From Vicinamibacteraceae bacterium (lineage in GTDB: Bacteria > Acidobacteriota > Vicinamibacteria > Vicinamibacterales > JAFNAJ01), in assembly GCA_023384595.1 (NCBI GenBank), contig JAHDVQ010000010.1, positions 1 to 54,185 on the forward strand: DNA of 54,185 nt, in the 5' to 3' direction. Shown here one piece after another: positions 1-54,185 of this stretch. The notes below the pieces were generated by a model. That model did not search any database, was not told where the DNA came from, and was given only the letters and a program-made list of their open reading frames with translations. Position 1 is the stretch's first letter. Each line of letters begins with the position of its first letter. Both the position numbers and the translations under genes were made by a program.

Positions 1-1192
1 TCGGAGCCCGGCACATCGTGAAGCCCGTCGGCTGCACGCCGGGGGTCGTGTCGGTCGCATATGGGCCGCTGCCCGTCATGTCGAGCGAGCAGACGTCGGG
101 ACAAAGGAGCAGACCGAAGGTGGAGAGCCAGCCGAACTCGAACTGGTCGACGTCGGCGAGCGTCCGGATGCCGAGGCCGTTCAGGTAGGGCCGCGAGAGC
201 GGACGACGCTCGGCCGTGAACGCACCGTAGACAGTGCTGCGCGTGCCGAAGAGCTGGCGGGTGATCTCGTTCGAGACCGCTTCGGCGAACGCCTCGTGCC
301 ACGCCACCCAGCGGGCGACACGGCCAGTGTGTGTCGAGCCGTGAACCAGCAGGTACGTCGCGAGCTTCTCCTCGCCGCTTGTGTGCTGGTAGGCCCACAG
401 GTGGACGAGTTCGTGGAGGATCGTGTCGACGTTGAAGTGGTCGATCTGGCTGTTGCGCACGAGGTAGACGATGTCGTTGTGCGGGTTGCAGTAGCTCGAT
501 TCGATGCCGTCTCCGATGACCGGGTTCTCGTGCGGGTAGAGGAACGCGACGGAACGATCGCCGCGGAAGCCGAAGTCGCCGAGCCCCTCGATGAGGTTCA
601 TGCCCCGGCTCGCGACGAGCCAGATCTCCGCGTGGCGGCGCTCGGTGAACCCGCCGAGCTCCTGGCTGCCGCCCGCGCGGAAGTTGATGTTGCCGAAGTC
701 GACGACCGGCCCCGAGCGCTTGTCGCCGTCGGAGTCCTGCCGTGCCGTGATCCACTTCACGTCGTACAGGACGCGCGTCGACTGCTCGAGCAGCTGCTCG
801 AGCGCTTCCTGTGCCGCGGCCGTCGCGAGGCTCGTGAGCACACCGCCAGGGACGAGGAGCGAGGCGACGTCGACGAACTTCTTGAGCAGGCTGTCGTTTG
901 GCGGATAGATGCGCAGCCGGTCGCTCTTGAACTGCACGCGCACGCGGAACAGCCGTTTGGTCTCGTTCTTGGTGTGGCGCACCTCGAAGTTGCCGTCGGC
1001 GTCGGTCGTCGTCTCGCCCCACTCGTCCCATGTGGGATCGGCGCCGAACTGCTTGGCCGAGACCTGCACCTTCACGCCGGCGAGCGGCGCGGCGTTGCCG
1101 AACGACGTGGAGACGGTCGCGAGCGGCGCGACGTCGGCGAGCTGGGGGACGACGTTGATCCGACCACGAAGCGTCCAGACGACCTGAGCCAT
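1..1192 (-). CDS. putative zinc metallopeptidase-like protein (HExxH), 3' end cut by window edge
   Basis: My own minus-strand translation; it is absent from the ORF track because it runs off the window. ATG at 1192-1190, MAQVVWTLRGRINVV.... N-terminal beta-sandwich-like segment (GVKVQVSA...TDADGNFEV), then HELVH followed by WHEAFAE. No signal peptide. The 296..1285 + ORF is its antisense shadow. Confidence 0.6.
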   Translation of the reverse strand, partial: MAQVVWTLRGRINVVPQLADVAPLATVSTSFGNAAPLAGVKVQVSAKQFGADPTWDEWGETTTDADGNFEVRHTKNETKRLFRVRVQFKSDRLRIYPPNDSLLKKFVDVASLLVPGGVLTSLATAAAQEALEQLLEQSTRVLYDVKWITARQDSDGDKRSGPVVDFGNINFRAGGSQELGGFTERRHAEIWLVASRGMNLIEGLGDFGFRGDRSVAFLYPHENPVIGDGIESSYCNPHNDIVYLVRNSQIDHFNVDTILHELVHLWAYQHTSGEEKLATYLLVHGSTHTGRVARWVAWHEAFAEAVSNEITRQLFGTRSTVYGAFTAERRPLSRPYLNGLGIRTLADVDQFEFGWLSTFGLLLCPDVCSLDMTGSGPYATDTTPGVQPTGFTMCRAP

Positions 1193-1421
1193 GACCTGCC
1201 TCCTGCGCTGGCGGCACCGAAGCCCCCGGCGGTGCTCGAGACGGATCGGGCATCGATCCGGGTCCGGGCCGCCGCGTTCGTGTGAGACCGCACTCCCCCC
1301 AAGCGCCGTGCGCGCTCGAGGGTGGACACAGCTCAGCGGGCGCTGCCGTACGGCCGAGCTGTGTCCAGGCACGTCGGGTTTCGGCGCTGGAACGGTCGAC
1401 ACCCGAAAGGAGCTGGACCCG

Positions 1422-2249
1422 ATGCGTCTGCGTCACAGGAATCTCTCGGCCCGGACGGCAATCCTCCCCGTCACCGCGTTCGTGCTGATGACCGCCGCGC
1501 CGGCCGACGCGACCATTCTCACCTTCGACCAGACCCGCGCCGTCTCTGGCGGCCCGGTCGTGCCGACCTTCGGTGGCGCCAGCGTGCCCGACGGGTACGG
1601 CGACCGTGTCACGGGCGCTTCCGTCGACGTCCCCGGCGGTGTCTTCACCTACGGCGAGGCCGGCGAGGGCTTCACCCCGAACGTCGTGGCGGACTTCTTC
1701 TCTGGCTCGGCCTCTCCAGTCGGTCCGGGGGTGAGCCTGTGGGAAGACGGTTACGGCGATCTCCTCAACGTGCTCTTCGTGAACAACAACTCGGGCTTCC
1801 TCGGCGTGCGCCTGACGGCCGATGCCGGCTTCAGCGTGGGCCTGTACGGCTTCGACCTCGCGGGCTGGCCGAATGCCGACTACGTCATCGACGCCGTGCG
1901 CGTGTTCGGAGGAACCACGCTGCTCTTCGAGCAGACCACCGTGCTCGTCGAGGGGAACTTCACCGGCCCGCGCCACACGGCGTTCGCGTTCGCGGCGCCG
2001 CTCGTCGCGAGCGAGCTGCTCATCGAGATCGCATTCGGCAACCTGCCGGGCAGCCAGCACGACAACATCGGCATCGACAACATCCGGTTCGGACAGAGCC
2101 CGCCGCCCGCGCCTCCGGACGATCCACCAGCCGCAGTGCCCGAACCCGGCACGCTCGCGCTCGTCGCCCTCGCGATCGTGGGTCGAGGGCTGTGCCGGCG
2201 GCGGATATCGAGCGCTCTGTCGCGTGCGCCAGTGCAACCGGAGCGCTGA
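1422..2249 (+). CDS. PEP-CTERM sorting-domain secreted protein
   Basis: Internal ATG at 1422, preceded by GAAAGGAG (1405-1412). Signal peptide MRLRHRNLSARTAILPVTAFVLMTAAPADA. C-terminus is VPEPGTLALVALAIVGRGLCRRR, i.e. PEP motif, TM helix and Arg cluster. Confidence 0.85.
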   Translation: MRLRHRNLSARTAILPVTAFVLMTAAPADATILTFDQTRAVSGGPVVPTFGGASVPDGYGDRVTGASVDVPGGVFTYGEAGEGFTPNVVADFFSGSASPVGPGVSLWEDGYGDLLNVLFVNNNSGFLGVRLTADAGFSVGLYGFDLAGWPNADYVIDAVRVFGGTTLLFEQTTVLVEGNFTGPRHTAFAFAAPLVASELLIEIAFGNLPGSQHDNIGIDNIRFGQSPPPAPPDDPPAAVPEPGTLALVALAIVGRGLCRRRISSALSRAPVQPER

Positions 2250-2547
2250 CCCCAGTTTCTCAGGAACAGGAGTCCACCTTGGCGACCAAGACCTCGTGCG
2301 TCGAACGTGAACCCCTGTCGAAGCTGCAGGAGACCGGCACGGCGTCCGTCCTCAGCGACAGCCTGCCGCAGTCGAGCGTCTACGACGTCGTGAGCTTCAT
2401 CGAGCTCGACATCGCCGAGTCGGCTTCGTCGGGCCAGGTCACGTCGACGCCTACAATCACTGGAATGACCGCTGGCGCGACACGAGCCGGCCGCCCAACC
2501 GGCCCGACACGATCCAGTGCTTCGACCACGCCAGGTACCAGCTGCTC

Positions 2548-2925
2548 GTGGCCGGTCACGACACGACCGATCACAGGCCGGACTCGACGACCTACCAGGT
2601 GTACACCACGGCGGGCGGCGTCGACCTGAACGAGACGGCCGAGGGCGTGCGGCACCTCAAGCGGACGCTCGCCCGGGGTGTGCCCGTGCTCGTGGGCATT
2701 CTCCTCGCGAGCGACGACGCCCCGCCTGAGCTGCGCAACAGGGACAAGACCACGAACCACTACGTGGTGATCGTCGGGGATGGGCAGGGATGCCGCGGGG
2801 CCATTCTTCCTGTTCCTCGACCGTCTGCTCGACTCGGTGCCGAGGGGTTCTACTTCAGGCCGAGCCTGAAGCTGGAGCACGACGGGGAAAAGCGCCTCGT
2901 GACGCAGGTCCGCGAGATACGCTGA
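2548..2925 (+). CDS. hypothetical protein, possible papain-fold (Cys...His) enzyme; may be the 3' part of a frameshifted gene starting at 2279
   Basis: Protein-like translation (..IQCFDHARYQLL...RGVPVLVGILLASDD...TNHYVVIVG..). The opposing 2380..3042 ORF is Arg/Pro-rich shadow. See the finding on the 2279 TTG start. Confidence 0.5.
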   Translation: MAGHDTTDHRPDSTTYQVYTTAGGVDLNETAEGVRHLKRTLARGVPVLVGILLASDDAPPELRNRDKTTNHYVVIVGDGQGCRGAILPVPRPSARLGAEGFYFRPSLKLEHDGEKRLVTQVREIR

Positions 2926-3007
2926 GGCTGGTGGCGCGTGCCGCGGTCGAGCGCGCCGGCCGAAGTCGCGCTCCGACCGCAACGCCAGGCGCGCGAGGCG
3001 CGGTGCT

Positions 3008-3628
3008 ATGATGCCAGGCGGGTATCCGCCTCGCATCTTCATGACCGATCCGCCTCCCGGCGCCGTGACCCTGTGGCTGCAGCGCTGGCGCGACGGCGAG
3101 CGCGACGCGCTCGAGCACGTCGTGCCGCTCGTCTACGACGAGCTGCGCCAGGCGGCGCGCCGGCAGATCAGCCGCGAGTCGCCGGGCCACACGCTCTCGG
3201 CCACCGCGCTCGTGCACGAGGTCTACCTGCGGCTCCTGCAGCGGCGGCAGATCGTCGGCGACGACCGTCACGCCTTTCTCGCCGTCGCGACGCAGACGAT
3301 GCGCCGCATCCTCGTCGAGCACGCACGCCGGCGCAAGCGCCTCAAGCGCGGCGGCGACCAGATGGTGGCGCCGCTCGCGGACGGCGATGACGTGGCGCTC
3401 GTGCCAGAGGGCGAGGTCGACGAGCTGCTCGCGCTCGACACCGCGCTGACCGAGCTCGCGCGCCTCGACGACCGCGCCGCGCGTGTCGTCGAGCTCCGCA
3501 TCTTCGCAGGTCTGACGCTCGAAGAGACCGCCACCGCGCTCGACCTGTCGACGAAGACCGTGCAGCGGTCGTGGACGACCGCGCTGGCGTGGCTGCGGAA
3601 GGAGGTCGCGGGCGGCATCGCGCGATGA
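3008..3628 (+). CDS. ECF-type RNA polymerase sigma factor (sigma-70 family, kinase-associated type)
   Basis: Region 2 (LVHEVYLRL) and region 4 HTH (VVELRIFAGLTLEETATALDLSTKTVQRSW). N-terminal TLWLQRWRDGERDAL is typical of the ECF clade paired with Ser/Thr kinases. Alternative start at ATG 3041. Confidence 0.9.
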   Translation: MMPGGYPPRIFMTDPPPGAVTLWLQRWRDGERDALEHVVPLVYDELRQAARRQISRESPGHTLSATALVHEVYLRLLQRRQIVGDDRHAFLAVATQTMRRILVEHARRRKRLKRGGDQMVAPLADGDDVALVPEGEVDELLALDTALTELARLDDRAARVVELRIFAGLTLEETATALDLSTKTVQRSWTTALAWLRKEVAGGIAR

Positions 3629-3692
3629 GGGGCGGGCGGCCCCGCGCCGAGCGGGTGGGTCGCGCAGGCGCGCCGCAGACTCTGGAGGGGAC

Positions 3693-6506
3693 GTGGGCAC
3701 CGACACCGGGCGCTGGCAACGGCTCGAGCAGCTGTTCCACGAGGGGCTGGCCGTGCAGGAGCGCGAGCGGGGCGCGTGGCTCGCCGTGGCGTGCGGCGGC
3801 GACGACGCGCTGCGGGCGGAGGTCGAGGCCATGCTCGCCGCGCAGCGTGAAGACCGCCCGCTCGGCCTCGAGCGCTGGGTCAACGACGAGCCCCTGGAGC
3901 ACGCCGAAGCCGACGGGTTCCCGGGCCGCCGCCTCGGCCCCTGGCAGGTCCGCGACCTGATCGGCCGAGGCGGCATGGGCCGCGTCTACCTCGCCGAGCG
4001 CGCCGACGGCCAGTTCGAGCAGCGCGTGGCGCTGAAGGTCGCCGACGCCGCGGCGCTGTCGCGCGACGGGGCGGCGGCCTTCGACGCCGAGCGCCGCATC
4101 CTCGCGCGGCTCTCGCACCCCAACGTCGCCCGCCTGCTCGACGCCGGCTTCACGCCGGAGGGCACGGCCTACCTCGTGATGGAGTACGTCGATGGCGCGC
4201 CGATTGTCGAGTACTGCGACGAGCGGCGGCTCACGATCGACGAGCGACTGCGGCTGTTCCGCGTCGTCTGCAACGCCGTGCAGCACGCGCACGGCTCGCT
4301 CGTCGTCCATCGCGACCTCAAGCCGTCGAACATCTTCGTCACGCGCGCCGGCGAGGTGAAGCTGCTCGATTTCGGCATTGCGAAGCTGCTCGAGCCCGAC
4401 TCGCCGGCCCGCGAGATCACCGCGCCGGGGCGGCGGCCGCTCACGCCCGACTACGCGGCGCCCGAGCAGGTGCTCGGCGGGACGGTGACGACGGCGACCG
4501 ACGTCTACGGGCTCGGCGTCGTGTTGTACGAGCTCATCGCCGGACGGCGGCCCTTCGACGGCGACGTCGCGCCCGACCCGCACGCGCTCCCGGCCTGGGT
4601 GACCACCGAGCCGTCGGCGCCGAGCGTGGTCGTGGCCGCCCGGGGGCCGCGCGAGACGCCTCGCGAGCGCGCTGCGGATCTCGCGGCCCAGATGAGAGCG
4701 ACGACAGCCGCGAAACTCTCGCGCCGGCTGGCGGGCGACGTCGATCGAGTGGTACTCAAGGCCCTGCAGCGCGAGCCCGCCGCGCGCTACGCGTCGGCGG
4801 GGCAGCTTGCCGAGGAGGTGGACCGGCTGCTCGACGGGCGGCCGGTGATCGCTCAGCCCGACACGGTCGGCTACCGCGCGCGACGCTTCGTCTCGCGGCA
4901 TCGGCTGGCTGTCGCGCTCGGCACGGCGGCGCTCGGCGTGATCGTGGCCTTCGCCGTGGTCGCGAGCCTGCAGGCGCGCGCGCTCGCCATCGAGCGCGAT
5001 CGCGTGCGGCTCGAGGCCGAGCGCGCCCAGCGCGTCGTGGCGCTCGTGGGCGACCTCTTCGCGCTGGCCGAGCCCGCGCCGGGGCAGGGCGAGACGATCA
5101 CCGCCGGCGAGCTGCTCGATCGCGGGACCGAGCGTATCGACGCGGGTCTTGCCGACGACCCCGCGTCGCAGGAAGCCCTCTACGGAGTCGTGGGACGCAT
5201 CTATGCCAGCCTCGGACTGCACGCTCGAGCAGGGGACGTCTTCGATCGGGTCGTCGACCTGCAGCGACGCGCCGGCCGCGGCGAAACAGGCGACGCGGCC
5301 GACGCCATGCACGCGCTCGCCGGGCAGCGTCTGCTGCAGAACGAGTACGCGGCGGCCGAGCGCTGGTATCGCGAGGCGCTCGCGCTGCGCGACGCGCTCG
5401 GCGCGCCGGCCTCCGAGCGCGCGGCGACGCTCGAGGGGCTCGGCCGGCTGCTGAGCGTGACCGGGCGGCACGAGGCCGCCATCGCGCCGCTGCGCGAGGC
5501 CGTCGTCCTGCGGCGCGAGGAGCGCACACCGCCGGAGGGCGTCATGTCGGCGCTGCACGAGCTGGGGCTGGCCCTGCACCGCACGGGCGCCATGGCCGAG
5601 GCCGACGAGCTGTTCCGGGAGGCGGTCGAGATCGGCCGCACGCTGCCGCCCGACGCGCCGGCGCTGGTGGAGGCGTCGCTGCACCTCGCGCGGTTCGTGC
5701 ATCACTTCGGACGAGACCCCGCGGGCGCCGAGCCGATCTACCGCGAGACCGTGGCGAGCGCGCGACGCGCCTACGCCAGCGACCACCAGAGCCTGGCCAC
5801 CGCGCTCGGCGAGGCCGCGCGCAACCTGCGCGACCTCGGACGCGTCGACGAGGCCGAGCCGCTGATGCGCGAGGCGCTCGGCATGCTCGAACGCCTCTAC
5901 GGCGAGCGCCACCGCGAAGTCGTCATCGCCAAGCAGGGCCTCGGCAGCATCGTCGCAGCCCGTGGAGACCACGAGGAGGCCGAGGGGCTGTATCGCCGTG
6001 CCCTCGTGGGGGCGCGAGAGGTGCTCGGCGCTGCGCACCCGCTGACGCTCGGTGCGCAGCGCGCGCTCGCTGCGCATCTCGAGCACCGGGGGCGGTTCGA
6101 CGAAGCCGGCCGCCTCCGACAGGCGGAGCTCGCCGCCGTTCTCGCGGCGCAGGGCGAGCGCGACGTCTATGCCGCCATCGCCCTCGCCGGGCTCGGCCAC
6201 CACCACCTCCGTGCCGGACGGCCCGACCGGGCCGAGGAGTACTTCCGGCGCGCACTCGCCGTGCGCGAGCAGGTGCACCCGCCGGATCACTGGCGGGTGG
6301 ACGAAGCGCGGGCTGCCCTCGGCGCCTGCCTCGTGCGGCAGCGCCGGTTCGGCGAGGCCGAGTCGCTGCTCGTGCAGGCGTATGAGCGCCTGTCGGCGTC
6401 GCGGGGAGCCGCAGCCGCCGAAGCGCGAGAGGCCCTCGACGGTGTGGTCGCGCTCTACGAAGCGTGGGGCCGGCCCGACACGGCTGCCACCTACCGCGCG
6501 CGGTGA
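3693..6506 (+). CDS. Ser/Thr protein kinase with one TM helix and C-terminal TPR repeats
   Basis: Hanks kinase motifs GRGGMGRVY, VALK, HRDLKPSNIF, DFGIAKL and APE. TM segment LAVALGTAALGVIVAFAVVASL. About 500 aa of 42-aa TPR-like repeats. GTG start 65 nt after the sigma gene. Confidence 0.92.
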   Translation: MGTDTGRWQRLEQLFHEGLAVQERERGAWLAVACGGDDALRAEVEAMLAAQREDRPLGLERWVNDEPLEHAEADGFPGRRLGPWQVRDLIGRGGMGRVYLAERADGQFEQRVALKVADAAALSRDGAAAFDAERRILARLSHPNVARLLDAGFTPEGTAYLVMEYVDGAPIVEYCDERRLTIDERLRLFRVVCNAVQHAHGSLVVHRDLKPSNIFVTRAGEVKLLDFGIAKLLEPDSPAREITAPGRRPLTPDYAAPEQVLGGTVTTATDVYGLGVVLYELIAGRRPFDGDVAPDPHALPAWVTTEPSAPSVVVAARGPRETPRERAADLAAQMRATTAAKLSRRLAGDVDRVVLKALQREPAARYASAGQLAEEVDRLLDGRPVIAQPDTVGYRARRFVSRHRLAVALGTAALGVIVAFAVVASLQARALAIERDRVRLEAERAQRVVALVGDLFALAEPAPGQGETITAGELLDRGTERIDAGLADDPASQEALYGVVGRIYASLGLHARAGDVFDRVVDLQRRAGRGETGDAADAMHALAGQRLLQNEYAAAERWYREALALRDALGAPASERAATLEGLGRLLSVTGRHEAAIAPLREAVVLRREERTPPEGVMSALHELGLALHRTGAMAEADELFREAVEIGRTLPPDAPALVEASLHLARFVHHFGRDPAGAEPIYRETVASARRAYASDHQSLATALGEAARNLRDLGRVDEAEPLMREALGMLERLYGERHREVVIAKQGLGSIVAARGDHEEAEGLYRRALVGAREVLGAAHPLTLGAQRALAAHLEHRGRFDEAGRLRQAELAAVLAAQGERDVYAAIALAGLGHHHLRAGRPDRAEEYFRRALAVREQVHPPDHWRVDEARAALGACLVRQRRFGEAESLLVQAYERLSASRGAAAAEAREALDGVVALYEAWGRPDTAATYRAR

Positions 6507-6548
6507 CGGCCAGGCTCATCTGACGTGACACCCTTGCGGAGAGATCCG

Positions 6549-6926
6549 ATGCCCGACGCGCGCCGTCTCGCAATCCTGCTGCTGATGACAGCGAGCCTCG
6601 CGGCTGCACGACCTTCCGCGGGGTTCGCCTCATACCCCGGCGCGCGACGGCTCTGCGCCGAGCACGTGAGCGGCACGCCGATACACCTCACGTGGCGCTC
6701 GTATGCCACGCGCGACAGTCTCGACACCGTGGTCGCGCACTACGAAAGAGCGACGGGACGGAAGGCGACAACGCTGGCGAGCGGCGAGCGCCGGCTCGAG
6801 TGGAACGCCAATCACAAGCTGGGGATCTACCCCGCGGCGGACAACGACCGGTTTCCCCACTGTGAGACCAAGCCGACCCGCGACGAGCGGACCGTCATCC
6901 TGATCTCGACCGCGGTGGGGCGGTAG
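6549..6926 (+). CDS. hypothetical secreted protein
   Basis: ATG at 6549 preceded by GGAGAG. Signal peptide MPDARRLAILLLMTASLAAA. The rest is protein-like with no recognisable family. Confidence 0.55.
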   Translation: MPDARRLAILLLMTASLAAARPSAGFASYPGARRLCAEHVSGTPIHLTWRSYATRDSLDTVVAHYERATGRKATTLASGERRLEWNANHKLGIYPAADNDRFPHCETKPTRDERTVILISTAVGR

Positions 6927-7184
6927 CTGGCCCGGATGCTGTGGGCGGGCGCCGTGATGCCGGCCCGTGAGGAGCCGAAGGGGTGCGCAGCCACTCGCCA
7001 GAGGTCAGCAGGCCTGCAGGCCTCGCGCGGTCCTCAAGCGCTCCCGGCCACGGCAAGGCCGATCACGGCAGCCCGCTCTCGGGCTTGCTCGCGACGAGCA
7101 CGGGGATCGCGTCGAAGCGAATGCACGACCCGCATCAGTGCCGGGTGGGCGGTCTTCGTCGGTGGCGCCGGTCCTGCCGCCCTG

Positions 7185-7634
7185 TTACGTGGCGGTGATC
7201 ACCGCCAGGTGCTGCCGCGTCGCCCCCTTCACCGCGCGCAGCGGAATGCTGCCGTCGAAGGTGGCCAGCGTGCCGTCCATGCGCGTCGCGAGGCCGAGCA
7301 GGTACACGTCGGTGAGCTGACGGTGCGAGACGACGACCGACGCGTCGAAGAGCGATGCGTCACGGAGCGACACGGCATCGGGCCAGAAGTCGTGGTGCGG
7401 GCTCGAGCAGAACGTCCGCAGGCTGGCGACGAGCGTGGTGCGGTCGGCCTCGACGCCCGCCCCGGGGTGGCTGAGGATTCGGAGGAAGCCGTTCTCGGTG
7501 AGCGGGCACGTGGCCCACCCCCGCATGTGGTGATCGGCAAACCAGTCGTGCGCGATCTCGTGATGGACGTGCGAGTCGGCGAAGAGGGCGATGAGGACGT
7601 TCACGTCCAGCAGCAGCCGGCCGCGCCTACTCAT
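7185..7634 (-). CDS. vapC: PIN-domain ribonuclease toxin VapC
   Basis: MSRRGRLLLDVNVLIALF... is a PIN N-terminal Asp motif. The ATG overlaps the antitoxin stop by 8 nt (ATGAGTAG). The longer 7868 start is out-of-frame shadow of vapB. Confidence 0.88.
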   Translation of the reverse strand: MSRRGRLLLDVNVLIALFADSHVHHEIAHDWFADHHMRGWATCPLTENGFLRILSHPGAGVEADRTTLVASLRTFCSSPHHDFWPDAVSLRDASLFDASVVVSHRQLTDVYLLGLATRMDGTLATFDGSIPLRAVKGATRQHLAVITAT

Positions 7635-7854
7635 CGTCGCGGAGCCGGTTGACCAGTTCCAGGGTGAGCACGGGCGCCCCCGCGCGCCGGGCGAGCAGCG
7701 GGACGCCATTGCGCACCCGCTGCCTCGACGGCCTGCGTTGGAGCGCTTGGCGCAGCAACTCCGACACGACCTGCCCGGTCGTCGTGCCGCGGACCCGGGC
7801 GATCTCCTTCGCCGCCTGCAGCACGTCCAGCTCGAGATCCAGCGTCGTGCGCAT
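7627..7854 (-). CDS. vapB: VapB-family antitoxin
   Basis: MRTTLDLELDVLQAAKEIARVRGTTTGQVVSELLRQAL is a typical VapB N-terminus. The gene is translationally coupled to vapC. Confidence 0.8.
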   Translation of the reverse strand: MRTTLDLELDVLQAAKEIARVRGTTTGQVVSELLRQALQRRPSRQRVRNGVPLLARRAGAPVLTLELVNRLRDDE

Positions 7855-7900
7855 GCGGGGATCATCACGCATCACGCATCAGATGTCAACGTGACGTGAC
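7855..7900 (-). promoter_or_regulatory. putative sigma-70 promoter and operator of vapBC (likely leaderless transcript)
   Basis: On the minus strand: TTGACA (7889-7884), a 17-nt spacer, GATGAT (7866-7861), then 6 nt before the ATG at 7854. Tandem heptamers GCGTGAT x2 (plus strand ATCACGC at 7864-7870 and 7871-7877) fill the spacer. ACGTGACGTGAC lies upstream. Confidence 0.35.
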
Positions 7901-7984
7901 AGGCAGGATGTTCTCAGTTCCAAGGCCTTCGGCGTCCGCCGCAAGTCTTCGACCTCTCCCGCCGGGTCCGAGCCCCAGGCAGGG

Positions 7985-8497
7985 CTATCTGCCGCCGGTC
8001 GCCACCTCGCACGCCACGCGACGGTAGGCAAGATCGAACCCGCGCGTGGCGCCGTCACGCCCCGGGCCCTCGACGCGCGCGTTGACCGTGTCGGCGCCGG
8101 TGCGCGTGTAGACGATGCGCTGCGGGAAGTCGTGCGCGAGATTCTCCACCGTGAAGCCGTGTTCGTGCACGGCCGTCGAGCGGAAGTCGGTCTCCTGCTG
8201 GTCCGAGGGGATGGCGGTGTAGACGAGCGTGTCGCCGTCGGCGCGCAGCCGCAGATGCTCGAAGCTGCGGGCCTCGCCCCCCGCCACGGTGCGGCTCGCA
8301 CCGACCATCAGCCCGCCCGCCGGCGGCAGCCACATCTCGACCGTGACGCGCCGGTCCGTAGCGCTCTCCCAGCACCCGCCGAGCCAGGCGAGCTTGTCGA
8401 GGGGAGACGAAGCGGGGGCCGCGGCGGCTGCACGGGCGACTCCGCCCACGCTCACCCCAAGGCCGAGCGCGACCAGTGCAAGGGCCAGTCTCTGCAT
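7985..8497 (-). CDS. secreted lipocalin-like protein (resembles DUF6265 family)
   Basis: Signal peptide MQRLALALVALGLGVSVGGVARA. Motifs LGGCWES...EMW...LMVG and ENLAHDFPQRIVY. Confidence 0.75.
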   Translation of the reverse strand: MQRLALALVALGLGVSVGGVARAAAAAPASSPLDKLAWLGGCWESATDRRVTVEMWLPPAGGLMVGASRTVAGGEARSFEHLRLRADGDTLVYTAIPSDQQETDFRSTAVHEHGFTVENLAHDFPQRIVYTRTGADTVNARVEGPGRDGATRGFDLAYRRVACEVATGGR

Positions 8498-8563
8498 CGG
8501 CGCAGTCTACGCGGTCTGGGGCATCGTCGCCTATACTCGAACCTGACGCACGGAGTCCAACTC

Positions 8564-8935
8564 ATGACCAGCCAGAGCGACGCCACCGTCCGGCCCGCGA
8601 GTGAGGTGCCGGCCCAGGAAGTCAAGGCGGGCACGGCCACGCGCATGCAACTGCTCGTCGGTCCGGCGCAAGGGGAGACCTCGTTCGCGCTCCGCCGATT
8701 CCGGATGGGCGAAGGCGGCGGCATGCCGTTCCATACCAATCGCATCGAGCACCAGCAGTACGTGCTGCGCGGGCGGGCGCGTGTGCGCGTCGGCGACGCG
8801 GTCCACGAAGTGGGCCCCGACTACACGCTGTTCATCCCGGCGGGCGTGCCGCACGCTTACGAGGTCGTCGAGGCACCGTTCGAGTTCCTCTGCGTGGTGC
8901 CAGACCGGCCCGACGAGATCACGCTCGTCGAATAA
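8564..8935 (+). CDS. cupin domain protein
   Basis: Internal ATG at 8564. Cupin motifs GGGMPFHTNRIEHQQYVLRGRARV and FIPAGVPHAY. Confidence 0.8.
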   Translation: MTSQSDATVRPASEVPAQEVKAGTATRMQLLVGPAQGETSFALRRFRMGEGGGMPFHTNRIEHQQYVLRGRARVRVGDAVHEVGPDYTLFIPAGVPHAYEVVEAPFEFLCVVPDRPDEITLVE

Positions 8936-8950
8936 GGAATAAGGAATAAG
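8930..8950. repeat. perfect tandem heptamer GAATAAG x3
   Basis: Copies at 8930-8936, 8937-8943 and 8944-8950. The first copy contains the cupin gene's last codon and its TAA stop. Confidence 0.9.
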
Positions 8951-9022
8951 GGGACACTCACCTTTTCCAGGTGTCGGTAGGCCGTCAGGCGCGGCGCCGG
9001 CGCGCTCGCGCAGGGAGGAAGC

Positions 9023-9394
9023 ATGAATCTCGGCGCATTCTCGATCAGTCTCGCGGTCAAGGACCTCGCCGCGTCGCGAGCGTTCTACGAGAGGTTCGGC
9101 TTCACCGTCTTCAGTGGCGATGCCTCGCAGAACTGGCTCATTCTGAAGAACGGTGAGACCGTCATCGGCCTTTTCCAGGGGATGTTCGACAAGAACATCC
9201 TCACGTTCAACCCGGGATGGGACCAGAGCGCGAACGCGCTGCCGGGCTTCACCGACGTCCGCGAGCTCCAGCGGCAGTTGAAGGCGCAGGGCGTCGAGTT
9301 CGTAAGCGAGGCTGACGAGAGCACGACCGGCCCCGCGAGCTTCGTCGCCGTCGACCCCGACGGCAACCCGATCCTGGTCGACCAGCACGTGTGA
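9023..9394 (+). CDS. VOC family (glyoxalase/bleomycin-resistance fold) protein
   Basis: [27 protein letters not shown]...[27 protein letters not shown] upstream. Confidence 0.85.
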
Positions 9395-9568
9395 CGGGGC
9401 CGCGACCGGCACGGCCGCCGCGACCTTTCGACCCACGCGCCGATCTTCCCCTCGGACCACCGCGGACGTCCCGGGCGAGGGGCCGTCCAGGCATCGGTGC
9501 ACACGACATGACGACGACGCGTCAGGGTTGCCACGTCCTCGCGTGCGTGGCACCCGAGGAGGCCTCAG

Positions 9569-10018
9569 ATGCAGAAGCTGCGGTTCACGACGACGATCGA
9601 CGCTCCGGCGGAAAAGGTCTGGAAGACGATGCTGGACGATGCGACCTATCGGCAGTGGACCGAACCGTTCACGGCCGGGTCGCACTTCGTTGGTGACTGG
9701 AGTGAGGGCAGCGAGATCTTGTTCCTCGGGCCGGGGCCGAACGGCGAGATGTCGGGCATGGTGAGCCGGATCAAGACGAGTCGGCCGCACGAGTACATCG
9801 CCATCGAGCACCTGGGTCTCGTACACGACGGGAGGAAGGATACGACGAGCGATGCCGTCAGCGCCTGGGCTGGGGCGCTCGAGACCTACACGTTCTGCGA
9901 GACGGTTGGCGGCACCGAGCTCGTGGTCGAGATGGACGCGAACGAGGAGTACGCCGGAATGTTCGAGGACAGCTGGCCGAAGGCGCTGGCCAAGCTCAAG
10001 GCGCTGTCGGAGCAGTGA
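9569..10018 (+). CDS. SRPBCC / AHSA1-like domain protein
   Basis: MQKLRFTTTIDAPAEKVWKTMLDDATYRQWT...SWPKALAKLKALSEQ. GAGGAGG RBS upstream. Confidence 0.85.
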   Translation: MQKLRFTTTIDAPAEKVWKTMLDDATYRQWTEPFTAGSHFVGDWSEGSEILFLGPGPNGEMSGMVSRIKTSRPHEYIAIEHLGLVHDGRKDTTSDAVSAWAGALETYTFCETVGGTELVVEMDANEEYAGMFEDSWPKALAKLKALSEQ

Positions 10019-10250
10019 GGGCGCCTGGACGTTCCTGGTCAACCCGTTGTCGCCTTCGGCATCGGTTGCGCGGCGTTGGCACGCGCCGTCGCCGTGCTCG
10101 CCAGGCGATCCTCTGTTCGGATCTCGGACCTCTCCGCGTTCTGGATTGAATCAAGCGCTTTCGGCCGCGCGCACCGGGCCACGCATTGAACCCCACGGCG
10201 TGCCGCGATACACTCGGCCGCTCGAAGTCCAGCTCAGGAGGGAGCACCTG

Positions 10251-10640
10251 GTGAGCGTCCGACGCACGTGGCTCTTCACGCTGGTGGCGGTGATGGGTAA
10301 CGGCGTTCCAGTCTGCACGCGCGGAGCCGCCGACGCTGAACGTGCTCAGCTACCGCACGGCCGAGTCACTCGCGCCGCTGCTCGCGGGGTTCACCGAGAC
10401 CACCGGCTTCGCTGTCGCGCTCGACGTGCGTTCGGCCGACGCGATTGTCGACGTCTTTCGCGCGCTGCGCCCGGACGGCGACCCCGATCTCGTCATTTCG
10501 GTCGACGCGTTGCGCTTCGACGCGATGGCTGCGCTCGGGGCGTTCCGGCCACTGCCTGCGGACGTGCTCGCCCGCGTCCCCGTGTCGATGCGCGATCCTG
10601 AGGGGCAGTGGGTCGGCCTCAGTGCCGCTGAGGTTGCTCG
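10251..10640 (+). pseudogene. decayed N-terminal remnant of an ABC-transporter (iron-type) periplasmic substrate-binding protein
   Basis: AGGAGGGA RBS and GTG at 10251 give the signal peptide VSVRRTWLFTLVAVMG.... The SBP-like sequence (LNVLSYRTAESLAPLLAGFTETTGFAV...DLVISVDALRFDAM..DPEGQWVGLS) continues in another frame (the 10342 ORF). It loses similarity after about 100 aa. Confidence 0.4.
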
Positions 10641-10759
10641 ATCCGCCCGTTCGGGGAAGAATGCCGGGTACCCCATCAACGAGCTCACGGCGGGGCGACC
10701 GGCGGTTACGCACGCCGCGTGGCGCCTCGCCTGCAGGCCCCACCCTCGAGGAGGCAGAC

Positions 10760-11242
10760 ATGTGCTGTCCACGACTCGACGCGCGACGCTCGGCGGCGGT
10801 TCTCTGGGCCCTGCTCATCGGCATCCCCGTACTGACCTTTGCCGAGGAGCCCAAATCGTCGCGGCCCCTCGTCTTCACGGCAGACGACCCGCGTCTCGAA
10901 TGGGGACCGTGCCCCGAGTTCCTGCCGGCTGAATGCCGGCTGACGGTGCTCCAGGGCAACCCGGCGGCCCAGAACGCCGACGTCTTCCTGAGACTCCCAC
11001 CTGGTTCGGCGATTCCCCATCACTGGCACACGTCGGCAGAACGTATGGTCCTCGTCTCCGGCGAACTGCACCTTACGTACGACGGACACGACAAGACGAT
11101 CCTCAGACCGGGTGCCTACGCGTACGGGCCCGCGAAGCTGCCACACCGCGGCTCGTGTGCAGCCGGCGACCCGTGCGTGCTGTTCATTGCGTTCGAGCAG
11201 CCGGTCGACGCGGTGCCGACGAAGGCCGCGCCGGGCCAGTAG
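10760..11242 (+). CDS. secreted cupin domain protein
   Basis: ATG at 10760 after GAGGAGG. Signal peptide MCCPRLDARRSAAVLWALLIGIPVLTFA. Cupin motifs IPHHWHTSAERMVLVSGEL and GPAKLPH. Confidence 0.75.
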   Translation: MCCPRLDARRSAAVLWALLIGIPVLTFAEEPKSSRPLVFTADDPRLEWGPCPEFLPAECRLTVLQGNPAAQNADVFLRLPPGSAIPHHWHTSAERMVLVSGELHLTYDGHDKTILRPGAYAYGPAKLPHRGSCAAGDPCVLFIAFEQPVDAVPTKAAPGQ

Positions 11243-11252
11243 ACGCACCGAC

Positions 11253-12737
11253 ATGGCGGACACGGTCGCACGGCAGCTCGCGGCGACGCGCGCGTTCCTG
11301 CACGAGTTCCTGCGCACGGATCCGTTCCTGCGCTACGGGGCACACGGCGTCGGAATCGGGCCCAAACTCACCCGCGGGCGCGCCATGAGGCCGGTCGCGC
11401 TCCGCGTCTACGTCTCGTGCAAGCTCGACGGCGCCTCGCTGCCGGCCGAGCGTCGCGTGCCGCCCCGGTTCCGCTGGTCGCCGCCTGGATCCGGCGACAC
11501 ACACACCATCGTCACCGACGTCGTCGAATCGCCGCCGGCCCGCGCGCAGGCGGTCGACCCGGAGAGCCGCATCCGTCCGGTGCCCGGCGGGGTCAGCGGC
11601 TCGGCCATGGGCAGCGGCACGCTCGGCGGCTGGGTCTGGGACGCGCTCGACGATTTCATCGTCATCCTCAGCAACGCGCACGTCTTCGGCTACGCGCCAG
11701 GCGAACCGATCCTGCAGCCCGCGAAGACCGACGGGGGACAACTCGCCACCGACCGCATCGGAGAGGTCAAGCGCAGCGTGGCCGTGACACCCGTGGAAGG
11801 GCCGTCGCCCTGGCCGCTCGACCAGTGCAACTTCGTCGACGCGTCGATCGGGACGGTGAGCTCGAGCGACCTCTACAATCTCACGGTGCTCGAGATCGGT
11901 CCGGCCGTCTACGCGACCGCGGTCGCGGCACTGGGCATGCCCATCGAGAAGTCGGGGCAGACGACCGGGCACGTGCAGGGCGTCGTCGACGACGTGGCCT
12001 ATGCGATGGCGATCCAGACGCCGCTAGCGCCCGGGAACTGGCAGACGGTAGCGTACTGCGATCTGATCCGGTACGTGCCGGCGCAGTCTGGCACCGCCGT
12101 GTCCCTCGACGGCGACTCGGGTGCGCTCGTCTTCACGCCCGATCCGGGATCGGTGATCAACCCCGCGGTGGGCCTCCACTTCGCCGGGGCCGTCAACGGC
12201 AGTTACGGCGTGGCGTGCAAGATTCAGAACGTCTTCGCGGCGCTCGACGTCGATGTTCTTTGCGCCGGCGGTTTCGTGGCCTTCCTCGACGCGCTCGCCG
12301 ACGAGGGCCGCGACGCGGGGGCGGCGTTCGCGTCGACGCTGTTCGAGCCGAGAGCACGGCGATCGTCCTGGCGGACACTGCGCCTGCCTGCCGGGCTCGC
12401 CCGCGACGTCCAGCAGCGGCTGCGCGCGAGCGAGGTCGGGCGGGAGATCGTGGCCTTCGTCGATCGACATCGCGCCGAGCTGCTGTGGACGCTAGTTGCG
12501 AACGGCGACGCGCGCCGGGCGGCGGTGGCGGCGCTGCGCCCGATCCTCCGCGGCGCCACGACGACAAACGGCGTCTTCGGCTACGTCCTTCGAGCCGACG
12601 ACCACGATCGCGTCGGGCGGGCGTTCGACGCTGCCTCGAAGTCGGCGTCGAAGGCGCTCGCCGCCGACATCCGCCGTCTGCGGCGGAAGCTCGATGGCCG
12701 AATCGACGACACGGTCGGAGCGATCATCGAGGGGTAG
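11253..12737 (+). CDS. cytoplasmic trypsin/chymotrypsin-fold (S1-like) serine protease with C-terminal helical domain
   Basis: ATG at 11253. Triad candidates are LSNAHVF (His143, nt 11679-11681), FVDASIG (Asp) and LDGDSGALVF (Ser289, nt 12117-12119). No signal peptide. About 170 aa of helical C-terminal region. Confidence 0.85.
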   Translation: MADTVARQLAATRAFLHEFLRTDPFLRYGAHGVGIGPKLTRGRAMRPVALRVYVSCKLDGASLPAERRVPPRFRWSPPGSGDTHTIVTDVVESPPARAQAVDPESRIRPVPGGVSGSAMGSGTLGGWVWDALDDFIVILSNAHVFGYAPGEPILQPAKTDGGQLATDRIGEVKRSVAVTPVEGPSPWPLDQCNFVDASIGTVSSSDLYNLTVLEIGPAVYATAVAALGMPIEKSGQTTGHVQGVVDDVAYAMAIQTPLAPGNWQTVAYCDLIRYVPAQSGTAVSLDGDSGALVFTPDPGSVINPAVGLHFAGAVNGSYGVACKIQNVFAALDVDVLCAGGFVAFLDALADEGRDAGAAFASTLFEPRARRSSWRTLRLPAGLARDVQQRLRASEVGREIVAFVDRHRAELLWTLVANGDARRAAVAALRPILRGATTTNGVFGYVLRADDHDRVGRAFDAASKSASKALAADIRRLRRKLDGRIDDTVGAIIEG

Positions 12738-12769
12738 AGGCGACGGCGTCGCGAGGGATCGGTACGACG

Positions 12770-15571
12770 TCAGTGGCGACGCCCCCATCGGCGCAGCCAG
12801 CCCCTCACGCGACTCACCAAGCCAGCCGGCTGGCGCAGTGCGACGATCTCCGCTCGGATGGCTTGCGCGGTTGAGTCGAGCACTTCGGGATCCCGCTGCA
12901 TCAGCCAGAGCAGATCGCGCTCGAAGGTCGTTCGCGCCGCGGCGGCGTCGTTCATCTGGACCGCCAGGATGAACAGGTTCCAGGCGGACGCCAACGTCCG
13001 GGAATGCGTCTCGCCCAGTACCCGCCGGGTGGCGTCGAGCACCTGCTCCATGAGCGCGCGCGACGCGGCGAAGTCGCCTTGCGCGCGCAGCGTGCTCGCG
13101 AGGTTGTTCATCGCCCAGAGCGTGTCCGGGTGCGAGTCGCCCAGCCGTTGCCGGCAGCCTGCGACGACCCGCTCCTCGAGCGCCCGCGCTCCGGCGAGCT
13201 CTCCCTGGGCTTCGAGTGTCGTCGCGAGGTTGCCGAGTGCCCGCAGCGTGTCTGGATGCCCGTCGCCCCACATCGAGGTGTACGCTTCGACGACCTGCTC
13301 CAGCAGGGCGCGTGCGGCGGGCGTCTCCCCCTGGGCGTGAAGGGCGAGCCCAAGGTTCTGCGTGGCGATGAGCGACACGCGATCGCGCTCGCCGCGCGTC
13401 CGCACGCTGATCTCGCGCACTCGCTCCAGGAGGCGGCGCGCGCCGGCGACGTCGCCGATCGCCTGCAACGTCTCCGCGAGGTTGTTCCTCACGGTCAGCT
13501 CGACCTCGCGCCATTCGTCCGGCACCTGCCCGAGGTGGCCGACGACGCGTTCGAGCAGCGTCCGCGCGCCGGGCAGGTCGCCCGCGGCCCGCATGGTGAG
13601 CGCGAGGTTGTTCAGCGCGGTGAGCGTATGGGGATGCGTCTCGCCCAGTACGCGGCGGCTCGTCTCGACGAGGGAATCGAGCAGCCGGCGTGCGCCGGGC
13701 AGGTCGCCCATGTGGCGCCGCATCTCGGCGAGGTTGTTCATCGCCGTCAGCGTGTCCGGGTGCGTGCCGCCCTGAAGGCGCTGCCGCAGCTCGTACTGCT
13801 GCCGGCAGATCGCTTCGGCCGACGCGTACGCCCCCACGACGAAGTCGAACGTCGCCACCCAGTCGCGCAGTGCGAGACCAGAGAGGTCGTCGCTCGTCCT
13901 GGCGAGCTCACGGGCGTGGGCCACCAGCAGGTCGAGGTGCTGGTGCGAATCCTCTGCACGCCTCGGTAACGTCATCGTCAGGACCGCGACCGCTGCCGCC
14001 CGCAACGACTCGCGGCGCCGCGGTTCCGCGTCGTGGAACTGCACGGTGCGGGTCACCAGGGTGTGGACGGCCGCGACGCCAGGTCCGGCATCGGCCGGCT
14101 CGGTCAGCGACAGCAGATCGGCCTGGTGCAAGGCCCGCATCGCGCGCGACCGCGCGTCTCGGACAGGAAGCCCGTCTGCGGCCTCGAAGACCCGCTCGAC
14201 GAGCGCCGCGGGAATGGGCGCGACCGCGAGCCCGGCTGCGAGGCGCAGGAAGTCGCGGCCCTCTGGGCCGAGACGGGTCAGGCTCTGCAGCAGCGTCGCG
14301 GCCACGGCCGGTTCGTGACCGTTCGGCAGCACACCCGCGAGGTCCCGGGCGAGCTCGAGTGCGTCACGCGTCGGGTCGTTGAGCTCCGCCAGGACGTCGG
14401 CATACGACTGCAGCCGGAGCAGGGCCGCCGCGACATCCACCGCCAGCGCATGGCCACCCAGGCGCTCGACGATGGCCCGTGCGGCCAGCTCTTCGTCTTC
14501 GCCGATTGGTGCCCGCCGGCCCGGCGCGTGGGTCAGCAGCTCGTAGGCTGCATCCGGATCCAGCACACCGAGCGCCACGACCACCCCAAGGGCGCCGTAC
14601 TCGCGACTGCGCGTCGTGACGAGCGTTCTGCCGAGCGGATGCGGCGCCAGCCACCCGACCAGCGAGTCGTGCCCGAGCCCGGAGGGCACGTCGTCGACGA
14701 CCCAGAGGAAGGGCTGTCCCCGCTCGCCGAGTTCCCTCGCCAGGTGGCTCTCCACGTCGCCGAGCGGTCGTCCGTCGACGGGCAGACCGAGCGCCTCAGC
14801 CACTGCACGGAGTTGCCGGCCGCGCTCGGCCTCGCGCTCCTCCCGCCCCAGGCCAACCCGGGTCTCGTCGTTGCCGAACGCGCGCAGCCAGAAGACGCCG
14901 CCGGGATGCGCGGCCGCGAAGCGGACGGCGTACTCCTCGGCGAGCAGCGATTTGCCGACGCCACCCATGCCCTGGACGAGCGCGAGGGCGGATCCCGCGG
15001 CGCCCGTGATCACCGGCGCGTCGCGCGCGTGCAGCGCGGAGTGGAGCCGCCAGAGGTCGGCGAGGCGACCGACGAAGCGAGTCGATCCGGTGGACCGGCT
15101 GCCGTACCACTGAGGTTGCTCGAGGGGCTCGACGTCCCCGAGGGTGCCGGCAAGCGCTTTGACGTGAGCCTCGACATCCGCCGCAAGGTGGTCGAGGGCC
15201 GGCTGGTTGCCGGCGCCGGGGATGGCGACGAAGAGCGCATCGCGCAGCTCCACCGGCTGGATGTGCAACGCTTCCGGTTCCGGGTTGACGACGAGGATCC
15301 GCCGGCGGGGGTCGGCGTCGCGGGCCGCCGCGAGATACGCCGCGGCGAGTTCCCACTGGCAGGCGCGGGAGCTTGCGTACTCCGCGGCGTAGTACGCGAC
15401 GAGCACCTTCGATCGCGCCAGCCCCTCCGCGATCGAGCGGGTGATGCTGGCAAAGGTGGGGATGTCGCTCTCGTCCACCCAGACGTCGAGGCTTCGTGCC
15501 CGCAGGGCCGCCGCGATTGACGCCGCTTCCGGCGCGCGGGCGTGCGGGTAGCTGAGGAAGACGTCGTACAT
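12770..15571 (-). CDS. TIR - NB-ARC (STAND NTPase) - TPR protein, NLR/Avs-like
   Basis: TIR: MYDVFLSYPH... and SRACQWELAAA (Glu74, nt 15350-15352). Walker A GMGGVGKS (nt 14948-14971), Walker B FLWVVDDV, sensor TLVTTRS. About seven 42-aa TPR repeats (HPDTLxAMNNLAxTLRAxGDLxGAR). Confidence 0.92.
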   Translation of the reverse strand: MYDVFLSYPHARAPEAASIAAALRARSLDVWVDESDIPTFASITRSIAEGLARSKVLVAYYAAEYASSRACQWELAAAYLAAARDADPRRRILVVNPEPEALHIQPVELRDALFVAIPGAGNQPALDHLAADVEAHVKALAGTLGDVEPLEQPQWYGSRSTGSTRFVGRLADLWRLHSALHARDAPVITGAAGSALALVQGMGGVGKSLLAEEYAVRFAAAHPGGVFWLRAFGNDETRVGLGREEREAERGRQLRAVAEALGLPVDGRPLGDVESHLARELGERGQPFLWVVDDVPSGLGHDSLVGWLAPHPLGRTLVTTRSREYGALGVVVALGVLDPDAAYELLTHAPGRRAPIGEDEELAARAIVERLGGHALAVDVAAALLRLQSYADVLAELNDPTRDALELARDLAGVLPNGHEPAVAATLLQSLTRLGPEGRDFLRLAAGLAVAPIPAALVERVFEAADGLPVRDARSRAMRALHQADLLSLTEPADAGPGVAAVHTLVTRTVQFHDAEPRRRESLRAAAVAVLTMTLPRRAEDSHQHLDLLVAHARELARTSDDLSGLALRDWVATFDFVVGAYASAEAICRQQYELRQRLQGGTHPDTLTAMNNLAEMRRHMGDLPGARRLLDSLVETSRRVLGETHPHTLTALNNLALTMRAAGDLPGARTLLERVVGHLGQVPDEWREVELTVRNNLAETLQAIGDVAGARRLLERVREISVRTRGERDRVSLIATQNLGLALHAQGETPAARALLEQVVEAYTSMWGDGHPDTLRALGNLATTLEAQGELAGARALEERVVAGCRQRLGDSHPDTLWAMNNLASTLRAQGDFAASRALMEQVLDATRRVLGETHSRTLASAWNLFILAVQMNDAAAARTTFERDLLWLMQRDPEVLDSTAQAIRAEIVALRQPAGLVSRVRGWLRRWGRRH

Positions 15572-15805
15572 CGGCCCACCTGCCGACTGACACGTGGCTC
15601 GTCCCGGGCCAGATCGGTTCCCGACCAGCGTGGCGACCGTGGGTGTGCTTCCCAGTGTCGCACGACGAGGCGGCTCGCGCGGTGGTCAACGGCTCGTGCC
15701 TGGAGACGGCGGCAGAGGCCAGGCTGGCGCGCGGCGCCACCTTACCCGCGCGAGTCGGTGTATCGTGAAGGTCCGTCAGGCCCGTCCCCCCACCGGAGAG
15801 ACCCG

Positions 15806-17896
15806 ATGACCCGACGCTGCTTCTCGTTCATCATCGTCGCCCTGCTGCTTCTCGTCGCCGTCTCGGCCGCGGCCGAGACGCGTGTCATCGCGCCTGCCGA
15901 TCTCTGGGCCCTCAAGCGTCTCGGCAGCCCAAGGCTCTCACCCGACGCGGCGAAGGTGGTCTACACCGAACAGGAGTGGTCGGTCGAGCGAAACAGCAGC
16001 ACCACGAACCTGTGGCTGGCCGATGTCGCGACCGGCGCGCTGCGCCGCCTGACGCGGGCGCAGGCGAGCGACAGCTCGCCGGCGTGGAGCCCCGATGGCA
16101 CGCGCATCGCATTCGTGTCGCGGCGAGGCGGAGACGAGGCGGCGTCGCTCTACGTCATCGCGGTCGACGGCGGCGAGGCCGAGAAGATTCTCGAGCTGCC
16201 GTACGGCGTGTCGTCGCCGCAGTGGATGCCCGATGGCCGCCGTCTCGTCGTGGCGACGACGGTGATTCCAGAGCTCGCGGGGAAGATGACGACGGCCGAC
16301 CTCGAGGCGGTGAAGCGCGAGCAGAAGCGGCGGCGCGAGTCGAAGCTCACCGCGCGCGCCACCGAGCACCGCCAGTACCGCTTCTTCGACCGCTACCTCA
16401 CCGACAACCTCGCCAGCCGCCTCGTGCTCGTCGACGTCGCCGCGAAGACGTTCGTCGACCTCACGCCGGCGGTCGACCGATTGTTCGACACGAGCGGCGA
16501 GGTGAGCTACGCGCTCTCGCCCGACGGCGCGACCATCGCGCTCACCTTCAACTCGACGCCGCCGCCCTACCGCGACTTCCTGAACGCCGACATCTACCTC
16601 GTGCCCACCGATGGCTCGGGTGCGCTGCGCAACGTCACCGCCGAGAACCCGGGCGCCGACGCCGGACCCGTGTGGGCGCCCGACGGCCGCAGCGTCTACT
16701 TTCGCCGGCAGGAGACGCCCTACTACTCGGGCGAGTTCGCGAAGCTCTGGAGACACGATCTCGCCACCGGGAAGAACGTGCCAGTGACCGAGGCGCTCGA
16801 CTACGGCATTGGCGACGTCGCGGTCTCCGACGATGGGAAGACCCTGTGGATCACGGCGGAGGAGAAGGGCGTGGTACCCGTGTTCAAGGCGAACGCCGAC
16901 GGCAGCGGCTTCGCTGCGGTGCACCGGGCCGGCACGTCGACGAGCCTCGACGTGCGGGGCGGTGTCGTGGCCTTCCTCAACGACACCACGTCGCGTCCCA
17001 ACGAGATCTTCGTGCTCGACGCCGGGACCGGCGCCGTGCGCCAGCTGACGCGCGTGAACGAAGCGTTCATGGCGGGCCTGCGTCTCGGCGAGATGAAGGA
17101 GTACTGGTTCAAGGGCGCCGGCGGCGCCGACGTGCACGGCTGGCTCGTACTGCCGCCCGGGTTCGACCCGAACGCGCGGTATCCCCTGGTGCAGCTCCTG
17201 CACGGCGGCCCGCACACGATGAACCGCGACTCGTGGAGCTACCGCTGGAACACGCAGGTGTTCGCCGCGGCGGGCTGGGTCGTGACGTGGGTCAACCGGC
17301 ACGGGTCGACCGGCTTCAGCGAGGCGTTCTCGCGGAGCATCCTCAACGAGTGGGGCGTGAAGCCGTTCGACGACGTGATGAAGTCCACCGACTACCTGCT
17401 CGGGCAGTATCCGAACCTGGATGCCGACCGGCTCGCGGCGGCCGGTGCGAGCTACGGCGGCTACATGGCCACGTGGATCCTCGGACATACCGACCGGTTC
17501 AAGGCCATCGTGAACCACGCGGGGGTGAACAACAGCTACTCGCAGTACGCCACCGACATCCCGCACGGGTTCACGCAGGTGATGGGCGGGACGCCGTGGG
17601 AGGACGTCGAGGGGCTGCAGCGGAACAACCCCATGTTCTACGCGGCGAACTTCAAGACGCCGATGCTGGTGATTCACGGCGAGAAGGACTACCGGGTCCC
17701 GTATGGCAACGGGCTCGAGCTGTATGGCGTGCTGCAGGGGATGGGCGTGCCGTCGCGGCTGGTGGTGTTTCCCGACGAGAACCACTGGGTGCTGACGCCG
17801 CAGAACGCGATCTACTGGCACTGGGAGATGCAGAGCTGGCTGGCGCGATACATCGGCGGGACGCCGACGCTCGAGCGGCCGGTGTTCGGAGGGTAG
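15806..17896 (+). CDS. S9 family (prolyl oligopeptidase/acylaminoacyl-peptidase type) secreted serine peptidase
   Basis: ATG at 15806. Signal peptide MTRRCFSFIIVALLLLVAVSAAA. Beta-propeller region (SPAWSPDGTRIAF). Nucleophile GASYGGYM, then HGEKDYRVP and ENHW. Confidence 0.9.
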   Translation: MTRRCFSFIIVALLLLVAVSAAAETRVIAPADLWALKRLGSPRLSPDAAKVVYTEQEWSVERNSSTTNLWLADVATGALRRLTRAQASDSSPAWSPDGTRIAFVSRRGGDEAASLYVIAVDGGEAEKILELPYGVSSPQWMPDGRRLVVATTVIPELAGKMTTADLEAVKREQKRRRESKLTARATEHRQYRFFDRYLTDNLASRLVLVDVAAKTFVDLTPAVDRLFDTSGEVSYALSPDGATIALTFNSTPPPYRDFLNADIYLVPTDGSGALRNVTAENPGADAGPVWAPDGRSVYFRRQETPYYSGEFAKLWRHDLATGKNVPVTEALDYGIGDVAVSDDGKTLWITAEEKGVVPVFKANADGSGFAAVHRAGTSTSLDVRGGVVAFLNDTTSRPNEIFVLDAGTGAVRQLTRVNEAFMAGLRLGEMKEYWFKGAGGADVHGWLVLPPGFDPNARYPLVQLLHGGPHTMNRDSWSYRWNTQVFAAAGWVVTWVNRHGSTGFSEAFSRSILNEWGVKPFDDVMKSTDYLLGQYPNLDADRLAAAGASYGGYMATWILGHTDRFKAIVNHAGVNNSYSQYATDIPHGFTQVMGGTPWEDVEGLQRNNPMFYAANFKTPMLVIHGEKDYRVPYGNGLELYGVLQGMGVPSRLVVFPDENHWVLTPQNAIYWHWEMQSWLARYIGGTPTLERPVFGG

Positions 17897-17920
17897 ACGG
17901 TGACTGGCTGGCATCGAAAG

Positions 17921-17948
17921 GACGCACCGAAAAGCTGACGCACCGAAA
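17921..17948. repeat. direct repeat GACGCACCGAAA x2 (16-nt period)
   Basis: Copies at 17921-17932 and 17937-17948, in the spacer after the S9 peptidase stop. Confidence 0.85.
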
Positions 17949-17990
17949 GGCGTGACACGGCCAACGTCAGGGTGTAGGCTGACTCCCGTT

Positions 17991-18008
17991 CCCGTCGTCC
18001 CCGTCGTC
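17991..18008. repeat. tandem 9-mer CCCGTCGTC x2
   Basis: Copies at 17991-17999 and 18000-18008, preceded by CCCGTT and 18 nt upstream of the 18026 ATG. Confidence 0.85.
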
Positions 18009-18025
18009 CCACGTGCGAGGCCAGT

Positions 18026-19006
18026 ATGCCCCCAACGTCCCCCGGGCTCGCCGAGGAGCACGTCCTGCCCGACGAAGCCGCCACCACGGCCGAGTGCATT
18101 GCGTTCCTCAAGACGGTCAGCGCGCGACGCCATCCGGCGGGGGTCGTCCGCCGCTTCAATCAGGCGAGACATTCCGGGTGCGTCGAGGGCGAGTTCACGG
18201 TGCTCGACGCGCTCCCGGGCGACTGCCGCGTCGGCCTGTTCGCCGAGCCTCGGACCTACCGCGCGTGGATTCGGTTCGCCAACGCCTCGTCGACGAGCGA
18301 CCGCGAGAAAGACGTTCGCGGCATGTCGATCAAGCTGCGCGGCGTCGCGGGCGAGGACCTGACCCCTGGAGCGACCGACCACGACTTCGTCCTCAACAGC
18401 CATCCCACGATGCCCGTCGCGGGCACGCGGGAGTTCCTCGCCTTATTGCAGGCGATGGAAGCCGGCGGCCTGAGGCGCCTCGCGTATTTCGTGTCGCACC
18501 CGGGGGCCGCCCGCTGGGGGTTGGCGGCGCGACGGCACCACTCGTGCCACCTCGACATCCCCTATTGGAGTTCAACGCCCTACTCGTTCGGTCCTGGACG
18601 AGCGGTCAAGTACATCGTTCGCCCGGTTTCGTCGCGAACGAGCTCCCTCCCCGATCCCTTGACGGACGGCTACCTGCGCGACGCGCTGGCCGCGCGCCTT
18701 GCCGACGACGAGGCGGCGTTCGACTTCATGATTCAGCGGCAGACCGATGGCCGCGCGATGCCCATCGAAGACGCGTCGGTCGAGTGGCGCGAGCGAGACT
18801 CGCCGCCGGTGGCGGTGGCACGCCTCCGGATTCCCCGCCAGCGGCTCGACGCGGCCGACCGCGAGCAGGCGTGCGAACAGGTGGCGTTCAACCCGTGGCA
18901 CTGTCTCGCCGACCACCGCCCGCTCGGGAACATGAACCGGGCCCGGCGCGAGATCTACCGGGCGATGGCCGAGTTCCGGCTCAACGCGTCTTCAGGTACT
19001 CGATGA
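18026..19006 (+). CDS. catalase-related (catalase-core-like haem) family protein
   Basis: Motifs RRFNQARHSGCVEGEF, WIRFANAS, VRGMSIKL, FNPWHCLADHRPLGNMNRARREIY. Confidence 0.8.
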   Translation: MPPTSPGLAEEHVLPDEAATTAECIAFLKTVSARRHPAGVVRRFNQARHSGCVEGEFTVLDALPGDCRVGLFAEPRTYRAWIRFANASSTSDREKDVRGMSIKLRGVAGEDLTPGATDHDFVLNSHPTMPVAGTREFLALLQAMEAGGLRRLAYFVSHPGAARWGLAARRHHSCHLDIPYWSSTPYSFGPGRAVKYIVRPVSSRTSSLPDPLTDGYLRDALAARLADDEAAFDFMIQRQTDGRAMPIEDASVEWRERDSPPVAVARLRIPRQRLDAADREQACEQVAFNPWHCLADHRPLGNMNRARREIYRAMAEFRLNASSGTR

Positions 19007-20444
19007 GCGCTTCGCGATCGGCGGCCGGAAGATCGGTGCCGTACAGGTGGCCCTGGTTGCCGTTGCCTCGTACGGACGTATCGAACCGCACGCCGTGCTT
19101 CTCCGCGTCTGGGCCCTCTGCGACGAAACCGACGCGTTCCCAGTCGTAGACGTCGTACGCGCGATAGAAGACGGCCGGGCGTTCGTCGGGGAAGAGCAGC
19201 GCGCGCAGTGTGGGCACCGATCCGTTGTGCAGGTAGGGGGCCCGCAGCCACACCCCGTCGAGCGGCTGGTTGGCGTAGCCCTCGGTCTTGCGGAAGTGCG
19301 TGAACTTCCAGGGCCGGCCGGTGCCGATCGTGTTCATCTTCTCGGCCAGCTCTGCCGTGAACGAGTGCAGGCGTTCCGGGTCGGTGCCGATCTCCAAGAG
19401 TGGCGTCACCTGCCCCACGGCGTCACCGTCCACGTCGTGGCAGCGCGCGCAGTGGACCGCGTAAACGGGCGCCCCTCGATCGGCCAGCCCTCGGTCGATG
19501 CGGTCTGCGGGCATCGCCGGCGGCGGCAGGTCGAGCACCCACCCCGCCACGCGGTCGAGCGAGGCCAGATCGAGAGACGCCTCCGTGGCGCCCGCGCCTA
19601 TCGCCGCGCTCTTGTTCCGCTCGTCCACCAGGTTGTTGTTGCCGTCCCAGTGCAGCCACATGCCGGCGCGCACGCGTTGGTTGAAGAGCGGCGGCAGGTC
19701 GGCGGTGCCCACGGTCCGATCGGCCGCCATGTCGAAGCCGAACATCCGCTTGTAGGGGTTGAACGTATCGACACGGCCGGGGCCCTGCGGCGGCCGATCC
19801 GCGAACCACGCGTTCACGTCGGCCCGCTCGAGAATGCCGTTCCGCGTCTGGCGGATGGCGAAGAAGCGATAGATCAGCGCGTCGAACCACGAGAAGTCGG
19901 GATCCTGCTGATTGATGGCGGCAATGAGCGTGCCCGCCTCGAAGCGCGCATCGCGCGCGGCGGCCGTGAGGAAGTTCGCGTAGCCCTGAAGGTCGAGCTG
20001 GTGCGCCGGCATGCCCGCGATGATCCGCCGCGGGCTCGACGGCGACTCGCGCAGGGTACCGGTATGGCACGTGGCGCAGTTGAGGCCGACGAGCGGCACC
20101 CGGTCGCTGCTGTACGTCGTCCCGATGGGACGTGACTGCGGCGCGTTCGCCTCGAAGATGAAGCCGAGCCGCTCGTACCCCTCGCCCGGCCGGTTGGGCA
20201 GCTTGTCGGCGAAGACGACCGGCAGCACCCGCCAGATTGCGTAGGGCACGCCGACGCCCACCTCGGTGCCGATCGACCCGTACTTGAAGTGCGAGACGAT
20301 GTCGTCCTGCGCGGCGACGGGCGGCGACGTGCAGAGCCACCACGCCATCGTGGCGCCGGCGAGCGTCCAGGCCGCCGAGAGGATCACGCGTCGGAACCGC
20401 ACGGGTCCTCCTCCGGGAACGCGCCGCCCCCGGCGCGCCGCCAC
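18981..20444 (-). CDS. putative di-haem c-type cytochrome family protein
   Basis: Two CxxCH motifs (CATCH, CARCH). N-terminal hydrophobic signal-like segment. Its 3' end overlaps the convergent catalase-like gene by 26 nt. The exact start is uncertain. Confidence 0.75.
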   Translation of the reverse strand: MAARRGRRVPGGGPVRFRRVILSAAWTLAGATMAWWLCTSPPVAAQDDIVSHFKYGSIGTEVGVGVPYAIWRVLPVVFADKLPNRPGEGYERLGFIFEANAPQSRPIGTTYSSDRVPLVGLNCATCHTGTLRESPSSPRRIIAGMPAHQLDLQGYANFLTAAARDARFEAGTLIAAINQQDPDFSWFDALIYRFFAIRQTRNGILERADVNAWFADRPPQGPGRVDTFNPYKRMFGFDMAADRTVGTADLPPLFNQRVRAGMWLHWDGNNNLVDERNKSAAIGAGATEASLDLASLDRVAGWVLDLPPPAMPADRIDRGLADRGAPVYAVHCARCHDVDGDAVGQVTPLLEIGTDPERLHSFTAELAEKMNTIGTGRPWKFTHFRKTEGYANQPLDGVWLRAPYLHNGSVPTLRALLFPDERPAVFYRAYDVYDWERVGFVAEGPDAEKHGVRFDTSVRGNGNQGHLYGTDLPAADREALIEYLKTR

Positions 20445-20699
20445 AGGAATGCGATGTGACCGAGGCCCCGATTATCGAGCCGCCCGGGATGGCGGTCAAG
20501 GTCGTCGGTTCGCGGTCGTCGGTAAGTGGTGCGCCCGGACCCGCGGTGAGCCCGTTGCGGCCGACGTCGCATCTGACCTATTGTCAAGGCACGCGGCCGA
20601 GGGCCGCCGCGGTTGGCCCGACCGGGATGCGCCCGAGGGTGACGCGACGCCTGGGGCCCGCCGTCGCCGTCTGCGACGACGGCCCAGCCTGGAGGACGG

Positions 20700-21941
<1,242 letters not shown>

Positions 21942-21997
21942 CCTCTGCCATAAGGGGTCGTGCTGGCCCCGATCCGACGATCTGGCGGGCGGCTACG

Positions 21998-22022
21998 GGC
22001 TGGTGGCTGGTGGCCTGGCTGG
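21998..22022. repeat. tandem heptamers GGCTGGT x2, then GGCCTGG and CTGG
   Basis: Copies at 21998-22004 and 22005-22011, with a degenerate third copy. The same GGCTGGY word recurs at 17905, 40809 and, reverse-complemented, at 40923-40943. Confidence 0.8.
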
Positions 22023-22168
22023 AGAAATCAGCGATTGAACGACTGACCTTCGCCTCACTGCCAGTGAGGTGACCGATCACGGAGAAGGCGGCGATCGTCG
22101 GCGTGCTGGCCGGTAGCCGCTGGCCGGTCGTCGCAAGCCGAATGTCGGATCGGTGTTAGTCTCTGCAC

Positions 22169-24358
22169 ATGCTGCTCTCGGCGATCGTGCTCGACACGTC
22201 CATGACGGCGTCTGCGGCGCTCGTGCGTCTCGCGCGCCACGGGTACTGGACCGACCCGCGCCGCCAGGAGACGCTGGCCGCAGTGCTCGACTACGCGGCT
22301 CGCCTTGCGCTCGCACCCGACGAGGCCGAGCGACGGCTCGCGCGCAACCCCTACGGGGTCGGTGCCGCGTTGCGGCGCCAGTGGGGCATGCAGGTGCTCT
22401 GGTACGCACGCTACCTCGAGGAGGTCCTGCATCGCTGCTCGGACGCGCCCCCCGGGCAGTCGCTGCTCGACGTCCTGGACCTCCACGAGCCCGACAGCCG
22501 GCCGCCCATTCAACTCGCCGACGACGGGGCGACGCCGAACGCCGAGGGGGTGGTGTTCGTGGGCGACGTCCCCGTGGGTGTGAGCGTGATGATGCCGATG
22601 GCCGCACCGCCGCCGCCCGCGCCGGCGCCACCCTTTGGCGTGCCCTTCGGGGTCGACCCGGGCTCGGGGCGCGGCCCGAGCCGCGGTGGTGGGGCCCCGC
22701 CTGCGGTGGCGCCGAAGCCGCCGGTGTCGGTGACCGCGTGGCCACGCCTCGACGCGCCGAACTACGTGCCGGCGCGCACGCCGTTCACGGTCGTCGTCGG
22801 CCTGGCGCGGGAACGGCAGGCAGGCGTCGGCGGCGGCCAGGTGTCGATCGCCGTGCCGGCCGGTCTTTCGAGTGTCGACGTGAGCGTCGAGCTGATCGCC
22901 GACGGCATCGATGCGCCCGAAGGATGGGCGCGCACCCTGCGCGTCGACGTCGCCGACCCCACGGCGACGTCGGTGAGCTTCGTGCTCGTCGGCCGCGACC
23001 CGGCTGGCCCGGAGTGGCTGCACCTGACGACGCTCGAGGTGAGGTACGTCCTCGACGGTACGGTCTGCGGCACGGCGTCGCGAGCGCTGGTCATCGGCGA
23101 TGCCTCCACTGTCGATCCGCCGCCCCGGCTCGGTTTCGGCGACGCATGGCTCGACCAGCCGCCGACGGCCACACCAGTCGTGCTCCGCGCCGAGACGCTG
23201 CCCGCCGACCTCACCATCGAGATCGCGAAGCCAGACGGCAATCCGGCAAACGGGCGCTTCGAGTGCCGTCTCTTCTCGCCGCACCCCCTGCCGTCGGGTG
23301 CCGGTCCCTTCCCGATCGACCTCGGCGACGATGCTCGGACGTTCGCGCGTTCGATCGTCAGCCAGATCCGCGACTACGCCAACGACCCGCTGGTCGACAA
23401 CCTCCTCGTCTCGCTCGGCATGCTCATCGCCGAGAAGCTGCCCCTCGACGTGCTCGACGCGGTGCGCGCGGTGGCGGCGGTGGCAGCCCCGCGTGCTCCG
23501 GCCGTGCTCGTGGTGTCGGCCGATCCCTACGTGCCGTGGGAACTCGCTCACGTCGACCCGCCGCTCGACCCGGCTCGGCCTCCCTTCCTCGGCGCACAGG
23601 TGACGCTCGGCCGATGGCTGCGCGACCCGCGCGGGACGGACATGAGGCCGGCTTCGCCCGGCATGGCCGCCCGGCCGCCCGCGCAGCCACCTTCGACGGT
23701 GGCCGTGAAGCACATGGCCGTCATGGCGGGGCTGTACCGCGCCGCGTCGGGCCTGCGCCCGCTGCCGGCCGCTGAGCAGGAGGCCGCAGCGCTCGCGCAG
23801 GCGTACGATGCGGTGAAGCTCGCCGCGAGCACCCTCGACGTGAAGCGGTTGCTCGACGCGCAGCTCACGCACGGTTTCGAGCAGATCGGCGGCGTCGAGG
23901 CGATTCACTTCGCGGGCCATGGCGATGTCGATCCCAACGTCGTCGACGGCTCGCTGCTCATGCTCTCGGAAGGCAAGCCGCTGCCCTCGATCCTGTTCCG
24001 CAGCGCGAAGTACGGCGGCGACAGGCAGCCGCTCTTCTTCCTCAACGCGTGCATGATAGGCGTCGGGGGCGAACTGCTCGGCGACATGGGTGGCTTTCCC
24101 GGCAATTGCCTGCGGGGCGGCTTCGGCGCCCTGCTCGGCGCGTTGTGGGAGGTCGACGACACGGTGGCGCGACAGTTCGCACTCGATTTCTGGAGGCGGG
24201 CGCTTCCGGTCGACGGCAGCCCGGCCGAGCCGGTGGGCGACATCCTGCGCGACCTGCGGGCCAAGTACTCGGACGCCGCAGGCCAGACCCCGGCCCACAC
24301 CTGGCTGGCCTACGTCTACTACGGTCACCCGAGGCTGACACTGCAGCGCGCCGTCTGA
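22169..24358 (+). CDS. CHAT (caspase-fold) domain protein with uncharacterised N-terminal two-thirds
   Basis: C-terminal CHAT motifs are AIHFAGHG (His584, nt 23918-23920), LFFLNACMIG (Cys628, nt 24050-24052) and GALWEVDD. The N-terminus has a helical domain of about 100 aa, a Pro-rich linker (APPPPAPAPPFGVPFG) and beta-rich segments. No signal peptide or TM helix. Confidence 0.88.
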   Translation: MLLSAIVLDTSMTASAALVRLARHGYWTDPRRQETLAAVLDYAARLALAPDEAERRLARNPYGVGAALRRQWGMQVLWYARYLEEVLHRCSDAPPGQSLLDVLDLHEPDSRPPIQLADDGATPNAEGVVFVGDVPVGVSVMMPMAAPPPPAPAPPFGVPFGVDPGSGRGPSRGGGAPPAVAPKPPVSVTAWPRLDAPNYVPARTPFTVVVGLARERQAGVGGGQVSIAVPAGLSSVDVSVELIADGIDAPEGWARTLRVDVADPTATSVSFVLVGRDPAGPEWLHLTTLEVRYVLDGTVCGTASRALVIGDASTVDPPPRLGFGDAWLDQPPTATPVVLRAETLPADLTIEIAKPDGNPANGRFECRLFSPHPLPSGAGPFPIDLGDDARTFARSIVSQIRDYANDPLVDNLLVSLGMLIAEKLPLDVLDAVRAVAAVAAPRAPAVLVVSADPYVPWELAHVDPPLDPARPPFLGAQVTLGRWLRDPRGTDMRPASPGMAARPPAQPPSTVAVKHMAVMAGLYRAASGLRPLPAAEQEAAALAQAYDAVKLAASTLDVKRLLDAQLTHGFEQIGGVEAIHFAGHGDVDPNVVDGSLLMLSEGKPLPSILFRSAKYGGDRQPLFFLNACMIGVGGELLGDMGGFPGNCLRGGFGALLGALWEVDDTVARQFALDFWRRALPVDGSPAEPVGDILRDLRAKYSDAAGQTPAHTWLAYVYYGHPRLTLQRAV

Positions 24359-24380
24359 GACGGACGGAAGGAGCACGTAC

Positions 24381-25910
24381 ATGCCACAGCTCACGGGCGC
24401 GGCACAGCCGGTGGCCCTCGGAGGCGGCTACTTCATCCGGGCGCCAGGCGTGCGCGGTCAGGCGGAGCTGAGGCGGCCGCGCACGGCTGGCGAACGCTCG
24501 CGATCGCGCACGGTCGACGACGGGACGACGGCACTCGACGCCGCGTTCTCGGCTGCGGGCGTCACCGAGGTGCGGCAGATCGATCTTTCGGTGCAGCCGC
24601 AGCCATCCGCCGCGGCGACCACGACGCTGCGCAGCGTCGACGGCCGCCAGGATGCGCTGGAACTCGTGGTGCCCGATCTCGGGCCCGAGACGGGACAGCT
24701 CGTGCTCGCCTGCGACGAGATGGGCGTGTTGACGTGGCATCTGCCGATTGACGAAGCCGGTGCGGTCGAAACGCCCACGACCCGGGGCAGTGGTGGCACG
24801 AAGCGGTTTCGCATCCCGGCGACCCGTACAGCGCCGCCTCCGCCAGCCGACTCGCGCACGCGGAGCCTGCTCGGCGTCGTCGGGCGCAAGCTGCTGAAGG
24901 TGCTGGTCTACCCGATCACCGATCCGGTGATCGGGGCCGTGAGCGAGTTCTTCGCCGAGCGATGGGAGCAGCGCCATCGTCCGTACGGCCTGCGCGACTT
25001 CAGCCCGGGCAGCTTCCGCTTGCCGGCCGGCGCGCCGCTCGGCGATGCCGACTGGCCACGGCTTGCGACAGGGCCGGCGCTGCTCTTCGTGCACGGGACG
25101 TTCAGCACGGCGCACGGCGCGTTCAGCCAGATCCCGGATGCCGTCTTCGCCGAGCTGCACGCGCGCTACGGCGGGCGGGTGTTCGCCTTCGACCACTTCA
25201 CGCTCTCGCACGATCCGGCTCGCAACCTGCAATGGCTCGCCGACCACCTGCCGGCGCTGGATCTCGACGTCGACATCGTGTGTCACAGCCGGGGCGGCCT
25301 GGTGGCGAGGGCGCTGGCTGAGCGGCCTGCGTCGCTCGGTGTCGGTGCCTCGAGGGTCCGGGTGGGGCGCATCGTCTTCGTCGGCGTGCCGAACGCGGGC
25401 ACGCTGCTCGCTCATCCCGCGCACATGGTCGCGATGATCGACCGCCTGACGACGGCGCTCAACCTCTTCCCCAGCGGAGCCGTGGCCGAGACGCTCGAGG
25501 CCATCCTGACGGCGATCAAGGTGATCGGGCACGGGGTTCTCAACGGCCTCGACGGCCTGGCGGCGATGCAGCCGGGCGGGGCCTTCCTGGCGAAGCTGAA
25601 TACGGGGAACCCGCCGGGCGACGGGTACCACGCCATCGGCGCCGACTACGAGCCCGTCGAGGAAGGGCTGAAGGCCCTCGTGGCAGGCACGGTGGCCGAC
25701 GCCGTGCTCGATCGGGTGTTCGAGGACACCCCGAACGACCTCGTCGTGCCAGAGCCGGGCGTCTTCGAGGTCGATGGCAGCGGGGCGTTTCCCATTCCCG
25801 AGGCGCGCCGCCTGCGGGTGCCGCCGGAGGAGGGCGTGATCCACACGACGCTGTTCGGCCATCCGGCCGCCGCGGCCCGCCTGCTCGACTGGCTCGGCGC
25901 CAGGTCGTGA
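24381..25910 (+). CDS. lipase-like alpha/beta-hydrolase with ~190-aa N-terminal extension
   Basis: GGAAGGAG RBS 7 nt before the ATG, 22 nt after the CHAT gene's stop. Motifs LLFVHGTFS, nucleophile elbow VCHSRGGLV (Ser303, nt 25287-25289), NDLVVPEPG and VIHTTLFGHP. Confidence 0.8.
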   Translation: MPQLTGAAQPVALGGGYFIRAPGVRGQAELRRPRTAGERSRSRTVDDGTTALDAAFSAAGVTEVRQIDLSVQPQPSAAATTTLRSVDGRQDALELVVPDLGPETGQLVLACDEMGVLTWHLPIDEAGAVETPTTRGSGGTKRFRIPATRTAPPPPADSRTRSLLGVVGRKLLKVLVYPITDPVIGAVSEFFAERWEQRHRPYGLRDFSPGSFRLPAGAPLGDADWPRLATGPALLFVHGTFSTAHGAFSQIPDAVFAELHARYGGRVFAFDHFTLSHDPARNLQWLADHLPALDLDVDIVCHSRGGLVARALAERPASLGVGASRVRVGRIVFVGVPNAGTLLAHPAHMVAMIDRLTTALNLFPSGAVAETLEAILTAIKVIGHGVLNGLDGLAAMQPGGAFLAKLNTGNPPGDGYHAIGADYEPVEEGLKALVAGTVADAVLDRVFEDTPNDLVVPEPGVFEVDGSGAFPIPEARRLRVPPEEGVIHTTLFGHPAAAARLLDWLGARS

Positions 25911-25923
25911 GTCGACGGCTTCC

Positions 25924-28900
25924 TCACGACCCGACCTCACCGGTGGCCTGACGCCGCGTGTTGCGAATTGCGCTGACGAAGAAGGGTGCCCAGTCGTAGC
26001 GGGTATGGCGGCGGCCCGGGTTGGCGAGGTGAGCCCGGAGCGCCCACTGCAGGGCGACGTCTGGCTCGGCCCCCGCGGCGAAGGCCCGGTGGAGGTCGAC
26101 CAGGATGAGACGCGCGCTCGCGTCGTCGACCGGCCATAGCGCGCCGAGCACCGAGCCCGCGCCTGCCTCGAAGAACGCCGCTTGGAGACCGAGGAGGTCG
26201 TCGCCGGGCAGCTGTGCCAGCCCCCGTCCTCCAACCGCCCGCTGCCCCGAGTGGCAGGCCGCCAGCACCACGAGCTCTGCCCGCAGATCGATGGCGCTCA
26301 CCTGCCAGCCGTCGAGCACGCCATCGGCCAGCGCGATGTCGCAGGCCAGCGGATCGTCGGCCGACTCTCCCGCGAGCACGCTGCGACCGTGCGTCGCCAG
26401 GTGCAGGCACCGGCACGCGGTGAAGGAGAGATCGAGGAATCCTGCGCGCGTGACGTTGGCGACGAACTGCCCTCGCTCGCCGTGCACCGCAGCCACGTCC
26501 ACGGCTTCCGCCTGTGAGTGTTCGAGCGGTGCCCAGCCCGCCTGGGCGAAGCGGTCGATGCCCACGGCGACGACCTGGCCGTCGCGGCAACCCGACCATG
26601 GCAAGAGCAGGCTCGACAGGTTCGGCGCGTACCGTACCGCGAACCGCGTTCCCAGCCACGCCCCCTCCGGCGCGTCGCCGCCGGTCCAGGGCATCGCGTG
26701 AAACGGGAAGAGGTGCAGCGCTCGATGCGGGCTGAGCACGAGCCGGGTGCGTCCGGCGATGAAGGCTCGAACCGGCTCCGGTACCAGCCGCGGCGCGAGG
26801 GCGTCGACGATCCGATCGATTGCCGGCACGATCGCCTCCAGCGCGGGGCGCGGAGCGTTGAACGCCTGCACGCACGTCAACCAGCGATCGAGCTGCCTCC
26901 GGTCGTCCGGCGTCAGGATGATCGTGTGCTTTTCGAACCGGCCGCGAGCGACGGCCAGCACGACCAGCGCGTCGTCGCCGAGCCAGAACCACGAGAGCGC
27001 CGCCTCGTCGTCGGCGAGAGCGGCCTGGACGCCGGCCACGGTGCACGGCCGCTCGTCGGCCGACTCGCCGGGCGCGGAGACGAGCGCCCGAGCCGTCGCG
27101 AGCAGGCGCCGGCGTTCGATGAGGGCGTCGGCCGCGGTCGAATGCGCGGGCACGGCGGCCAGGGCACGGTTCGCCGAGACGAAGTCGCGCTCGACGGCGT
27201 CCGCCCACGGGTCGGCCCCGCCGTCTCGCCGGCGGTCCCGCCGGCGCTCGAGTCGTCGTCCGGCGAAGTGCGCCTTCAGCCGTTCGGTCGTGTCGACGAG
27301 CGCGTCATCGCGTCCGAGCTTCAGGTTCGCGACGACCGCGTGCTCGTACAGCTCGGCCCGCGTGGCCAGGAAGGCCGCTTGCTGGTACGGCGCGCTGACG
27401 CGCCGCCGCTGCGCCTCGAGCTCGGCGATGGCGGGCTCGCAGAGCGCGATCACAGCCTCTGAATCGCGCTGCGCCGCGTGCGCGCGGACGTCGTAACGGG
27501 TCGCGTCCAGATAGGCTTCGCGCTCGGCCGACGACGCCAGGCACTCGAGCGTGAGCGGGTGGATCGGCGAGAGGGCCGCGCGCGCGGCTGCCGTCGCGGC
27601 CGCGACCTCAGCGAATCGGCCGAGCGCGAGCCGCACGTACGCCAGCTCCAGCCAGGCGCGGGCGAGGTGCAGGCGCGATGCCAGGTGCTCGGCTTCAGAG
27701 ACCAGACGACGGGCCTCGTCGAGCTGCGCCTCGGCCGGCGCCACGTTGCAGGCGAGTCGCAGCGCATACAGGGCGGCGTCGAGGACCGCGCCGCGTTCGA
27801 GGAACCCCGCCGTGCCGGGAGAGCTCGACGATCCCGTCCCGGAATCGATGGGATCGCCTGCTCCGGGCTCGCCGAGCCACCACGCGAGTTCGGCGCTCAC
27901 CTCGCGCTGCAGCGCGTCGGCCTCGTCGACGAGTTGCGCGACGAACGGACCGAGGGCCGCCAGGCACGCTTCCGCGCGGGCCACACCCTCCCTGTCCGTT
28001 CGCACGTCGTCGCCGAGGCGTTCGCTGATGCGGGCGCCGCAGACGACCGCCCAGTGGCCCGCCACGTCGGCGAGACGACCGAGGAGCTCTGGGCCGGGAA
28101 CGCTGGCTGACGCGACGACGATCCAGGCCCCGGTCGCACGGTCGAACGCGGGTTCAGGGTCGACGTACCCGGCCTCTTCGAGCACGCTGGCGAGTTCGCG
28201 TGCCAGTCGCGCGAACTCGAAGCGGTCTCCCGCGCGGTGCGACTCGACCGCGAGCCCGCCAAGCGACGCCGCCCGCGCCATCGGGTCGTGCGCGACGAGC
28301 AGCGCACGGACCAGCGACGCCGCGGCGGCGTCGAAGTCGGCTTTGACGCCGCGCTCGAGGGCGGCCACGCGCTCGCGCAGTCGGTCCGCGTCGGCCACGT
28401 GGCCCGCGCGTTCGAAGCACGCGATCCCGTCTGCGAGCGCGCGGCGCGCCAGGTCGAGGTCTCCGATCTCGACTGCGCCCCGCGCACGGACGTCTTGGGC
28501 CATGCCGAGCCACCACGCGTGGTCGGCCGGTACCGGCCGGTCCCAGGTGTCCGCCCGGCGAGCGAAGGTCTCGATGGCGGTCTCGAGCGCCCGCAGGCGC
28601 GTCGTGTCGGCGAGGCCGACGTCGCAGTCGCGCATCGCCTGCGTCAGCGGCGGCAGCTGGGCCAGAAGGTCGGCCTGCCGTGGGTCGGCCGCGCGGGGCG
28701 AGACCGCGCCCGGAAATGCGACGGCGATGTGCTCGACGATCTGCGTGAGCGCCGCGTGGCGGCTGACGAAGCATTGCTCGATCTCCGTGGCGGTGCCGTC
28801 GCGACAGCGTGCCTCGAGATCCGCGAGCGGCTCGACGGGCGCGTGGCCCTCCGGCCACGCCTCGCGCTGCAGCCGCAAGGCCACAAACGGCCTCGCGTCG

Positions 28901-29085
28901 TGCACGTGACGTGCGGCGGTTTCGTCACCGACCGCCTCCGTGACGCGTCGCACGCGCTCGGCCGGTGGCAGGTCGAGCCACGACCACAGCGCGTGGCACG
29001 CGTCGACCAGCCCCCTGCCAGGCAAGGTGGAGCCGACGGCCTGCCGAAACAGCTGGCGGCCGTCCTCGCTGTCGATCGTCGTCAT
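25924..29085 (-). CDS. TPR/helical-repeat - CHAT domain protein
   Basis: About 700 aa of helical, TPR-like N-terminal region. CHAT motifs are CLHLATHG (His899, nt 26389-26391), LVVLAACHSG (Cys944, nt 26254-26256) and GALWPVDD. Convergent with the hydrolase gene across a 13-nt gap. Confidence 0.88.
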   Translation of the reverse strand: MTTIDSEDGRQLFRQAVGSTLPGRGLVDACHALWSWLDLPPAERVRRVTEAVGDETAARHVHDARPFVALRLQREAWPEGHAPVEPLADLEARCRDGTATEIEQCFVSRHAALTQIVEHIAVAFPGAVSPRAADPRQADLLAQLPPLTQAMRDCDVGLADTTRLRALETAIETFARRADTWDRPVPADHAWWLGMAQDVRARGAVEIGDLDLARRALADGIACFERAGHVADADRLRERVAALERGVKADFDAAAASLVRALLVAHDPMARAASLGGLAVESHRAGDRFEFARLARELASVLEEAGYVDPEPAFDRATGAWIVVASASVPGPELLGRLADVAGHWAVVCGARISERLGDDVRTDREGVARAEACLAALGPFVAQLVDEADALQREVSAELAWWLGEPGAGDPIDSGTGSSSSPGTAGFLERGAVLDAALYALRLACNVAPAEAQLDEARRLVSEAEHLASRLHLARAWLELAYVRLALGRFAEVAAATAAARAALSPIHPLTLECLASSAEREAYLDATRYDVRAHAAQRDSEAVIALCEPAIAELEAQRRRVSAPYQQAAFLATRAELYEHAVVANLKLGRDDALVDTTERLKAHFAGRRLERRRDRRRDGGADPWADAVERDFVSANRALAAVPAHSTAADALIERRRLLATARALVSAPGESADERPCTVAGVQAALADDEAALSWFWLGDDALVVLAVARGRFEKHTIILTPDDRRQLDRWLTCVQAFNAPRPALEAIVPAIDRIVDALAPRLVPEPVRAFIAGRTRLVLSPHRALHLFPFHAMPWTGGDAPEGAWLGTRFAVRYAPNLSSLLLPWSGCRDGQVVAVGIDRFAQAGWAPLEHSQAEAVDVAAVHGERGQFVANVTRAGFLDLSFTACRCLHLATHGRSVLAGESADDPLACDIALADGVLDGWQVSAIDLRAELVVLAACHSGQRAVGGRGLAQLPGDDLLGLQAAFFEAGAGSVLGALWPVDDASARLILVDLHRAFAAGAEPDVALQWALRAHLANPGRRHTRYDWAPFFVSAIRNTRRQATGEVGS

Positions 29086-29340
29086 GGGTTTCGCTTGCCG
29101 CAGGGTGGCGTGCGATCCGCGAGACCGTCGAGACCACTGAGGCCGCCCGGGTTCGTCGTCCCGGTGCGCCTCCCCGGCCGACGCGCGGCGAGGGCGCTTT
29201 CGAAACCGTCGGTCGGACGACGGAACTGACGCTTCGGCCGGCCAGGGCCCGCGTGCCGCAGGGGCGCGCCGCGCGGTCGGTGGCGGCCTCTGGAGACGTC
29301 CGCGGCGTTGGCACCCGTCATGCTCCGTCCTCCCGTCGTG

Positions 29341-30708
29341 TCACCGGTCGTTCGTGCGATCGTCGGGAGCAGGTGTCGAGGCCTGCGAGATCTCATGCGC
29401 GCGAGGCGCCATCGTGCGCGGACGCGCCGTTCCAGTGATCGGTCCGGCCCGCGGGCTGAGCGACGTGAAGTACTCGACGTGCCTGCGGCGCGACACGGCC
29501 TCGCTGTACCGCTCTTCGGCGAGCTGTCGGCCCCGCTGGGCGATGCGGCCATAGTACGCGGCGTCGTCCCAGAGAGCGCACACCGCATCGAACCACGATT
29601 CGATCTCCTGTTCGGTCGGGAGACGCCGCGACTCTGGCGTCATCCACGTCGGAACGGGCCGCACGCATCCGCCCCCGCCGACGTTCGCGTCGCCGCCGAC
29701 GACATCGGGAAGCGAGCCGCGGTCGCTGACGATCGCGGGAATGGCGTTGATCATCGCCTCGGCAGCCACCCGCCCGAAGGGCTCCTCCCAGACCGACGGC
29801 ACGAGCAGGATGCGGGTCAGCGCAAAGTAGTCGGCTGGCCTCGGCACGGCCGGCGCGGCCATGATCTGCGGATATCTGGAGAAGTCGATCCCGGGAATGG
29901 CGTTGAGGGCGCCGCCGCTCTCGCCCGACTGAATCACGAGGATGGGAATGTCGGGACGGCGCGATCCGAGCATGTCGGCGAGACGCGCAAACAGCATGAG
30001 GCCCTTGTGCAGGGCCGGGTGCACAAACGTGACGAACGCCCGCGTGTCGGTGGCCGCCACGACGGTCGACCAGTCGATCGGCGGCTCGATTGGCGTGCTG
30101 TCGAGCCCGATCTCCCGACGGTACAGGTCGGTCAAGAACTGGCTGCACGTGAAGGCGTGATCCACGTGCGCGAAGTAGCGGGCGTCGTAGTACCCGAATC
30201 CGCGAACGGCGTACGCCGTGGTGATCCCACGCGAGCGCGCCGCCGCCAGCGCGGCGCCAATCATCGGGTGCGCGTTGCAGGCAATCAGCTGATCCGGTGC
30301 GAACTCGTCGAGCAGGGTCGACAGCAGCGCGTCGTATTGCCGCGCTTCCAGCCGATCGGGCCGTGCCTCGTCGTTGTGGCGGGTGAGCAGCAGGGTCACC
30401 GGGGCCCCGCCGACGCGGTAGCGGACGACAGGGTGCGCTCTGGCCGTCGGTGCTCGGTGTCCCCCGTCCGCCCGGCCCGCTCCTGGACGCCGCGGCATCT
30501 CGACGCCGAGCGCCTCGAGGTGCTGCTCGATCGTGAAACCCACGCGGCCCTCGAACCGCGCCGTCGTCAGGACCCGGCACTCGTGCCCGGCGTCCACGAG
30601 CCACTCCACGATCGTGCGGAGGCTCTGGGTGACCCCCGCCGTGGGGTCGCTGATGCAGTGATTGTTCGCGAGCAGGAAGCGCACGCGCGGAGCGTACAGA
30701 GCGTGCAT
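29341..30708 (-). CDS. glycosyltransferase family 4-like protein
   Basis: Internal ATG at 30708 (MHALYAPRVRFLLANN...). GT-B motifs LLVPSVWEEPFGRVAAEAMINAIPAIVSDRGSLPDVV. The C-terminal tail is low-complexity, so the true stop or frame near 29341 is less certain. Confidence 0.78.
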   Translation of the reverse strand: MHALYAPRVRFLLANNHCISDPTAGVTQSLRTIVEWLVDAGHECRVLTTARFEGRVGFTIEQHLEALGVEMPRRPGAGRADGGHRAPTARAHPVVRYRVGGAPVTLLLTRHNDEARPDRLEARQYDALLSTLLDEFAPDQLIACNAHPMIGAALAAARSRGITTAYAVRGFGYYDARYFAHVDHAFTCSQFLTDLYRREIGLDSTPIEPPIDWSTVVAATDTRAFVTFVHPALHKGLMLFARLADMLGSRRPDIPILVIQSGESGGALNAIPGIDFSRYPQIMAAPAVPRPADYFALTRILLVPSVWEEPFGRVAAEAMINAIPAIVSDRGSLPDVVGGDANVGGGGCVRPVPTWMTPESRRLPTEQEIESWFDAVCALWDDAAYYGRIAQRGRQLAEERYSEAVSRRRHVEYFTSLSPRAGPITGTARPRTMAPRAHEISQASTPAPDDRTNDR

Positions 30709-30731
30709 CGACCCGTCAACCGTGAGAGGGC

Positions 30732-31673
30732 ATGAGCGAGAGGCCACGAGCCAGGGAGCGTGAGATGTCTCGAGAAGAACGTTCGGCAGAGGTCGAGGAG
30801 AGATCTGAGCAGTTGCTGCGGGGGCCACTGCAGCACGTGCGGGCTGCGGCGCTCGCCGCGGTGCTCGTACCGCTGGCCTCGGTGGCGGCCGCACCGGCCA
30901 TGGCCCAGACCTGCGCGTCGGGTGGGGCGACGGTGGGTGACTTCGTCTGGCACGATGCCAACGGCAACGGCGTACAGGACGCGGGAGAACCCGGGATCTC
31001 CAGCGCCGTGGTGTCGGCAGTGTCGGCCGACGGCACGCACGTCACTTACACCGACGAGATGGGGTACTACCTCTTCTACGGTCTGTGTCCCGGCGAGTAC
31101 CGCATCGAGGTGCAGATCCCGCCGGGCATGCAGCCGTCTCCCGTGTCGCAGGGTGGCGATCCAGCCCTCGACAGCAACGGGGCTCCTGACGGCGCTGGCC
31201 ACAGCGTCGCGCGGGTTCAGGCCGAGGCATGGTCCTACGACGACTCGATCGACTTCGGCTTCGTCGAGTCGGCCCCGCCTGGTGGCGAGGTCGGAACCGG
31301 CACGCCCGGCTACTGGATGAACCATCCCGAGGCGTGGCCGGTCGAGGAAATCACCGTGGGCGGGAAGACCTACTCGAAGAGCGAGGCACTCGCCTGGCTC
31401 TGGAAGAAGGGTGCCGACCGTACCCTCACCATGTTCAGCTCGCTCGTGCCCGCGATGCTGAACGTCCTTGCCGGCACCGATGCGAGCTGCGTCCAGGCCA
31501 CCATCGATGCGGCCAACGCCTGGATGTCGGCGCCGCCGGTCGGCTACGGGCCTGTCGGCAGCAGGGTGCACCCGGCGAGCTATGCGTGGAAGGTGGGCGA
31601 GCCGCTCCATCGCACGCTCGACAACTACAACAACGGCATGTTGTGCGCGCCGAGCCGCGACGCGCTCGAATAG
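30732..31673 (+). CDS. secreted SdrD B-like (Cna-B-type) domain protein
   Basis: GDFVWHDANGNGVQDAGEPGI...TYTDEMGYYLFYGLCPGEY is the SdrD B-repeat signature. The likely true start is GTG 30837, giving the signal peptide MRAAALAAVLVPLASVAAAPAMA. Confidence 0.75.
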   Translation: MSERPRAREREMSREERSAEVEERSEQLLRGPLQHVRAAALAAVLVPLASVAAAPAMAQTCASGGATVGDFVWHDANGNGVQDAGEPGISSAVVSAVSADGTHVTYTDEMGYYLFYGLCPGEYRIEVQIPPGMQPSPVSQGGDPALDSNGAPDGAGHSVARVQAEAWSYDDSIDFGFVESAPPGGEVGTGTPGYWMNHPEAWPVEEITVGGKTYSKSEALAWLWKKGADRTLTMFSSLVPAMLNVLAGTDASCVQATIDAANAWMSAPPVGYGPVGSRVHPASYAWKVGEPLHRTLDNYNNGMLCAPSRDALE

Positions 31674-31721
31674 ACGCCGTCGGGTCGGCAACTGGCGCGG
31701 GTGGTGGTCCGCCCGCGCCAT

Positions 31722-32231
31722 TCATCGCGGACGCGAGGCCCCCGACAGCGGCGAGACGGCCAGCCTCTTGAGCAGCTGAATCTGGCCGGCGTGGTAGAGG
31801 TCGTGCGCGGCCGCGCCTGCGACCAGGTCGCTGAAGGTGAACGGGCTGCCCGGCGCGCGTCGTCCGAGTCGGTCCGCAGGCAGGGCCGCCACGGCCTCGC
31901 GCAGCCTGGCGTGCATGTGTCCGAGCAGCGCGACGTCGGCATGCCACGCTCTTGCGTCGAACTCGTCCGGCCGCGCGAACCAGTCGGATCCCTTGAGCGG
32001 GAACGATCCGCGGCGCTCTCCGGTCAGCCGACGCCACACCGCGTACTTCCAGTACGCGGTGTGCACCACGATCTCCCAGATGCTGTGGCGCCCCTGTGCC
32101 GGACGCCAGGCGACCTGCGCCGGTGTGATGCGGCGGATCGATCCTCGAAGGTTCGTGCCGTGCCACGATCGGTGATCGTACGCCTGGTCGATGATCGCCA
32201 GCAACGGCCGCACGTCACGCGACCCGGTCAT
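31722..32231 (-). CDS. DinB family protein
   Basis: SWHGTNL...WEIVVHTAYWKY...AAAHDLYHAGQIQLLKR gives the DinB four-helix His triad pattern. Confidence 0.85.
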   Translation of the reverse strand: MTGSRDVRPLLAIIDQAYDHRSWHGTNLRGSIRRITPAQVAWRPAQGRHSIWEIVVHTAYWKYAVWRRLTGERRGSFPLKGSDWFARPDEFDARAWHADVALLGHMHARLREAVAALPADRLGRRAPGSPFTFSDLVAGAAAHDLYHAGQIQLLKRLAVSPLSGASRPR

Positions 32232-32477
32232 CGTCGGCTCCTCGTCGCCGCATGCCTGTCACCTTCCGTCACACGCTCGTGCGGCGCACGCACAGGCGGC
32301 ACCCTCGATCGAGACGCGGGGCCGTCGTCGCGCGCAGGCTCGTCGCAGTTGGCGCACGCTGCACCGGTCGATCGGATGCTCGCCGAGGGTCGGCAGTATA
32401 CCACTGCGAGGGACCGCACGATGCGGCCCCCACCCGCTTCCCCCCGCCACCACGAGCGCCTGCCAGCCGACGGCCCA

Positions 32478-32506
32478 TTGACACGCCCCCGGCTCGGGCC
32501 GATCAT
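32478..32506 (+). promoter_or_regulatory. candidate sigma-70 promoter for the OmpA-family gene
   Basis: TTGACA (32478-32483), a 17-nt spacer, then GATCAT (32501-32506), 47 nt upstream of the ATG at 32554. Motif match only. Confidence 0.3.
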
Positions 32507-32553
32507 CACGCCAGGCCCCCGGTCGCGCGGCCGCGCGAGATGGGAGGTCGGCC

Positions 32554-33375
32554 ATGAGACCGCAAGAATGGCGCCGGTTCCCGGTCCTGACGCTGTTGGC
32601 CCTGTTGTGGGTCGTCCCCGCCATGTCGCAGGACGCCGCCGGCTGCAAGGACCACCCGCTCCTCACCCGCATTCCCGATTTCCTGATCGACGACTGTGAG
32701 ACGAGCGAGTTCGACTCGCATCGCTTCTACGACCGTCACGAGAACGAGGTGGTGTTCGAGGGCCGGAAGACCACGCTTGGGTACTGCCTCCGGGACGGCG
32801 GGCGCGAGCGGTCGTTCCTGGAGATCTGGAGGAACTACGCGAACGCCATCACGACCGCCGGCGGTTCGGTCGAATACCGGACGGCTCACAGCGGCAACCT
32901 CCACCTCAGGCGGGACGGACGCGAGTTCTGGGCCTGGCTCAACGATGCCGGAGGCGGCTGCTTCACGCTCGTCATCGTCGAGCAGCAGGCCATGGTCCAG
33001 GAGGTCACGGCGCGCGAGATGCTCGACACGCTGCGCCGGGACGGCGTGGTCGCCCTTTCCATCACCTTCGAGACCAACAAAGCCGTCATCCGTCCGGAGT
33101 CGCAGGGTCTCATCGAGCAGGTGGCAGCGATGCTCACGACCGAGTCGAACCTCGTCGTGAGCATCGAGGGGCACACCGACGACACGGGGACGCCGGCGCA
33201 CAACCGGTTGCTGTCGCAGCAGCGTGCCGAGGCGGTGGTGGCTGCGCTCGTGGGCCGGGGCATTGCGGCCGGGCGGCTGAGCGCGACTGGTTGGGGGCAG
33301 GAGAAGCCCGTGGCCGACAACCGCACCGAAGAGGGGCGGGCCAGGAACCGGCGGGTGGAGATCGTCAGGAGATGA
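32554..33375 (+). CDS. OmpA-family (OmpA/MotB C-terminal domain) secreted protein
   Basis: Signal peptide ...LTLLALLWVVPAMSQ. C-terminal motifs ITFETNKAVIRPES...VSIEGHTDDTGTPAHNRLLSQQRAEAV...GWGQEKPVADNRTEEGRARNRRVEI. Confidence 0.9.
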   Translation: MRPQEWRRFPVLTLLALLWVVPAMSQDAAGCKDHPLLTRIPDFLIDDCETSEFDSHRFYDRHENEVVFEGRKTTLGYCLRDGGRERSFLEIWRNYANAITTAGGSVEYRTAHSGNLHLRRDGREFWAWLNDAGGGCFTLVIVEQQAMVQEVTAREMLDTLRRDGVVALSITFETNKAVIRPESQGLIEQVAAMLTTESNLVVSIEGHTDDTGTPAHNRLLSQQRAEAVVAALVGRGIAAGRLSATGWGQEKPVADNRTEEGRARNRRVEIVRR

Positions 33376-33400
33376 CGCGTATCATGGCCACTGGCTGGAG

Positions 33401-33880
33401 GTGCCCGTGGATCCCGAGACCCGGCGACAACTCGTGCAGCAGTACCGCGACGGCGTGCAGGCGGTCCTCGATGCGCTCGACGGCATCACCGACGCCGAGC
33501 TCGATGCCCGGCCGGGACCGGGCCAGTGGACCGCCCGCGAGATCGTCCACCACCTGGCCGACTCCGAGATGACGAGCGCCATTCGATTGCGGTTGCTCGT
33601 CGCCGGCGATCGGCCCGCCATCGTCGGCTACGACCAGGACGCCTTCGCGCGCCGGCTCTTCTACGATCGCCCGATCGACGCGTCGCTCCTCGCGTTCCGT
33701 GCGGCGCGGGAGACCACCGCGGAGCTGCTCGACCGGCTCTCGGAGGACGACTGGCGCCGGAGCGGCACGCACAGCGAGATCGGGCCGTACTCGGTCACGC
33801 TCTGGCTCGAGATCTACGCCGAGCACGCCGTGAAGCACGCCGGGCAGATTCGCCGGGCGCGGGCGAGCGCCCGCACCTGA
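33401..33880 (+). CDS. DinB family protein
   Basis: GTG start. Motifs WTAREIVHHLADSEM and WLEIYAEHAVKHAGQI. Confidence 0.85.
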   Translation: MPVDPETRRQLVQQYRDGVQAVLDALDGITDAELDARPGPGQWTAREIVHHLADSEMTSAIRLRLLVAGDRPAIVGYDQDAFARRLFYDRPIDASLLAFRAARETTAELLDRLSEDDWRRSGTHSEIGPYSVTLWLEIYAEHAVKHAGQIRRARASART

Positions 33881-33884
33881 ACGT

Positions 33885-33945
33885 CGCCGCCGTTCCGTGC
33901 GCGGTGGTCCGGGCGCTGTGACCGCCGCCGTTCCGCGCGCTGTGA
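33885..33945. repeat. direct repeats in 72-nt spacer (CGCCGCCGTTCCG x2; GCGCTGTGA x2)
   Basis: 13-mer at 33885-33897 and 33923-33935. 9-mer at 33913-33921 and 33937-33945. Immediately upstream of the 33953 ATG. Confidence 0.8.
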
Positions 33946-33952
33946 GGTACCC

Positions 33953-34261
33953 ATGAAGGTGCTCGTCGACGTCTCGGTCGTGCCGCTCGGTGTCGGCGTC
34001 TCGGTCTCGAAGTACGTGGCGGCCTGCGAGCGCGTGCTCCAGGAAGCCGGACTGAAGACGGCGCTGCACGCCTACGGGACCAACGTGGAGGGTGAGTGGG
34101 ACGCGGTGTTCGCGGCCGTGAAGCGCTGCCACGAGGTGGTACACGCGATGGGCGCACCGCGCGTGTCGACGACCATGCGCGTCGGCACGCGCACCGACCG
34201 CGAGCAGAGCCTCGAGGACAAGGTCAGGAGCGTCGAGGCGAAGCTACGCGGCGATGGCTGA
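33953..34261 (+). CDS. MTH1187/YkoF-like (DUF77) thiamine-binding family protein
   Basis: MKVLVDVSVVPLGVGVSVSKYVAACERVLQEAGLKTALHAYGTNVEGEWDAV is the family-typical N-terminus. Confidence 0.85.
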   Translation: MKVLVDVSVVPLGVGVSVSKYVAACERVLQEAGLKTALHAYGTNVEGEWDAVFAAVKRCHEVVHAMGAPRVSTTMRVGTRTDREQSLEDKVRSVEAKLRGDG

Positions 34262-34270
34262 GGCCGGCGT

Positions 34271-35434
34271 TCAGTAGAGCAGCGCGGCCTGGCGCGCCGG
34301 CAGGAAGGCGGCGACGTCCGGTTCCCAACCCTCCGCGATCGCCCGCGGGTCGGTATGCGCCTCGATCTGCTCACGCAGCCCGCTCGACCCGGCGAGGATG
34401 TCGATCGGCATCTTGTCCCACTCGTACTCGTAGGGCGGAGGACGCCACGCGAACTGCGCGGGGTCCTGCACGTGGATCTCTCGCAGCCACGCCACCGCGG
34501 CCGCGACCGGGCGGAACACGTGGCGGTCGGTCACGTGCAGCTGGCAGCCGTGGCAGGTCGTCCCCACGTGCTTGTGGAACGTGGGCTCGAAGGCGACGGA
34601 CCTGAACCACGCGCCCGGCAGGGCGTACGCGTTGAGCGCGGCGGCCAGCCGATCGGCGTGCACCCACGGCGCCCCCATGATCTCGAAGGGCCGCGTCGTG
34701 CCGCGGCCCTCCGAGAGCAGCGTCCCCTCGAAGAGGACCGCGCCCGGGTACACCATGGCCGTGTCGAGCGTCGGCATGTTCGGCGACGGGATGACCCATG
34801 GCAGCCCCGTCTCGTCGAAGAACCACTCGCGCCGCCAGCCCTCCATCGCGACGACGCTCAGATCGGCGCCGAGGCCGAACGTCTCGTTGAACAGCCGCGC
34901 GAGCTCCCCAATCGTCATGCCGTGCCGCATGGGGATCGGGAACAAGCCCACGAACGATTCGAATCCCTCCTCGAGCACGGGGCCTTCCACCTCGAGGCCG
35001 CCAATCGGGTTCGGCCGATCGCAGACGACGACCGGCAGCCCGTGGCGGGCGGCCGCCTTCAGGCAGTTGGCCATCGTGTAGATGAACGTGTAGACCCGGG
35101 TCCCCACGTCGGCGAGGTCGATGACGAGGACGTCGAGATCGTCGAGCATCGCCGCGGTGGGCTCGCGCGTCTCGCTGTAAAGCGAGTACACGGGTACCCG
35201 CCGACGCGCGTCGCGCGCGTGCGGCGTCTCGATCATGTTGTCCTGCAGGTCGGCCTGGAAACCGTGCTGGGGGCCGAAGAGCGCGGCCAGCTCGGCGCGG
35301 TCGTGCGCCAGCAGGCGATCGGCGGTGTGGGCGAAGCGCGCGTCGACCGACGCGGGGTTCGCCACGAGACCCACCCGCCGGCCGTCGATGGCCGAGGAGG
35401 CCAGCAGCCTGTCGATGCCGAGGACGACCGCCAT
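34271..35434 (-). CDS. DUF1343 family protein (NamZ-type exo-beta-N-acetylmuramidase-like)
   Basis: VGLVANPASV...LFGPQHGF...VLVIDLADVGTRVYTFIYTM...VVVCDRPNPIGG... Confidence 0.9.
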   Translation of the reverse strand: MAVVLGIDRLLASSAIDGRRVGLVANPASVDARFAHTADRLLAHDRAELAALFGPQHGFQADLQDNMIETPHARDARRRVPVYSLYSETREPTAAMLDDLDVLVIDLADVGTRVYTFIYTMANCLKAAARHGLPVVVCDRPNPIGGLEVEGPVLEEGFESFVGLFPIPMRHGMTIGELARLFNETFGLGADLSVVAMEGWRREWFFDETGLPWVIPSPNMPTLDTAMVYPGAVLFEGTLLSEGRGTTRPFEIMGAPWVHADRLAAALNAYALPGAWFRSVAFEPTFHKHVGTTCHGCQLHVTDRHVFRPVAAAVAWLREIHVQDPAQFAWRPPPYEYEWDKMPIDILAGSSGLREQIEAHTDPRAIAEGWEPDVAAFLPARQAALLY

Positions 35435-35455
35435 CGCCTCCTATTGTGTCACGCG

Positions 35456-36064
35456 TCAGCGAAGGCGCCGGCGGGCCAGGCTCGCCGCGCCGAGCAGGCC
35501 CAGGCCGACGAGCAGCGCGGTGGTCGGCTCGGGGACTTGCGGCGGCGGACCGGTCACGGCCGTCGACGTCAGGGCGCCGTAGCCCGGCTCGCCGCGCACC
35601 ATCATGCTCGCGTACCGGCTGGTCGGCACCAGGTGGTTGCCGTAAGGATCGTCGGTCGGCGGCGTTCCCCCCGGCGTGGTCCAGCGCAACGTGAGGTCGC
35701 CGGAGAGGCGGCCGAGGTTGTGCAGCGCCGTCTGGCGAAGCATCGCCAGATCGAGCGTGTCCTGGACGGTCGTGCTCAGCGGAATGCTGTTGATGACGAG
35801 ACGGCTCAACTCGAAGTAGCCGCCGGGCCTGATCTCACCCGCCCGGTCCAGCAGGTCGCCACAGCACTCGGCCACCGAGCCGTACGAGGCGCTGCCGATG
35901 CCGTCGACCGAGAAGACCGCCTGTTGCCCATCCCAGGTGAGGACGAACCCCCTGGTCTGGCCGTCGGCCCAGCCATAGCCACCGGACGAGGGAACGATTG
36001 GGGACGCCGTGAGGGAGGCAGGCACCAGGCCCACGAGGGCCAGGACGAGTGGCATCAGACGCAT
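35456..36064 (-). CDS. PEP-CTERM sorting-domain secreted protein
   Basis: Internal ATG at 36064 (MRLMPLVLALVGLVPASLTA). C-terminus is VPEPTTALLVGLGLLGAASLARRRLR. Confidence 0.8.
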   Translation of the reverse strand: MRLMPLVLALVGLVPASLTASPIVPSSGGYGWADGQTRGFVLTWDGQQAVFSVDGIGSASYGSVAECCGDLLDRAGEIRPGGYFELSRLVINSIPLSTTVQDTLDLAMLRQTALHNLGRLSGDLTLRWTTPGGTPPTDDPYGNHLVPTSRYASMMVRGEPGYGALTSTAVTGPPPQVPEPTTALLVGLGLLGAASLARRRLR

Positions 36065-36294
36065 GACGCTCTCCAGAAATCGGTTGCCGGATGCTACGAC
36101 CTCGAACCCGCAGGCGGGGTCGTGCACCTCACAGCAGCAGCGACGGGGGGGAGCGTCCGCCGGACGATGCCAGAAACGAAGGCTCCCTATTCTACAACAG
36201 CGGCCGGTTCCCGGCCAGCCCACCTCGACCGGCCACCTCAACCGACACGGTTCGACCGCACCCTCTCGGGCCGCCCAGACCCGTGGCGTACCGC

Positions 36295-36738
36295 TCATGG
36301 CCTTCGGTGCGATGGAACCTCCGCGCACTCCGTGTAGACCCACCGCCCGTCGTCATCGCGGTCGTCTTCGGCCTCGAACTTGACACGTCGCTCCCGCACC
36401 TGGAGCCCCGACGCCACGTCGAACCAGTCGATCCGCTCCGGCAATTCCGGCAGGTAGTCGAACTCGGCGTGCCGTGGCGCCGCCCACCGCAAGCGGACGG
36501 GAAAGCGGTCGGCCGGCCGCAGGCCATTCATCCTCGGACGGTAGCGCGCCGTGCCGGCGAGGCCCGAGCGATCGACGATGTGGAGATCGACGCCGGCGTC
36601 TCGCGCCACCCGGCGACCGGCCCGCATGGCCGCGGACAGCTCGAGGAACGGCTCGGCGAGCACCTCGCCGGCCCTCACGAGGCTCCAGCCCCGTCCTTCA
36701 CGCACCACGCGCACGTCGTCGTCCTGCCAGCCGGTCAT
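36295..36738 (-). CDS. hypothetical protein (N-terminus resembles DUF2188)
   Basis: ATG at 36738. WQDDDVRVVREGRGWSLVRAGEVLAEPFLELSAAMRAGRRVARDAGVDLHIVDRSG. Confidence 0.5.
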   Translation of the reverse strand: MTGWQDDDVRVVREGRGWSLVRAGEVLAEPFLELSAAMRAGRRVARDAGVDLHIVDRSGLAGTARYRPRMNGLRPADRFPVRLRWAAPRHAEFDYLPELPERIDWFDVASGLQVRERRVKFEAEDDRDDDGRWVYTECAEVPSHRRP

Positions 36739-36871
36739 CGCTTCTCGAGGCCGTAGGCGACCAGGTGACACCCGGGCCGCGCAGAGCCGTGCTCCTCGAT
36801 TCCTCAATCGGCATCGGGCCGCTGAAGGTGAGCGCGTTCCAACGCCGGGCGTGCCGTGCTAGGTTTTCCAG

Positions 36872-37966
36872 GTGCCACACCGAAGACGGCCGCTGTCGGC
36901 GGCCAGCGCAGACCAGAGTGGGTCGCGCGGCGCGAGCCCCGCGGAAGGCGACACCGGCATCGAATGGCGCCGTTTCACGGCCGACCGAGGCGATGCGCGC
37001 AAGCGCACCGATCTCGCCGTCGTGCGTCATCTCGCCGATCGACCTGATGTGTCGCGGTCGAGGGTGCGTCGGTGGGTGGAAGCGGGTCGGGTCCTCGTCA
37101 ACGGCGAGCCCGTGGGGCGCCCGGCGGTCAGGCTCGCGCAGGACGACGTGGTCGAGGTGGGGCTGCCGCCGCTCGTCAGGCGCCCGCGCCCGGCGCCCGA
37201 GCCGCTGCCGCTCGATGTCGTCTACCAGGACGAAATGCTGCTCGTCGTGAACAAGCCGCCGGGCGTCGTCGTTCACCCCGCCCATGGCCATCGTGGGGGC
37301 ACGCTGTTCAATGCCCTCCTGTGGCACGCGCGGAGCTGGCCCGTCGGGCAGCGGCCGTCGCTCGTCCATCGCCTCGACCGGCACACGTCAGGCCTGCTGC
37401 TCGTCGCGCGCACGCGGGTCGTTCACGCGCGACTCGCCAGGTTGCTGGGGTCGCGCGCAGCCGAGAAGGACTACCTCGCCGTCGTTCACGGCCGGGCGCG
37501 ACGCTCGAGGTTCGACGTCACGCTCCGGCTCGCGCCCGATCCCACCGATCGGCGGAGAGTCGTCGCGTCGGCGACTGAGGGCCGCCCGAGCGTGACGCGC
37601 GTCGAGCGCCTTGCCCTGTCGTCGGGCCCGCGTCGGGGGCTCTCCCTCGTGCGGTGCCGGTTGCTGACGGGACGCATGCACCAGATTCGAGCGCACCTCT
37701 CCGCGGTCGGGCTGCCGCTTGTCGGCGACCCCGTCTATTGCTGCGCCGAGAATGTGGCGTGGCCCGACGACTCCGGGCTGTCGGAGGTGTGCCGGCGTTT
37801 CGCCCGTCAGGCGCTGCACGCGTGGCGCCTGACGTTTCCCCATCCGGTCAGCGGCCGTCGTCTCGAGTTCGAGGCCAGCCTGCCCGATGACATGGCGGAG
37901 CTCGTGGCGGCTGCGGGGTTCACGAGTCCGGCACTGCGGTTGATGGGGTCGTCGCGGCCCCGGTGA
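36872..37966 (+). CDS. RluA-family (RluD-like) pseudouridine synthase with S4 domain
   Basis: GTG start. S4-like RVRRWVEAGRVLVNGE. Catalytic motif LVHRLDRHTSGLLLVA. Also LTGRMHQIRAHL. Confidence 0.9.
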   Translation: MPHRRRPLSAASADQSGSRGASPAEGDTGIEWRRFTADRGDARKRTDLAVVRHLADRPDVSRSRVRRWVEAGRVLVNGEPVGRPAVRLAQDDVVEVGLPPLVRRPRPAPEPLPLDVVYQDEMLLVVNKPPGVVVHPAHGHRGGTLFNALLWHARSWPVGQRPSLVHRLDRHTSGLLLVARTRVVHARLARLLGSRAAEKDYLAVVHGRARRSRFDVTLRLAPDPTDRRRVVASATEGRPSVTRVERLALSSGPRRGLSLVRCRLLTGRMHQIRAHLSAVGLPLVGDPVYCCAENVAWPDDSGLSEVCRRFARQALHAWRLTFPHPVSGRRLEFEASLPDDMAELVAAAGFTSPALRLMGSSRPR

Positions 37967-38921
37967 CCGTCTTCGGCACCACGACGTCGGTCGCGGCCCA
38001 CGACCGGTCGTCGGGCGGCGCGTAGCGCGCATCGTCGATGCGCACGAGCCAGGCGTCGGCCCGTTCCTCGACGACGTAGACGGGAAACCTGGCCCAGCCG
38101 ACGATACCTCGCGCCTCCGGGCGCGCCGTCGCGGCCTCGATGGCCGGGTGATCGGTCTCGCGCGATCGCGTCGTCCGACCGAGGCGCACGGCCCCGTCGA
38201 GAAGGTGCACCGTGCCGGTCAGGTACGCATCGTCGACCTCCACGACCACGTGCTTCCGGAACGGGGTGCCGAACGTCGGGGCGACCATCAGCCGGACCGG
38301 GGCAGGGTGCCCGACACGAGCCAGGTCGCGGAGCACCAGGGTCCGCCCGTATCGACTCCCGACCAGCATGGCGACGACGTAGACGAGGGTCAGCGCGAGG
38401 GCGACCCGCGCCGGACGTCCCGCGCCGCCCGCCGGTCTGACCGCGCGGCGAGCCCGCGCCCGCGACATGAGCACACCGAGCCCCAGCGCCGCCCACATCC
38501 ACGGATCGATGATGAACAGCGTGTCGCCGTAGAACCAGGTGGTGTCAAACGGCATCAGCCAGCGCATGCCGTAGTTGTTCAGCCAATCGAGCGTCGGGTG
38601 CGTCAGCACGGCGAGGGCGGCGAGGCCCAGCAGCGGCGCCGGACGGGCGGCCTGCGGGGGCTGGCGACCCCGCCGCCGGCGGACCAGCCGGTCCCATGCC
38701 AGCATGACGGCCGTCAGCACGACCGGCAGGACGACCAGGGCCAGGGCGCCGTGCGTCCAACCGCGCCGCCAGAGCAACGAGTCGCCGAAGAAGTAGGTCA
38801 GGGCGTCGATGTCGGGTGCGTTCGCCCCGATGATCAGGGTGGCGGTGGCGAGCGCGGTGGTGCGTTTGAGGCCCGACTCGGCGAGCGCCGCGCCGACGAG
38901 GGTGTGGCAGACGGGATCCAT
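37920..38921 (-). CDS. YdjM/DUF457-like membrane-bound metal-dependent hydrolase
   Basis: MDPVCHTLVGAALAE...GANAPDIDAL...GWTHGALA...THPTLDWLNNYG. Its 3' end overlaps the convergent rluA-like gene by 47 nt. Confidence 0.8.
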   Translation of the reverse strand: MDPVCHTLVGAALAESGLKRTTALATATLIIGANAPDIDALTYFFGDSLLWRRGWTHGALALVVLPVVLTAVMLAWDRLVRRRRGRQPPQAARPAPLLGLAALAVLTHPTLDWLNNYGMRWLMPFDTTWFYGDTLFIIDPWMWAALGLGVLMSRARARRAVRPAGGAGRPARVALALTLVYVVAMLVGSRYGRTLVLRDLARVGHPAPVRLMVAPTFGTPFRKHVVVEVDDAYLTGTVHLLDGAVRLGRTTRSRETDHPAIEAATARPEARGIVGWARFPVYVVEERADAWLVRIDDARYAPPDDRSWAATDVVVPKTVTGAATTPSTAVPDS

Positions 38922-39050
38922 CGTCGGTCGATCTTACGCTGTCGCGCCCGTCGCACGAACTCGCGTCGGGCGGCGTGCGCAGGATGCCCTCGGCGCCCCC
39001 CTCGGTCCGGACCCGTCGCAGACGGCGTTTCAGGGTGTAGTGTAGGAACC

Positions 39051-40778
39051 ATGGCTTCGCGCACGCTGCCGCCCGAGTTCGACGACCTCCTGCGTGAAGA
39101 GCGCGAGGTGCTCGCCCATCTGCAGCGGGCCCTCGTCGCGGTCGACGCGGCCGTGGACGACCGCGAGGTGCTCGCTCGGGCGATGGCCGACCTCGAGGAC
39201 CTGTTCCTGCTCGTCGTGGTGGGCGAGTTCAACGCGGGCAAGAGCGCCTTCGTCAACGTGCTCCTCGGGGCCGACGTGCTGGCCGAGGGCGTGACGCCGA
39301 CGACCTCGCAGGTGACGCTCCTGCGCCACGGCGAGGTGCCGGCCACCACGCTCGGGAGCGACGGCGTCCTCGTCGTGACCACGCCGGTCGAGCGTCTGCG
39401 CGACGTGGCCGTGGTCGACACGCCCGGCACCAACGCCATCGTCCGCGAGCACCAGGCCGTGACCGAGCGTTTCGTGCCACGCGCCGACCTCGTCCTGTTC
39501 CTGACGAGCGTCGACCGGCCCTTCACGGAGAGCGAGCGGGCGTTTCTTGAGCTCGTGCGCGACTGGGGCAAGAAGATCGTCGTCGTCCTCAACAAGATCG
39601 ACATTCTCGAGCGTGACGAGGACATCGACGAGGTCGTGCGGTTCGTCGGAACGAGCGCGGAGCGCCTGCTCGGCATCACCCCGCCGATCTTCCCGGTCAG
39701 CGTCAGGCTCGCGCGGCGGACAGGCTCGGCGGTGGCCTCCGAGGCCGATCCGAGCCGGTTCGTCGCCCTCCGGCGGTTCGTCGAGGCCATGCTCGCCGAC
39801 GCGAGCCGGATCAGGCTCAAGCTGCAGAGTCCCCTCGGCGTTGCCAGGCGGCTCGCCGACCGTCAGCTGCAGGCCATCGACGACCGCCTCGGGCTCCTGG
39901 CCGACGACGTGCGGCTGCTCGACGACGTCGAGCGGCAGTTGTCGGCCTACCGGGACGACATGCGCCGCGACTTCGCCTATCGCGTGGCCGACGTCGACAA
40001 TCAGCTGCTCGAGATGGAGCGGCGGGGCCACGCCTACTTCGACGAGACGCTTCGCTTCGGACGCGTCTTCGACCTGCTGACTCGCAGTCGCGTGCAGGAG
40101 GGGTTCGTCCGCGAGGTGGTGGCTGACACCCCGCAGGTCATCGAGCGAAAAGTCGACGCGCTCATCGACTGGCTCGTCGATGCCGACTTCCGCCAGTGGC
40201 AGGCCGTGACCGACCATCTCGCCGAGGGCCGCCGGCGGCACCGCGAGCGCATCGTCGGCGATGACGGAGGCCGGTTTCACCACGACCGGTCGAGGCTCAT
40301 CGAGGCCGTCGGACGCGAGGCCCAGCGCGTCGTCGACACGTACGACCGCACGCGCGAGGCCTCGGCCATCGCCGACAAGGCGCGCGATGCCGTGGCGGCG
40401 GCCGCGGCCCTGCAGGTGGCCGCCGCCGGCGTCGGCACCGCCGTCACCGTGGCCGCGACCACCGCCGCCGCCGACATCACCGGCCTCGCGCTCGCGGGCG
40501 TGCTGGCCGCGATCGGACTCTTCGTGATCCCGGGCCGGCGCGCCCGTGCGAAGCAGGAGATGCGCCACAAGGTGTCCGACCTGCGCGATCGACTGTCGCG
40601 CGCCCTGCATCGTCACTTCGAGGAGGAGATCGACGCGAGCGTGGGCCGCGTCGAGGCGGGGATCGCCCCGTACGCCCGCTTCGTCAGGACCGAGCGGGAT
40701 CGTCTCGCCGCCGCCAGGGAGAGCTTCGGTGAGGTGAACGCGCGACTGGCCGACCTGCTCCGCAGGCTCCAGAGCTGA
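39051..40778 (+). CDS. bacterial dynamin-like GTPase
   Basis: Internal ATG at 39051. G1 GEFNAGKSAFVN, G3 DTPGTNA, G4 LNKID. Long helical stalk and a hydrophobic paddle (VAATTAAADITGLALAGVLAAIGLFVIPG). The 38148 start is antisense to the ydjM-like gene. Confidence 0.85.
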   Translation: MASRTLPPEFDDLLREEREVLAHLQRALVAVDAAVDDREVLARAMADLEDLFLLVVVGEFNAGKSAFVNVLLGADVLAEGVTPTTSQVTLLRHGEVPATTLGSDGVLVVTTPVERLRDVAVVDTPGTNAIVREHQAVTERFVPRADLVLFLTSVDRPFTESERAFLELVRDWGKKIVVVLNKIDILERDEDIDEVVRFVGTSAERLLGITPPIFPVSVRLARRTGSAVASEADPSRFVALRRFVEAMLADASRIRLKLQSPLGVARRLADRQLQAIDDRLGLLADDVRLLDDVERQLSAYRDDMRRDFAYRVADVDNQLLEMERRGHAYFDETLRFGRVFDLLTRSRVQEGFVREVVADTPQVIERKVDALIDWLVDADFRQWQAVTDHLAEGRRRHRERIVGDDGGRFHHDRSRLIEAVGREAQRVVDTYDRTREASAIADKARDAVAAAAALQVAAAGVGTAVTVAATTAAADITGLALAGVLAAIGLFVIPGRRARAKQEMRHKVSDLRDRLSRALHRHFEEEIDASVGRVEAGIAPYARFVRTERDRLAAARESFGEVNARLADLLRRLQS

Positions 40779-40812
40779 CCCTCATACGACACTCGGCTTG
40801 CGACGACCGGCT

Positions 40813-40852
40813 GGCGGCTACCGGCCGGCACGACAACGATAGCCGCCTTCTC
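40813..40852 (+). terminator. possible intrinsic terminator hairpin after the dynamin-like gene
   Basis: GGCGGCTA (40813-20) pairs with TAGCCGCC (40840-47) across a 19-nt loop, followed by TTCTC. The loop is long and the U-tract weak. Confidence 0.3.
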
Positions 40853-40922
40853 CCTGACCGGTGACCACACTGGGAGTGAAGCGAAGGCCAGTCGTCCGCC
40901 CGTTGATGTCTCCAACCAGGCC

Positions 40923-40943
40923 GCCAGTCGCCAGCCGCCAGCC
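40923..40943. repeat. tandem heptamers GCCAGTC/GCCAGCC/GCCAGCC (reverse complement of GGCTGGY)
   Basis: Copies at 40923-29, 40930-36 and 40937-43. In addition, the 12-mer CCGGCTGGCGGC (40807-18) is the inverted repeat of GCCGCCAGCCGG (40934-45). Confidence 0.85.
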
Positions 40944-41073
40944 GGACTGTCACATTGGGGCTGACCGCCGGCACATTCACGTGGGGCCGCCGCCAGACGA
41001 TTCCTCTTGGAGGGGGTGAGTGCGCCGTATGGAGTTCACGGCCACCTGACCGATAGGTCCCCCGGGGATACAG

Positions 41074-42225
41074 ATGCAGGCGCAGTGGCTGGGCCGGCGC
41101 AGACGGGTCGTCGTCGACGGGTTCCAGTTGCGCTACGTTCTCACGAGCCTGCTGGGGCTGTTCGTCCACGTCGCGCTCGCGTCCGCGTTCATCGTGGGCC
41201 CTTTGGTCTACCTGGTGAACCGCGACGCGCCCTCCGGCACACCGGCATGGGCGGCGACGTCGCTGCTGGCGCTCCACGAACACTTCTGGCCTGGCCTCGG
41301 CCTGCTGTTCCTGCTCGAGGCGGCCAGGGTCGTGTTCATGTCCCACCGGATCGCCGGCCCGCTCTACCGCTTCCGCGTGGTGCTCGAGCGTCTGGCGCGG
41401 GGCGACCTGACGCAACGCGTGCGCATTCGCGATCGAGACTACTTGTGGGACGAGGCCCGAGCCCTCGAGACGGCCATCGCCGCGCTCCGTGACCGGGTCG
41501 ACGCGACGAAGGCCGCCGCGGTCGACGTGGTACGGCAGGTGGCCACACTGCGGGGCGAGAGCCTCGACGAGCGTGTCGCGTCGGGCCTCGACGCGAGCCT
41601 GGCCCGGCTCGGTGAGACGCTCGAGGTCCTCGTGACCGACCGGACCGGTCGCACGGCGCCTGCCTCTGTCGACGCTGCCGCGCGAGTCCCCGTCGTTCCG
41701 GTACCGGGAAGCGGCCCGGCCGCGGCGACGCGCGACGAGCGCGGCATGAGCCTCGTCGAAATGCTGGTGACCAGTGCGCTCCTCGGGACACTGCTGGCGC
41801 TGGCACTTCCGCATTACTGGGGAGCGGTCGAGAAGGCGCGCGTGACGCGGGCGATCGGCGAGATCCACGCGCTCGACCGCGCGATCCAGATGTTCCGCAA
41901 CGAGCGCGGCCACCTCCCGGCGACGCTGGCCGAGGTCGCCAGCCCACCGCCAATCGATCCCTGGGGGCATCCGTACGAGTATCTGCGGATCGACACGAGC
42001 GGCACGGCACCCTCGCCGTCGGGACCGGGCAAGGGGGGCGGCGGTCGCAACGTGACTGGGCAGGCACGCAAGGACAGGAACCTCGTGCCCATCAACTCCG
42101 ACTTCGACCTCTACAGCGCCGGCCGCGACGGCAAGTCGGCCTCACCGTTGACCGCGAAGGTCAGCCAGGACGACGTGGTACGGGCCAACAGCGGGGGCTT
42201 CATCGGTCTGGCTCGGGACTACTGA
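41074..42225 (+). CDS. in-frame fusion: 2-TM + HAMP module joined to a GspG-like type II secretion/type IV pilin-like pseudopilin
   Basis: N-terminal part: FQLRYVL, two TM helices and a HAMP-like SHRIAGPLYRFRVVLERLARGDLTQRV. C-terminal part: prepilin site RDERG|MSLVEMLV (Gly224/Met225, nt 41743-41748; Glu at +5), then GspG-like IDPWGHPYEY and DLYSAGRDGK. No stop codon between the two parts. Confidence 0.7.
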   Translation: MQAQWLGRRRRVVVDGFQLRYVLTSLLGLFVHVALASAFIVGPLVYLVNRDAPSGTPAWAATSLLALHEHFWPGLGLLFLLEAARVVFMSHRIAGPLYRFRVVLERLARGDLTQRVRIRDRDYLWDEARALETAIAALRDRVDATKAAAVDVVRQVATLRGESLDERVASGLDASLARLGETLEVLVTDRTGRTAPASVDAAARVPVVPVPGSGPAAATRDERGMSLVEMLVTSALLGTLLALALPHYWGAVEKARVTRAIGEIHALDRAIQMFRNERGHLPATLAEVASPPPIDPWGHPYEYLRIDTSGTAPSPSGPGKGGGGRNVTGQARKDRNLVPINSDFDLYSAGRDGKSASPLTAKVSQDDVVRANSGGFIGLARDY

Positions 42226-42241
42226 CCGGCAAGGCGGCATC

Positions 42242-43843
42242 ATGACGGCATCCCTTCTGCGGAGTCGCGTCGCGCGCCGGATCCTCGTGATGTTTGTCTT
42301 GTCGGTCCTCGCGCCGCTGTGCCTCATCGCTCTCATCTCGCTGCGGGACGTTCGCGGGCAACTCCGTGAGCAGGCCGTCCGGCATCTGGAGCAGGAGCTG
42401 AAATCGTGGAGTCTCGCGGCCGTCGCCAGACTGCAGTACGTGGAGTCGCACCTGAGAGCGGCAGCGACCCTCACCGAGGCGGGAGGCCCTTACGAGGCGG
42501 TCGCTGCGCTCTTCGACCGCCTCGACGGCAATGACGCCGCCGTGTTGGCCGTCACCGTCATCGACCACGCGGGCCGGCAGCGGAGCGTCAGCGGTCTGCC
42601 GTTTGCCTTGGAGGCGTCGGACACACGGCGGCTGCACCTCGAGCGCGGGGGCATCGCTGGCTCGCTCGACCCGGCCGGTGTGGTCGCGGAGATCGCGACC
42701 GTGCACGGGCGTGTCGCGGTGCTCGTCAACGACGCATGGCTGTGGGCGCTCGACAACCGCGACACCGTGCGAGACGAGACTGCCGTCACCGTGCTCGACG
42801 AGCGGGGACGCATCCTCGCGACCTCGCTCGCCGTGCCGCCCGATTTCGGCCCGCGTTTGACGGCTGCGCTCCTCGCGCGGGGCGTGGGCCACGATACCTG
42901 GCGACAGGGTGAGCAGAACTTCATTGTCGCCTACCGCACGTTGCCTCTGGAAACGCCCTACCATCTACCGCCGATCACGGTCGTCTTCACGAGAGCGGCC
43001 GACGAGGTCCTCGCGGCGAGTACGGCCTTTTCGCGGAGTCTCCTGCTGACCCTGCTGGCGACACTGTGGCTGGTCGTCCTGCTCAGCCTCCGGCTCATTC
43101 GATCGAGCCTCCAGCCTCTCGACCGGCTGCGTCAGGCCACCATACGCCTCGAGCGAGGCGATTTCTCGACACGGGTCGACGTCAGGAGCGGTGACGAGTT
43201 CGAGGAGCTTGCCGGCTCGTTCAACGCGATGGCGAACGGCCTCGAGACCCAGTTCCGCGAGCTCGAGGCGATGCACCTCGGCACGCTGAATGCGTTCGCT
43301 CGTGCGATCGACGCGAAGTCGTCGTGGACCGCCGGCCACTCCGAGCGGGTGACCGAGCTCGCGGTGCGGATCGGGCAGGAACTGAACTTGCCGGCTGCGC
43401 GGCTGTCCTGCCTGCGCCGCGGCGGCCTGCTGCACGACATCGGGAAGCTCGCGATTCCCGGGGCGGTGCTCGACAAGCTCGGTCCGCTGACGCCCGGTGA
43501 GTTGGCCCTGATGCAGGAGCATCCGATGCGCGGCGTACGCATCCTCGAGCCGATTGCGCCCTTCGCCGACCTGCTGCCCATCGTGGGTCAGCACCACGAG
43601 CGCTTCGACGGCGGCGGGTATCCTCTCGGCCTGCGCGGCGACGAGATCGACGTCTCGGCCCGCGTGCTCGCCGTTGCCGATGCCTTCGACGCCATGACGT
43701 CGAACCGCCCGTACCGTTGCGGGCTCGATATCGACGCCGCCGTGCGCGTGATCCGCGGCGAGGCGGGCCGGCAGTTCGACCCGCTCGTGGTCGAGGCGTT
43801 CCTGCGCGTCCTCGCCCGTGGCGAGAAGAGTGAGGCGGCCTGA
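42242..43843 (+). CDS. membrane sensor (periplasmic domain + HAMP) HD-GYP domain protein, putative c-di-GMP phosphodiesterase
   Basis: Two TM helices flank a sensor domain of about 250 aa. HAMP (RLERGDFSTRV). HD-GYP motifs GLLHDIGKLAIP and HHERFDGGGYP. Confidence 0.9.
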   Translation: MTASLLRSRVARRILVMFVLSVLAPLCLIALISLRDVRGQLREQAVRHLEQELKSWSLAAVARLQYVESHLRAAATLTEAGGPYEAVAALFDRLDGNDAAVLAVTVIDHAGRQRSVSGLPFALEASDTRRLHLERGGIAGSLDPAGVVAEIATVHGRVAVLVNDAWLWALDNRDTVRDETAVTVLDERGRILATSLAVPPDFGPRLTAALLARGVGHDTWRQGEQNFIVAYRTLPLETPYHLPPITVVFTRAADEVLAASTAFSRSLLLTLLATLWLVVLLSLRLIRSSLQPLDRLRQATIRLERGDFSTRVDVRSGDEFEELAGSFNAMANGLETQFRELEAMHLGTLNAFARAIDAKSSWTAGHSERVTELAVRIGQELNLPAARLSCLRRGGLLHDIGKLAIPGAVLDKLGPLTPGELALMQEHPMRGVRILEPIAPFADLLPIVGQHHERFDGGGYPLGLRGDEIDVSARVLAVADAFDAMTSNRPYRCGLDIDAAVRVIRGEAGRQFDPLVVEAFLRVLARGEKSEAA

Positions 43844-43858
43844 GCCGGCCGTTCCGGA

Positions 43859-45976
43859 TCAGCCTGGGTCGACGTGTGGGCGCAGCGACATCGCGAGTGC
43901 CAGACCGATGGCCGTCAGGACGAGCGCCGCGCCCGTGATCGTCCAGTCGAGCGTGTCGCCCCGCACGCCGAGCGAGGCCGCGAGGTCGGGCGACTTTGTC
44001 AAGGTCGCCGCGATGCCGTTGTTGAGCGCGTGGACGACCATCCCGGTCAGAATCGACCCGGTCTTCCACACGAGGAATCCCAGCAGGACGCCGAGGACGA
44101 AGGTGGGCAGCAGCCGGTAGATCGACGCGTGCGCGACGGCGAACAGCAGCGACGAGATGCCGATCGCCTGCCACTGCCCCAGCCGGCGCAGCCCGCTCAT
44201 CACCACGCCGCGGAAGAACAGTTCCTCGCAGATGGCTGGCGTGACCGCGATGACGGCCAGCACCACCCAGAGCGGCATCGGCTCGTCGCCGAGCATCAGC
44301 ACCCGCTCGAGGGCCCGGACCAGGGAGTCGGGTGGAGGCGCGAGCCGCATGACCACGCCACCCACCACGGCCCAGGCCGAAACGCCCACCAGCACGGCGG
44401 CGGTGAGGCCGGCGACCGAAGGGAGCCGCCACGACAGCGTGGCCCGCGGCGAGTAGCCGAGGCCCCAGACGACCGCGAGCGCCGGCAGCAGGAAGAAGCC
44501 GTACTGCGTGACGAGCAGCATCACCGGCACGCTCCGCGCCTCGAGCAGCAGGCTCCCGTAGAAGGCGAGGACCAGGACCACGGCGAAGAGCGACGTCACG
44601 ACCATCGGCGATGGCACGCCGCCCGACCGCCGCTCGAGGCCCAGCACCGCCCGCGCCGACTCCTTTCCTCCGAGCAGGATCTGCTCGCGCTGGAAGACCC
44701 TGACGGCCAGCGCGACGGCGAGCGATGCGTACGCGGCCGACCCCACCAGGGTGAGGAACATCAACTCCCCCGCCGCCTCGCCGACGAGCAGGGCCTTGAT
44801 GAGCAGCGCGATGTTGACGATGGGCACGAACGCCGTCCACGGGTTCAGCTCGATGCCGGGGAGCATCGTGACGGCCGACGGCATGACGAGCAGCATGTAG
44901 ACGGGCGTGAGGAAGTTCTGTCCGTCCTTGAAGTCCTTGGCGAAGACCGCCACCGCGAGGAAGGTCGCCGTCGTCGTCAGCGTGACGGGGACGAGCATCA
45001 GCGCCGTGAGGCCGTAGGTCGACCACGCCACCTCGAGCTGCCCGGCCGGCAGCACGCGCGCCATCGTGAGCGCGAGGCTCGCGACGTTGGCGCCGGCGGC
45101 CACGAGCGACACGGTCCAGACGGTGAGGAACTTGCCGACCACGATCTCCGCCGAGCGGATGGGCGCGCAGAGCAGCGTCTGCATCGTGCCCCGCTCCTTC
45201 TCGCCGGCCGTCAGGTCGACGGCCGGGTAGAAGCCGCCGAAGAGCGACAGCGACACGAGGAGGAACGGGAGGAACGTGCCGAGGATGAAGCCGGCCTGGC
45301 GGGCCGGCGGCGACACGTCGCGCACCAGCACGTCGAAGACCGAGAAGAAGCCGTCGGCGAGTGGCGGGTCGCGGGAGAGCAGTCGCTGCTGCCTGACCGA
45401 CGCGCGGTAGGTGTCGAGCGCCGAGGCGAGCCGCTCGCGCGCCGTACGCGAATCGTCTCGCACCGAGTCGAAGTACACGGACAGGTGACCGGCATCATCG
45501 TCGGCGACGGCAGCCTCGAGGCCCGACCACGCGACGACGACCGCGTCGGCCCGGCGGCTGGTCACGAGGGCCCGCGCCGCGTCGAGCACGGGGTTGTCCT
45601 GCTCCCTCCGGACCTGGTCGGGTCGCCGCGACTGGCGTGGAGGCTCGTCGGTCTCGACGAGCGGCGGGACGACGAGGCGCCCGGCGCGCAGGTCGTCGGC
45701 GAGGGGCGGATCGAGCCCGAGGTCGACGCGAGGGGTAAGACTCGGCCCGTCCTCGAGCGCGCGCACCAGCGCCGGCGGCACGTCGCCCCAGATCGCGACG
45801 ACCGACGGGCGGGCCTCGGTCGCCTCCGTTCGAGCTTCCTGCAGCTTGCTGATCCCGATGAGCATCAGCGGGTAGAGCACGACCGGCAGGCCGATCATCA
45901 TCACGAGCGTGCGCCGATCGCGCAGCGTCTCGTGCAGTTCCTTCCGGAAGATCGTGAGGACGATGGCGAGGCGCAT
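43859..45976 (-). CDS. ABC-2 (NatB-like) transporter permease fused to a C-terminal CPBP/CAAX intramembrane protease domain
   Basis: MRLAIVLTIFRKELHETLRDRRTL is a NatB-like N-terminus. CPBP motifs are AICEELFFRG, FAVAHAS and HALNN. ATG 45976 lies 4 nt after the ATPase stop. An alternative upstream ATG is at 46039. Confidence 0.85.
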   Translation of the reverse strand: MRLAIVLTIFRKELHETLRDRRTLVMMIGLPVVLYPLMLIGISKLQEARTEATEARPSVVAIWGDVPPALVRALEDGPSLTPRVDLGLDPPLADDLRAGRLVVPPLVETDEPPRQSRRPDQVRREQDNPVLDAARALVTSRRADAVVVAWSGLEAAVADDDAGHLSVYFDSVRDDSRTARERLASALDTYRASVRQQRLLSRDPPLADGFFSVFDVLVRDVSPPARQAGFILGTFLPFLLVSLSLFGGFYPAVDLTAGEKERGTMQTLLCAPIRSAEIVVGKFLTVWTVSLVAAGANVASLALTMARVLPAGQLEVAWSTYGLTALMLVPVTLTTTATFLAVAVFAKDFKDGQNFLTPVYMLLVMPSAVTMLPGIELNPWTAFVPIVNIALLIKALLVGEAAGELMFLTLVGSAAYASLAVALAVRVFQREQILLGGKESARAVLGLERRSGGVPSPMVVTSLFAVVLVLAFYGSLLLEARSVPVMLLVTQYGFFLLPALAVVWGLGYSPRATLSWRLPSVAGLTAAVLVGVSAWAVVGGVVMRLAPPPDSLVRALERVLMLGDEPMPLWVVLAVIAVTPAICEELFFRGVVMSGLRRLGQWQAIGISSLLFAVAHASIYRLLPTFVLGVLLGFLVWKTGSILTGMVVHALNNGIAATLTKSPDLAASLGVRGDTLDWTITGAALVLTAIGLALAMSLRPHVDPG

Positions 45977-45980
45977 CGCG

Positions 45981-46751
45981 TTACGCTCCAGGCGCGGTCG
46001 CCGCAAGGTCGGTTCGGCCGACGTGGGCGAGGAAGGCATCGGTCAGATTCGACTGGCCCGAGCGCGCGAGCAGTTCCTCGAGCGTGCCGGCGTCGAACAC
46101 CCGGCCCTGGTGCATCAGCAGGATGCGGTCGCAGAGGTACTCGGCTTCTCCCATGACGTGCGTCGAGAAGAGCACGGCACGACCCGCGGCCCGCTCGCGA
46201 CGGATCGCCTCGACGATGAACTGCCCGCTGATGACGTCGAGCGCCGTCGTCGGCTCGTCGAGAATGAGCACGTCGGGGTCGTGGAGGAAGGCGCGCGCGA
46301 TGTTGGCACGCTGCTTCTGGCCGGACGAGAGAGTGCCGCAAGGGCGGTCGGCGAAGCTCGCCATGTCGAGCTGGTCGACGCTGCGATCGATCTTCGGCCC
46401 GAGGGAGGCGTCGTCCATCTCGTAGAGCCGGCCGAAGAATCGCAGCACCTCTCGCGGCGACAGCCGCTGATAGAGGTGGGTGTCACCCGTCAGGAAGCCG
46501 AGGCGTCGCTTGGCCGCCAGCGGGTCGTCGCGCATGTCGACGCCGCCGACGAGCACGCGCCCGCCGTCGGGCGTGAGGATGCCCGCGAGCATCCGCAGGG
46601 TGGTCGTCTTGCCCGCCCCGTTTGGGCCGAGCAGGCCGACGATCTCTCCCGGGTGCACGACGAAGCTGACGTCGTCGACGGCGTGCACGCCGGGAAACGT
46701 CTTGACGAGGTGATCGGCGACGAGCGCGGGGCGCGTGGGGTCGAGGCTCAT
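45981..46751 (-). CDS. ABC transporter ATP-binding protein (NatA-like)
   Basis: Walker A GPNGAGKTT, signature LSSGQKQR, Walker B LILDEPT. ATG at 46751. Confidence 0.92.
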   Translation of the reverse strand: MSLDPTRPALVADHLVKTFPGVHAVDDVSFVVHPGEIVGLLGPNGAGKTTTLRMLAGILTPDGGRVLVGGVDMRDDPLAAKRRLGFLTGDTHLYQRLSPREVLRFFGRLYEMDDASLGPKIDRSVDQLDMASFADRPCGTLSSGQKQRANIARAFLHDPDVLILDEPTTALDVISGQFIVEAIRRERAAGRAVLFSTHVMGEAEYLCDRILLMHQGRVFDAGTLEELLARSGQSNLTDAFLAHVGRTDLAATAPGA

Positions 46752-46970
46752 GGCACAAGGTCCCGGTGGAGGCGGCAGCCGTGTCCCGCAGCCGGCGGGG
46801 GCCCGGACGAGGGTATCACCAGTCCATCTGCCACCCTTGGCGGCGGCGCGACCTTCGCGGTATTGTTCTCCACGGGGCTCCGGCCGCGCACGCGGCCGGG
46901 GCCACTTGACGGCCACTGCCCCTGTGGCCGGCCCGCACCCTTCGCCCGCTTTCATTCCCGAGGTTTTTCC

Positions 46971-48497
46971 ATGTCGAACGCGCTCCTTTCGAAGCTGCAG
47001 ATTACCGACGTCAACCCCGGGGCCTGCCTGGGGCCCGGCGGCTGGCTGACCGATCCCCAGGGCAAGGCCGTCGTCTCGATCAACCCGACGACGGGCTCGC
47101 CCATCGCCTCGGTGCTGCAGGCGAGTCCCGAGTGCTACCAGCAGGTGATGGGCGCGGCCTCGGCGGCGTTCCTGACCTGGCGCGAGACGCCCGCGCCGAA
47201 ACGTGGCGAGGTGGTGCGCGACCTCGGCAACGCGCTCCGCGAGATGAAAGAGCCGCTCGGCGACCTCGTCAGCCTCGAGATGGGGAAGATCCGCGCCGAA
47301 GGCCACGGCGAGGTCCAGGAGATGATCGACATCTGCGACTTCGCCGTCGGGCTGTCGCGGCAGCTCTACGGGCTGACGATGGCATCGGAGCGGCCGGCGC
47401 ATCGCATGATGGAGCAGTGGCACCCGCTCGGGGTGGTGGGCCTCATCACGTCGTTCAACTTCCCGGTGGCGGTCTGGGCGTGGAACACCGCCATCGCCGC
47501 CGTCTGCGGCGACCCGGTCGTCTGGAAGCCGTCGGGCTACACCCCCCTCTGCGGCATCGCCGTGCAGCACATCGCCAACCGAGTGGCTGCCGATCACGGC
47601 CTGAAGGGGGTGTTCACGCTCGCGATCGGCGCCGGCCGGCACGTGGGTGAGCTGATGCTGACCGACCACCGGCTGCCACTCATCTCGTTCACGGGTTCGA
47701 CGAGCGTGGGTCAGCACGTGGCCGAAGTGGTGGCGCGGCGCTTCGGCCGGACCATCCTCGAGCTGGGGGGCAACAACGCGATCATCGTGACGGAGGACGC
47801 GAACCTGGACATGGCGACACGCGCCATCCTGTTCGGGGCGGTGGGCACGGCCGGCCAGCGCTGTACGTCGACGCGCCGGATCATCGCGCACCGGTCGATC
47901 GCCCGGGAGTTGACCGACCGCCTCGTGAAGGCCTATGCGCAGGTCTCCATCGGCGATCCGCTCGCCGAGGGCACGCTGATGGGTCCGCTCGTCGTCGCGG
48001 ACTCGGTCGACGAGATGATGCAGGCCATCGAGCAGGCCAGGGCCGAGGGCGGCGAGGTGCTCTGCGGCGGTCGGCTGCGCCCGGACCTCGGCCCGCAGTT
48101 CGTCGAACCGGCCATCGTGCGGATGCCCGCGCAGACGGAGATCGTCAAGCGTGAGACGTTCGCCCCGGTGCTCTACGTGCTCGAGTACGAGGAGTTCAGC
48201 GAAGCGCTCCGCCTCCACAACGACGTGCCGCAGGGGCTCTCGAGCGCGATCTTCACCGAGAGCGTCCGCAAGGCCGAGGAGTTCCTCTCGCCGCGGGGTT
48301 CGGACTGCGGCATCGCCAACGTCAACATCGGCACCTCGGGTGCCGAGATCGGCGGGGCGTTCGGGGGCGAGAAGGAGACCGGCGGCGGACGCGAGTCGGG
48401 GTCCGACGCGTGGAAGGCCTACATGCGGCGGCAGACGAACACGGTGAACTGGTCAAACGCGCTGCCGCTCGCGCAGGGCATCAAGTTCGGCGACTGA
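46971..48497 (+). CDS. aldehyde dehydrogenase, ALDH7 / piperideine-6-carboxylate (alpha-aminoadipic semialdehyde) dehydrogenase-like
   Basis: Internal ATG at 46971. Motifs EGHGEVQEMIDICDFAVGLSRQ, ELGGNNA, GTAGQRCTSTRR, EKETGGGRESGSDAWK. Confidence 0.92.
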   Translation: MSNALLSKLQITDVNPGACLGPGGWLTDPQGKAVVSINPTTGSPIASVLQASPECYQQVMGAASAAFLTWRETPAPKRGEVVRDLGNALREMKEPLGDLVSLEMGKIRAEGHGEVQEMIDICDFAVGLSRQLYGLTMASERPAHRMMEQWHPLGVVGLITSFNFPVAVWAWNTAIAAVCGDPVVWKPSGYTPLCGIAVQHIANRVAADHGLKGVFTLAIGAGRHVGELMLTDHRLPLISFTGSTSVGQHVAEVVARRFGRTILELGGNNAIIVTEDANLDMATRAILFGAVGTAGQRCTSTRRIIAHRSIARELTDRLVKAYAQVSIGDPLAEGTLMGPLVVADSVDEMMQAIEQARAEGGEVLCGGRLRPDLGPQFVEPAIVRMPAQTEIVKRETFAPVLYVLEYEEFSEALRLHNDVPQGLSSAIFTESVRKAEEFLSPRGSDCGIANVNIGTSGAEIGGAFGGEKETGGGRESGSDAWKAYMRRQTNTVNWSNALPLAQGIKFGD

Positions 48498-48531
48498 TCA
48501 GAGCCTGTGAAGAAATCGGCGTGCTGTGGCT

Positions 48532-48559
48532 GCGAGCCATGAGCCACGAGCCGCGAGCG
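48532..48559. repeat. tandem heptamers nnGAGCC x4 (GCGAGCC ATGAGCC ACGAGCC GCGAGCG)
   Basis: Read directly from the 135-nt convergent spacer between the ALDH and ADOP genes. Confidence 0.85.
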
Positions 48560-48589
48560 GAAGGCACCCACGCACACCGGCGTCTCGCG

Positions 48590-48610
48590 GCTCAAAGCTC
48601 AAAGCTTCAG
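48590..48610. repeat. tandem heptamers GCTCAAA x2 + GCTTCAG
   Basis: Copies at 48590-96, 48597-603 and 48604-10, in the same spacer. Confidence 0.85.
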
Positions 48611-48632
48611 TCCTCTCGGTGGAATTCCCGAA

Positions 48633-51101
48633 TCACTCCGCGCGGAGCGCGTCGACCGGATCGACGAGGGCGGCCCGCCGGGCGGGCACGAAGGCGGCGG
48701 CCGTGGCGACGGCGAGCAGGACCGCCGGCACCAGGGTCCACGTGACGGCATCGGTCGTCGTGATGCCAAACAGCAGGCTCGCGAGGAACCGGCTCGCCAC
48801 GGCCGCCGCCGCCAGTCCGATCAGAATGCCGGCCGAGGTCAGGACGAGCCCCTGGCCCACCACGAGGCGGGCGATGTCAGCGCGCGTGGCGCCCAGGGCC
48901 GTGCGCACACCGATCTCGCGGCGTCGCTGTGAGACGGTGTACGAGAGGATGCCGTACAGGCCCACCGCCGCGAGCGCCAGCGTCGACAGTCCGAACACCA
49001 TGAGCACCACGGCCTGGAACCGCGGCTGGGCGATCGACGCCGACACGCGGGCCGCCATCGGCATGACGCTCTCGACGGCGAGCAACGGGTCGACGTCGCG
49101 CACGATGGTGTGCAGCGCGGGCGCCAGGGCGACGGGATCGCCCGTCGTGCGCACGACGAGGCTCGCGCGCCGGCCGAACCTTCCCCGCGCGTCGGCCACC
49201 TGCGCGTACGACACCCAGAGTTCCGGTTCGGGCTCGGCGTCGAGGCCTTCGCGGCGCACGTCGCCGACGACGCCGACGATCTCCCATTCCTGGCCGGGAC
49301 CGAACGCACCGGGCACGCGCGTGCCGACGACCGACCGGTCTGGCGAGTACCGCCTGGCATACGCCTGGTTGACGAGCAGCACCCGCTGCGAGGTTGGTCC
49401 GTCCCATTCCGAAAGGGCCCGTCCCTCGAGCACCGGGATGCCCATGGCCTCGACGTACCCGGGGCTTGCGATTCGCAGACCGGCGCGGACCATGTCGTCG
49501 GGCCCACCCGCGTCGCGCGGCGGCACGTTGAAGACGACGATGGCGTTGCCAGGCGTCAGGGGCAGCAGGTTGACGGCACCGGCGTGCACCACGTCGGGCA
49601 GGGCCGCGAGTCGCTCGCGGACGCGCTCGACGAACCGGGCCTGGGCCTCAGGGTCGTATCGCGCCCCCGGAAAACTGACGTGCGCGGAGAGCGTGTTGGA
49701 CGCATCGTAACCAGGGTCGACCGAGGCCAGGGCGACGAAGCTCCGCGCGAGCAGGCTGGCGCCGACGAGCAGCACCATGGCGAGCGCCACCTCGACCACC
49801 ATGAGCCCCGCCCGCAGACGGGCGCCCGACAGACGACGGAACCCGCCTATCGCCGTGGCCGCCCCCTCGTTGAGCGCGGCGACGAGGTCGACCCGCATCG
49901 CGTGCAGCGCGGGAGCCAGGCCGAACAGCACGCCCGTTCCGAGGGTGACGAGCAGCGCGAACGCGATGACCCGGCCATCGACTGTGATGTCCGCGAGCCG
50001 TGGAAACCCTGCCGGCGCGATCGCTGGCAGCACGGCGATCAGCCAGTGCGCGACGAGCAGCCCCGCGAGACCGCCGCAGGCCGCCAGCACCAGACTCTCG
50101 GCCCCCAGCTGCCGCGCGAGCCTCGCGTGGTCGGCGCCGAGGGCCGCCCGGATGCCGAGCTCGCGCTGGCGAGCGACCGCCCGCGCCACGAGCAGGTTCG
50201 CGACGTTCGCGGCGGCCGCCAGCAGGACCAGCACCACCGCGGCCATCAGGACCAGCACGGCGGGACGCACGTCGCGCGCGAGGTCGTCGGCCAGGCGCAC
50301 CACTTGCATCGTCGATTCGCCCGCCCCGCCGATCATCGCCGCACTGGCCAGGTCGCGGGTGCTCGCGCTTCGTGCCGCCGCGGTGCCCTCTGCCTCGGCC
50401 TGTGCGGGCGTGACGCCCGGCGTCAGACGCGCGATGGCCGACATCAACATGATGGTGCGCTCGTTCGGGTTGGCGCCGACCGACCGCGGGACGACCAGCG
50501 GCGTCCACAGCTCCGTCTCCCGATTGGGAAAGGTGAACCCCGGTGGAGCGATGCCCACGACGGCGTACGGCTCCTCGTCGAGCGAGATCACGCGACCGAC
50601 GATGTCGGGATCGGACGCGAAGCGGTCGCGCCACGCCGCATGGCTCAGCACGACGAGTCGATCGCGGCCGGGCGCGGCATCGCCTTCCTCGAAGAACCGT
50701 CCGGCGAACGGCCGGACCTGGAGGAGCGGAAAGAGCGCGGGCGACACCGCGCCGGCCTGCACGCGCGACGGCTCGTCGAGGCCGAGTGTGAACGCCCGCG
50801 TCTGGTAGGCAGCGAGCTGCTCGACGGTCGCCGGCGACTCACGCCAGGCGTGGTACGTGTCGTTCGTGATGCCGCGGGCGAGGGCTCCGCCCGGCCCGAT
50901 GTTGCGGCGCTCGACGAGGCGGACGATCCGGTCGGCCTCGGGGTAGGGCAACGGCTGGAGGAAGAGGCCGCTCGCCACGCTGAAGAGGGCGATCGTCGCG
51001 CCGAGGCCCAGAGCAAGCGTGACGACGCTCAGAGCGGTGAACGCCGGCTCGCGCCCGAGCTGGCGCACTGCCTGGCGGAGGTCGAACAACAGGCTGGACA
51101 T
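48633..51101 (-). CDS. ADOP-family duplicated MacB/FtsX-like ABC permease
   Basis: MSSLLFDLRQAVRQLGREPAFTALSVVTLALGLGA is the family-typical N-terminus. There are two FtsX-type 4-TM modules, each preceded by a large periplasmic domain. An alternative start is at 51116. Confidence 0.9.
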   Translation of the reverse strand: MSSLLFDLRQAVRQLGREPAFTALSVVTLALGLGATIALFSVASGLFLQPLPYPEADRIVRLVERRNIGPGGALARGITNDTYHAWRESPATVEQLAAYQTRAFTLGLDEPSRVQAGAVSPALFPLLQVRPFAGRFFEEGDAAPGRDRLVVLSHAAWRDRFASDPDIVGRVISLDEEPYAVVGIAPPGFTFPNRETELWTPLVVPRSVGANPNERTIMLMSAIARLTPGVTPAQAEAEGTAAARSASTRDLASAAMIGGAGESTMQVVRLADDLARDVRPAVLVLMAAVVLVLLAAAANVANLLVARAVARQRELGIRAALGADHARLARQLGAESLVLAACGGLAGLLVAHWLIAVLPAIAPAGFPRLADITVDGRVIAFALLVTLGTGVLFGLAPALHAMRVDLVAALNEGAATAIGGFRRLSGARLRAGLMVVEVALAMVLLVGASLLARSFVALASVDPGYDASNTLSAHVSFPGARYDPEAQARFVERVRERLAALPDVVHAGAVNLLPLTPGNAIVVFNVPPRDAGGPDDMVRAGLRIASPGYVEAMGIPVLEGRALSEWDGPTSQRVLLVNQAYARRYSPDRSVVGTRVPGAFGPGQEWEIVGVVGDVRREGLDAEPEPELWVSYAQVADARGRFGRRASLVVRTTGDPVALAPALHTIVRDVDPLLAVESVMPMAARVSASIAQPRFQAVVLMVFGLSTLALAAVGLYGILSYTVSQRRREIGVRTALGATRADIARLVVGQGLVLTSAGILIGLAAAAVASRFLASLLFGITTTDAVTWTLVPAVLLAVATAAAFVPARRAALVDPVDALRAE

Positions 51102-51191
51102 GGGGCGGGGCTCCAAACGTCGGTTTGGACGTCGGCCACGCGCGCGTGGTCGGCCGAGAGGGGGCTCAGGTGGAGGGCCTCGCCATTCGGC

Positions 51192-51758
51192 TCACCGCGA
51201 GAGTGCCTGCCGGACGCGCTCGGCCTGCCAGAGGTGACGGCGCTGGTGTGCCGCGAGCACGCGGAAGGCCGACCAGACCGAGTACTTCACCCGGCCGTTG
51301 AACGGCGAGGCCACCTTCAGCCGGTCGAGCGGCACTCCACGCGCGGCGGCGTCGCGGAGCAGCCCGACGAGCATCCGCTGCAGGCCCTCGAAAGCCGCGA
51401 CCGTGTCGGCCATCGACCCGACCCCCTCCGGCTCGAACGGCGGTGGCGTGCGCGCCCGCATCCTGGCCGGAGGCTCGAGAGCACGGCAGAGTAGCCAGCC
51501 GGTCACGTCACGACGGAACGGCCGGCTGCCGGACGTTTCGGTCGCCGGCGCGCTGTCGAGCCGGCTGCGCAGGAGCGGCGCATACGCCCTCGCCGTGACG
51601 TTGAGGTGTTCGACGCATTCGGCAACCGACCAGCCGCCGGTCGCCGGCCGGGACGACCATACGCCCGCGTCGAGCCCGGTGACGAGGCGGTGCAGCCGGT
51701 CGGTCGCGCCGGCGAATTCGGCGACGAGGGCCTCGACGCTCGCCACCCGTCGGTTCAC
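51192..51758 (-). CDS. DinB family (DinB_2-like) protein
   Basis: GTG 51758 overlaps the upstream gene's stop (GTGA). Motifs WSVAECVEHLNVT and VLAAHQRRHLWQAERV. Confidence 0.8.
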   Translation of the reverse strand: MNRRVASVEALVAEFAGATDRLHRLVTGLDAGVWSSRPATGGWSVAECVEHLNVTARAYAPLLRSRLDSAPATETSGSRPFRRDVTGWLLCRALEPPARMRARTPPPFEPEGVGSMADTVAAFEGLQRMLVGLLRDAAARGVPLDRLKVASPFNGRVKYSVWSAFRVLAAHQRRHLWQAERVRQALSR

Positions 51759-52054
51759 GACTCGCCCCGGCGGACCCGCTCGATCTTGCGGTCGCGGTCG
51801 TCGGTCAATCGCGCGATGTCCCGCCGGCATTCCGCCTCGAGCGCCTCTCTGGCACCGGGGTCGAACGCCGAGGCCAGCGCGCTCTGGAGCAGGATCCGCC
51901 GTTCGGCGGTCCGGGCCTCACAGAGGCTCCGGGCTTCGGCAATCGCGGCTTTCTGGACGTCGGTGAGGGGCACGTCGACCACCCCCGCCTCTTCGTCCTT
52001 CCGGCGCAGGCGTTCCATAGCCAGTTCGAGGGCGCTTTTCGGTCCTGTCGACAT
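51755..52054 (-). CDS. hypothetical small helical protein
   Basis: ATG at 52054 (MSTGPKSALELAMERLRRKDEEAG...). Translationally coupled to the DinB gene downstream. Confidence 0.55.
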   Translation of the reverse strand: MSTGPKSALELAMERLRRKDEEAGVVDVPLTDVQKAAIAEARSLCEARTAERRILLQSALASAFDPGAREALEAECRRDIARLTDDRDRKIERVRRGES

Positions 52055-52277
52055 ACGTCGCATTGTACCTGGTGACGACATCCGGCTCGGCCAGCCCGAA
52101 CCGCGGGTGCGCACTTCCGCCCCGGAACGCGCACATGTACGCACGAGGCGCACTCCAGGCACCCGGCAGGCTGGGTGACGTTCCCGTCCGGGGCGCAGGG
52201 AGTGGGCGCAGTATAATGCGGCACTTTCGCCACAGCATCAGCGAGATCGCTCGGGAGGGGCCCGTTTCACCGCGACG

Positions 52278-54185
52278 ATGAGCACGTTGCCCGCCAGCAT
52301 CGGCCGTTACCAGGTCCGCGACCGCCTCGGGCAGGGCGGGATGGGCGTGCTCTACCTGGCCCACGATCCGGACCTGGAGCGCCCGGTCGCCATCAAACTC
52401 CTGCGTGTCGGCAGCGATGACCTGCGCGAGCGGTTCGTTCGCGAGTCGCGCATCGCCGCCCGGCTCCAGCACCCGCACATCGTCGGCATCTACGACGTGG
52501 GCGTGCACGAGGGCCAGCCCTTCATCGCGATGGAGTTCATTGCCGGGGACACGCTGGCCGACCTGATCAAGCGGCGGTCGCCGCTGTCGATCGGCCGGAA
52601 GCTGGCGCTCATCGAGGACCTGTGCGAGGGCCTCGCGTTCGCTCACAAGGCGGGCGTGGTGCACCGCGACGTGAAGCCCGCCAACCTGATGGTGAACCAG
52701 GAGGGCATCCTCAAGATCCTCGACTTCGGCATCGCGCGGGTGGGCGACTCCGGCATGACCCAGGTGGGGGTGCTGATGGGCACGCCCAACTACATGTCGC
52801 CGGAGCAGGTCGACGGCCTGACGGTCGACTTTCGCAGCGACATCTTCGCCGTCGGCCTGGTGTTGTACGAACTGCTCGTGTACCAGCCAGCGTTCGCCGC
52901 GAAGAGCCAGCACCAGACCCTGCATCGCATCCTGCACGAAGAGCCCACGCCGTTGCGCGAGCTCGACGCGTCGCTCGACCCCGAGCTCGAGACCATCGTG
53001 GCCCAGGCGCTTCGAAAGCGCCCGGAGGAGCGCTACCAGGACCTGACGCTGCTCAGGGCGGACCTGAGCCGGCTCGGTCAGCGCCTGGTCTCGCCGGCGC
53101 GATTCGACGAGACCGTCTCGCCTCAGACACCGGCATCGGGAGCCCGGACTGGCGGGACACCGAGACGCGGTCTCGACCTCTCGAGCGTGATGCGGCGCCG
53201 CGCCGCGCAGATCGCCACTCACCTCGAAGCGGCCGAACGGGCCTTCGAACGCGCCGACCTCGACGCGGCCCTGGCGGCGTGCGAAGAGGCGGCGCTGCTC
53301 GATCCCGACGAGCCGCGGACGATGGCATTGATCGACCGGGTGCGACAGGCGATCGAGGACCGGCAGGTCCGAGAGTTCCTGGCGGCCGCGCGGGACGAAC
53401 TCGACCACGGATCGCTGACGGGCGCGCGCGACCTCGTGGCGCAGGCGCTGCAGATGCGGCCCGACTGGTCCGAGGCCGCCGAGCTGAAGCGGACCGTCGA
53501 CGCCCGGTTCGACGCGATCGAACGCGAACGCCAGCGCCAGCAGCAGGTCGACACGTGCGTGAGCCGGGCGCGAGCGGCCCTGCAGGTGTTTGCGTACGAA
53601 ATGGCCGCGCGCTCGGCTGCCGAGGCCCTCGAGCTCGACGAAGGGCATGAGGAGGCCAGAGCGCTTCGCCAGCAGGCGCTCGAGGCTCTCGAGGCCCAGC
53701 GGCGGGAGGAGGCCGAGGAACGCGCGCGAACGCTCGTCGCCGACGCGGAGCGACGAGCGGCGACGGAGACGCTCGACGCCGCCATCGCATTCCTCGAACG
53801 GGCTGGTGACGACCACGCGCTGGTCGTGGCGGCGCTCGACAGACTGCGACGCGAGCAGGCGGCGCTCGCCGCGAGGCGCGCCGACGAGGAGTGGGTGGCG
53901 GGTCACGTGCGCCGCGCCACCGACGCCACGGCTGCGGGTGAGTTCGCAGCGGCCCGGGAGGCTCTGGATGCGGGCGCGACGCGGGCCGTGGATCTGCCCG
54001 ATGCCCTGGCCAGCCTCGACCGGGCACGGCTCGACCTCGAGGTTGCCGAGGCTGCCGCCGCTCGCGCGCACGCGATCGCCCGCCACCTCGGGTCGGCGCG
54101 TGAGGCGCTGGCGGCGGAGCGGTGGGACGAGGCGCAGGGCCACGTCTCGCGGGCGCTGGAGGTCGACTCGGGTCAGGCGGCGGCG
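52278..54185 (+). CDS. Ser/Thr protein kinase with long helical/TPR-like C-terminal region, 3' end cut by window edge
   Basis: My own translation; the ORF is open to the window end and so is not in the track. ATG at 52278. Motifs GQGGMGVLY, VAIK, HRDVKPANLM, DFGIAR, SPEQ. The 51918..54143 minus ORF is its shadow. Confidence 0.9.
   Translation, partial: MSTLPASIGRYQVRDRLGQGGMGVLYLAHDPDLERPVAIKLLRVGSDDLRERFVRESRIAARLQHPHIVGIYDVGVHEGQPFIAMEFIAGDTLADLIKRRSPLSIGRKLALIEDLCEGLAFAHKAGVVHRDVKPANLMVNQEGILKILDFGIARVGDSGMTQVGVLMGTPNYMSPEQVDGLTVDFRSDIFAVGLVLYELLVYQPAFAAKSQHQTLHRILHEEPTPLRELDASLDPELETIVAQALRKRPEERYQDLTLLRADLSRLGQRLVSPARFDETVSPQTPASGARTGGTPRRGLDLSSVMRRRAAQIATHLEAAERAFERADLDAALAACEEAALLDPDEPRTMALIDRVRQAIEDRQVREFLAAARDELDHGSLTGARDLVAQALQMRPDWSEAAELKRTVDARFDAIERERQRQQQVDTCVSRARAALQVFAYEMAARSAAEALELDEGHEEARALRQQALEALEAQRREEAEERARTLVADAERRAATETLDAAIAFLERAGDDHALVVAALDRLRREQAALAARRADEEWVAGHVRRATDATAAGEFAAAREALDAGATRAVDLPDALASLDRARLDLEVAEAAAARAHAIARHLGSAREALAAERWDEAQGHVSRALEVDSGQAAA

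Follow-up and report, generated by a model that had tools for sequence, protein, structure and literature searches.

Why would a bacterium encode a caspase-like protease directly ahead of a lipase-like hydrolase, and might the one enzyme control the other? The question is raised by two neighbouring genes in a 54,185-nt stretch of DNA from a Vicinamibacteraceae bacterium (the window, meaning the whole stretch analysed). We posit, with a probability of roughly 0.6, that the pair is a conflict module of the caspase / alpha/beta-hydrolase class, made up of one protease gene and one effector gene, sufficient in itself and mobile between genomes by horizontal transfer.

Two enzymes with intact active sites

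An earlier sequence-only reading had placed two open reading frames here, 22 nt apart and with a strong ribosome-binding site before the second, and our analysis confirms this arrangement. Public gene calls give products identical to both (729 and 509 aa), and coding GC3 is strongly biased in each (0.89 and 0.88, respectively). The Shine-Dalgarno-like sequence within the short spacer implies an operon of both genes; no terminator-like site was found between them. The features of the protease gene and spacer are as follows.

22169..24358, + strand: TCAD7 / beta-sandwich / CHAT (caspase-fold) cysteine protease gene, 729 aa (ORF, GC3, Pfam, AF2, Foldseek)
22172..22582, + strand: TCAD7 domain, aa 2-138, candidate sensor or docking domain (Pfam PF19973, E 4.8e-21)
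22616..22723, + strand: disordered linker rich in Pro/Ala/Gly, about aa 150-185 (AF2 pLDDT)
22724..23323, + strand: all-beta (Ig/MG/cohesin-like) middle region, aa 186-385 (AF2 strands 186-384, high pLDDT)
23501..24355, + strand: CHAT protease region, aa 445-729 (Pfam, AF2, Foldseek)
23918..23920, + strand: catalytic His584 codon, within IHFAGHG (canonical CHAT/caspase HG motif)
24050..24052, + strand: catalytic Cys628 codon, within FFLNACMIG (conservation)
24366..24373, + strand: Shine-Dalgarno-like GGAAGGAG in the 22-nt spacer, 7 nt 5' of the hydrolase ATG at 24381 (sequence)

Pfam assigns aa 526-688 to CHAT (E 4e-13), and the closest PDB folds to the AF2 model (pLDDT 86.3, pTM 0.87) are, by Foldseek, Craspase TPR-CHAT/Csx29 (E 2e-11), DdvA and separase. 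The motifs quoted in the sequence-only reading, GALWEVDD among them, all lie at the quoted residues, and alignment bears out its catalytic assignments: His584 and Cys628 do not vary across 75 homologues. Nearly all of the 120 protease homologues listed carry TCAD7, as do 8 of 10 distant CHAT proteins that partner the hydrolase; one hydrolase-CHAT fusion (L075) is without TCAD7 and keeps the all-beta middle region. That middle region, whose secondary Foldseek matches are complement C3b MG domains, cohesin and Fab domains, diverges fastest (mean pairwise distance 0.66), and the linker before it is poorly conserved, with pLDDT below 50 at aa 152-180. TCAD7 and the beta-sandwich are likely the sensing or regulatory part of the protease.

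The second gene has the following parts.

24381..25910, + strand: N-domain plus alpha/beta-hydrolase gene, 509 aa, predicted protease-gated effector (ORF, Pfam, public gene call)
24381..24818, + strand: family-specific beta-rich N-terminal domain, DUF7362-like, aa 1-146 (AF2 strands, conservation)
24864..24995, + strand: highly conserved segment, aa 162-205, xLxGxxG[RK]KLLKVLV[YF]PxxDPxxG...WExxxRPYxxR (alignment; low-confidence model)
24996..25907, + strand: lipase-like alpha/beta-hydrolase core, aa 206-509 (Pfam DUF7379, Foldseek)
25287..25289, + strand: nucleophile Ser303 codon, within CHSRGG (75/75)
25737..25739, + strand: Asp453 codon, within NDLVVP, predicted triad acid (75/75)
25842..25844, + strand: His488 codon, within HTTLFGHP (IHTT), predicted triad histidine (75/75)

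This protein is 100% identical to hypothetical protein KJ061_02950 of a Vicinamibacteraceae MAG. DUF7379 matches aa 234-407 (E 2.4e-57), the Abhydrolase_6 match is weak, and the top Foldseek PDB matches of the core are the bacterial lipases 8xy5, 5h6g and BlEst2 (6wpy/6wpx; best E about 5e-6), with phospholipase PlaB (6zth) ranked lower. LLFVHGTFS is present, and His238-Gly239, like the three triad residues, is conserved in all 75 hydrolases aligned, homologues drawn from 74 other genomes. The AF2 model is moderate (pLDDT 73.6). The first 190 or so residues, said earlier to belong to no recognised family, are not an orphan: a DUF7362 match at aa 31-166 scores 20 bits, below the Pfam cut-off of 27.6, as do direct scans of two fusions (L075 and P0292, 23.7 and 22.6 bits), and precomputed Pfam matches record DUF7362 for several homologues. 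The strands of this domain have pLDDT of roughly 55-92, many of its residues are invariant, and in a phmmer search it occurred only in proteins also bearing the hydrolase. Pfam already covers all three domain families of the pair.

As first reported, neither protein has a convincing signal peptide or transmembrane helix. The 19-residue windows of highest hydropathy lie in segments modelled by AF2 as strands or helices, mostly with high confidence; one (aa 128-146) extends to where the low-confidence linker starts.

Coupling, mobility and context

Do the two genes belong together? In 68 of 75 evaluable loci, the hydrolase has a CHAT gene directly upstream, ending less than 100 nt before it; this adjacency is far beyond chance and extends across Burkholderiales, Xanthomonadales, Gemmatimonadota, Acidobacteriota, Actinomycetota, Desulfuromonadales and others. 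Six of the other seven are fusions or reversed arrangements, and L056 alone is without a caspase-fold gene. Single polypeptides join N-domain, hydrolase and CHAT (L075, L022, P0277, P0292), N-domain, hydrolase and Peptidase_C14 (P0321), or Peptidase_C14, DUF4384, N-domain and hydrolase (L068, L072, P0283, P0358). Pairwise distances of CHAT and hydrolase correlate at r = 0.83-0.85, as strongly as those of the two halves of the hydrolase. This adjacency, these Rosetta-stone fusions with CHAT or C14 in both orders, and this co-varying divergence support the view that protease and hydrolase form a functionally coupled unit.

The pair is also a mobile, widely transferred two-gene cassette, because the flanking genes are unrelated between genomes. 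The 86 immediate neighbours of 80 loci contain 140 Pfam families, the closest relatives of the pair sit in different, unrelated contexts, and its best matches cross phylum boundaries, with 56-67% identity between Acidobacteriota and Proteobacteria. The window is not a clear defence island: the immediate neighbours encode a CNNM/CorC transporter, a cytochrome c and an S9 peptidase, and its genes are mostly metabolic or envelope genes. PADLOC, as predicted, gave no match covering the pair, nor any on the CHAT gene downstream of it; this null reflects the database, not novelty. In favour of a conflict module, a minority of loci have conflict-type genes as neighbours (second CHAT or C14 proteins, caspase-nSTAND1-WD40, CHAT-AAA_16, SIR2-AAA_21).

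Does the pair act alone? It is possible, although we consider it unlikely, that the pair serves as an output of, or accessory to, a larger system driven by an NTPase and encoded elsewhere (vWA-MoxR-VMAP, or a STAND or AAA sensor), with TCAD7 docking the protease onto the complex, so that the two genes would not be self-sufficient. TCAD7 stands for "ternary complex associated domain" in the naming of Kaur et al. 2020, who describe caspases paired with hydrolases in VMAP and GAP1-N1 systems (PMC7159879); one protease homologue bears the JGI annotation "associated with vWA-MoxR-VMAP ternary system"; a TIR-NB-ARC-TPR STAND protein is encoded 6.6 kb upstream in the window; and some loci have caspase-nSTAND1-WD40, CHAT-AAA_16 or SIR2-AAA_21 genes alongside. 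However, NTPase neighbours occur at only about 10% of loci, and neither the roughly 39 genes called in the window (Pfam scan of 31 plus the two focal genes) nor the recurrent families of the 86 neighbours include a MoxR, vWA or VMAP-like gene. All-against-all clustering of flank ORFs likewise returned no recurrent family except CHAT. Together with the unrelated contexts of the closest relatives, these observations argue for a self-contained module.

Proposed protease gating of the hydrolase

How might the protease act on its partner? The logic proposed earlier, a latent hydrolase toxin licensed by a protease, has a direct experimental precedent in a related pair: a Lysobacter capsici caspase cuts its alpha/beta-hydrolase (LcHydrolase) at two sites, each between Arg and Gly, and the fragments are toxic (Evans et al. 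2025, PMC12642450). Our 509-aa protein has two conserved Arg-[Gly/Ser/Ala] motifs in the disordered loops that separate its N-domain from the hydrolase core.

24783..24788, + strand: candidate protease site 1, Arg135-Gly136 (conservation, loop; analogy with the LcHydrolase Arg-Gly sites)
24861..24866, + strand: candidate protease site 2, Arg161-Ser162 (conservation, disordered segment)

At the first, Arg is present in 70 of 75 homologues and one column off in 3 more, and the next residue is Gly, Ser or Ala; the motif falls within a loop (aa 133-137) of pLDDT below 50. The second has Arg in 75/75, followed by Gly in 42, Ser in 28 and Ala in 4; it comes after a hypervariable Pro/Ala stretch, inside aa 152-186 (pLDDT below 50), and is kept across all fusion architectures. 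Beyond it, the aa 162-205 segment is near-invariant at K173, L175, P178, D181, W195, E196, R200 and R205, and the block at aa 161-190 has pLDDT of 32-50; a partner-binding element and a piece that refolds after cleavage are both possibilities for this segment. The suggestion that the N-terminal extension is a pro-domain has to be modified: it is not a loose pro-peptide but a conserved, structured beta-rich domain of about 200 aa. The conserved Arg motifs in the linker do fit gating. By analogy, protease gating of the hydrolase by cleavage at these motifs is plausible, although the motifs could instead be structural or bind a partner.

In our model, which we infer and which extends to an anti-phage role, gene 1 would supply a cytoplasmic CHAT cysteine protease and gene 2 a latent lipase-like serine hydrolase made of an N-terminal beta-domain, a flexible linker and a catalytic core. 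A stress or invader signal would switch on the protease, which would cut its partner on the C-terminal side of Arg135, Arg161 or both. These residues lie in exposed loops between N-domain and core, and cutting there would excise a piece of about 2.8 kDa and leave fragments of 14.1 and 36.8 kDa. The cut may relieve autoinhibition or let the conserved 162-205 segment refold, and the active hydrolase would then attack an ester, in the likeliest case a lipid and otherwise a peptide or some different ester, leading to cell death or arrest.

Could the hydrolase be a co-enzyme or regulator rather than a substrate? It might act on a lipid or small-molecule signal by which CHAT is controlled, or serve as a second, peptidase-like executioner beside a broadly acting caspase. 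We find this doubtful. Active sites are intact in both enzymes, one-polypeptide fusions equally fit obligate cooperation, and the conserved yet low-confidence 162-205 segment would suit an interaction interface; moreover, LcHydrolase resembles oligopeptidases as well as lipases in HHpred, and some caspases defend without any effector (PMC12642450). However, the sole tested caspase/hydrolase pair works via hydrolase cleavage (PMC12642450), the Arg motifs in exposed loops with hypervariable flanks have the signature of protease sites, and the linker lies between N-domain and core in every architecture.

A protease cascade is also conceivable, given one further gene.

25924..29085, - strand: convergent neighbour, 1053 aa, C-terminal CHAT plus 750-aa N-terminal region (Pfam CHAT E 4e-41)

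This second CHAT, whose N-terminal region has no family match, could be a sensor-bearing initiator that activates the TCAD7-CHAT protease, or a parallel executioner. A gap of 14 nt separates its end from the hydrolase stop codon; some second CHAT domain lies within 10 kb at 27 of 80 loci, several immediately downstream, with a caspase-STAND gene at two more; and caspase domains tend to co-occur within one system (Kaur et al. 2020, PMC7159879). Yet the gene is on the opposite strand, is missing from the closest relatives of the pair and has only weak matches, at 3 of 80 loci, and the second CHATs elsewhere vary in position, strand and architecture. It is probably outside the core, and we regard a cascade as very improbable. 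Least credible of all is that the pair serves housekeeping or development, for instance through controlled maturation of an esterase/lipase inside the cell for lipid remodelling, or through HetF-like developmental proteolysis. The metabolic surroundings, the PADLOC null and the absence of the full pair from phages and plasmids would agree with such a role, but against it stand the patchy, context-independent spread across phyla, the fast divergence of the N-terminal protease regions, the recurrence of STAND, SIR2 and caspase genes as neighbours, and the fact that in the related module the hydrolase is toxic once cleaved (PMC12642450).

Relation to known systems

The composition of this pair, earlier taken to be undescribed, was in fact anticipated: in the conflict systems surveyed by Kaur et al. 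2020, a caspase-superfamily domain always comes with a neighbouring alpha/beta-hydrolase gene (PMC7159879). The protease-plus-hydrolase module class is already known, predicted in 2020 and, for a related pair, demonstrated experimentally in 2025. The precedent may be one of analogy only, not homology: LcHydrolase is about 297 aa long and is cut inside its fold, whereas the candidate sites of the 509-aa hydrolase lie upstream of the fold. In the L. capsici pair, the N-terminal hydrolase fragment is required for toxicity, not discarded (PMC12642450). Nonetheless, the two Arg-[Gly/Ser/Ala] motifs of the 509-aa hydrolase recall the double Arg-Gly cleavage of that pair.

The protease-hydrolase pair and its conservation

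Translation of the window bears out both reading frames that the sequence-only reading had proposed, with every motif that it quoted found at its named residue. The window is about 70% GC and crowded with spurious ORFs; the GC3 of the two frames (0.89 for the protease ORF and 0.88 for the hydrolase ORF) is the signature of real genes, and public records of this organism (Vicinamibacteraceae MAG, assembly GCA_048499155.1) contain the same two gene calls.

Genes of the pair
22169-24358, + strand: protease gene, 729 aa
24381-25910, + strand: hydrolase gene, 509 aa

The 22-nt spacer between the genes contains a ribosome binding site, GGAAGGAG, 7 nt 5' of the hydrolase ATG and holds no terminator-like site; a promoter and terminator scan was uninformative. 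Pfam places a TCAD7 domain (aa 2 to 138; E 4.8e-21) and a CHAT domain (aa 526 to 688; E 4e-13) in the protease. In the hydrolase, DUF7379 (aa 234 to 407; E 2.4e-57; 194.4 bits against a 33-bit gathering cutoff) outscores Abhydrolase_6 and the generic alpha/beta-hydrolase families, and the N terminus matches DUF7362 (aa 31 to 166) at 20.0 bits, below the 27.6-bit cutoff. Direct DUF7362 scans of two related fusion proteins, L075 and P0292, gave 23.7 and 22.6 bits, also below that cutoff; the database's precomputed Pfam matches include PF24062 (DUF7362) for the homologues P0011, P0021, and P0024, among others, and the two domains, DUF7362 and DUF7379, are found together in several homologues of full length. 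Both are uncharacterized families, and NCBI annotation calls their joint architecture “esterase/lipase family protein.” No convincing transmembrane segment or signal peptide was found in either protein, in agreement with the sequence-only reading. PADLOC gave no match to the pair, as that reading had also anticipated, and NCBIfam gave none; for nine neighboring genes, PADLOC returned only generic kinase, dynamin, and TIR matches.

How consistently do the two genes occur together? A pattern scan over 185,579 species, each represented by a single genome, recovered at least 587 stretches in which a relative of the hydrolase is encoded; at that frequency, at least 587 of some 186,000 species-representative genomes and many phyla, the family is widespread. 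The best 80 of these loci were fetched, and 75 of them had enough upstream DNA to evaluate. Their hosts include Burkholderiales, Xanthomonadales, and other Proteobacteria, Gemmatimonadota, Acidobacteriota, Actinomycetota, Rhodothermales/Bacteroidota, and Desulfuromonadales, among others. Based on tblastn and an iterated HMM of the CHAT domain, 68 of the 75 evaluable loci have a CHAT gene that ends less than 100 nt 5' of the hydrolase, the immediate neighborhood on which the proposal of a protease-gated effector had been made to depend.

Judged from the sequences, the exceptions to adjacency strengthen the case for meaningful pairing. Two loci (L075 and L022) encode the hydrolase and a C-terminal CHAT domain as one fused polypeptide; in L075, the C-terminal part of this polypeptide shows homology to aa 191 to 719 of the window protease (E 7e-21). 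In two Rhodothermales loci (L068 and L072), the unit of N-domain and hydrolase has a canonical Peptidase_C14 caspase fused to its N-terminal end, and ORFs of equal size are present in three more (L071, L076, and L079); the gene after these C14-hydrolase fusions encodes either a caspase-nSTAND1-WD40 protein or a CHAT protein. At L068 (Rubrivirga), the gene directly 3' of the fusion (11424-16013) encodes a caspase-bearing STAND sensor of about 1,500 aa (Peptidase_C14/nSTAND1/WD40), and at L076, a gene for 1,383 aa (11450-15598) occupies the matching position. The sole evaluable locus of the 75 that has no caspase-fold gene is L056, where a gene for a DNA/RNA nonspecific (NucA-type) endonuclease (3548-4399) lies directly 5' of the hydrolase. 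The pairwise distances of CHAT and those of the hydrolase are correlated (r = 0.83 to 0.85), as strongly as are those of one half of the hydrolase and the other. The pairing is real and nonrandom, and the linkage of protease and predicted effector is the tightest possible, extending to fusions with caspase-fold partners of two different families.

Domain architecture and a candidate activation mechanism

The AF2 model of the protease is good (pLDDT, 86.3; pTM, 0.87), and that of the hydrolase is moderate (pLDDT, 73.6).

Regions of the two proteins in the AF2 models
Protease, aa 1-140: TCAD7 domain, compact alpha/beta
Protease, about aa 150-185: disordered Pro-rich linker
Protease, aa 186-385: all-beta region
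Protease, between the all-beta and CHAT regions: three helices
Protease, aa 445-729: CHAT region
Hydrolase, aa 1-146: beta-rich N-terminal domain (N-domain)
Hydrolase, aa 152-186: low-confidence stretch
Hydrolase, about aa 200-509: alpha/beta-hydrolase, well modeled

A CHAT profile sequence search against the PDB gave nothing significant, and only the fold search gave matches, led by TPR-CHAT/Csx29 of the type III-E Craspase (7y84; E 2e-11), with the CHAT anti-sigma factor DdvA and separases among the other best matches; the beta region is accounted for by Ig-like, MG, and cohesin domain folds. His584 and Cys628 are invariant in 75 protease homologues. The beta region evolves fastest (mean distance of 0.66, versus 0.51 to 0.58 for the other parts), and TCAD7 is retained in 8 of 10 distant CHAT partners of the hydrolase; we regard these two regions as candidates for what controls activation of the CHAT protease. 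TCAD7 also raises the question of whether the pair acts alone. An NTPase system encoded at another locus may use the pair as its output arm and dock it through TCAD7, as the name of this domain and the occasional STAND or AAA neighbors would suggest; however, MoxR, vWA, and VMAP are absent both from the Pfam-scanned genes of the window and from the recurrent families around the 80 loci.

The solved structures nearest to the hydrolase are bacterial lipases (from Burkholderia, Streptomyces, and Bacillus, the last being BlEst2 in mature and pro-forms), with the phospholipase PlaB lower on the list; the matches 8xy5, 5h6g, 6wpy, and PlaB have E values of about 5e-6 to 7e-5 and TM scores relative to the target of 0.25 to 0.54. 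His238-Gly239 (the oxyanion motif), Ser303, Asp453, and His488 are kept in 75 of 75 hydrolase homologues. Because the catalytic residues are conserved across 75 homologues of each, both proteins are predicted to be active enzymes.

Foldseek gave no fold assignment for the N-domain, its matches being dominated by the hydrolase core. A phmmer search with the N-terminal 205 aa of the hydrolase against 1.84 billion representative proteins yielded 369 matches, all apparently of this hydrolase family or its fusions. Based on length and match position, their architectures are the standard form of about 500 aa (or fragments of it), N-domain/hydrolase/CHAT, N-domain/hydrolase/C14, and C14/DUF4384/N-domain/hydrolase. 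Since only these architectures appear, the N-domain is specific to the DUF7379 hydrolase, and a role as a promiscuous adaptor or as the pro-domain of other effectors is ruled out.

Two conserved arginines lie between the N-domain and the core, in motifs 26 residues apart within otherwise variable loops of pLDDT below 50. At Arg135-Gly136, Arg is found in 70 of 75 homologues and one column off in 3 more, followed by G, S, or A; at Arg161-Ser162, Arg is found in all 75, followed by Gly (42), Ser (28), or Ala (4) and preceded by a hypervariable Pro/Ala tract. Both motifs are retained in every fusion architecture, and cuts at both would yield computed fragments of 14.1, 2.8, and 36.8 kDa. Directly after the invariant Arg161, aa 162 to 205 (window 24864-24995) form the most conserved stretch of the N-terminal half among the 75 homologues, with the consensus xLxGxxG[RK]KLLKVLV[YF]PxxDP...WExxxRPYxxR, and the block from aa 161 to 190 has a pLDDT of about 32 to 50 despite being nearly invariant. 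Following cleavage, this segment may refold, bind the protease, or meet the membrane as a helix.

In total, these features are consistent with a mechanism in which one or more cuts by the protease would sever the N-domain from the hydrolase core, an outcome that would be common to all architectures, whichever side the protease is fused to. We infer cleavage, toxicity, and defense for the pair, and by analogy with LcHydrolase, the hydrolase that a caspase cuts in Lysobacter capsici AZ78, we posit with a probability of roughly 0.6 that the protein is a zymogen of another layout, its regulatory cuts falling in the linker upstream of the fold. If confirmed, the N-domain and the linker-located candidate sites would represent a second way to build a hydrolase zymogen within this class. 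Is the hydrolase necessarily the substrate? It may be a partner or regulator of the protease instead. A more elaborate version of the zymogen mechanism, which we think improbable, is a self-sufficient two-gene immune module distinct from the Lysobacter type, in which TCAD7 and the beta-sandwich would sense the invader directly, cuts at both R135 and R161 would split off a dedicated inhibitory beta-domain instead of falling within the fold, and the exposed, invariant, amphipathic segment from aa 162 to 205 (GRKLLKVLVYP...) would anchor the lipase to the membrane, where it would destroy phospholipids. If true, such a module with a membrane-docking lipase would be the enzymatic counterpart of gasdermin-type execution.

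Genomic context and mobility

The 86 immediate neighbors of the 80 related loci represent 140 Pfam families, of which only CHAT (10), Peptidase_C14 (5), WD40 (5), nSTAND1 (4), and AAA_16 (4) recur; all-versus-all clustering of the flanking ORFs gave no further recurrent family. A minority of genomes have further caspase, STAND, or SIR2 conflict genes next to the pair. The closest relatives of the pair in the window (75% and 67% identity) are flanked by unrelated genes, and the best matches of this acidobacterial pair come from Betaproteobacteria, Gemmatimonadota, and Desulfobacterales. Judged by these comparisons, the pair is a horizontally mobile two-gene cassette, because its flanks are unrelated between genomes and its best matches cross phyla.

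A search for phage copies of the pair gave no match, and the plasmid matches were two only, both annotated as CHAT-domain proteins: one in Paracoccus, known by its annotation, and one in Ruegeria, confirmed as a distant DUF7379-CHAT fusion. The latter (locus L086; Ruegeria pomeroyi DSS-3 megaplasmid NC_006569.1, 129335-136139) is the 966-aa fusion SPO_RS20450, followed by a 986-aa SIR2_2/AAA_21/AAA_15 ATPase and a 297-aa hypothetical protein, with an IS5 transposase adjoining. We regard it as a candidate three-gene defense locus in a cultured model organism.

Other genes of the window
2-1402, - strand: coding-looking, 467 aa; no Pfam or PADLOC match
3008-6506, + strand: ECF sigma factor (Sigma70_ECF type), then a 937-aa Ser/Thr kinase-TPR protein whose PADLOC matches (PD-T4-6, mad6, MkoA) are generic kinase-domain matches
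10992-12737, + strand: coding-looking, 581 aa; no Pfam or PADLOC match
12770-15571, - strand: 933-aa TIR/NB-ARC/TPR STAND protein, 6.6 kb 5' of the pair, typical of bacterial NLR-like conflict proteins; weak PADLOC TIR-domain matches only
25924-29085, - strand: second CHAT gene, 1,053 aa; CHAT domain at the C terminus (E 4e-41), the N-terminal 750 aa having no Pfam or PADLOC match; convergent with the hydrolase gene and ending 14 nt from it
29341-30894, - strand: GT4 glycosyltransferase, 5' of and codirectional with the second CHAT gene; weak, subthreshold match to “GT4-conflict” PF20706 (E 1e-3)
38148-40778, + strand: 876-aa dynamin-family GTPase; PADLOC LeoA/LeoBC similarity (E about 1e-19), which may be generic dynamin similarity only
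43859-46039, - strand: ABC-2 permease fused to a CAAX (Rce1-like) protease
45909-48497, + strand: aldehyde dehydrogenase with a 380-aa N-terminal extension; its start is probably misset, since it overlaps the ABC-2/CAAX gene by about 130 nt

Might the convergent second CHAT gene form a cascade with the pair? It may, given that second CHAT domains are enriched near the related loci, occurring within 10 kb in 27 of 80 (about a third have some second CHAT/caspase gene); the window's own second CHAT gene, however, is not conserved with the pair. Neither is the GT4 glycosyltransferase, and both genes are ruled out as core parts. A housekeeping role is unlikely because the pair is distributed patchily, free of context, and across phyla.

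Comparison with known systems

In NTP-dependent conflict systems of the vWA-MoxR-VMAP and GAP1-N1 types, Kaur et al. (2020, eLife; PMC7159879) described a caspase-superfamily domain that always has a neighboring alpha/beta-hydrolase gene. By their account, a gene of its own may encode the peptidase, and GAP1-N1 systems have a related hydrolase; no mechanism was offered for the hydrolase, and the supplement names neither TCAD nor hydrolase. Evans et al. (bioRxiv, November 2025; PMC12642450) reported that LcCaspase cuts LcHydrolase, a latent toxin, at Arg73 and Arg117, both R|G, thereby excising a small middle piece, and that N and C fragments with the exact junctions kill Escherichia coli; they also reported the module to be widespread and joined to various sensors, WD40 and a STAND NTPase among them. 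The sequence-only reading knew of no described defense system of this composition; the composition is in the former paper (PMC7159879) and the gating logic is in the latter (PMC12642450).

The window's pair shares three features with this module, namely, a caspase-superfamily His/Cys dyad, an adjoining Ser-Asp-His hydrolase, and a pairing conserved across genomes. As with LcCaspase and LcHydrolase, the gene of a caspase-fold cysteine protease adjoins that of an alpha/beta-hydrolase with lipase-like similarity; the two conserved Arg-[G/S/A] motifs in flexible loops would correspond to the two R|G sites, and the caspase-nSTAND1-WD40 neighbors of some relatives resemble the module's WD40 and STAND sensors. 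The layouts differ: LcHydrolase has about 297 aa and is cut within its fold (R73 and R117), whereas the window's hydrolase has 509 aa, an extra beta-domain of about 150 aa, and candidate sites upstream of the fold. Based on these lengths, it is probably at least a distinct subfamily. LcCaspase is a caspase with Cys129, whereas the window's protease is a 729-aa TCAD7/beta-sandwich/CHAT protein with Cys628. Literature searches for DUF7379, DUF7362, and TCAD7 by name returned no papers, and no experiment on the 509-aa hydrolase family was found in the literature.

TCAD7 is a “ternary complex associated domain”; the protease carries a domain named after the systems of Kaur and colleagues, the TCAD expected of a ternary system. 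Unlike the vWA-MoxR-VMAP systems, the pair behaves as an autonomous cassette, and membership in them is ruled out: no VMAP, MoxR AAA+, or vWA gene is among the Pfam-scanned genes of the window or the recurrent families of the 86 neighbors.

In bacterial gasdermin operons, a neighboring caspase-like or CHAT protease frees a membrane-damaging effector from autoinhibition by cleaving a single polypeptide, which is the logic that the sequence-only reading invoked. Gasdermin is a pore former inhibited by a C-terminal peptide, whereas the window's effector is predicted to be an enzyme (a Ser-Asp-His hydrolase) whose inhibitory element would be N-terminal or in the linker; no gasdermin gene was found among the window genes scanned or the 86 neighbors of the related loci. 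In the type III-E Craspase, gRAMP/Cas7-11 joins TPR-CHAT/Csx29, which is inactive until a sensor signal arrives and cleaves one dedicated substrate, Csx30. Although Craspase TPR-CHAT is the best structural match of the window's protease, its N-terminal region is TPR rather than TCAD7 and a beta-sandwich, and its substrate is a sigma-factor regulator rather than, as proposed here, a hydrolase. No Cas family was found among the Pfam-scanned genes of the window, nor was a CRISPR repeat array found in it.

Protease gating of death effectors is emerging as a dominant principle of immunity in prokaryotes and clearly parallels animal caspase signaling, and a compact, widespread two-gene system is well suited to finding both the substrate of the caspase-associated alpha/beta-hydrolases and their trigger. 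Since Kaur et al. (2020) and Evans et al. (2025) already report the composition and the gating logic, neither is new here; the pair opens no new category of system, and the sequence-only reading was sound on the logic. Set against these systems, the pair is best classed as a protease-effector module of a caspase-fold protease and an alpha/beta-hydrolase, in which the hydrolase has an architecture of its own and the protease is of the TCAD7-CHAT type.

Follow-up and report, generated by a model that had tools for sequence, protein, structure and literature searches.

The window, a 54,185-nt stretch of a Vicinamibacteraceae contig, carries three adjoining genes, two for caspase-like CHAT proteases and one for a lipase-like alpha/beta-hydrolase, which together with the domains of the longer protease are arranged as follows.

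22169..24358, plus strand: TCAD7-CHAT protease P0002, 729 aa, with His584/Cys628, putative cognate protease of P0003 (Pfam TCAD7, E 4.8e-21; CHAT, E 4e-13)
24381..25910, plus strand: DUF7379 lipase-like alpha/beta-hydrolase P0003, 509 aa, putative zymogen effector (Pfam DUF7379, E 2.4e-57)
25911..25923, no strand: spacer GTCGACGGCTTCC, 13 nt, between the convergent stops (direct read)
25924..29085, minus strand: long CHAT gene P0001, 1053 aa, helical-repeat arm plus caspase-like CHAT protease (open reading frame and translation, GC3 coding signature, homologues)
25966..26748, minus strand: CHAT protease domain, P0001 residues 780-1040 (Pfam PF12770, alignment)
26749..27015, minus strand: MID-like linker between arm and protease, P0001 residues 691-779, a small three-stranded sheet plus helices (AlphaFold2)
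27016..29085, minus strand: all-helical hairpin (TPR-like) arm, P0001 residues 1-690, putative sensor or regulatory region (AlphaFold2, Foldseek)

The long CHAT gene runs from an ATG at 29083-29085 to a TGA at 25924-25926, and its codon composition (GC3 0.86 versus GC2 0.55) bears the coding signature of a genome with 71% GC. The Pfam CHAT profile (PF12770) matches residues 762-1037 of the product with an E-value of 4e-41 and 141.8 bits (cut-off 24), as the sole match in the Pfam scan, and the motifs of the intact dyad announced in the preliminary description lie where it had placed them: LHLATHG at 894-900 (His899, codon 26389-26391), LAACHSG at 941-947 (Cys944, codon 26254-26256) and ALWPVDD at 982-988. 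His899, Cys944, R954 and D962-D963 are invariant in a family alignment of 26 sequences. By profile score and conserved His-Cys dyad, P0001 is a member of the CHAT domain family of caspase-fold clan CD peptidases. The loop spanning residues 947-957, which carries the invariant R954-G955, is disordered in the AlphaFold2 model (pLDDT <50). There is no transmembrane segment in P0001 (maximum Kyte-Doolittle 19-residue mean of 1.56), and neither PADLOC nor PHROGs holds a model for it. About 100 full-length homologues were found, at 29-53% identity. The CHAT domains of P0001 and P0002 are strongly diverged (39% identity, over only 66 residues around the catalytic Cys), in agreement with their initial description as non-identical proteases.

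The TPR-like repeats reported ahead of the protease domain hold as a fold and not as a sequence profile: residues 1-760 match none of the TPR models in Pfam, whereas the AlphaFold2 model (pLDDT 86, pTM 0.83) shows helical hairpins over about 670 aa (residues 1-670) followed by the CHAT domain, and Foldseek retrieves proteins of this architecture. The helices of the arm run from residues 7-18 to residues 650-669, mostly at pLDDT >85, and the linker comprises strands at 694-702, 706-713 and 716-723 and helices at 726-741 and 749-767. The top Foldseek ranks are taken by Csx29/TPR-CHAT, separase and the anti-sigma factor DdvA (8rot_A, E 2.4e-10), the best match being Csx29 (8eey_B) with an E-value of 7.9e-14, a target TM-score of 0.52 and 10-13% sequence identity. 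The arm region is confined to the P0001 family, occurring in 77 clusters (50% identity) among 1.84 billion representatives, nearly all of which are about 1000-1100 aa long or fragments, and within the family it diverges faster than the CHAT domain (23-50% versus 42-66% identity).

The neighboring pair has more than 900 homologues. Beyond DUF7379, P0003 shows weaker Pfam matches to DUF7362, PGAP1 and Palm_thioest, and its ribosome-binding site, GGAAGGAG, lies 22 nt past the stop of the upstream gene. Two Arg-Gly dipeptides are candidate cleavage sites in the hydrolase, R135-G136, kept in 98% of 117 homologues, and R25-G26, which is partly conserved. The TCAD7-CHAT gene always adjoins DUF7379 in the loci compared (L008 and L206-L209) and is fused to the hydrolase in two others (L196, L201), and the otherwise variable linker of TCAD7-CHAT contains an invariant [S/A/T]-R-G. 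Candidate R-G sites thus exist both in the P0002 linker and in loop 947-957 of P0001, and relatives without the respective second protease share them.

Direct reading of the sequence confirmed the 13-nt stop-to-stop distance between the hydrolase (TGA at 25908-25910) and the long CHAT gene (stop at 25924-25926), which are convergent, and a terminator scan detected no terminator-like hairpin at their junction. A caspase-like gene hence adjoins a lipase-like hydrolase (DUF7379, PGAP1-like) across this gap, the arrangement expected of a protease-effector module. The interval from 21.7 to 29.5 kb carries neither an integrase nor meaningful direct repeats, and GC content around the trio resembles that of the rest of the window. 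As first described, the window lacks a CRISPR array and cas genes (no array-like repeats, no cas gene among 23 Pfam-scanned genes), and also any Rfam RNA, CRISPR families included; MoxR, vWA and VMAP genes are absent from the scanned genes, no CBASS genes occur in the window, and Pfam finds no SAVED domain in P0001. Comparison with other genomes yielded no empty site lacking the trio: genome G228 is a 100% identical copy, and the nearest other genomes are about 40% identical in the flanking CNNM protein only and miss the flanking glycosyltransferase. A TIR-NB-ARC-TPR gene is located near the window trio, and a Schlafen-like ATPase gene near the only other trio of this layout, in Candidatus Thiodictyon syntrophicum.

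Relatives of the long CHAT gene were compared across 82 non-redundant lineages. In 46 of them, the start of a gene for a ferredoxin-like protein of about 115 aa lies within a few nucleotides of the long CHAT stop. This small partner, an alpha+beta protein with one hydrophobic segment, is absent from the window and from the whole genome; it is EACC1-like in layout only, since it has no Pfam match at E <0.1, isolated weak matches aside, and Foldseek returns only a generic ferredoxin-like fold. Seven further lineages carry a lipase-like alpha/beta-hydrolase gene 3' of the long CHAT (2 DUF7379-type, 5 LCAT-type), four of them together with a second CHAT. Genes for LCAT/PGAP1-type hydrolases lie 9 nt from the long CHAT or overlap it by 4 nt, a translational coupling indicating that the family pairs directly with lipase-like hydrolases even where a second protease is lacking, and in one locus (L215) an Abhydrolase_1 gene follows 77 nt 3' of the long CHAT. 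Three-part versions take several forms. The Thiodictyon trio repeats the tail-to-tail order of the window between unrelated flanks; L135 has three co-directional genes (long CHAT, hydrolase and DUF7363-CHAT); and in L211 the long CHAT precedes a hydrolase-DUF7363-CHAT fusion of 1056 aa. In a further locus, L197, two classical TPR-CHAT genes follow a DUF7379 hydrolase. The joint occurrence of the three genes envisaged in the preliminary description therefore recurs in Thiodictyon and does not extend across the family, the DUF7379/TCAD7-CHAT pair standing beside a long CHAT in only 2 of the 82 lineages. Within 10 kb of the nearest long-CHAT relative of P0001 (L007, at 53% identity) there is no such pair, and the nearest homologues of the pair (L206, 77%/67%; L207, 75%/77%) have no long CHAT. 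Solo members of the family adjoin genes for DNA polymerase I, polymerase III alpha, a pseudouridine synthase or a histidine kinase, while a Gemmatimonadales clade shows a stable neighborhood made up of an EVE gene, a PQQ dehydrogenase and DinB. No remote synteny links the window to loci of the latter type, the S9 peptidases being just 27% identical.

Phylogenetic analysis places both trio copies in one small clade of the long-CHAT tree (10 of 23 rows, support 100/99) and in one small clade of the hydrolase tree (10 of 90 rows, support 97); from the latter only clade membership is used, because the constraint applied to it omitted the near-identical Thiodictyon duplicate P0125. An exclusive clade of the window and Thiodictyon long CHATs is rejected (AU p 5.6e-6), and a single origin of the trio therefore requires at least three losses. 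At the genome level, DUF7379 is found in 3 of 29 genomes with a long-CHAT family member, a rate equal to the background of 41 in 401, and the family is present in only two (G000 and G228) of the 401 genomes sampled from the phylum. Given a DUF7379 frequency of about 0.1 per genome, a chance adjacency of the two genes is unlikely, with fewer than 0.1 such events expected among about 80 lineages.

The family-wide picture leads us to propose that the rare family of P0001 works in modules that join a protease to an adjoining latent effector, the partner almost always sitting at the 3' end. Judging by about 80 relatives, the long CHAT may constitute a second trigger for the hydrolase cassette. From the gene anatomy, fold, conserved catalytic residues and recurrent neighborhoods observed for the trio, we infer the cleavage steps, signal, Arg-Gly specificity and defense role that P0001, P0002 and P0003 would have as a single functional unit. 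P0001 would be a cytoplasmic sensor-type caspase-like protease, in which signal binding by the arm of about 690 aa switches on the His899/Cys944 CHAT domain. Most likely, the activated protease would then be a second input equipped with a sensor, cutting the hydrolase directly at its conserved Arg-Gly positions; a less likely route leads through TCAD7-CHAT, which P0001 would cut and which would in turn cut the hydrolase. In either case, the activated hydrolase would kill or arrest the cell in an abortive-infection-type defense. We assign an even chance to the proposition that the long CHAT serves as a sensor-protease with input to the TCAD7-CHAT/hydrolase zymogen cassette. It draws support from the effector-like partners found 3' of the gene throughout the family (46 small proteins and 7 hydrolases in 82 lineages), from its direct coupling to LCAT/PGAP1-type hydrolases and from the existence of three-part versions in differing layouts (L135, L211, the window and Thiodictyon). 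The shared small clades of the trio copies in both trees, the low probability of chance adjacency, the conservation of R135-G136, the hydrolase of L197 with its two TPR-CHAT genes and the published caspase and alpha/beta-hydrolase precedents (PMC7159879; bioRxiv 10.1101/2025.11.14.688446) argue in the same direction. A more elaborate and rather improbable form of this idea is that the trio makes up a self-contained two-protease circuit operating without CRISPR, CBASS or MoxR-vWA components. As an initiator-executioner cascade, TCAD7-CHAT would be cut by the sensor CHAT at the invariant Arg-Gly in its linker and thereby be freed to process the hydrolase; as an AND gate, each protease would cut one of the two sites of the hydrolase zymogen, so that death would need two independent signals.

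The choice between a three-component module and two clustered systems, both raised in the preliminary description, leans toward the former on the strength of the Thiodictyon trio and of tight co-directional operons of long CHAT and lipase-like hydrolase, L135 and L211 among them. Two independent, abutting systems would consist of a complete, mobile TCAD7-CHAT/DUF7379 cassette and a separate long CHAT, devoid of its usual small partner, that is idle or targets host or phage proteins on its own. This account, the main rival, is possible, if somewhat doubtful, and several observations that weaken the one-unit reading speak in its favor. The pair is far commoner than the long-CHAT family (over 900 homologues against about 100, in 77 clusters) and rarely accompanies it; the long CHAT is convergent with the pair and hence not co-transcribed; and an effector-less caspase-like protease that is protective alone has been reported (Evans et al., 2025). 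The independent segregation and housekeeping contexts that had been named as evidence against a module are seen in part: the closest relatives of the pair lack the long CHAT and that of P0001 lacks the pair, co-occurrence of DUF7379 stays at background, the monophyly of the two trio long CHATs is rejected and solo members reside beside housekeeping genes. Clustering of unrelated systems is moreover plausible because both trio loci lie near other defense-like genes. Such clustering, on the other hand, sits poorly with the sharing of the same immediate tail-to-tail junction by two distant genomes whose flanks differ, with the drawing of partners for both trios from the same small subclades, with an expectation of chance adjacencies far below one and with independent co-directional operons in which a long CHAT is joined to a lipase-like hydrolase and, in some cases, to a second CHAT.

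A regulatory or housekeeping protease of the DdvA or separase kind, releasing a regulator and having no part in the cassette or in defense, would account for the Foldseek matches to these proteins, for the stable Gemmatimonadales neighborhood and for the housekeeping genes that flank some members. We consider it very unlikely, since the family has few members, scattered patchily over the phyla as befits an accessory gene, and its dominant partner resembles a small latent effector. A DdvA-like anti-sigma role is unlikely in particular: P0001 has neither a transmembrane segment nor an anti-sigma domain, no sigma factor gene adjoins it and the nearest ECF sigma gene lies 22 kb away. The probability that P0001 is instead a Csx29-type accessory protease of type III-E CRISPR systems, parted from Cas7-11, is close to nil. 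The initial comparison with Csx29 stands for the TPR-like plus CHAT architecture and for the fold, with 8eey_B as best structural match, and fails for family membership, which is effectively refuted by a score of 17.7 bits, on the CHAT part only, against the cut-off of 300 of NCBIfam NF041237. Sequence identity is 10-13%, a sequence search of the PDB gives an E-value of 0.015, and the lack of CRISPR components in the window is matched by the absence of any Cas7-11-sized neighbor in the clustering of open reading frames from about 120 loci of the family.

Protease-licensed death effectors have only lately been recognized as a major design of bacterial immunity, and how an infection signal reaches minimal caspase-hydrolase cassettes that have no obvious sensor is a question on which the locus bears. 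The rare helical-repeat CHAT family, an uncharacterized group of about 100 members that is now defined, may supply such a sensor, in parallel to or upstream of the resident protease. The window locus, the L135 and L211 operons and the Thiodictyon copy together provide a small three-gene test case, and the exchange of one type of partner, the small ferredoxin-like protein, for the other, the lipase-like hydrolases, makes the substrates of the long CHAT easy to guess and to test. Should the genes prove to be unrelated neighbors, the locus would counsel caution in deriving function from adjacency in defense-rich regions.

Among known systems, Csx29 of Craspase has the same arm-plus-CHAT fold as P0001, in which a helical-repeat arm is followed by a small middle domain and then, at the C-terminus, by the CHAT. 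It also follows the logic proposed here for P0001, whereby a protease, once activated, cuts a latent protein next to it. It differs in length (about 700-750 aa versus 1053), in its association with Cas7-11 and CRISPR and in its partner, Csx30, the place of which is taken in the P0001 family by a small ferredoxin-like protein or by lipase-like hydrolases. The activation of a second caspase-like protease by a bacterial CHAT has been demonstrated for SAVED-CHAT and PCaspase (Steens et al., bioRxiv 10.1101/2023.06.23.546230), a system that likewise has two different caspase-like proteases per locus; the window, however, lacks SAVED, a cyclic-oligonucleotide synthase and CRISPR, and its putative effector is a hydrolase zymogen. 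In EACC1-caspase systems, cleavage of EACC1 sets free a fragment that forms pores (Kaur et al., 2020; Evans et al., 2025), and the partner of about 115 aa in long-CHAT relatives is similar in size and layout, although its gene lies 3' of the long CHAT rather than 5' and is missing from the window genome.

The closest parallels concern the hydrolase. In VMAP systems, the caspase domain always has a neighboring alpha/beta-hydrolase, and a second caspase on the vWA component accompanies the VMAP caspase and the hydrolase (PMC7159879). The sole link of the window to MoxR-vWA-VMAP systems is the TCAD7 domain of P0002, which was defined from them (PMC7159879), and its second caspase is a stand-alone helical-repeat protein instead of a vWA fusion. 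The pairing of CHAT and hydrolase was predicted earlier (Kaur et al., 2020, PMC7159879) and has been shown for a related pair, in work that also describes proteases with varied sensor regions and an effector-less one protecting alone (Evans et al., 2025, bioRxiv 10.1101/2025.11.14.688446). As judged from the published description, LcCaspase/LcHydrolase of Lysobacter capsici resembles the window in that a gene for a caspase-fold cysteine protease adjoins one for a lipase-like alpha/beta-hydrolase. The related hydrolase zymogen is processed by its caspase at two R|G positions (bioRxiv 10.1101/2025.11.14.688446), and the P0003 family retains R135-G136 and R25-G26, candidate sites similar to the two reported ones. 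The window differs in having two unlike CHAT proteases per hydrolase, the second of them convergent and endowed with a family-specific arm of 690 aa. These relationships suggest that the trio is a variation on a recently described bacterial defense design rather than a new type of system.

The reading frame at 25924..29085 is a genuine gene of 1053 residues, with GC3 of 0.86 and GC2 of 0.55, as in real genes of this 71% GC contig, and its motifs lie where the preliminary description had placed them: His899 in LHLATHG, Cys944 in LAACHSG and ALWPVDD at 982-988. Neither His899 nor Cys944 varies across 26 aligned homologues, and the single Pfam domain of the protein, here called the long CHAT, is CHAT (PF12770, residues 762-1037, E 4e-41). 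Pfam also bears out the neighbours named from sequence, a second CHAT protease and a hydrolase. The convergent stops are indeed 13 nt apart (hydrolase TGA at 25908-25910, end of the CHAT gene at 25924-25926 on the opposite strand), and a terminator scan found no terminator-like hairpin in this spacer. The two proteases are non-identical, as described, and with 39% identity over 66 residues between their CHAT domains they are therefore not recent duplicates.

Features in the window
11112-12737 (+): ORF with no Pfam match
12770-15571 (-): TIR-NB-ARC-TPR STAND (NLR-like) gene, convergent with the preceding ORF
22169..24358 (+): protease with a TCAD7 and a CHAT domain (Pfam)
24381..25910 (+): DUF7379 alpha/beta-hydrolase, with weak PGAP1, thioesterase and DUF7362 matches (Pfam)
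25924..29085 (-): long CHAT
26221-26226: invariant Arg-Gly of the long CHAT (R954-G955), ten residues past the catalytic Cys

The TPR-like arm attributed to the long CHAT holds in fold and not in sequence: no TPR profile matches residues 1-760, whereas an AlphaFold2 model computed with the family alignment as input (pLDDT 86, pTM 0.83) predicts an array of hairpins.

Predicted anatomy of the long CHAT (AlphaFold2 model)
Residues 1-670: helical hairpins
Residues 691-779: small three-stranded sheet and helices
Residues 780-1040: CHAT fold

The suggested likeness to Csx29 survives in the same form, as one of architecture and fold. A Foldseek search of the PDB places Csx29/TPR-CHAT at the top (8eey_B, E 7.9e-14, target TM 0.52), with separase and the TPR-CHAT anti-sigma factor DdvA also top-ranked, at 10-14% sequence identity to these structures. 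Identification as Csx29 by sequence is rejected, with 17.7 bits against a cut-off of 300 for the curated NCBIfam model, and a profile search against PDB sequences reaches just E 0.015. No transmembrane segment was found in the protein. Right after the catalytic Cys, a disordered loop (residues 947-957) carries the invariant Arg954-Gly955 and the family signature PGDD; the loop appears to be placed like the inter-subunit linker of caspases, a position that makes Arg954-Gly955 a possible autoprocessing site.

A search of 5.8 billion proteins recovered about 100 full-length relatives (1000-1100 aa, 29-53% identity) in Gemmatimonadales, Acidobacteriota, Burkholderiales, Vicinamibacterales, Acetobacteraceae and the gammaproteobacterium Candidatus Thiodictyon syntrophicum. 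The helical arm alone, used as query against 1.84 billion representatives, retrieved just 77 clusters; almost every one is a full-length member or a fragment, and the arm is therefore specific to the family. It evolves faster than the protease (identity to the window protein 23-50% vs 42-66%). Among 401 sampled genomes of the phylum, a full-length member occurs only in the window genome and in genome G228, which marks the long CHAT as a rare accessory gene. The G228 copy (G228:C50:132434-142442) is 100% identical over the whole region (CNNM, hydrolase pair, long CHAT, glycosyltransferase) under a different genus code (g2), which suggests one population binned twice or a mis-binned contig. The window genome also encodes a separate 986-aa CHAT protein (C25:18578-21538, +).

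About 120 long-CHAT loci were retrieved, the gene at the 3' end was typed by tblastn, ORF clustering and Pfam, and near-identical copies were collapsed into 82 lineages.

Genes at the 3' end of the long CHAT
46/82: ~115-aa protein, same strand, start no more than a few nt from the CHAT stop
3/82: LCAT/PGAP1-like lipase-type hydrolase alone
2/82: LCAT/PGAP1-like hydrolase with a DUF7363-CHAT protease as the next gene or as a fusion (L135; L211/L087)
2/82: convergent DUF7379 hydrolase and TCAD7-CHAT pair (window, Thiodictyon)
5/82: EVE-domain gene, one Gemmatimonadales clade
19/82: nothing recognisable, or housekeeping genes
5/82: locus cut by the contig end

Partner genes at individual homologue loci
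L013:13106-13459 and ~45 other related loci: small ~115-aa partner, unannotated family (alignment A2)
L010:3289-4677, L011:13057-14466, L031:1564-2964, L093:11034-12422: LCAT/PGAP1-like hydrolases coupled to the long CHAT
L211:10193-13363: LCAT-type hydrolase-DUF7363-CHAT, one 1056-aa fusion directly downstream of the long CHAT
L135:911-4413: LCAT-type hydrolase and DUF7363-CHAT, two adjacent genes directly downstream of the long CHAT
L197 (G089:C116) 44-11093: DUF7362-DUF7379 hydrolase, then two classical TPR_12/TPR_10-CHAT genes (1204, 1054 aa), same strand

The small partner, which matches no Pfam family, has one hydrophobic segment with a conserved Arg just ahead of it and a confidently predicted ferredoxin-like beta-alpha-beta-beta-alpha-beta fold (AF2, pLDDT 87), and looks like a protease-released effector. 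The genes of the LCAT-type hydrolases, which have a GHSMGG nucleophile motif and an Ig-like C-terminal tail, show translational coupling to the long CHAT (9-nt gap or 4-nt overlap). Neither kind of partner was found anywhere in the window's genome. Two loci retrieved later are additional to the 82 lineages: at L215 an Abhydrolase_1 gene lies 77 nt downstream, and L213 has two genes of unknown kind. In the Gemmatimonadales clade (L009, L022, L023, L086, L210, L212) the EVE-domain gene follows the long CHAT, 26 nt away in L210, and may be either a functional partner or a case of conserved synteny.

The family of the window hydrolase is far larger than that of the long CHAT, and tighter (over 900 matches, 120 of them at 55-77% identity). 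A TCAD7-CHAT gene precedes the hydrolase in every context read (L008, L206-L209), and in other genomes a CHAT or caspase domain is fused with it (L196, L198, L199, L201, L203). The pair is thus a self-contained unit, in agreement with Kaur et al. (2020; PMC7159879), who state that a caspase domain of the MoxR-vWA-VMAP conflict systems never lacks an adjacent alpha/beta-hydrolase and that a second caspase can join the two, and with Evans et al. (2025; bioRxiv 10.1101/2025.11.14.688446), where a caspase cuts a related hydrolase zymogen at two Arg|Gly sites and the cell is then killed. R135-G136 is kept in 98% of the window hydrolase family and R25-G26 in most members. In the TCAD7-CHAT family an invariant [S/A/T]-R-G ends an otherwise hypervariable linker, in the window protein a Pro/Gly-rich stretch (residues ~140-180) from the TCAD7 head to the beta-rich middle, and its R172-G173 is a candidate processing site. 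No MoxR, vWA or VMAP gene was found among the window genes scanned. In a Thiobacillus MAG (L209, 9552-11771) the pair is followed by a Peptidase_S8-TPR gene, another extra protease, possibly truncated by an IS element, and then by an rve transposase; a second DUF7379-like hydrolase of the window genome (C180:24991-26418, -) lies at a contig end, where any partner would be cut off.

The preliminary description had left open whether the long CHAT and the pair form a three-component module or two independent clustered systems, and the synteny survey it proposed gave evidence on both sides. No empty site was found in relatives. A functional three-gene unit has, in our judgement, an even chance. 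The same trio recurs in Thiodictyon with identical order, orientation and abutting 3' ends amid unrelated genes, being flanked at one end by DNA polymerase III chi and at the other by an encapsulated-ferritin-like gene and a Schlafen-like ATPase, and the two lineages share a 10-member long-CHAT clade (support 100/99) as well as one 10/90 hydrolase clade. L135 and L211 hold co-directional equivalents, with a different hydrolase subfamily and the same kind of second protease, and the family is tightly and directly paired with lipase-like hydrolases also where a second protease is lacking. At L197 a DUF7379 hydrolase lies ~2.3 kb upstream of the two TPR-CHAT genes, with no TCAD7-CHAT detected. 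Since DUF7379 exceeds the cut-off in 41 of the 401 genomes, far fewer than one chance adjacency would be expected in ~80 lineages.

Independence of two neighbouring systems is nevertheless a serious, if somewhat less probable, reading. The sister of the window long CHAT (L007, 53% identity) has no hydrolase cassette nearby, and no long CHAT accompanies the nearest homologues of the pair (L206, L207); at L007 a HepT/MNT toxin-antitoxin pair (13523-14037) occupies the place of the cassette. An exclusive window and Thiodictyon long-CHAT clade is rejected (AU p 5.6e-6), so that a single origin of the trio needs several losses, or the trio was assembled twice, and DUF7379 occurs in 3 of 29 genomes holding a long-CHAT member, not above background. 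The long CHAT and pair genes are convergent, and defence-like genes lie near both trios, the STAND gene and its convergent ORF, 7-10 kb away, marking the window region as defence-rich. A regulatory or other role of the long CHAT takes the remaining probability.

For the three-gene unit we infer every cleavage step, the Arg-Gly preference, the trigger and the defence role. The long CHAT would be a sensor-protease kept off by its family-specific arm until a signal is bound, whereupon it would cut a latent effector encoded at its own 3' end. That effector would be the small ferredoxin-like protein in most relatives, a lipase-like hydrolase in others and, in the window, the DUF7379 zymogen, common to the long CHAT and the resident TCAD7-CHAT. 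The likelier route would be for the long CHAT to cut the hydrolase directly, because relatives exist with a hydrolase and no second protease; alternatively, the long CHAT may act in a cascade through TCAD7-CHAT, for which SAVED-CHAT/PCaspase is a demonstrated precedent (bioRxiv 10.1101/2023.06.23.546230). It seems unlikely that the trio is an initiator-executioner cascade that stands alone, or an AND gate in which two proteases act on a zymogen cleaved twice.

The building blocks (CHAT proteases, zymogen cassettes of caspase and hydrolase, arrangements with two caspases) and their logic are already known. EACC1 is a pore-forming propeptide cut by its cognate caspase (Kaur et al., 2020; Evans et al., 2025), which the small ~115-aa partner resembles in size and layout only. 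Two things are new: a helical-repeat CHAT family, rare and so far uncharacterised, whose effector partners can be swapped, and the recurrent association of this family with a cassette that has a protease of its own.
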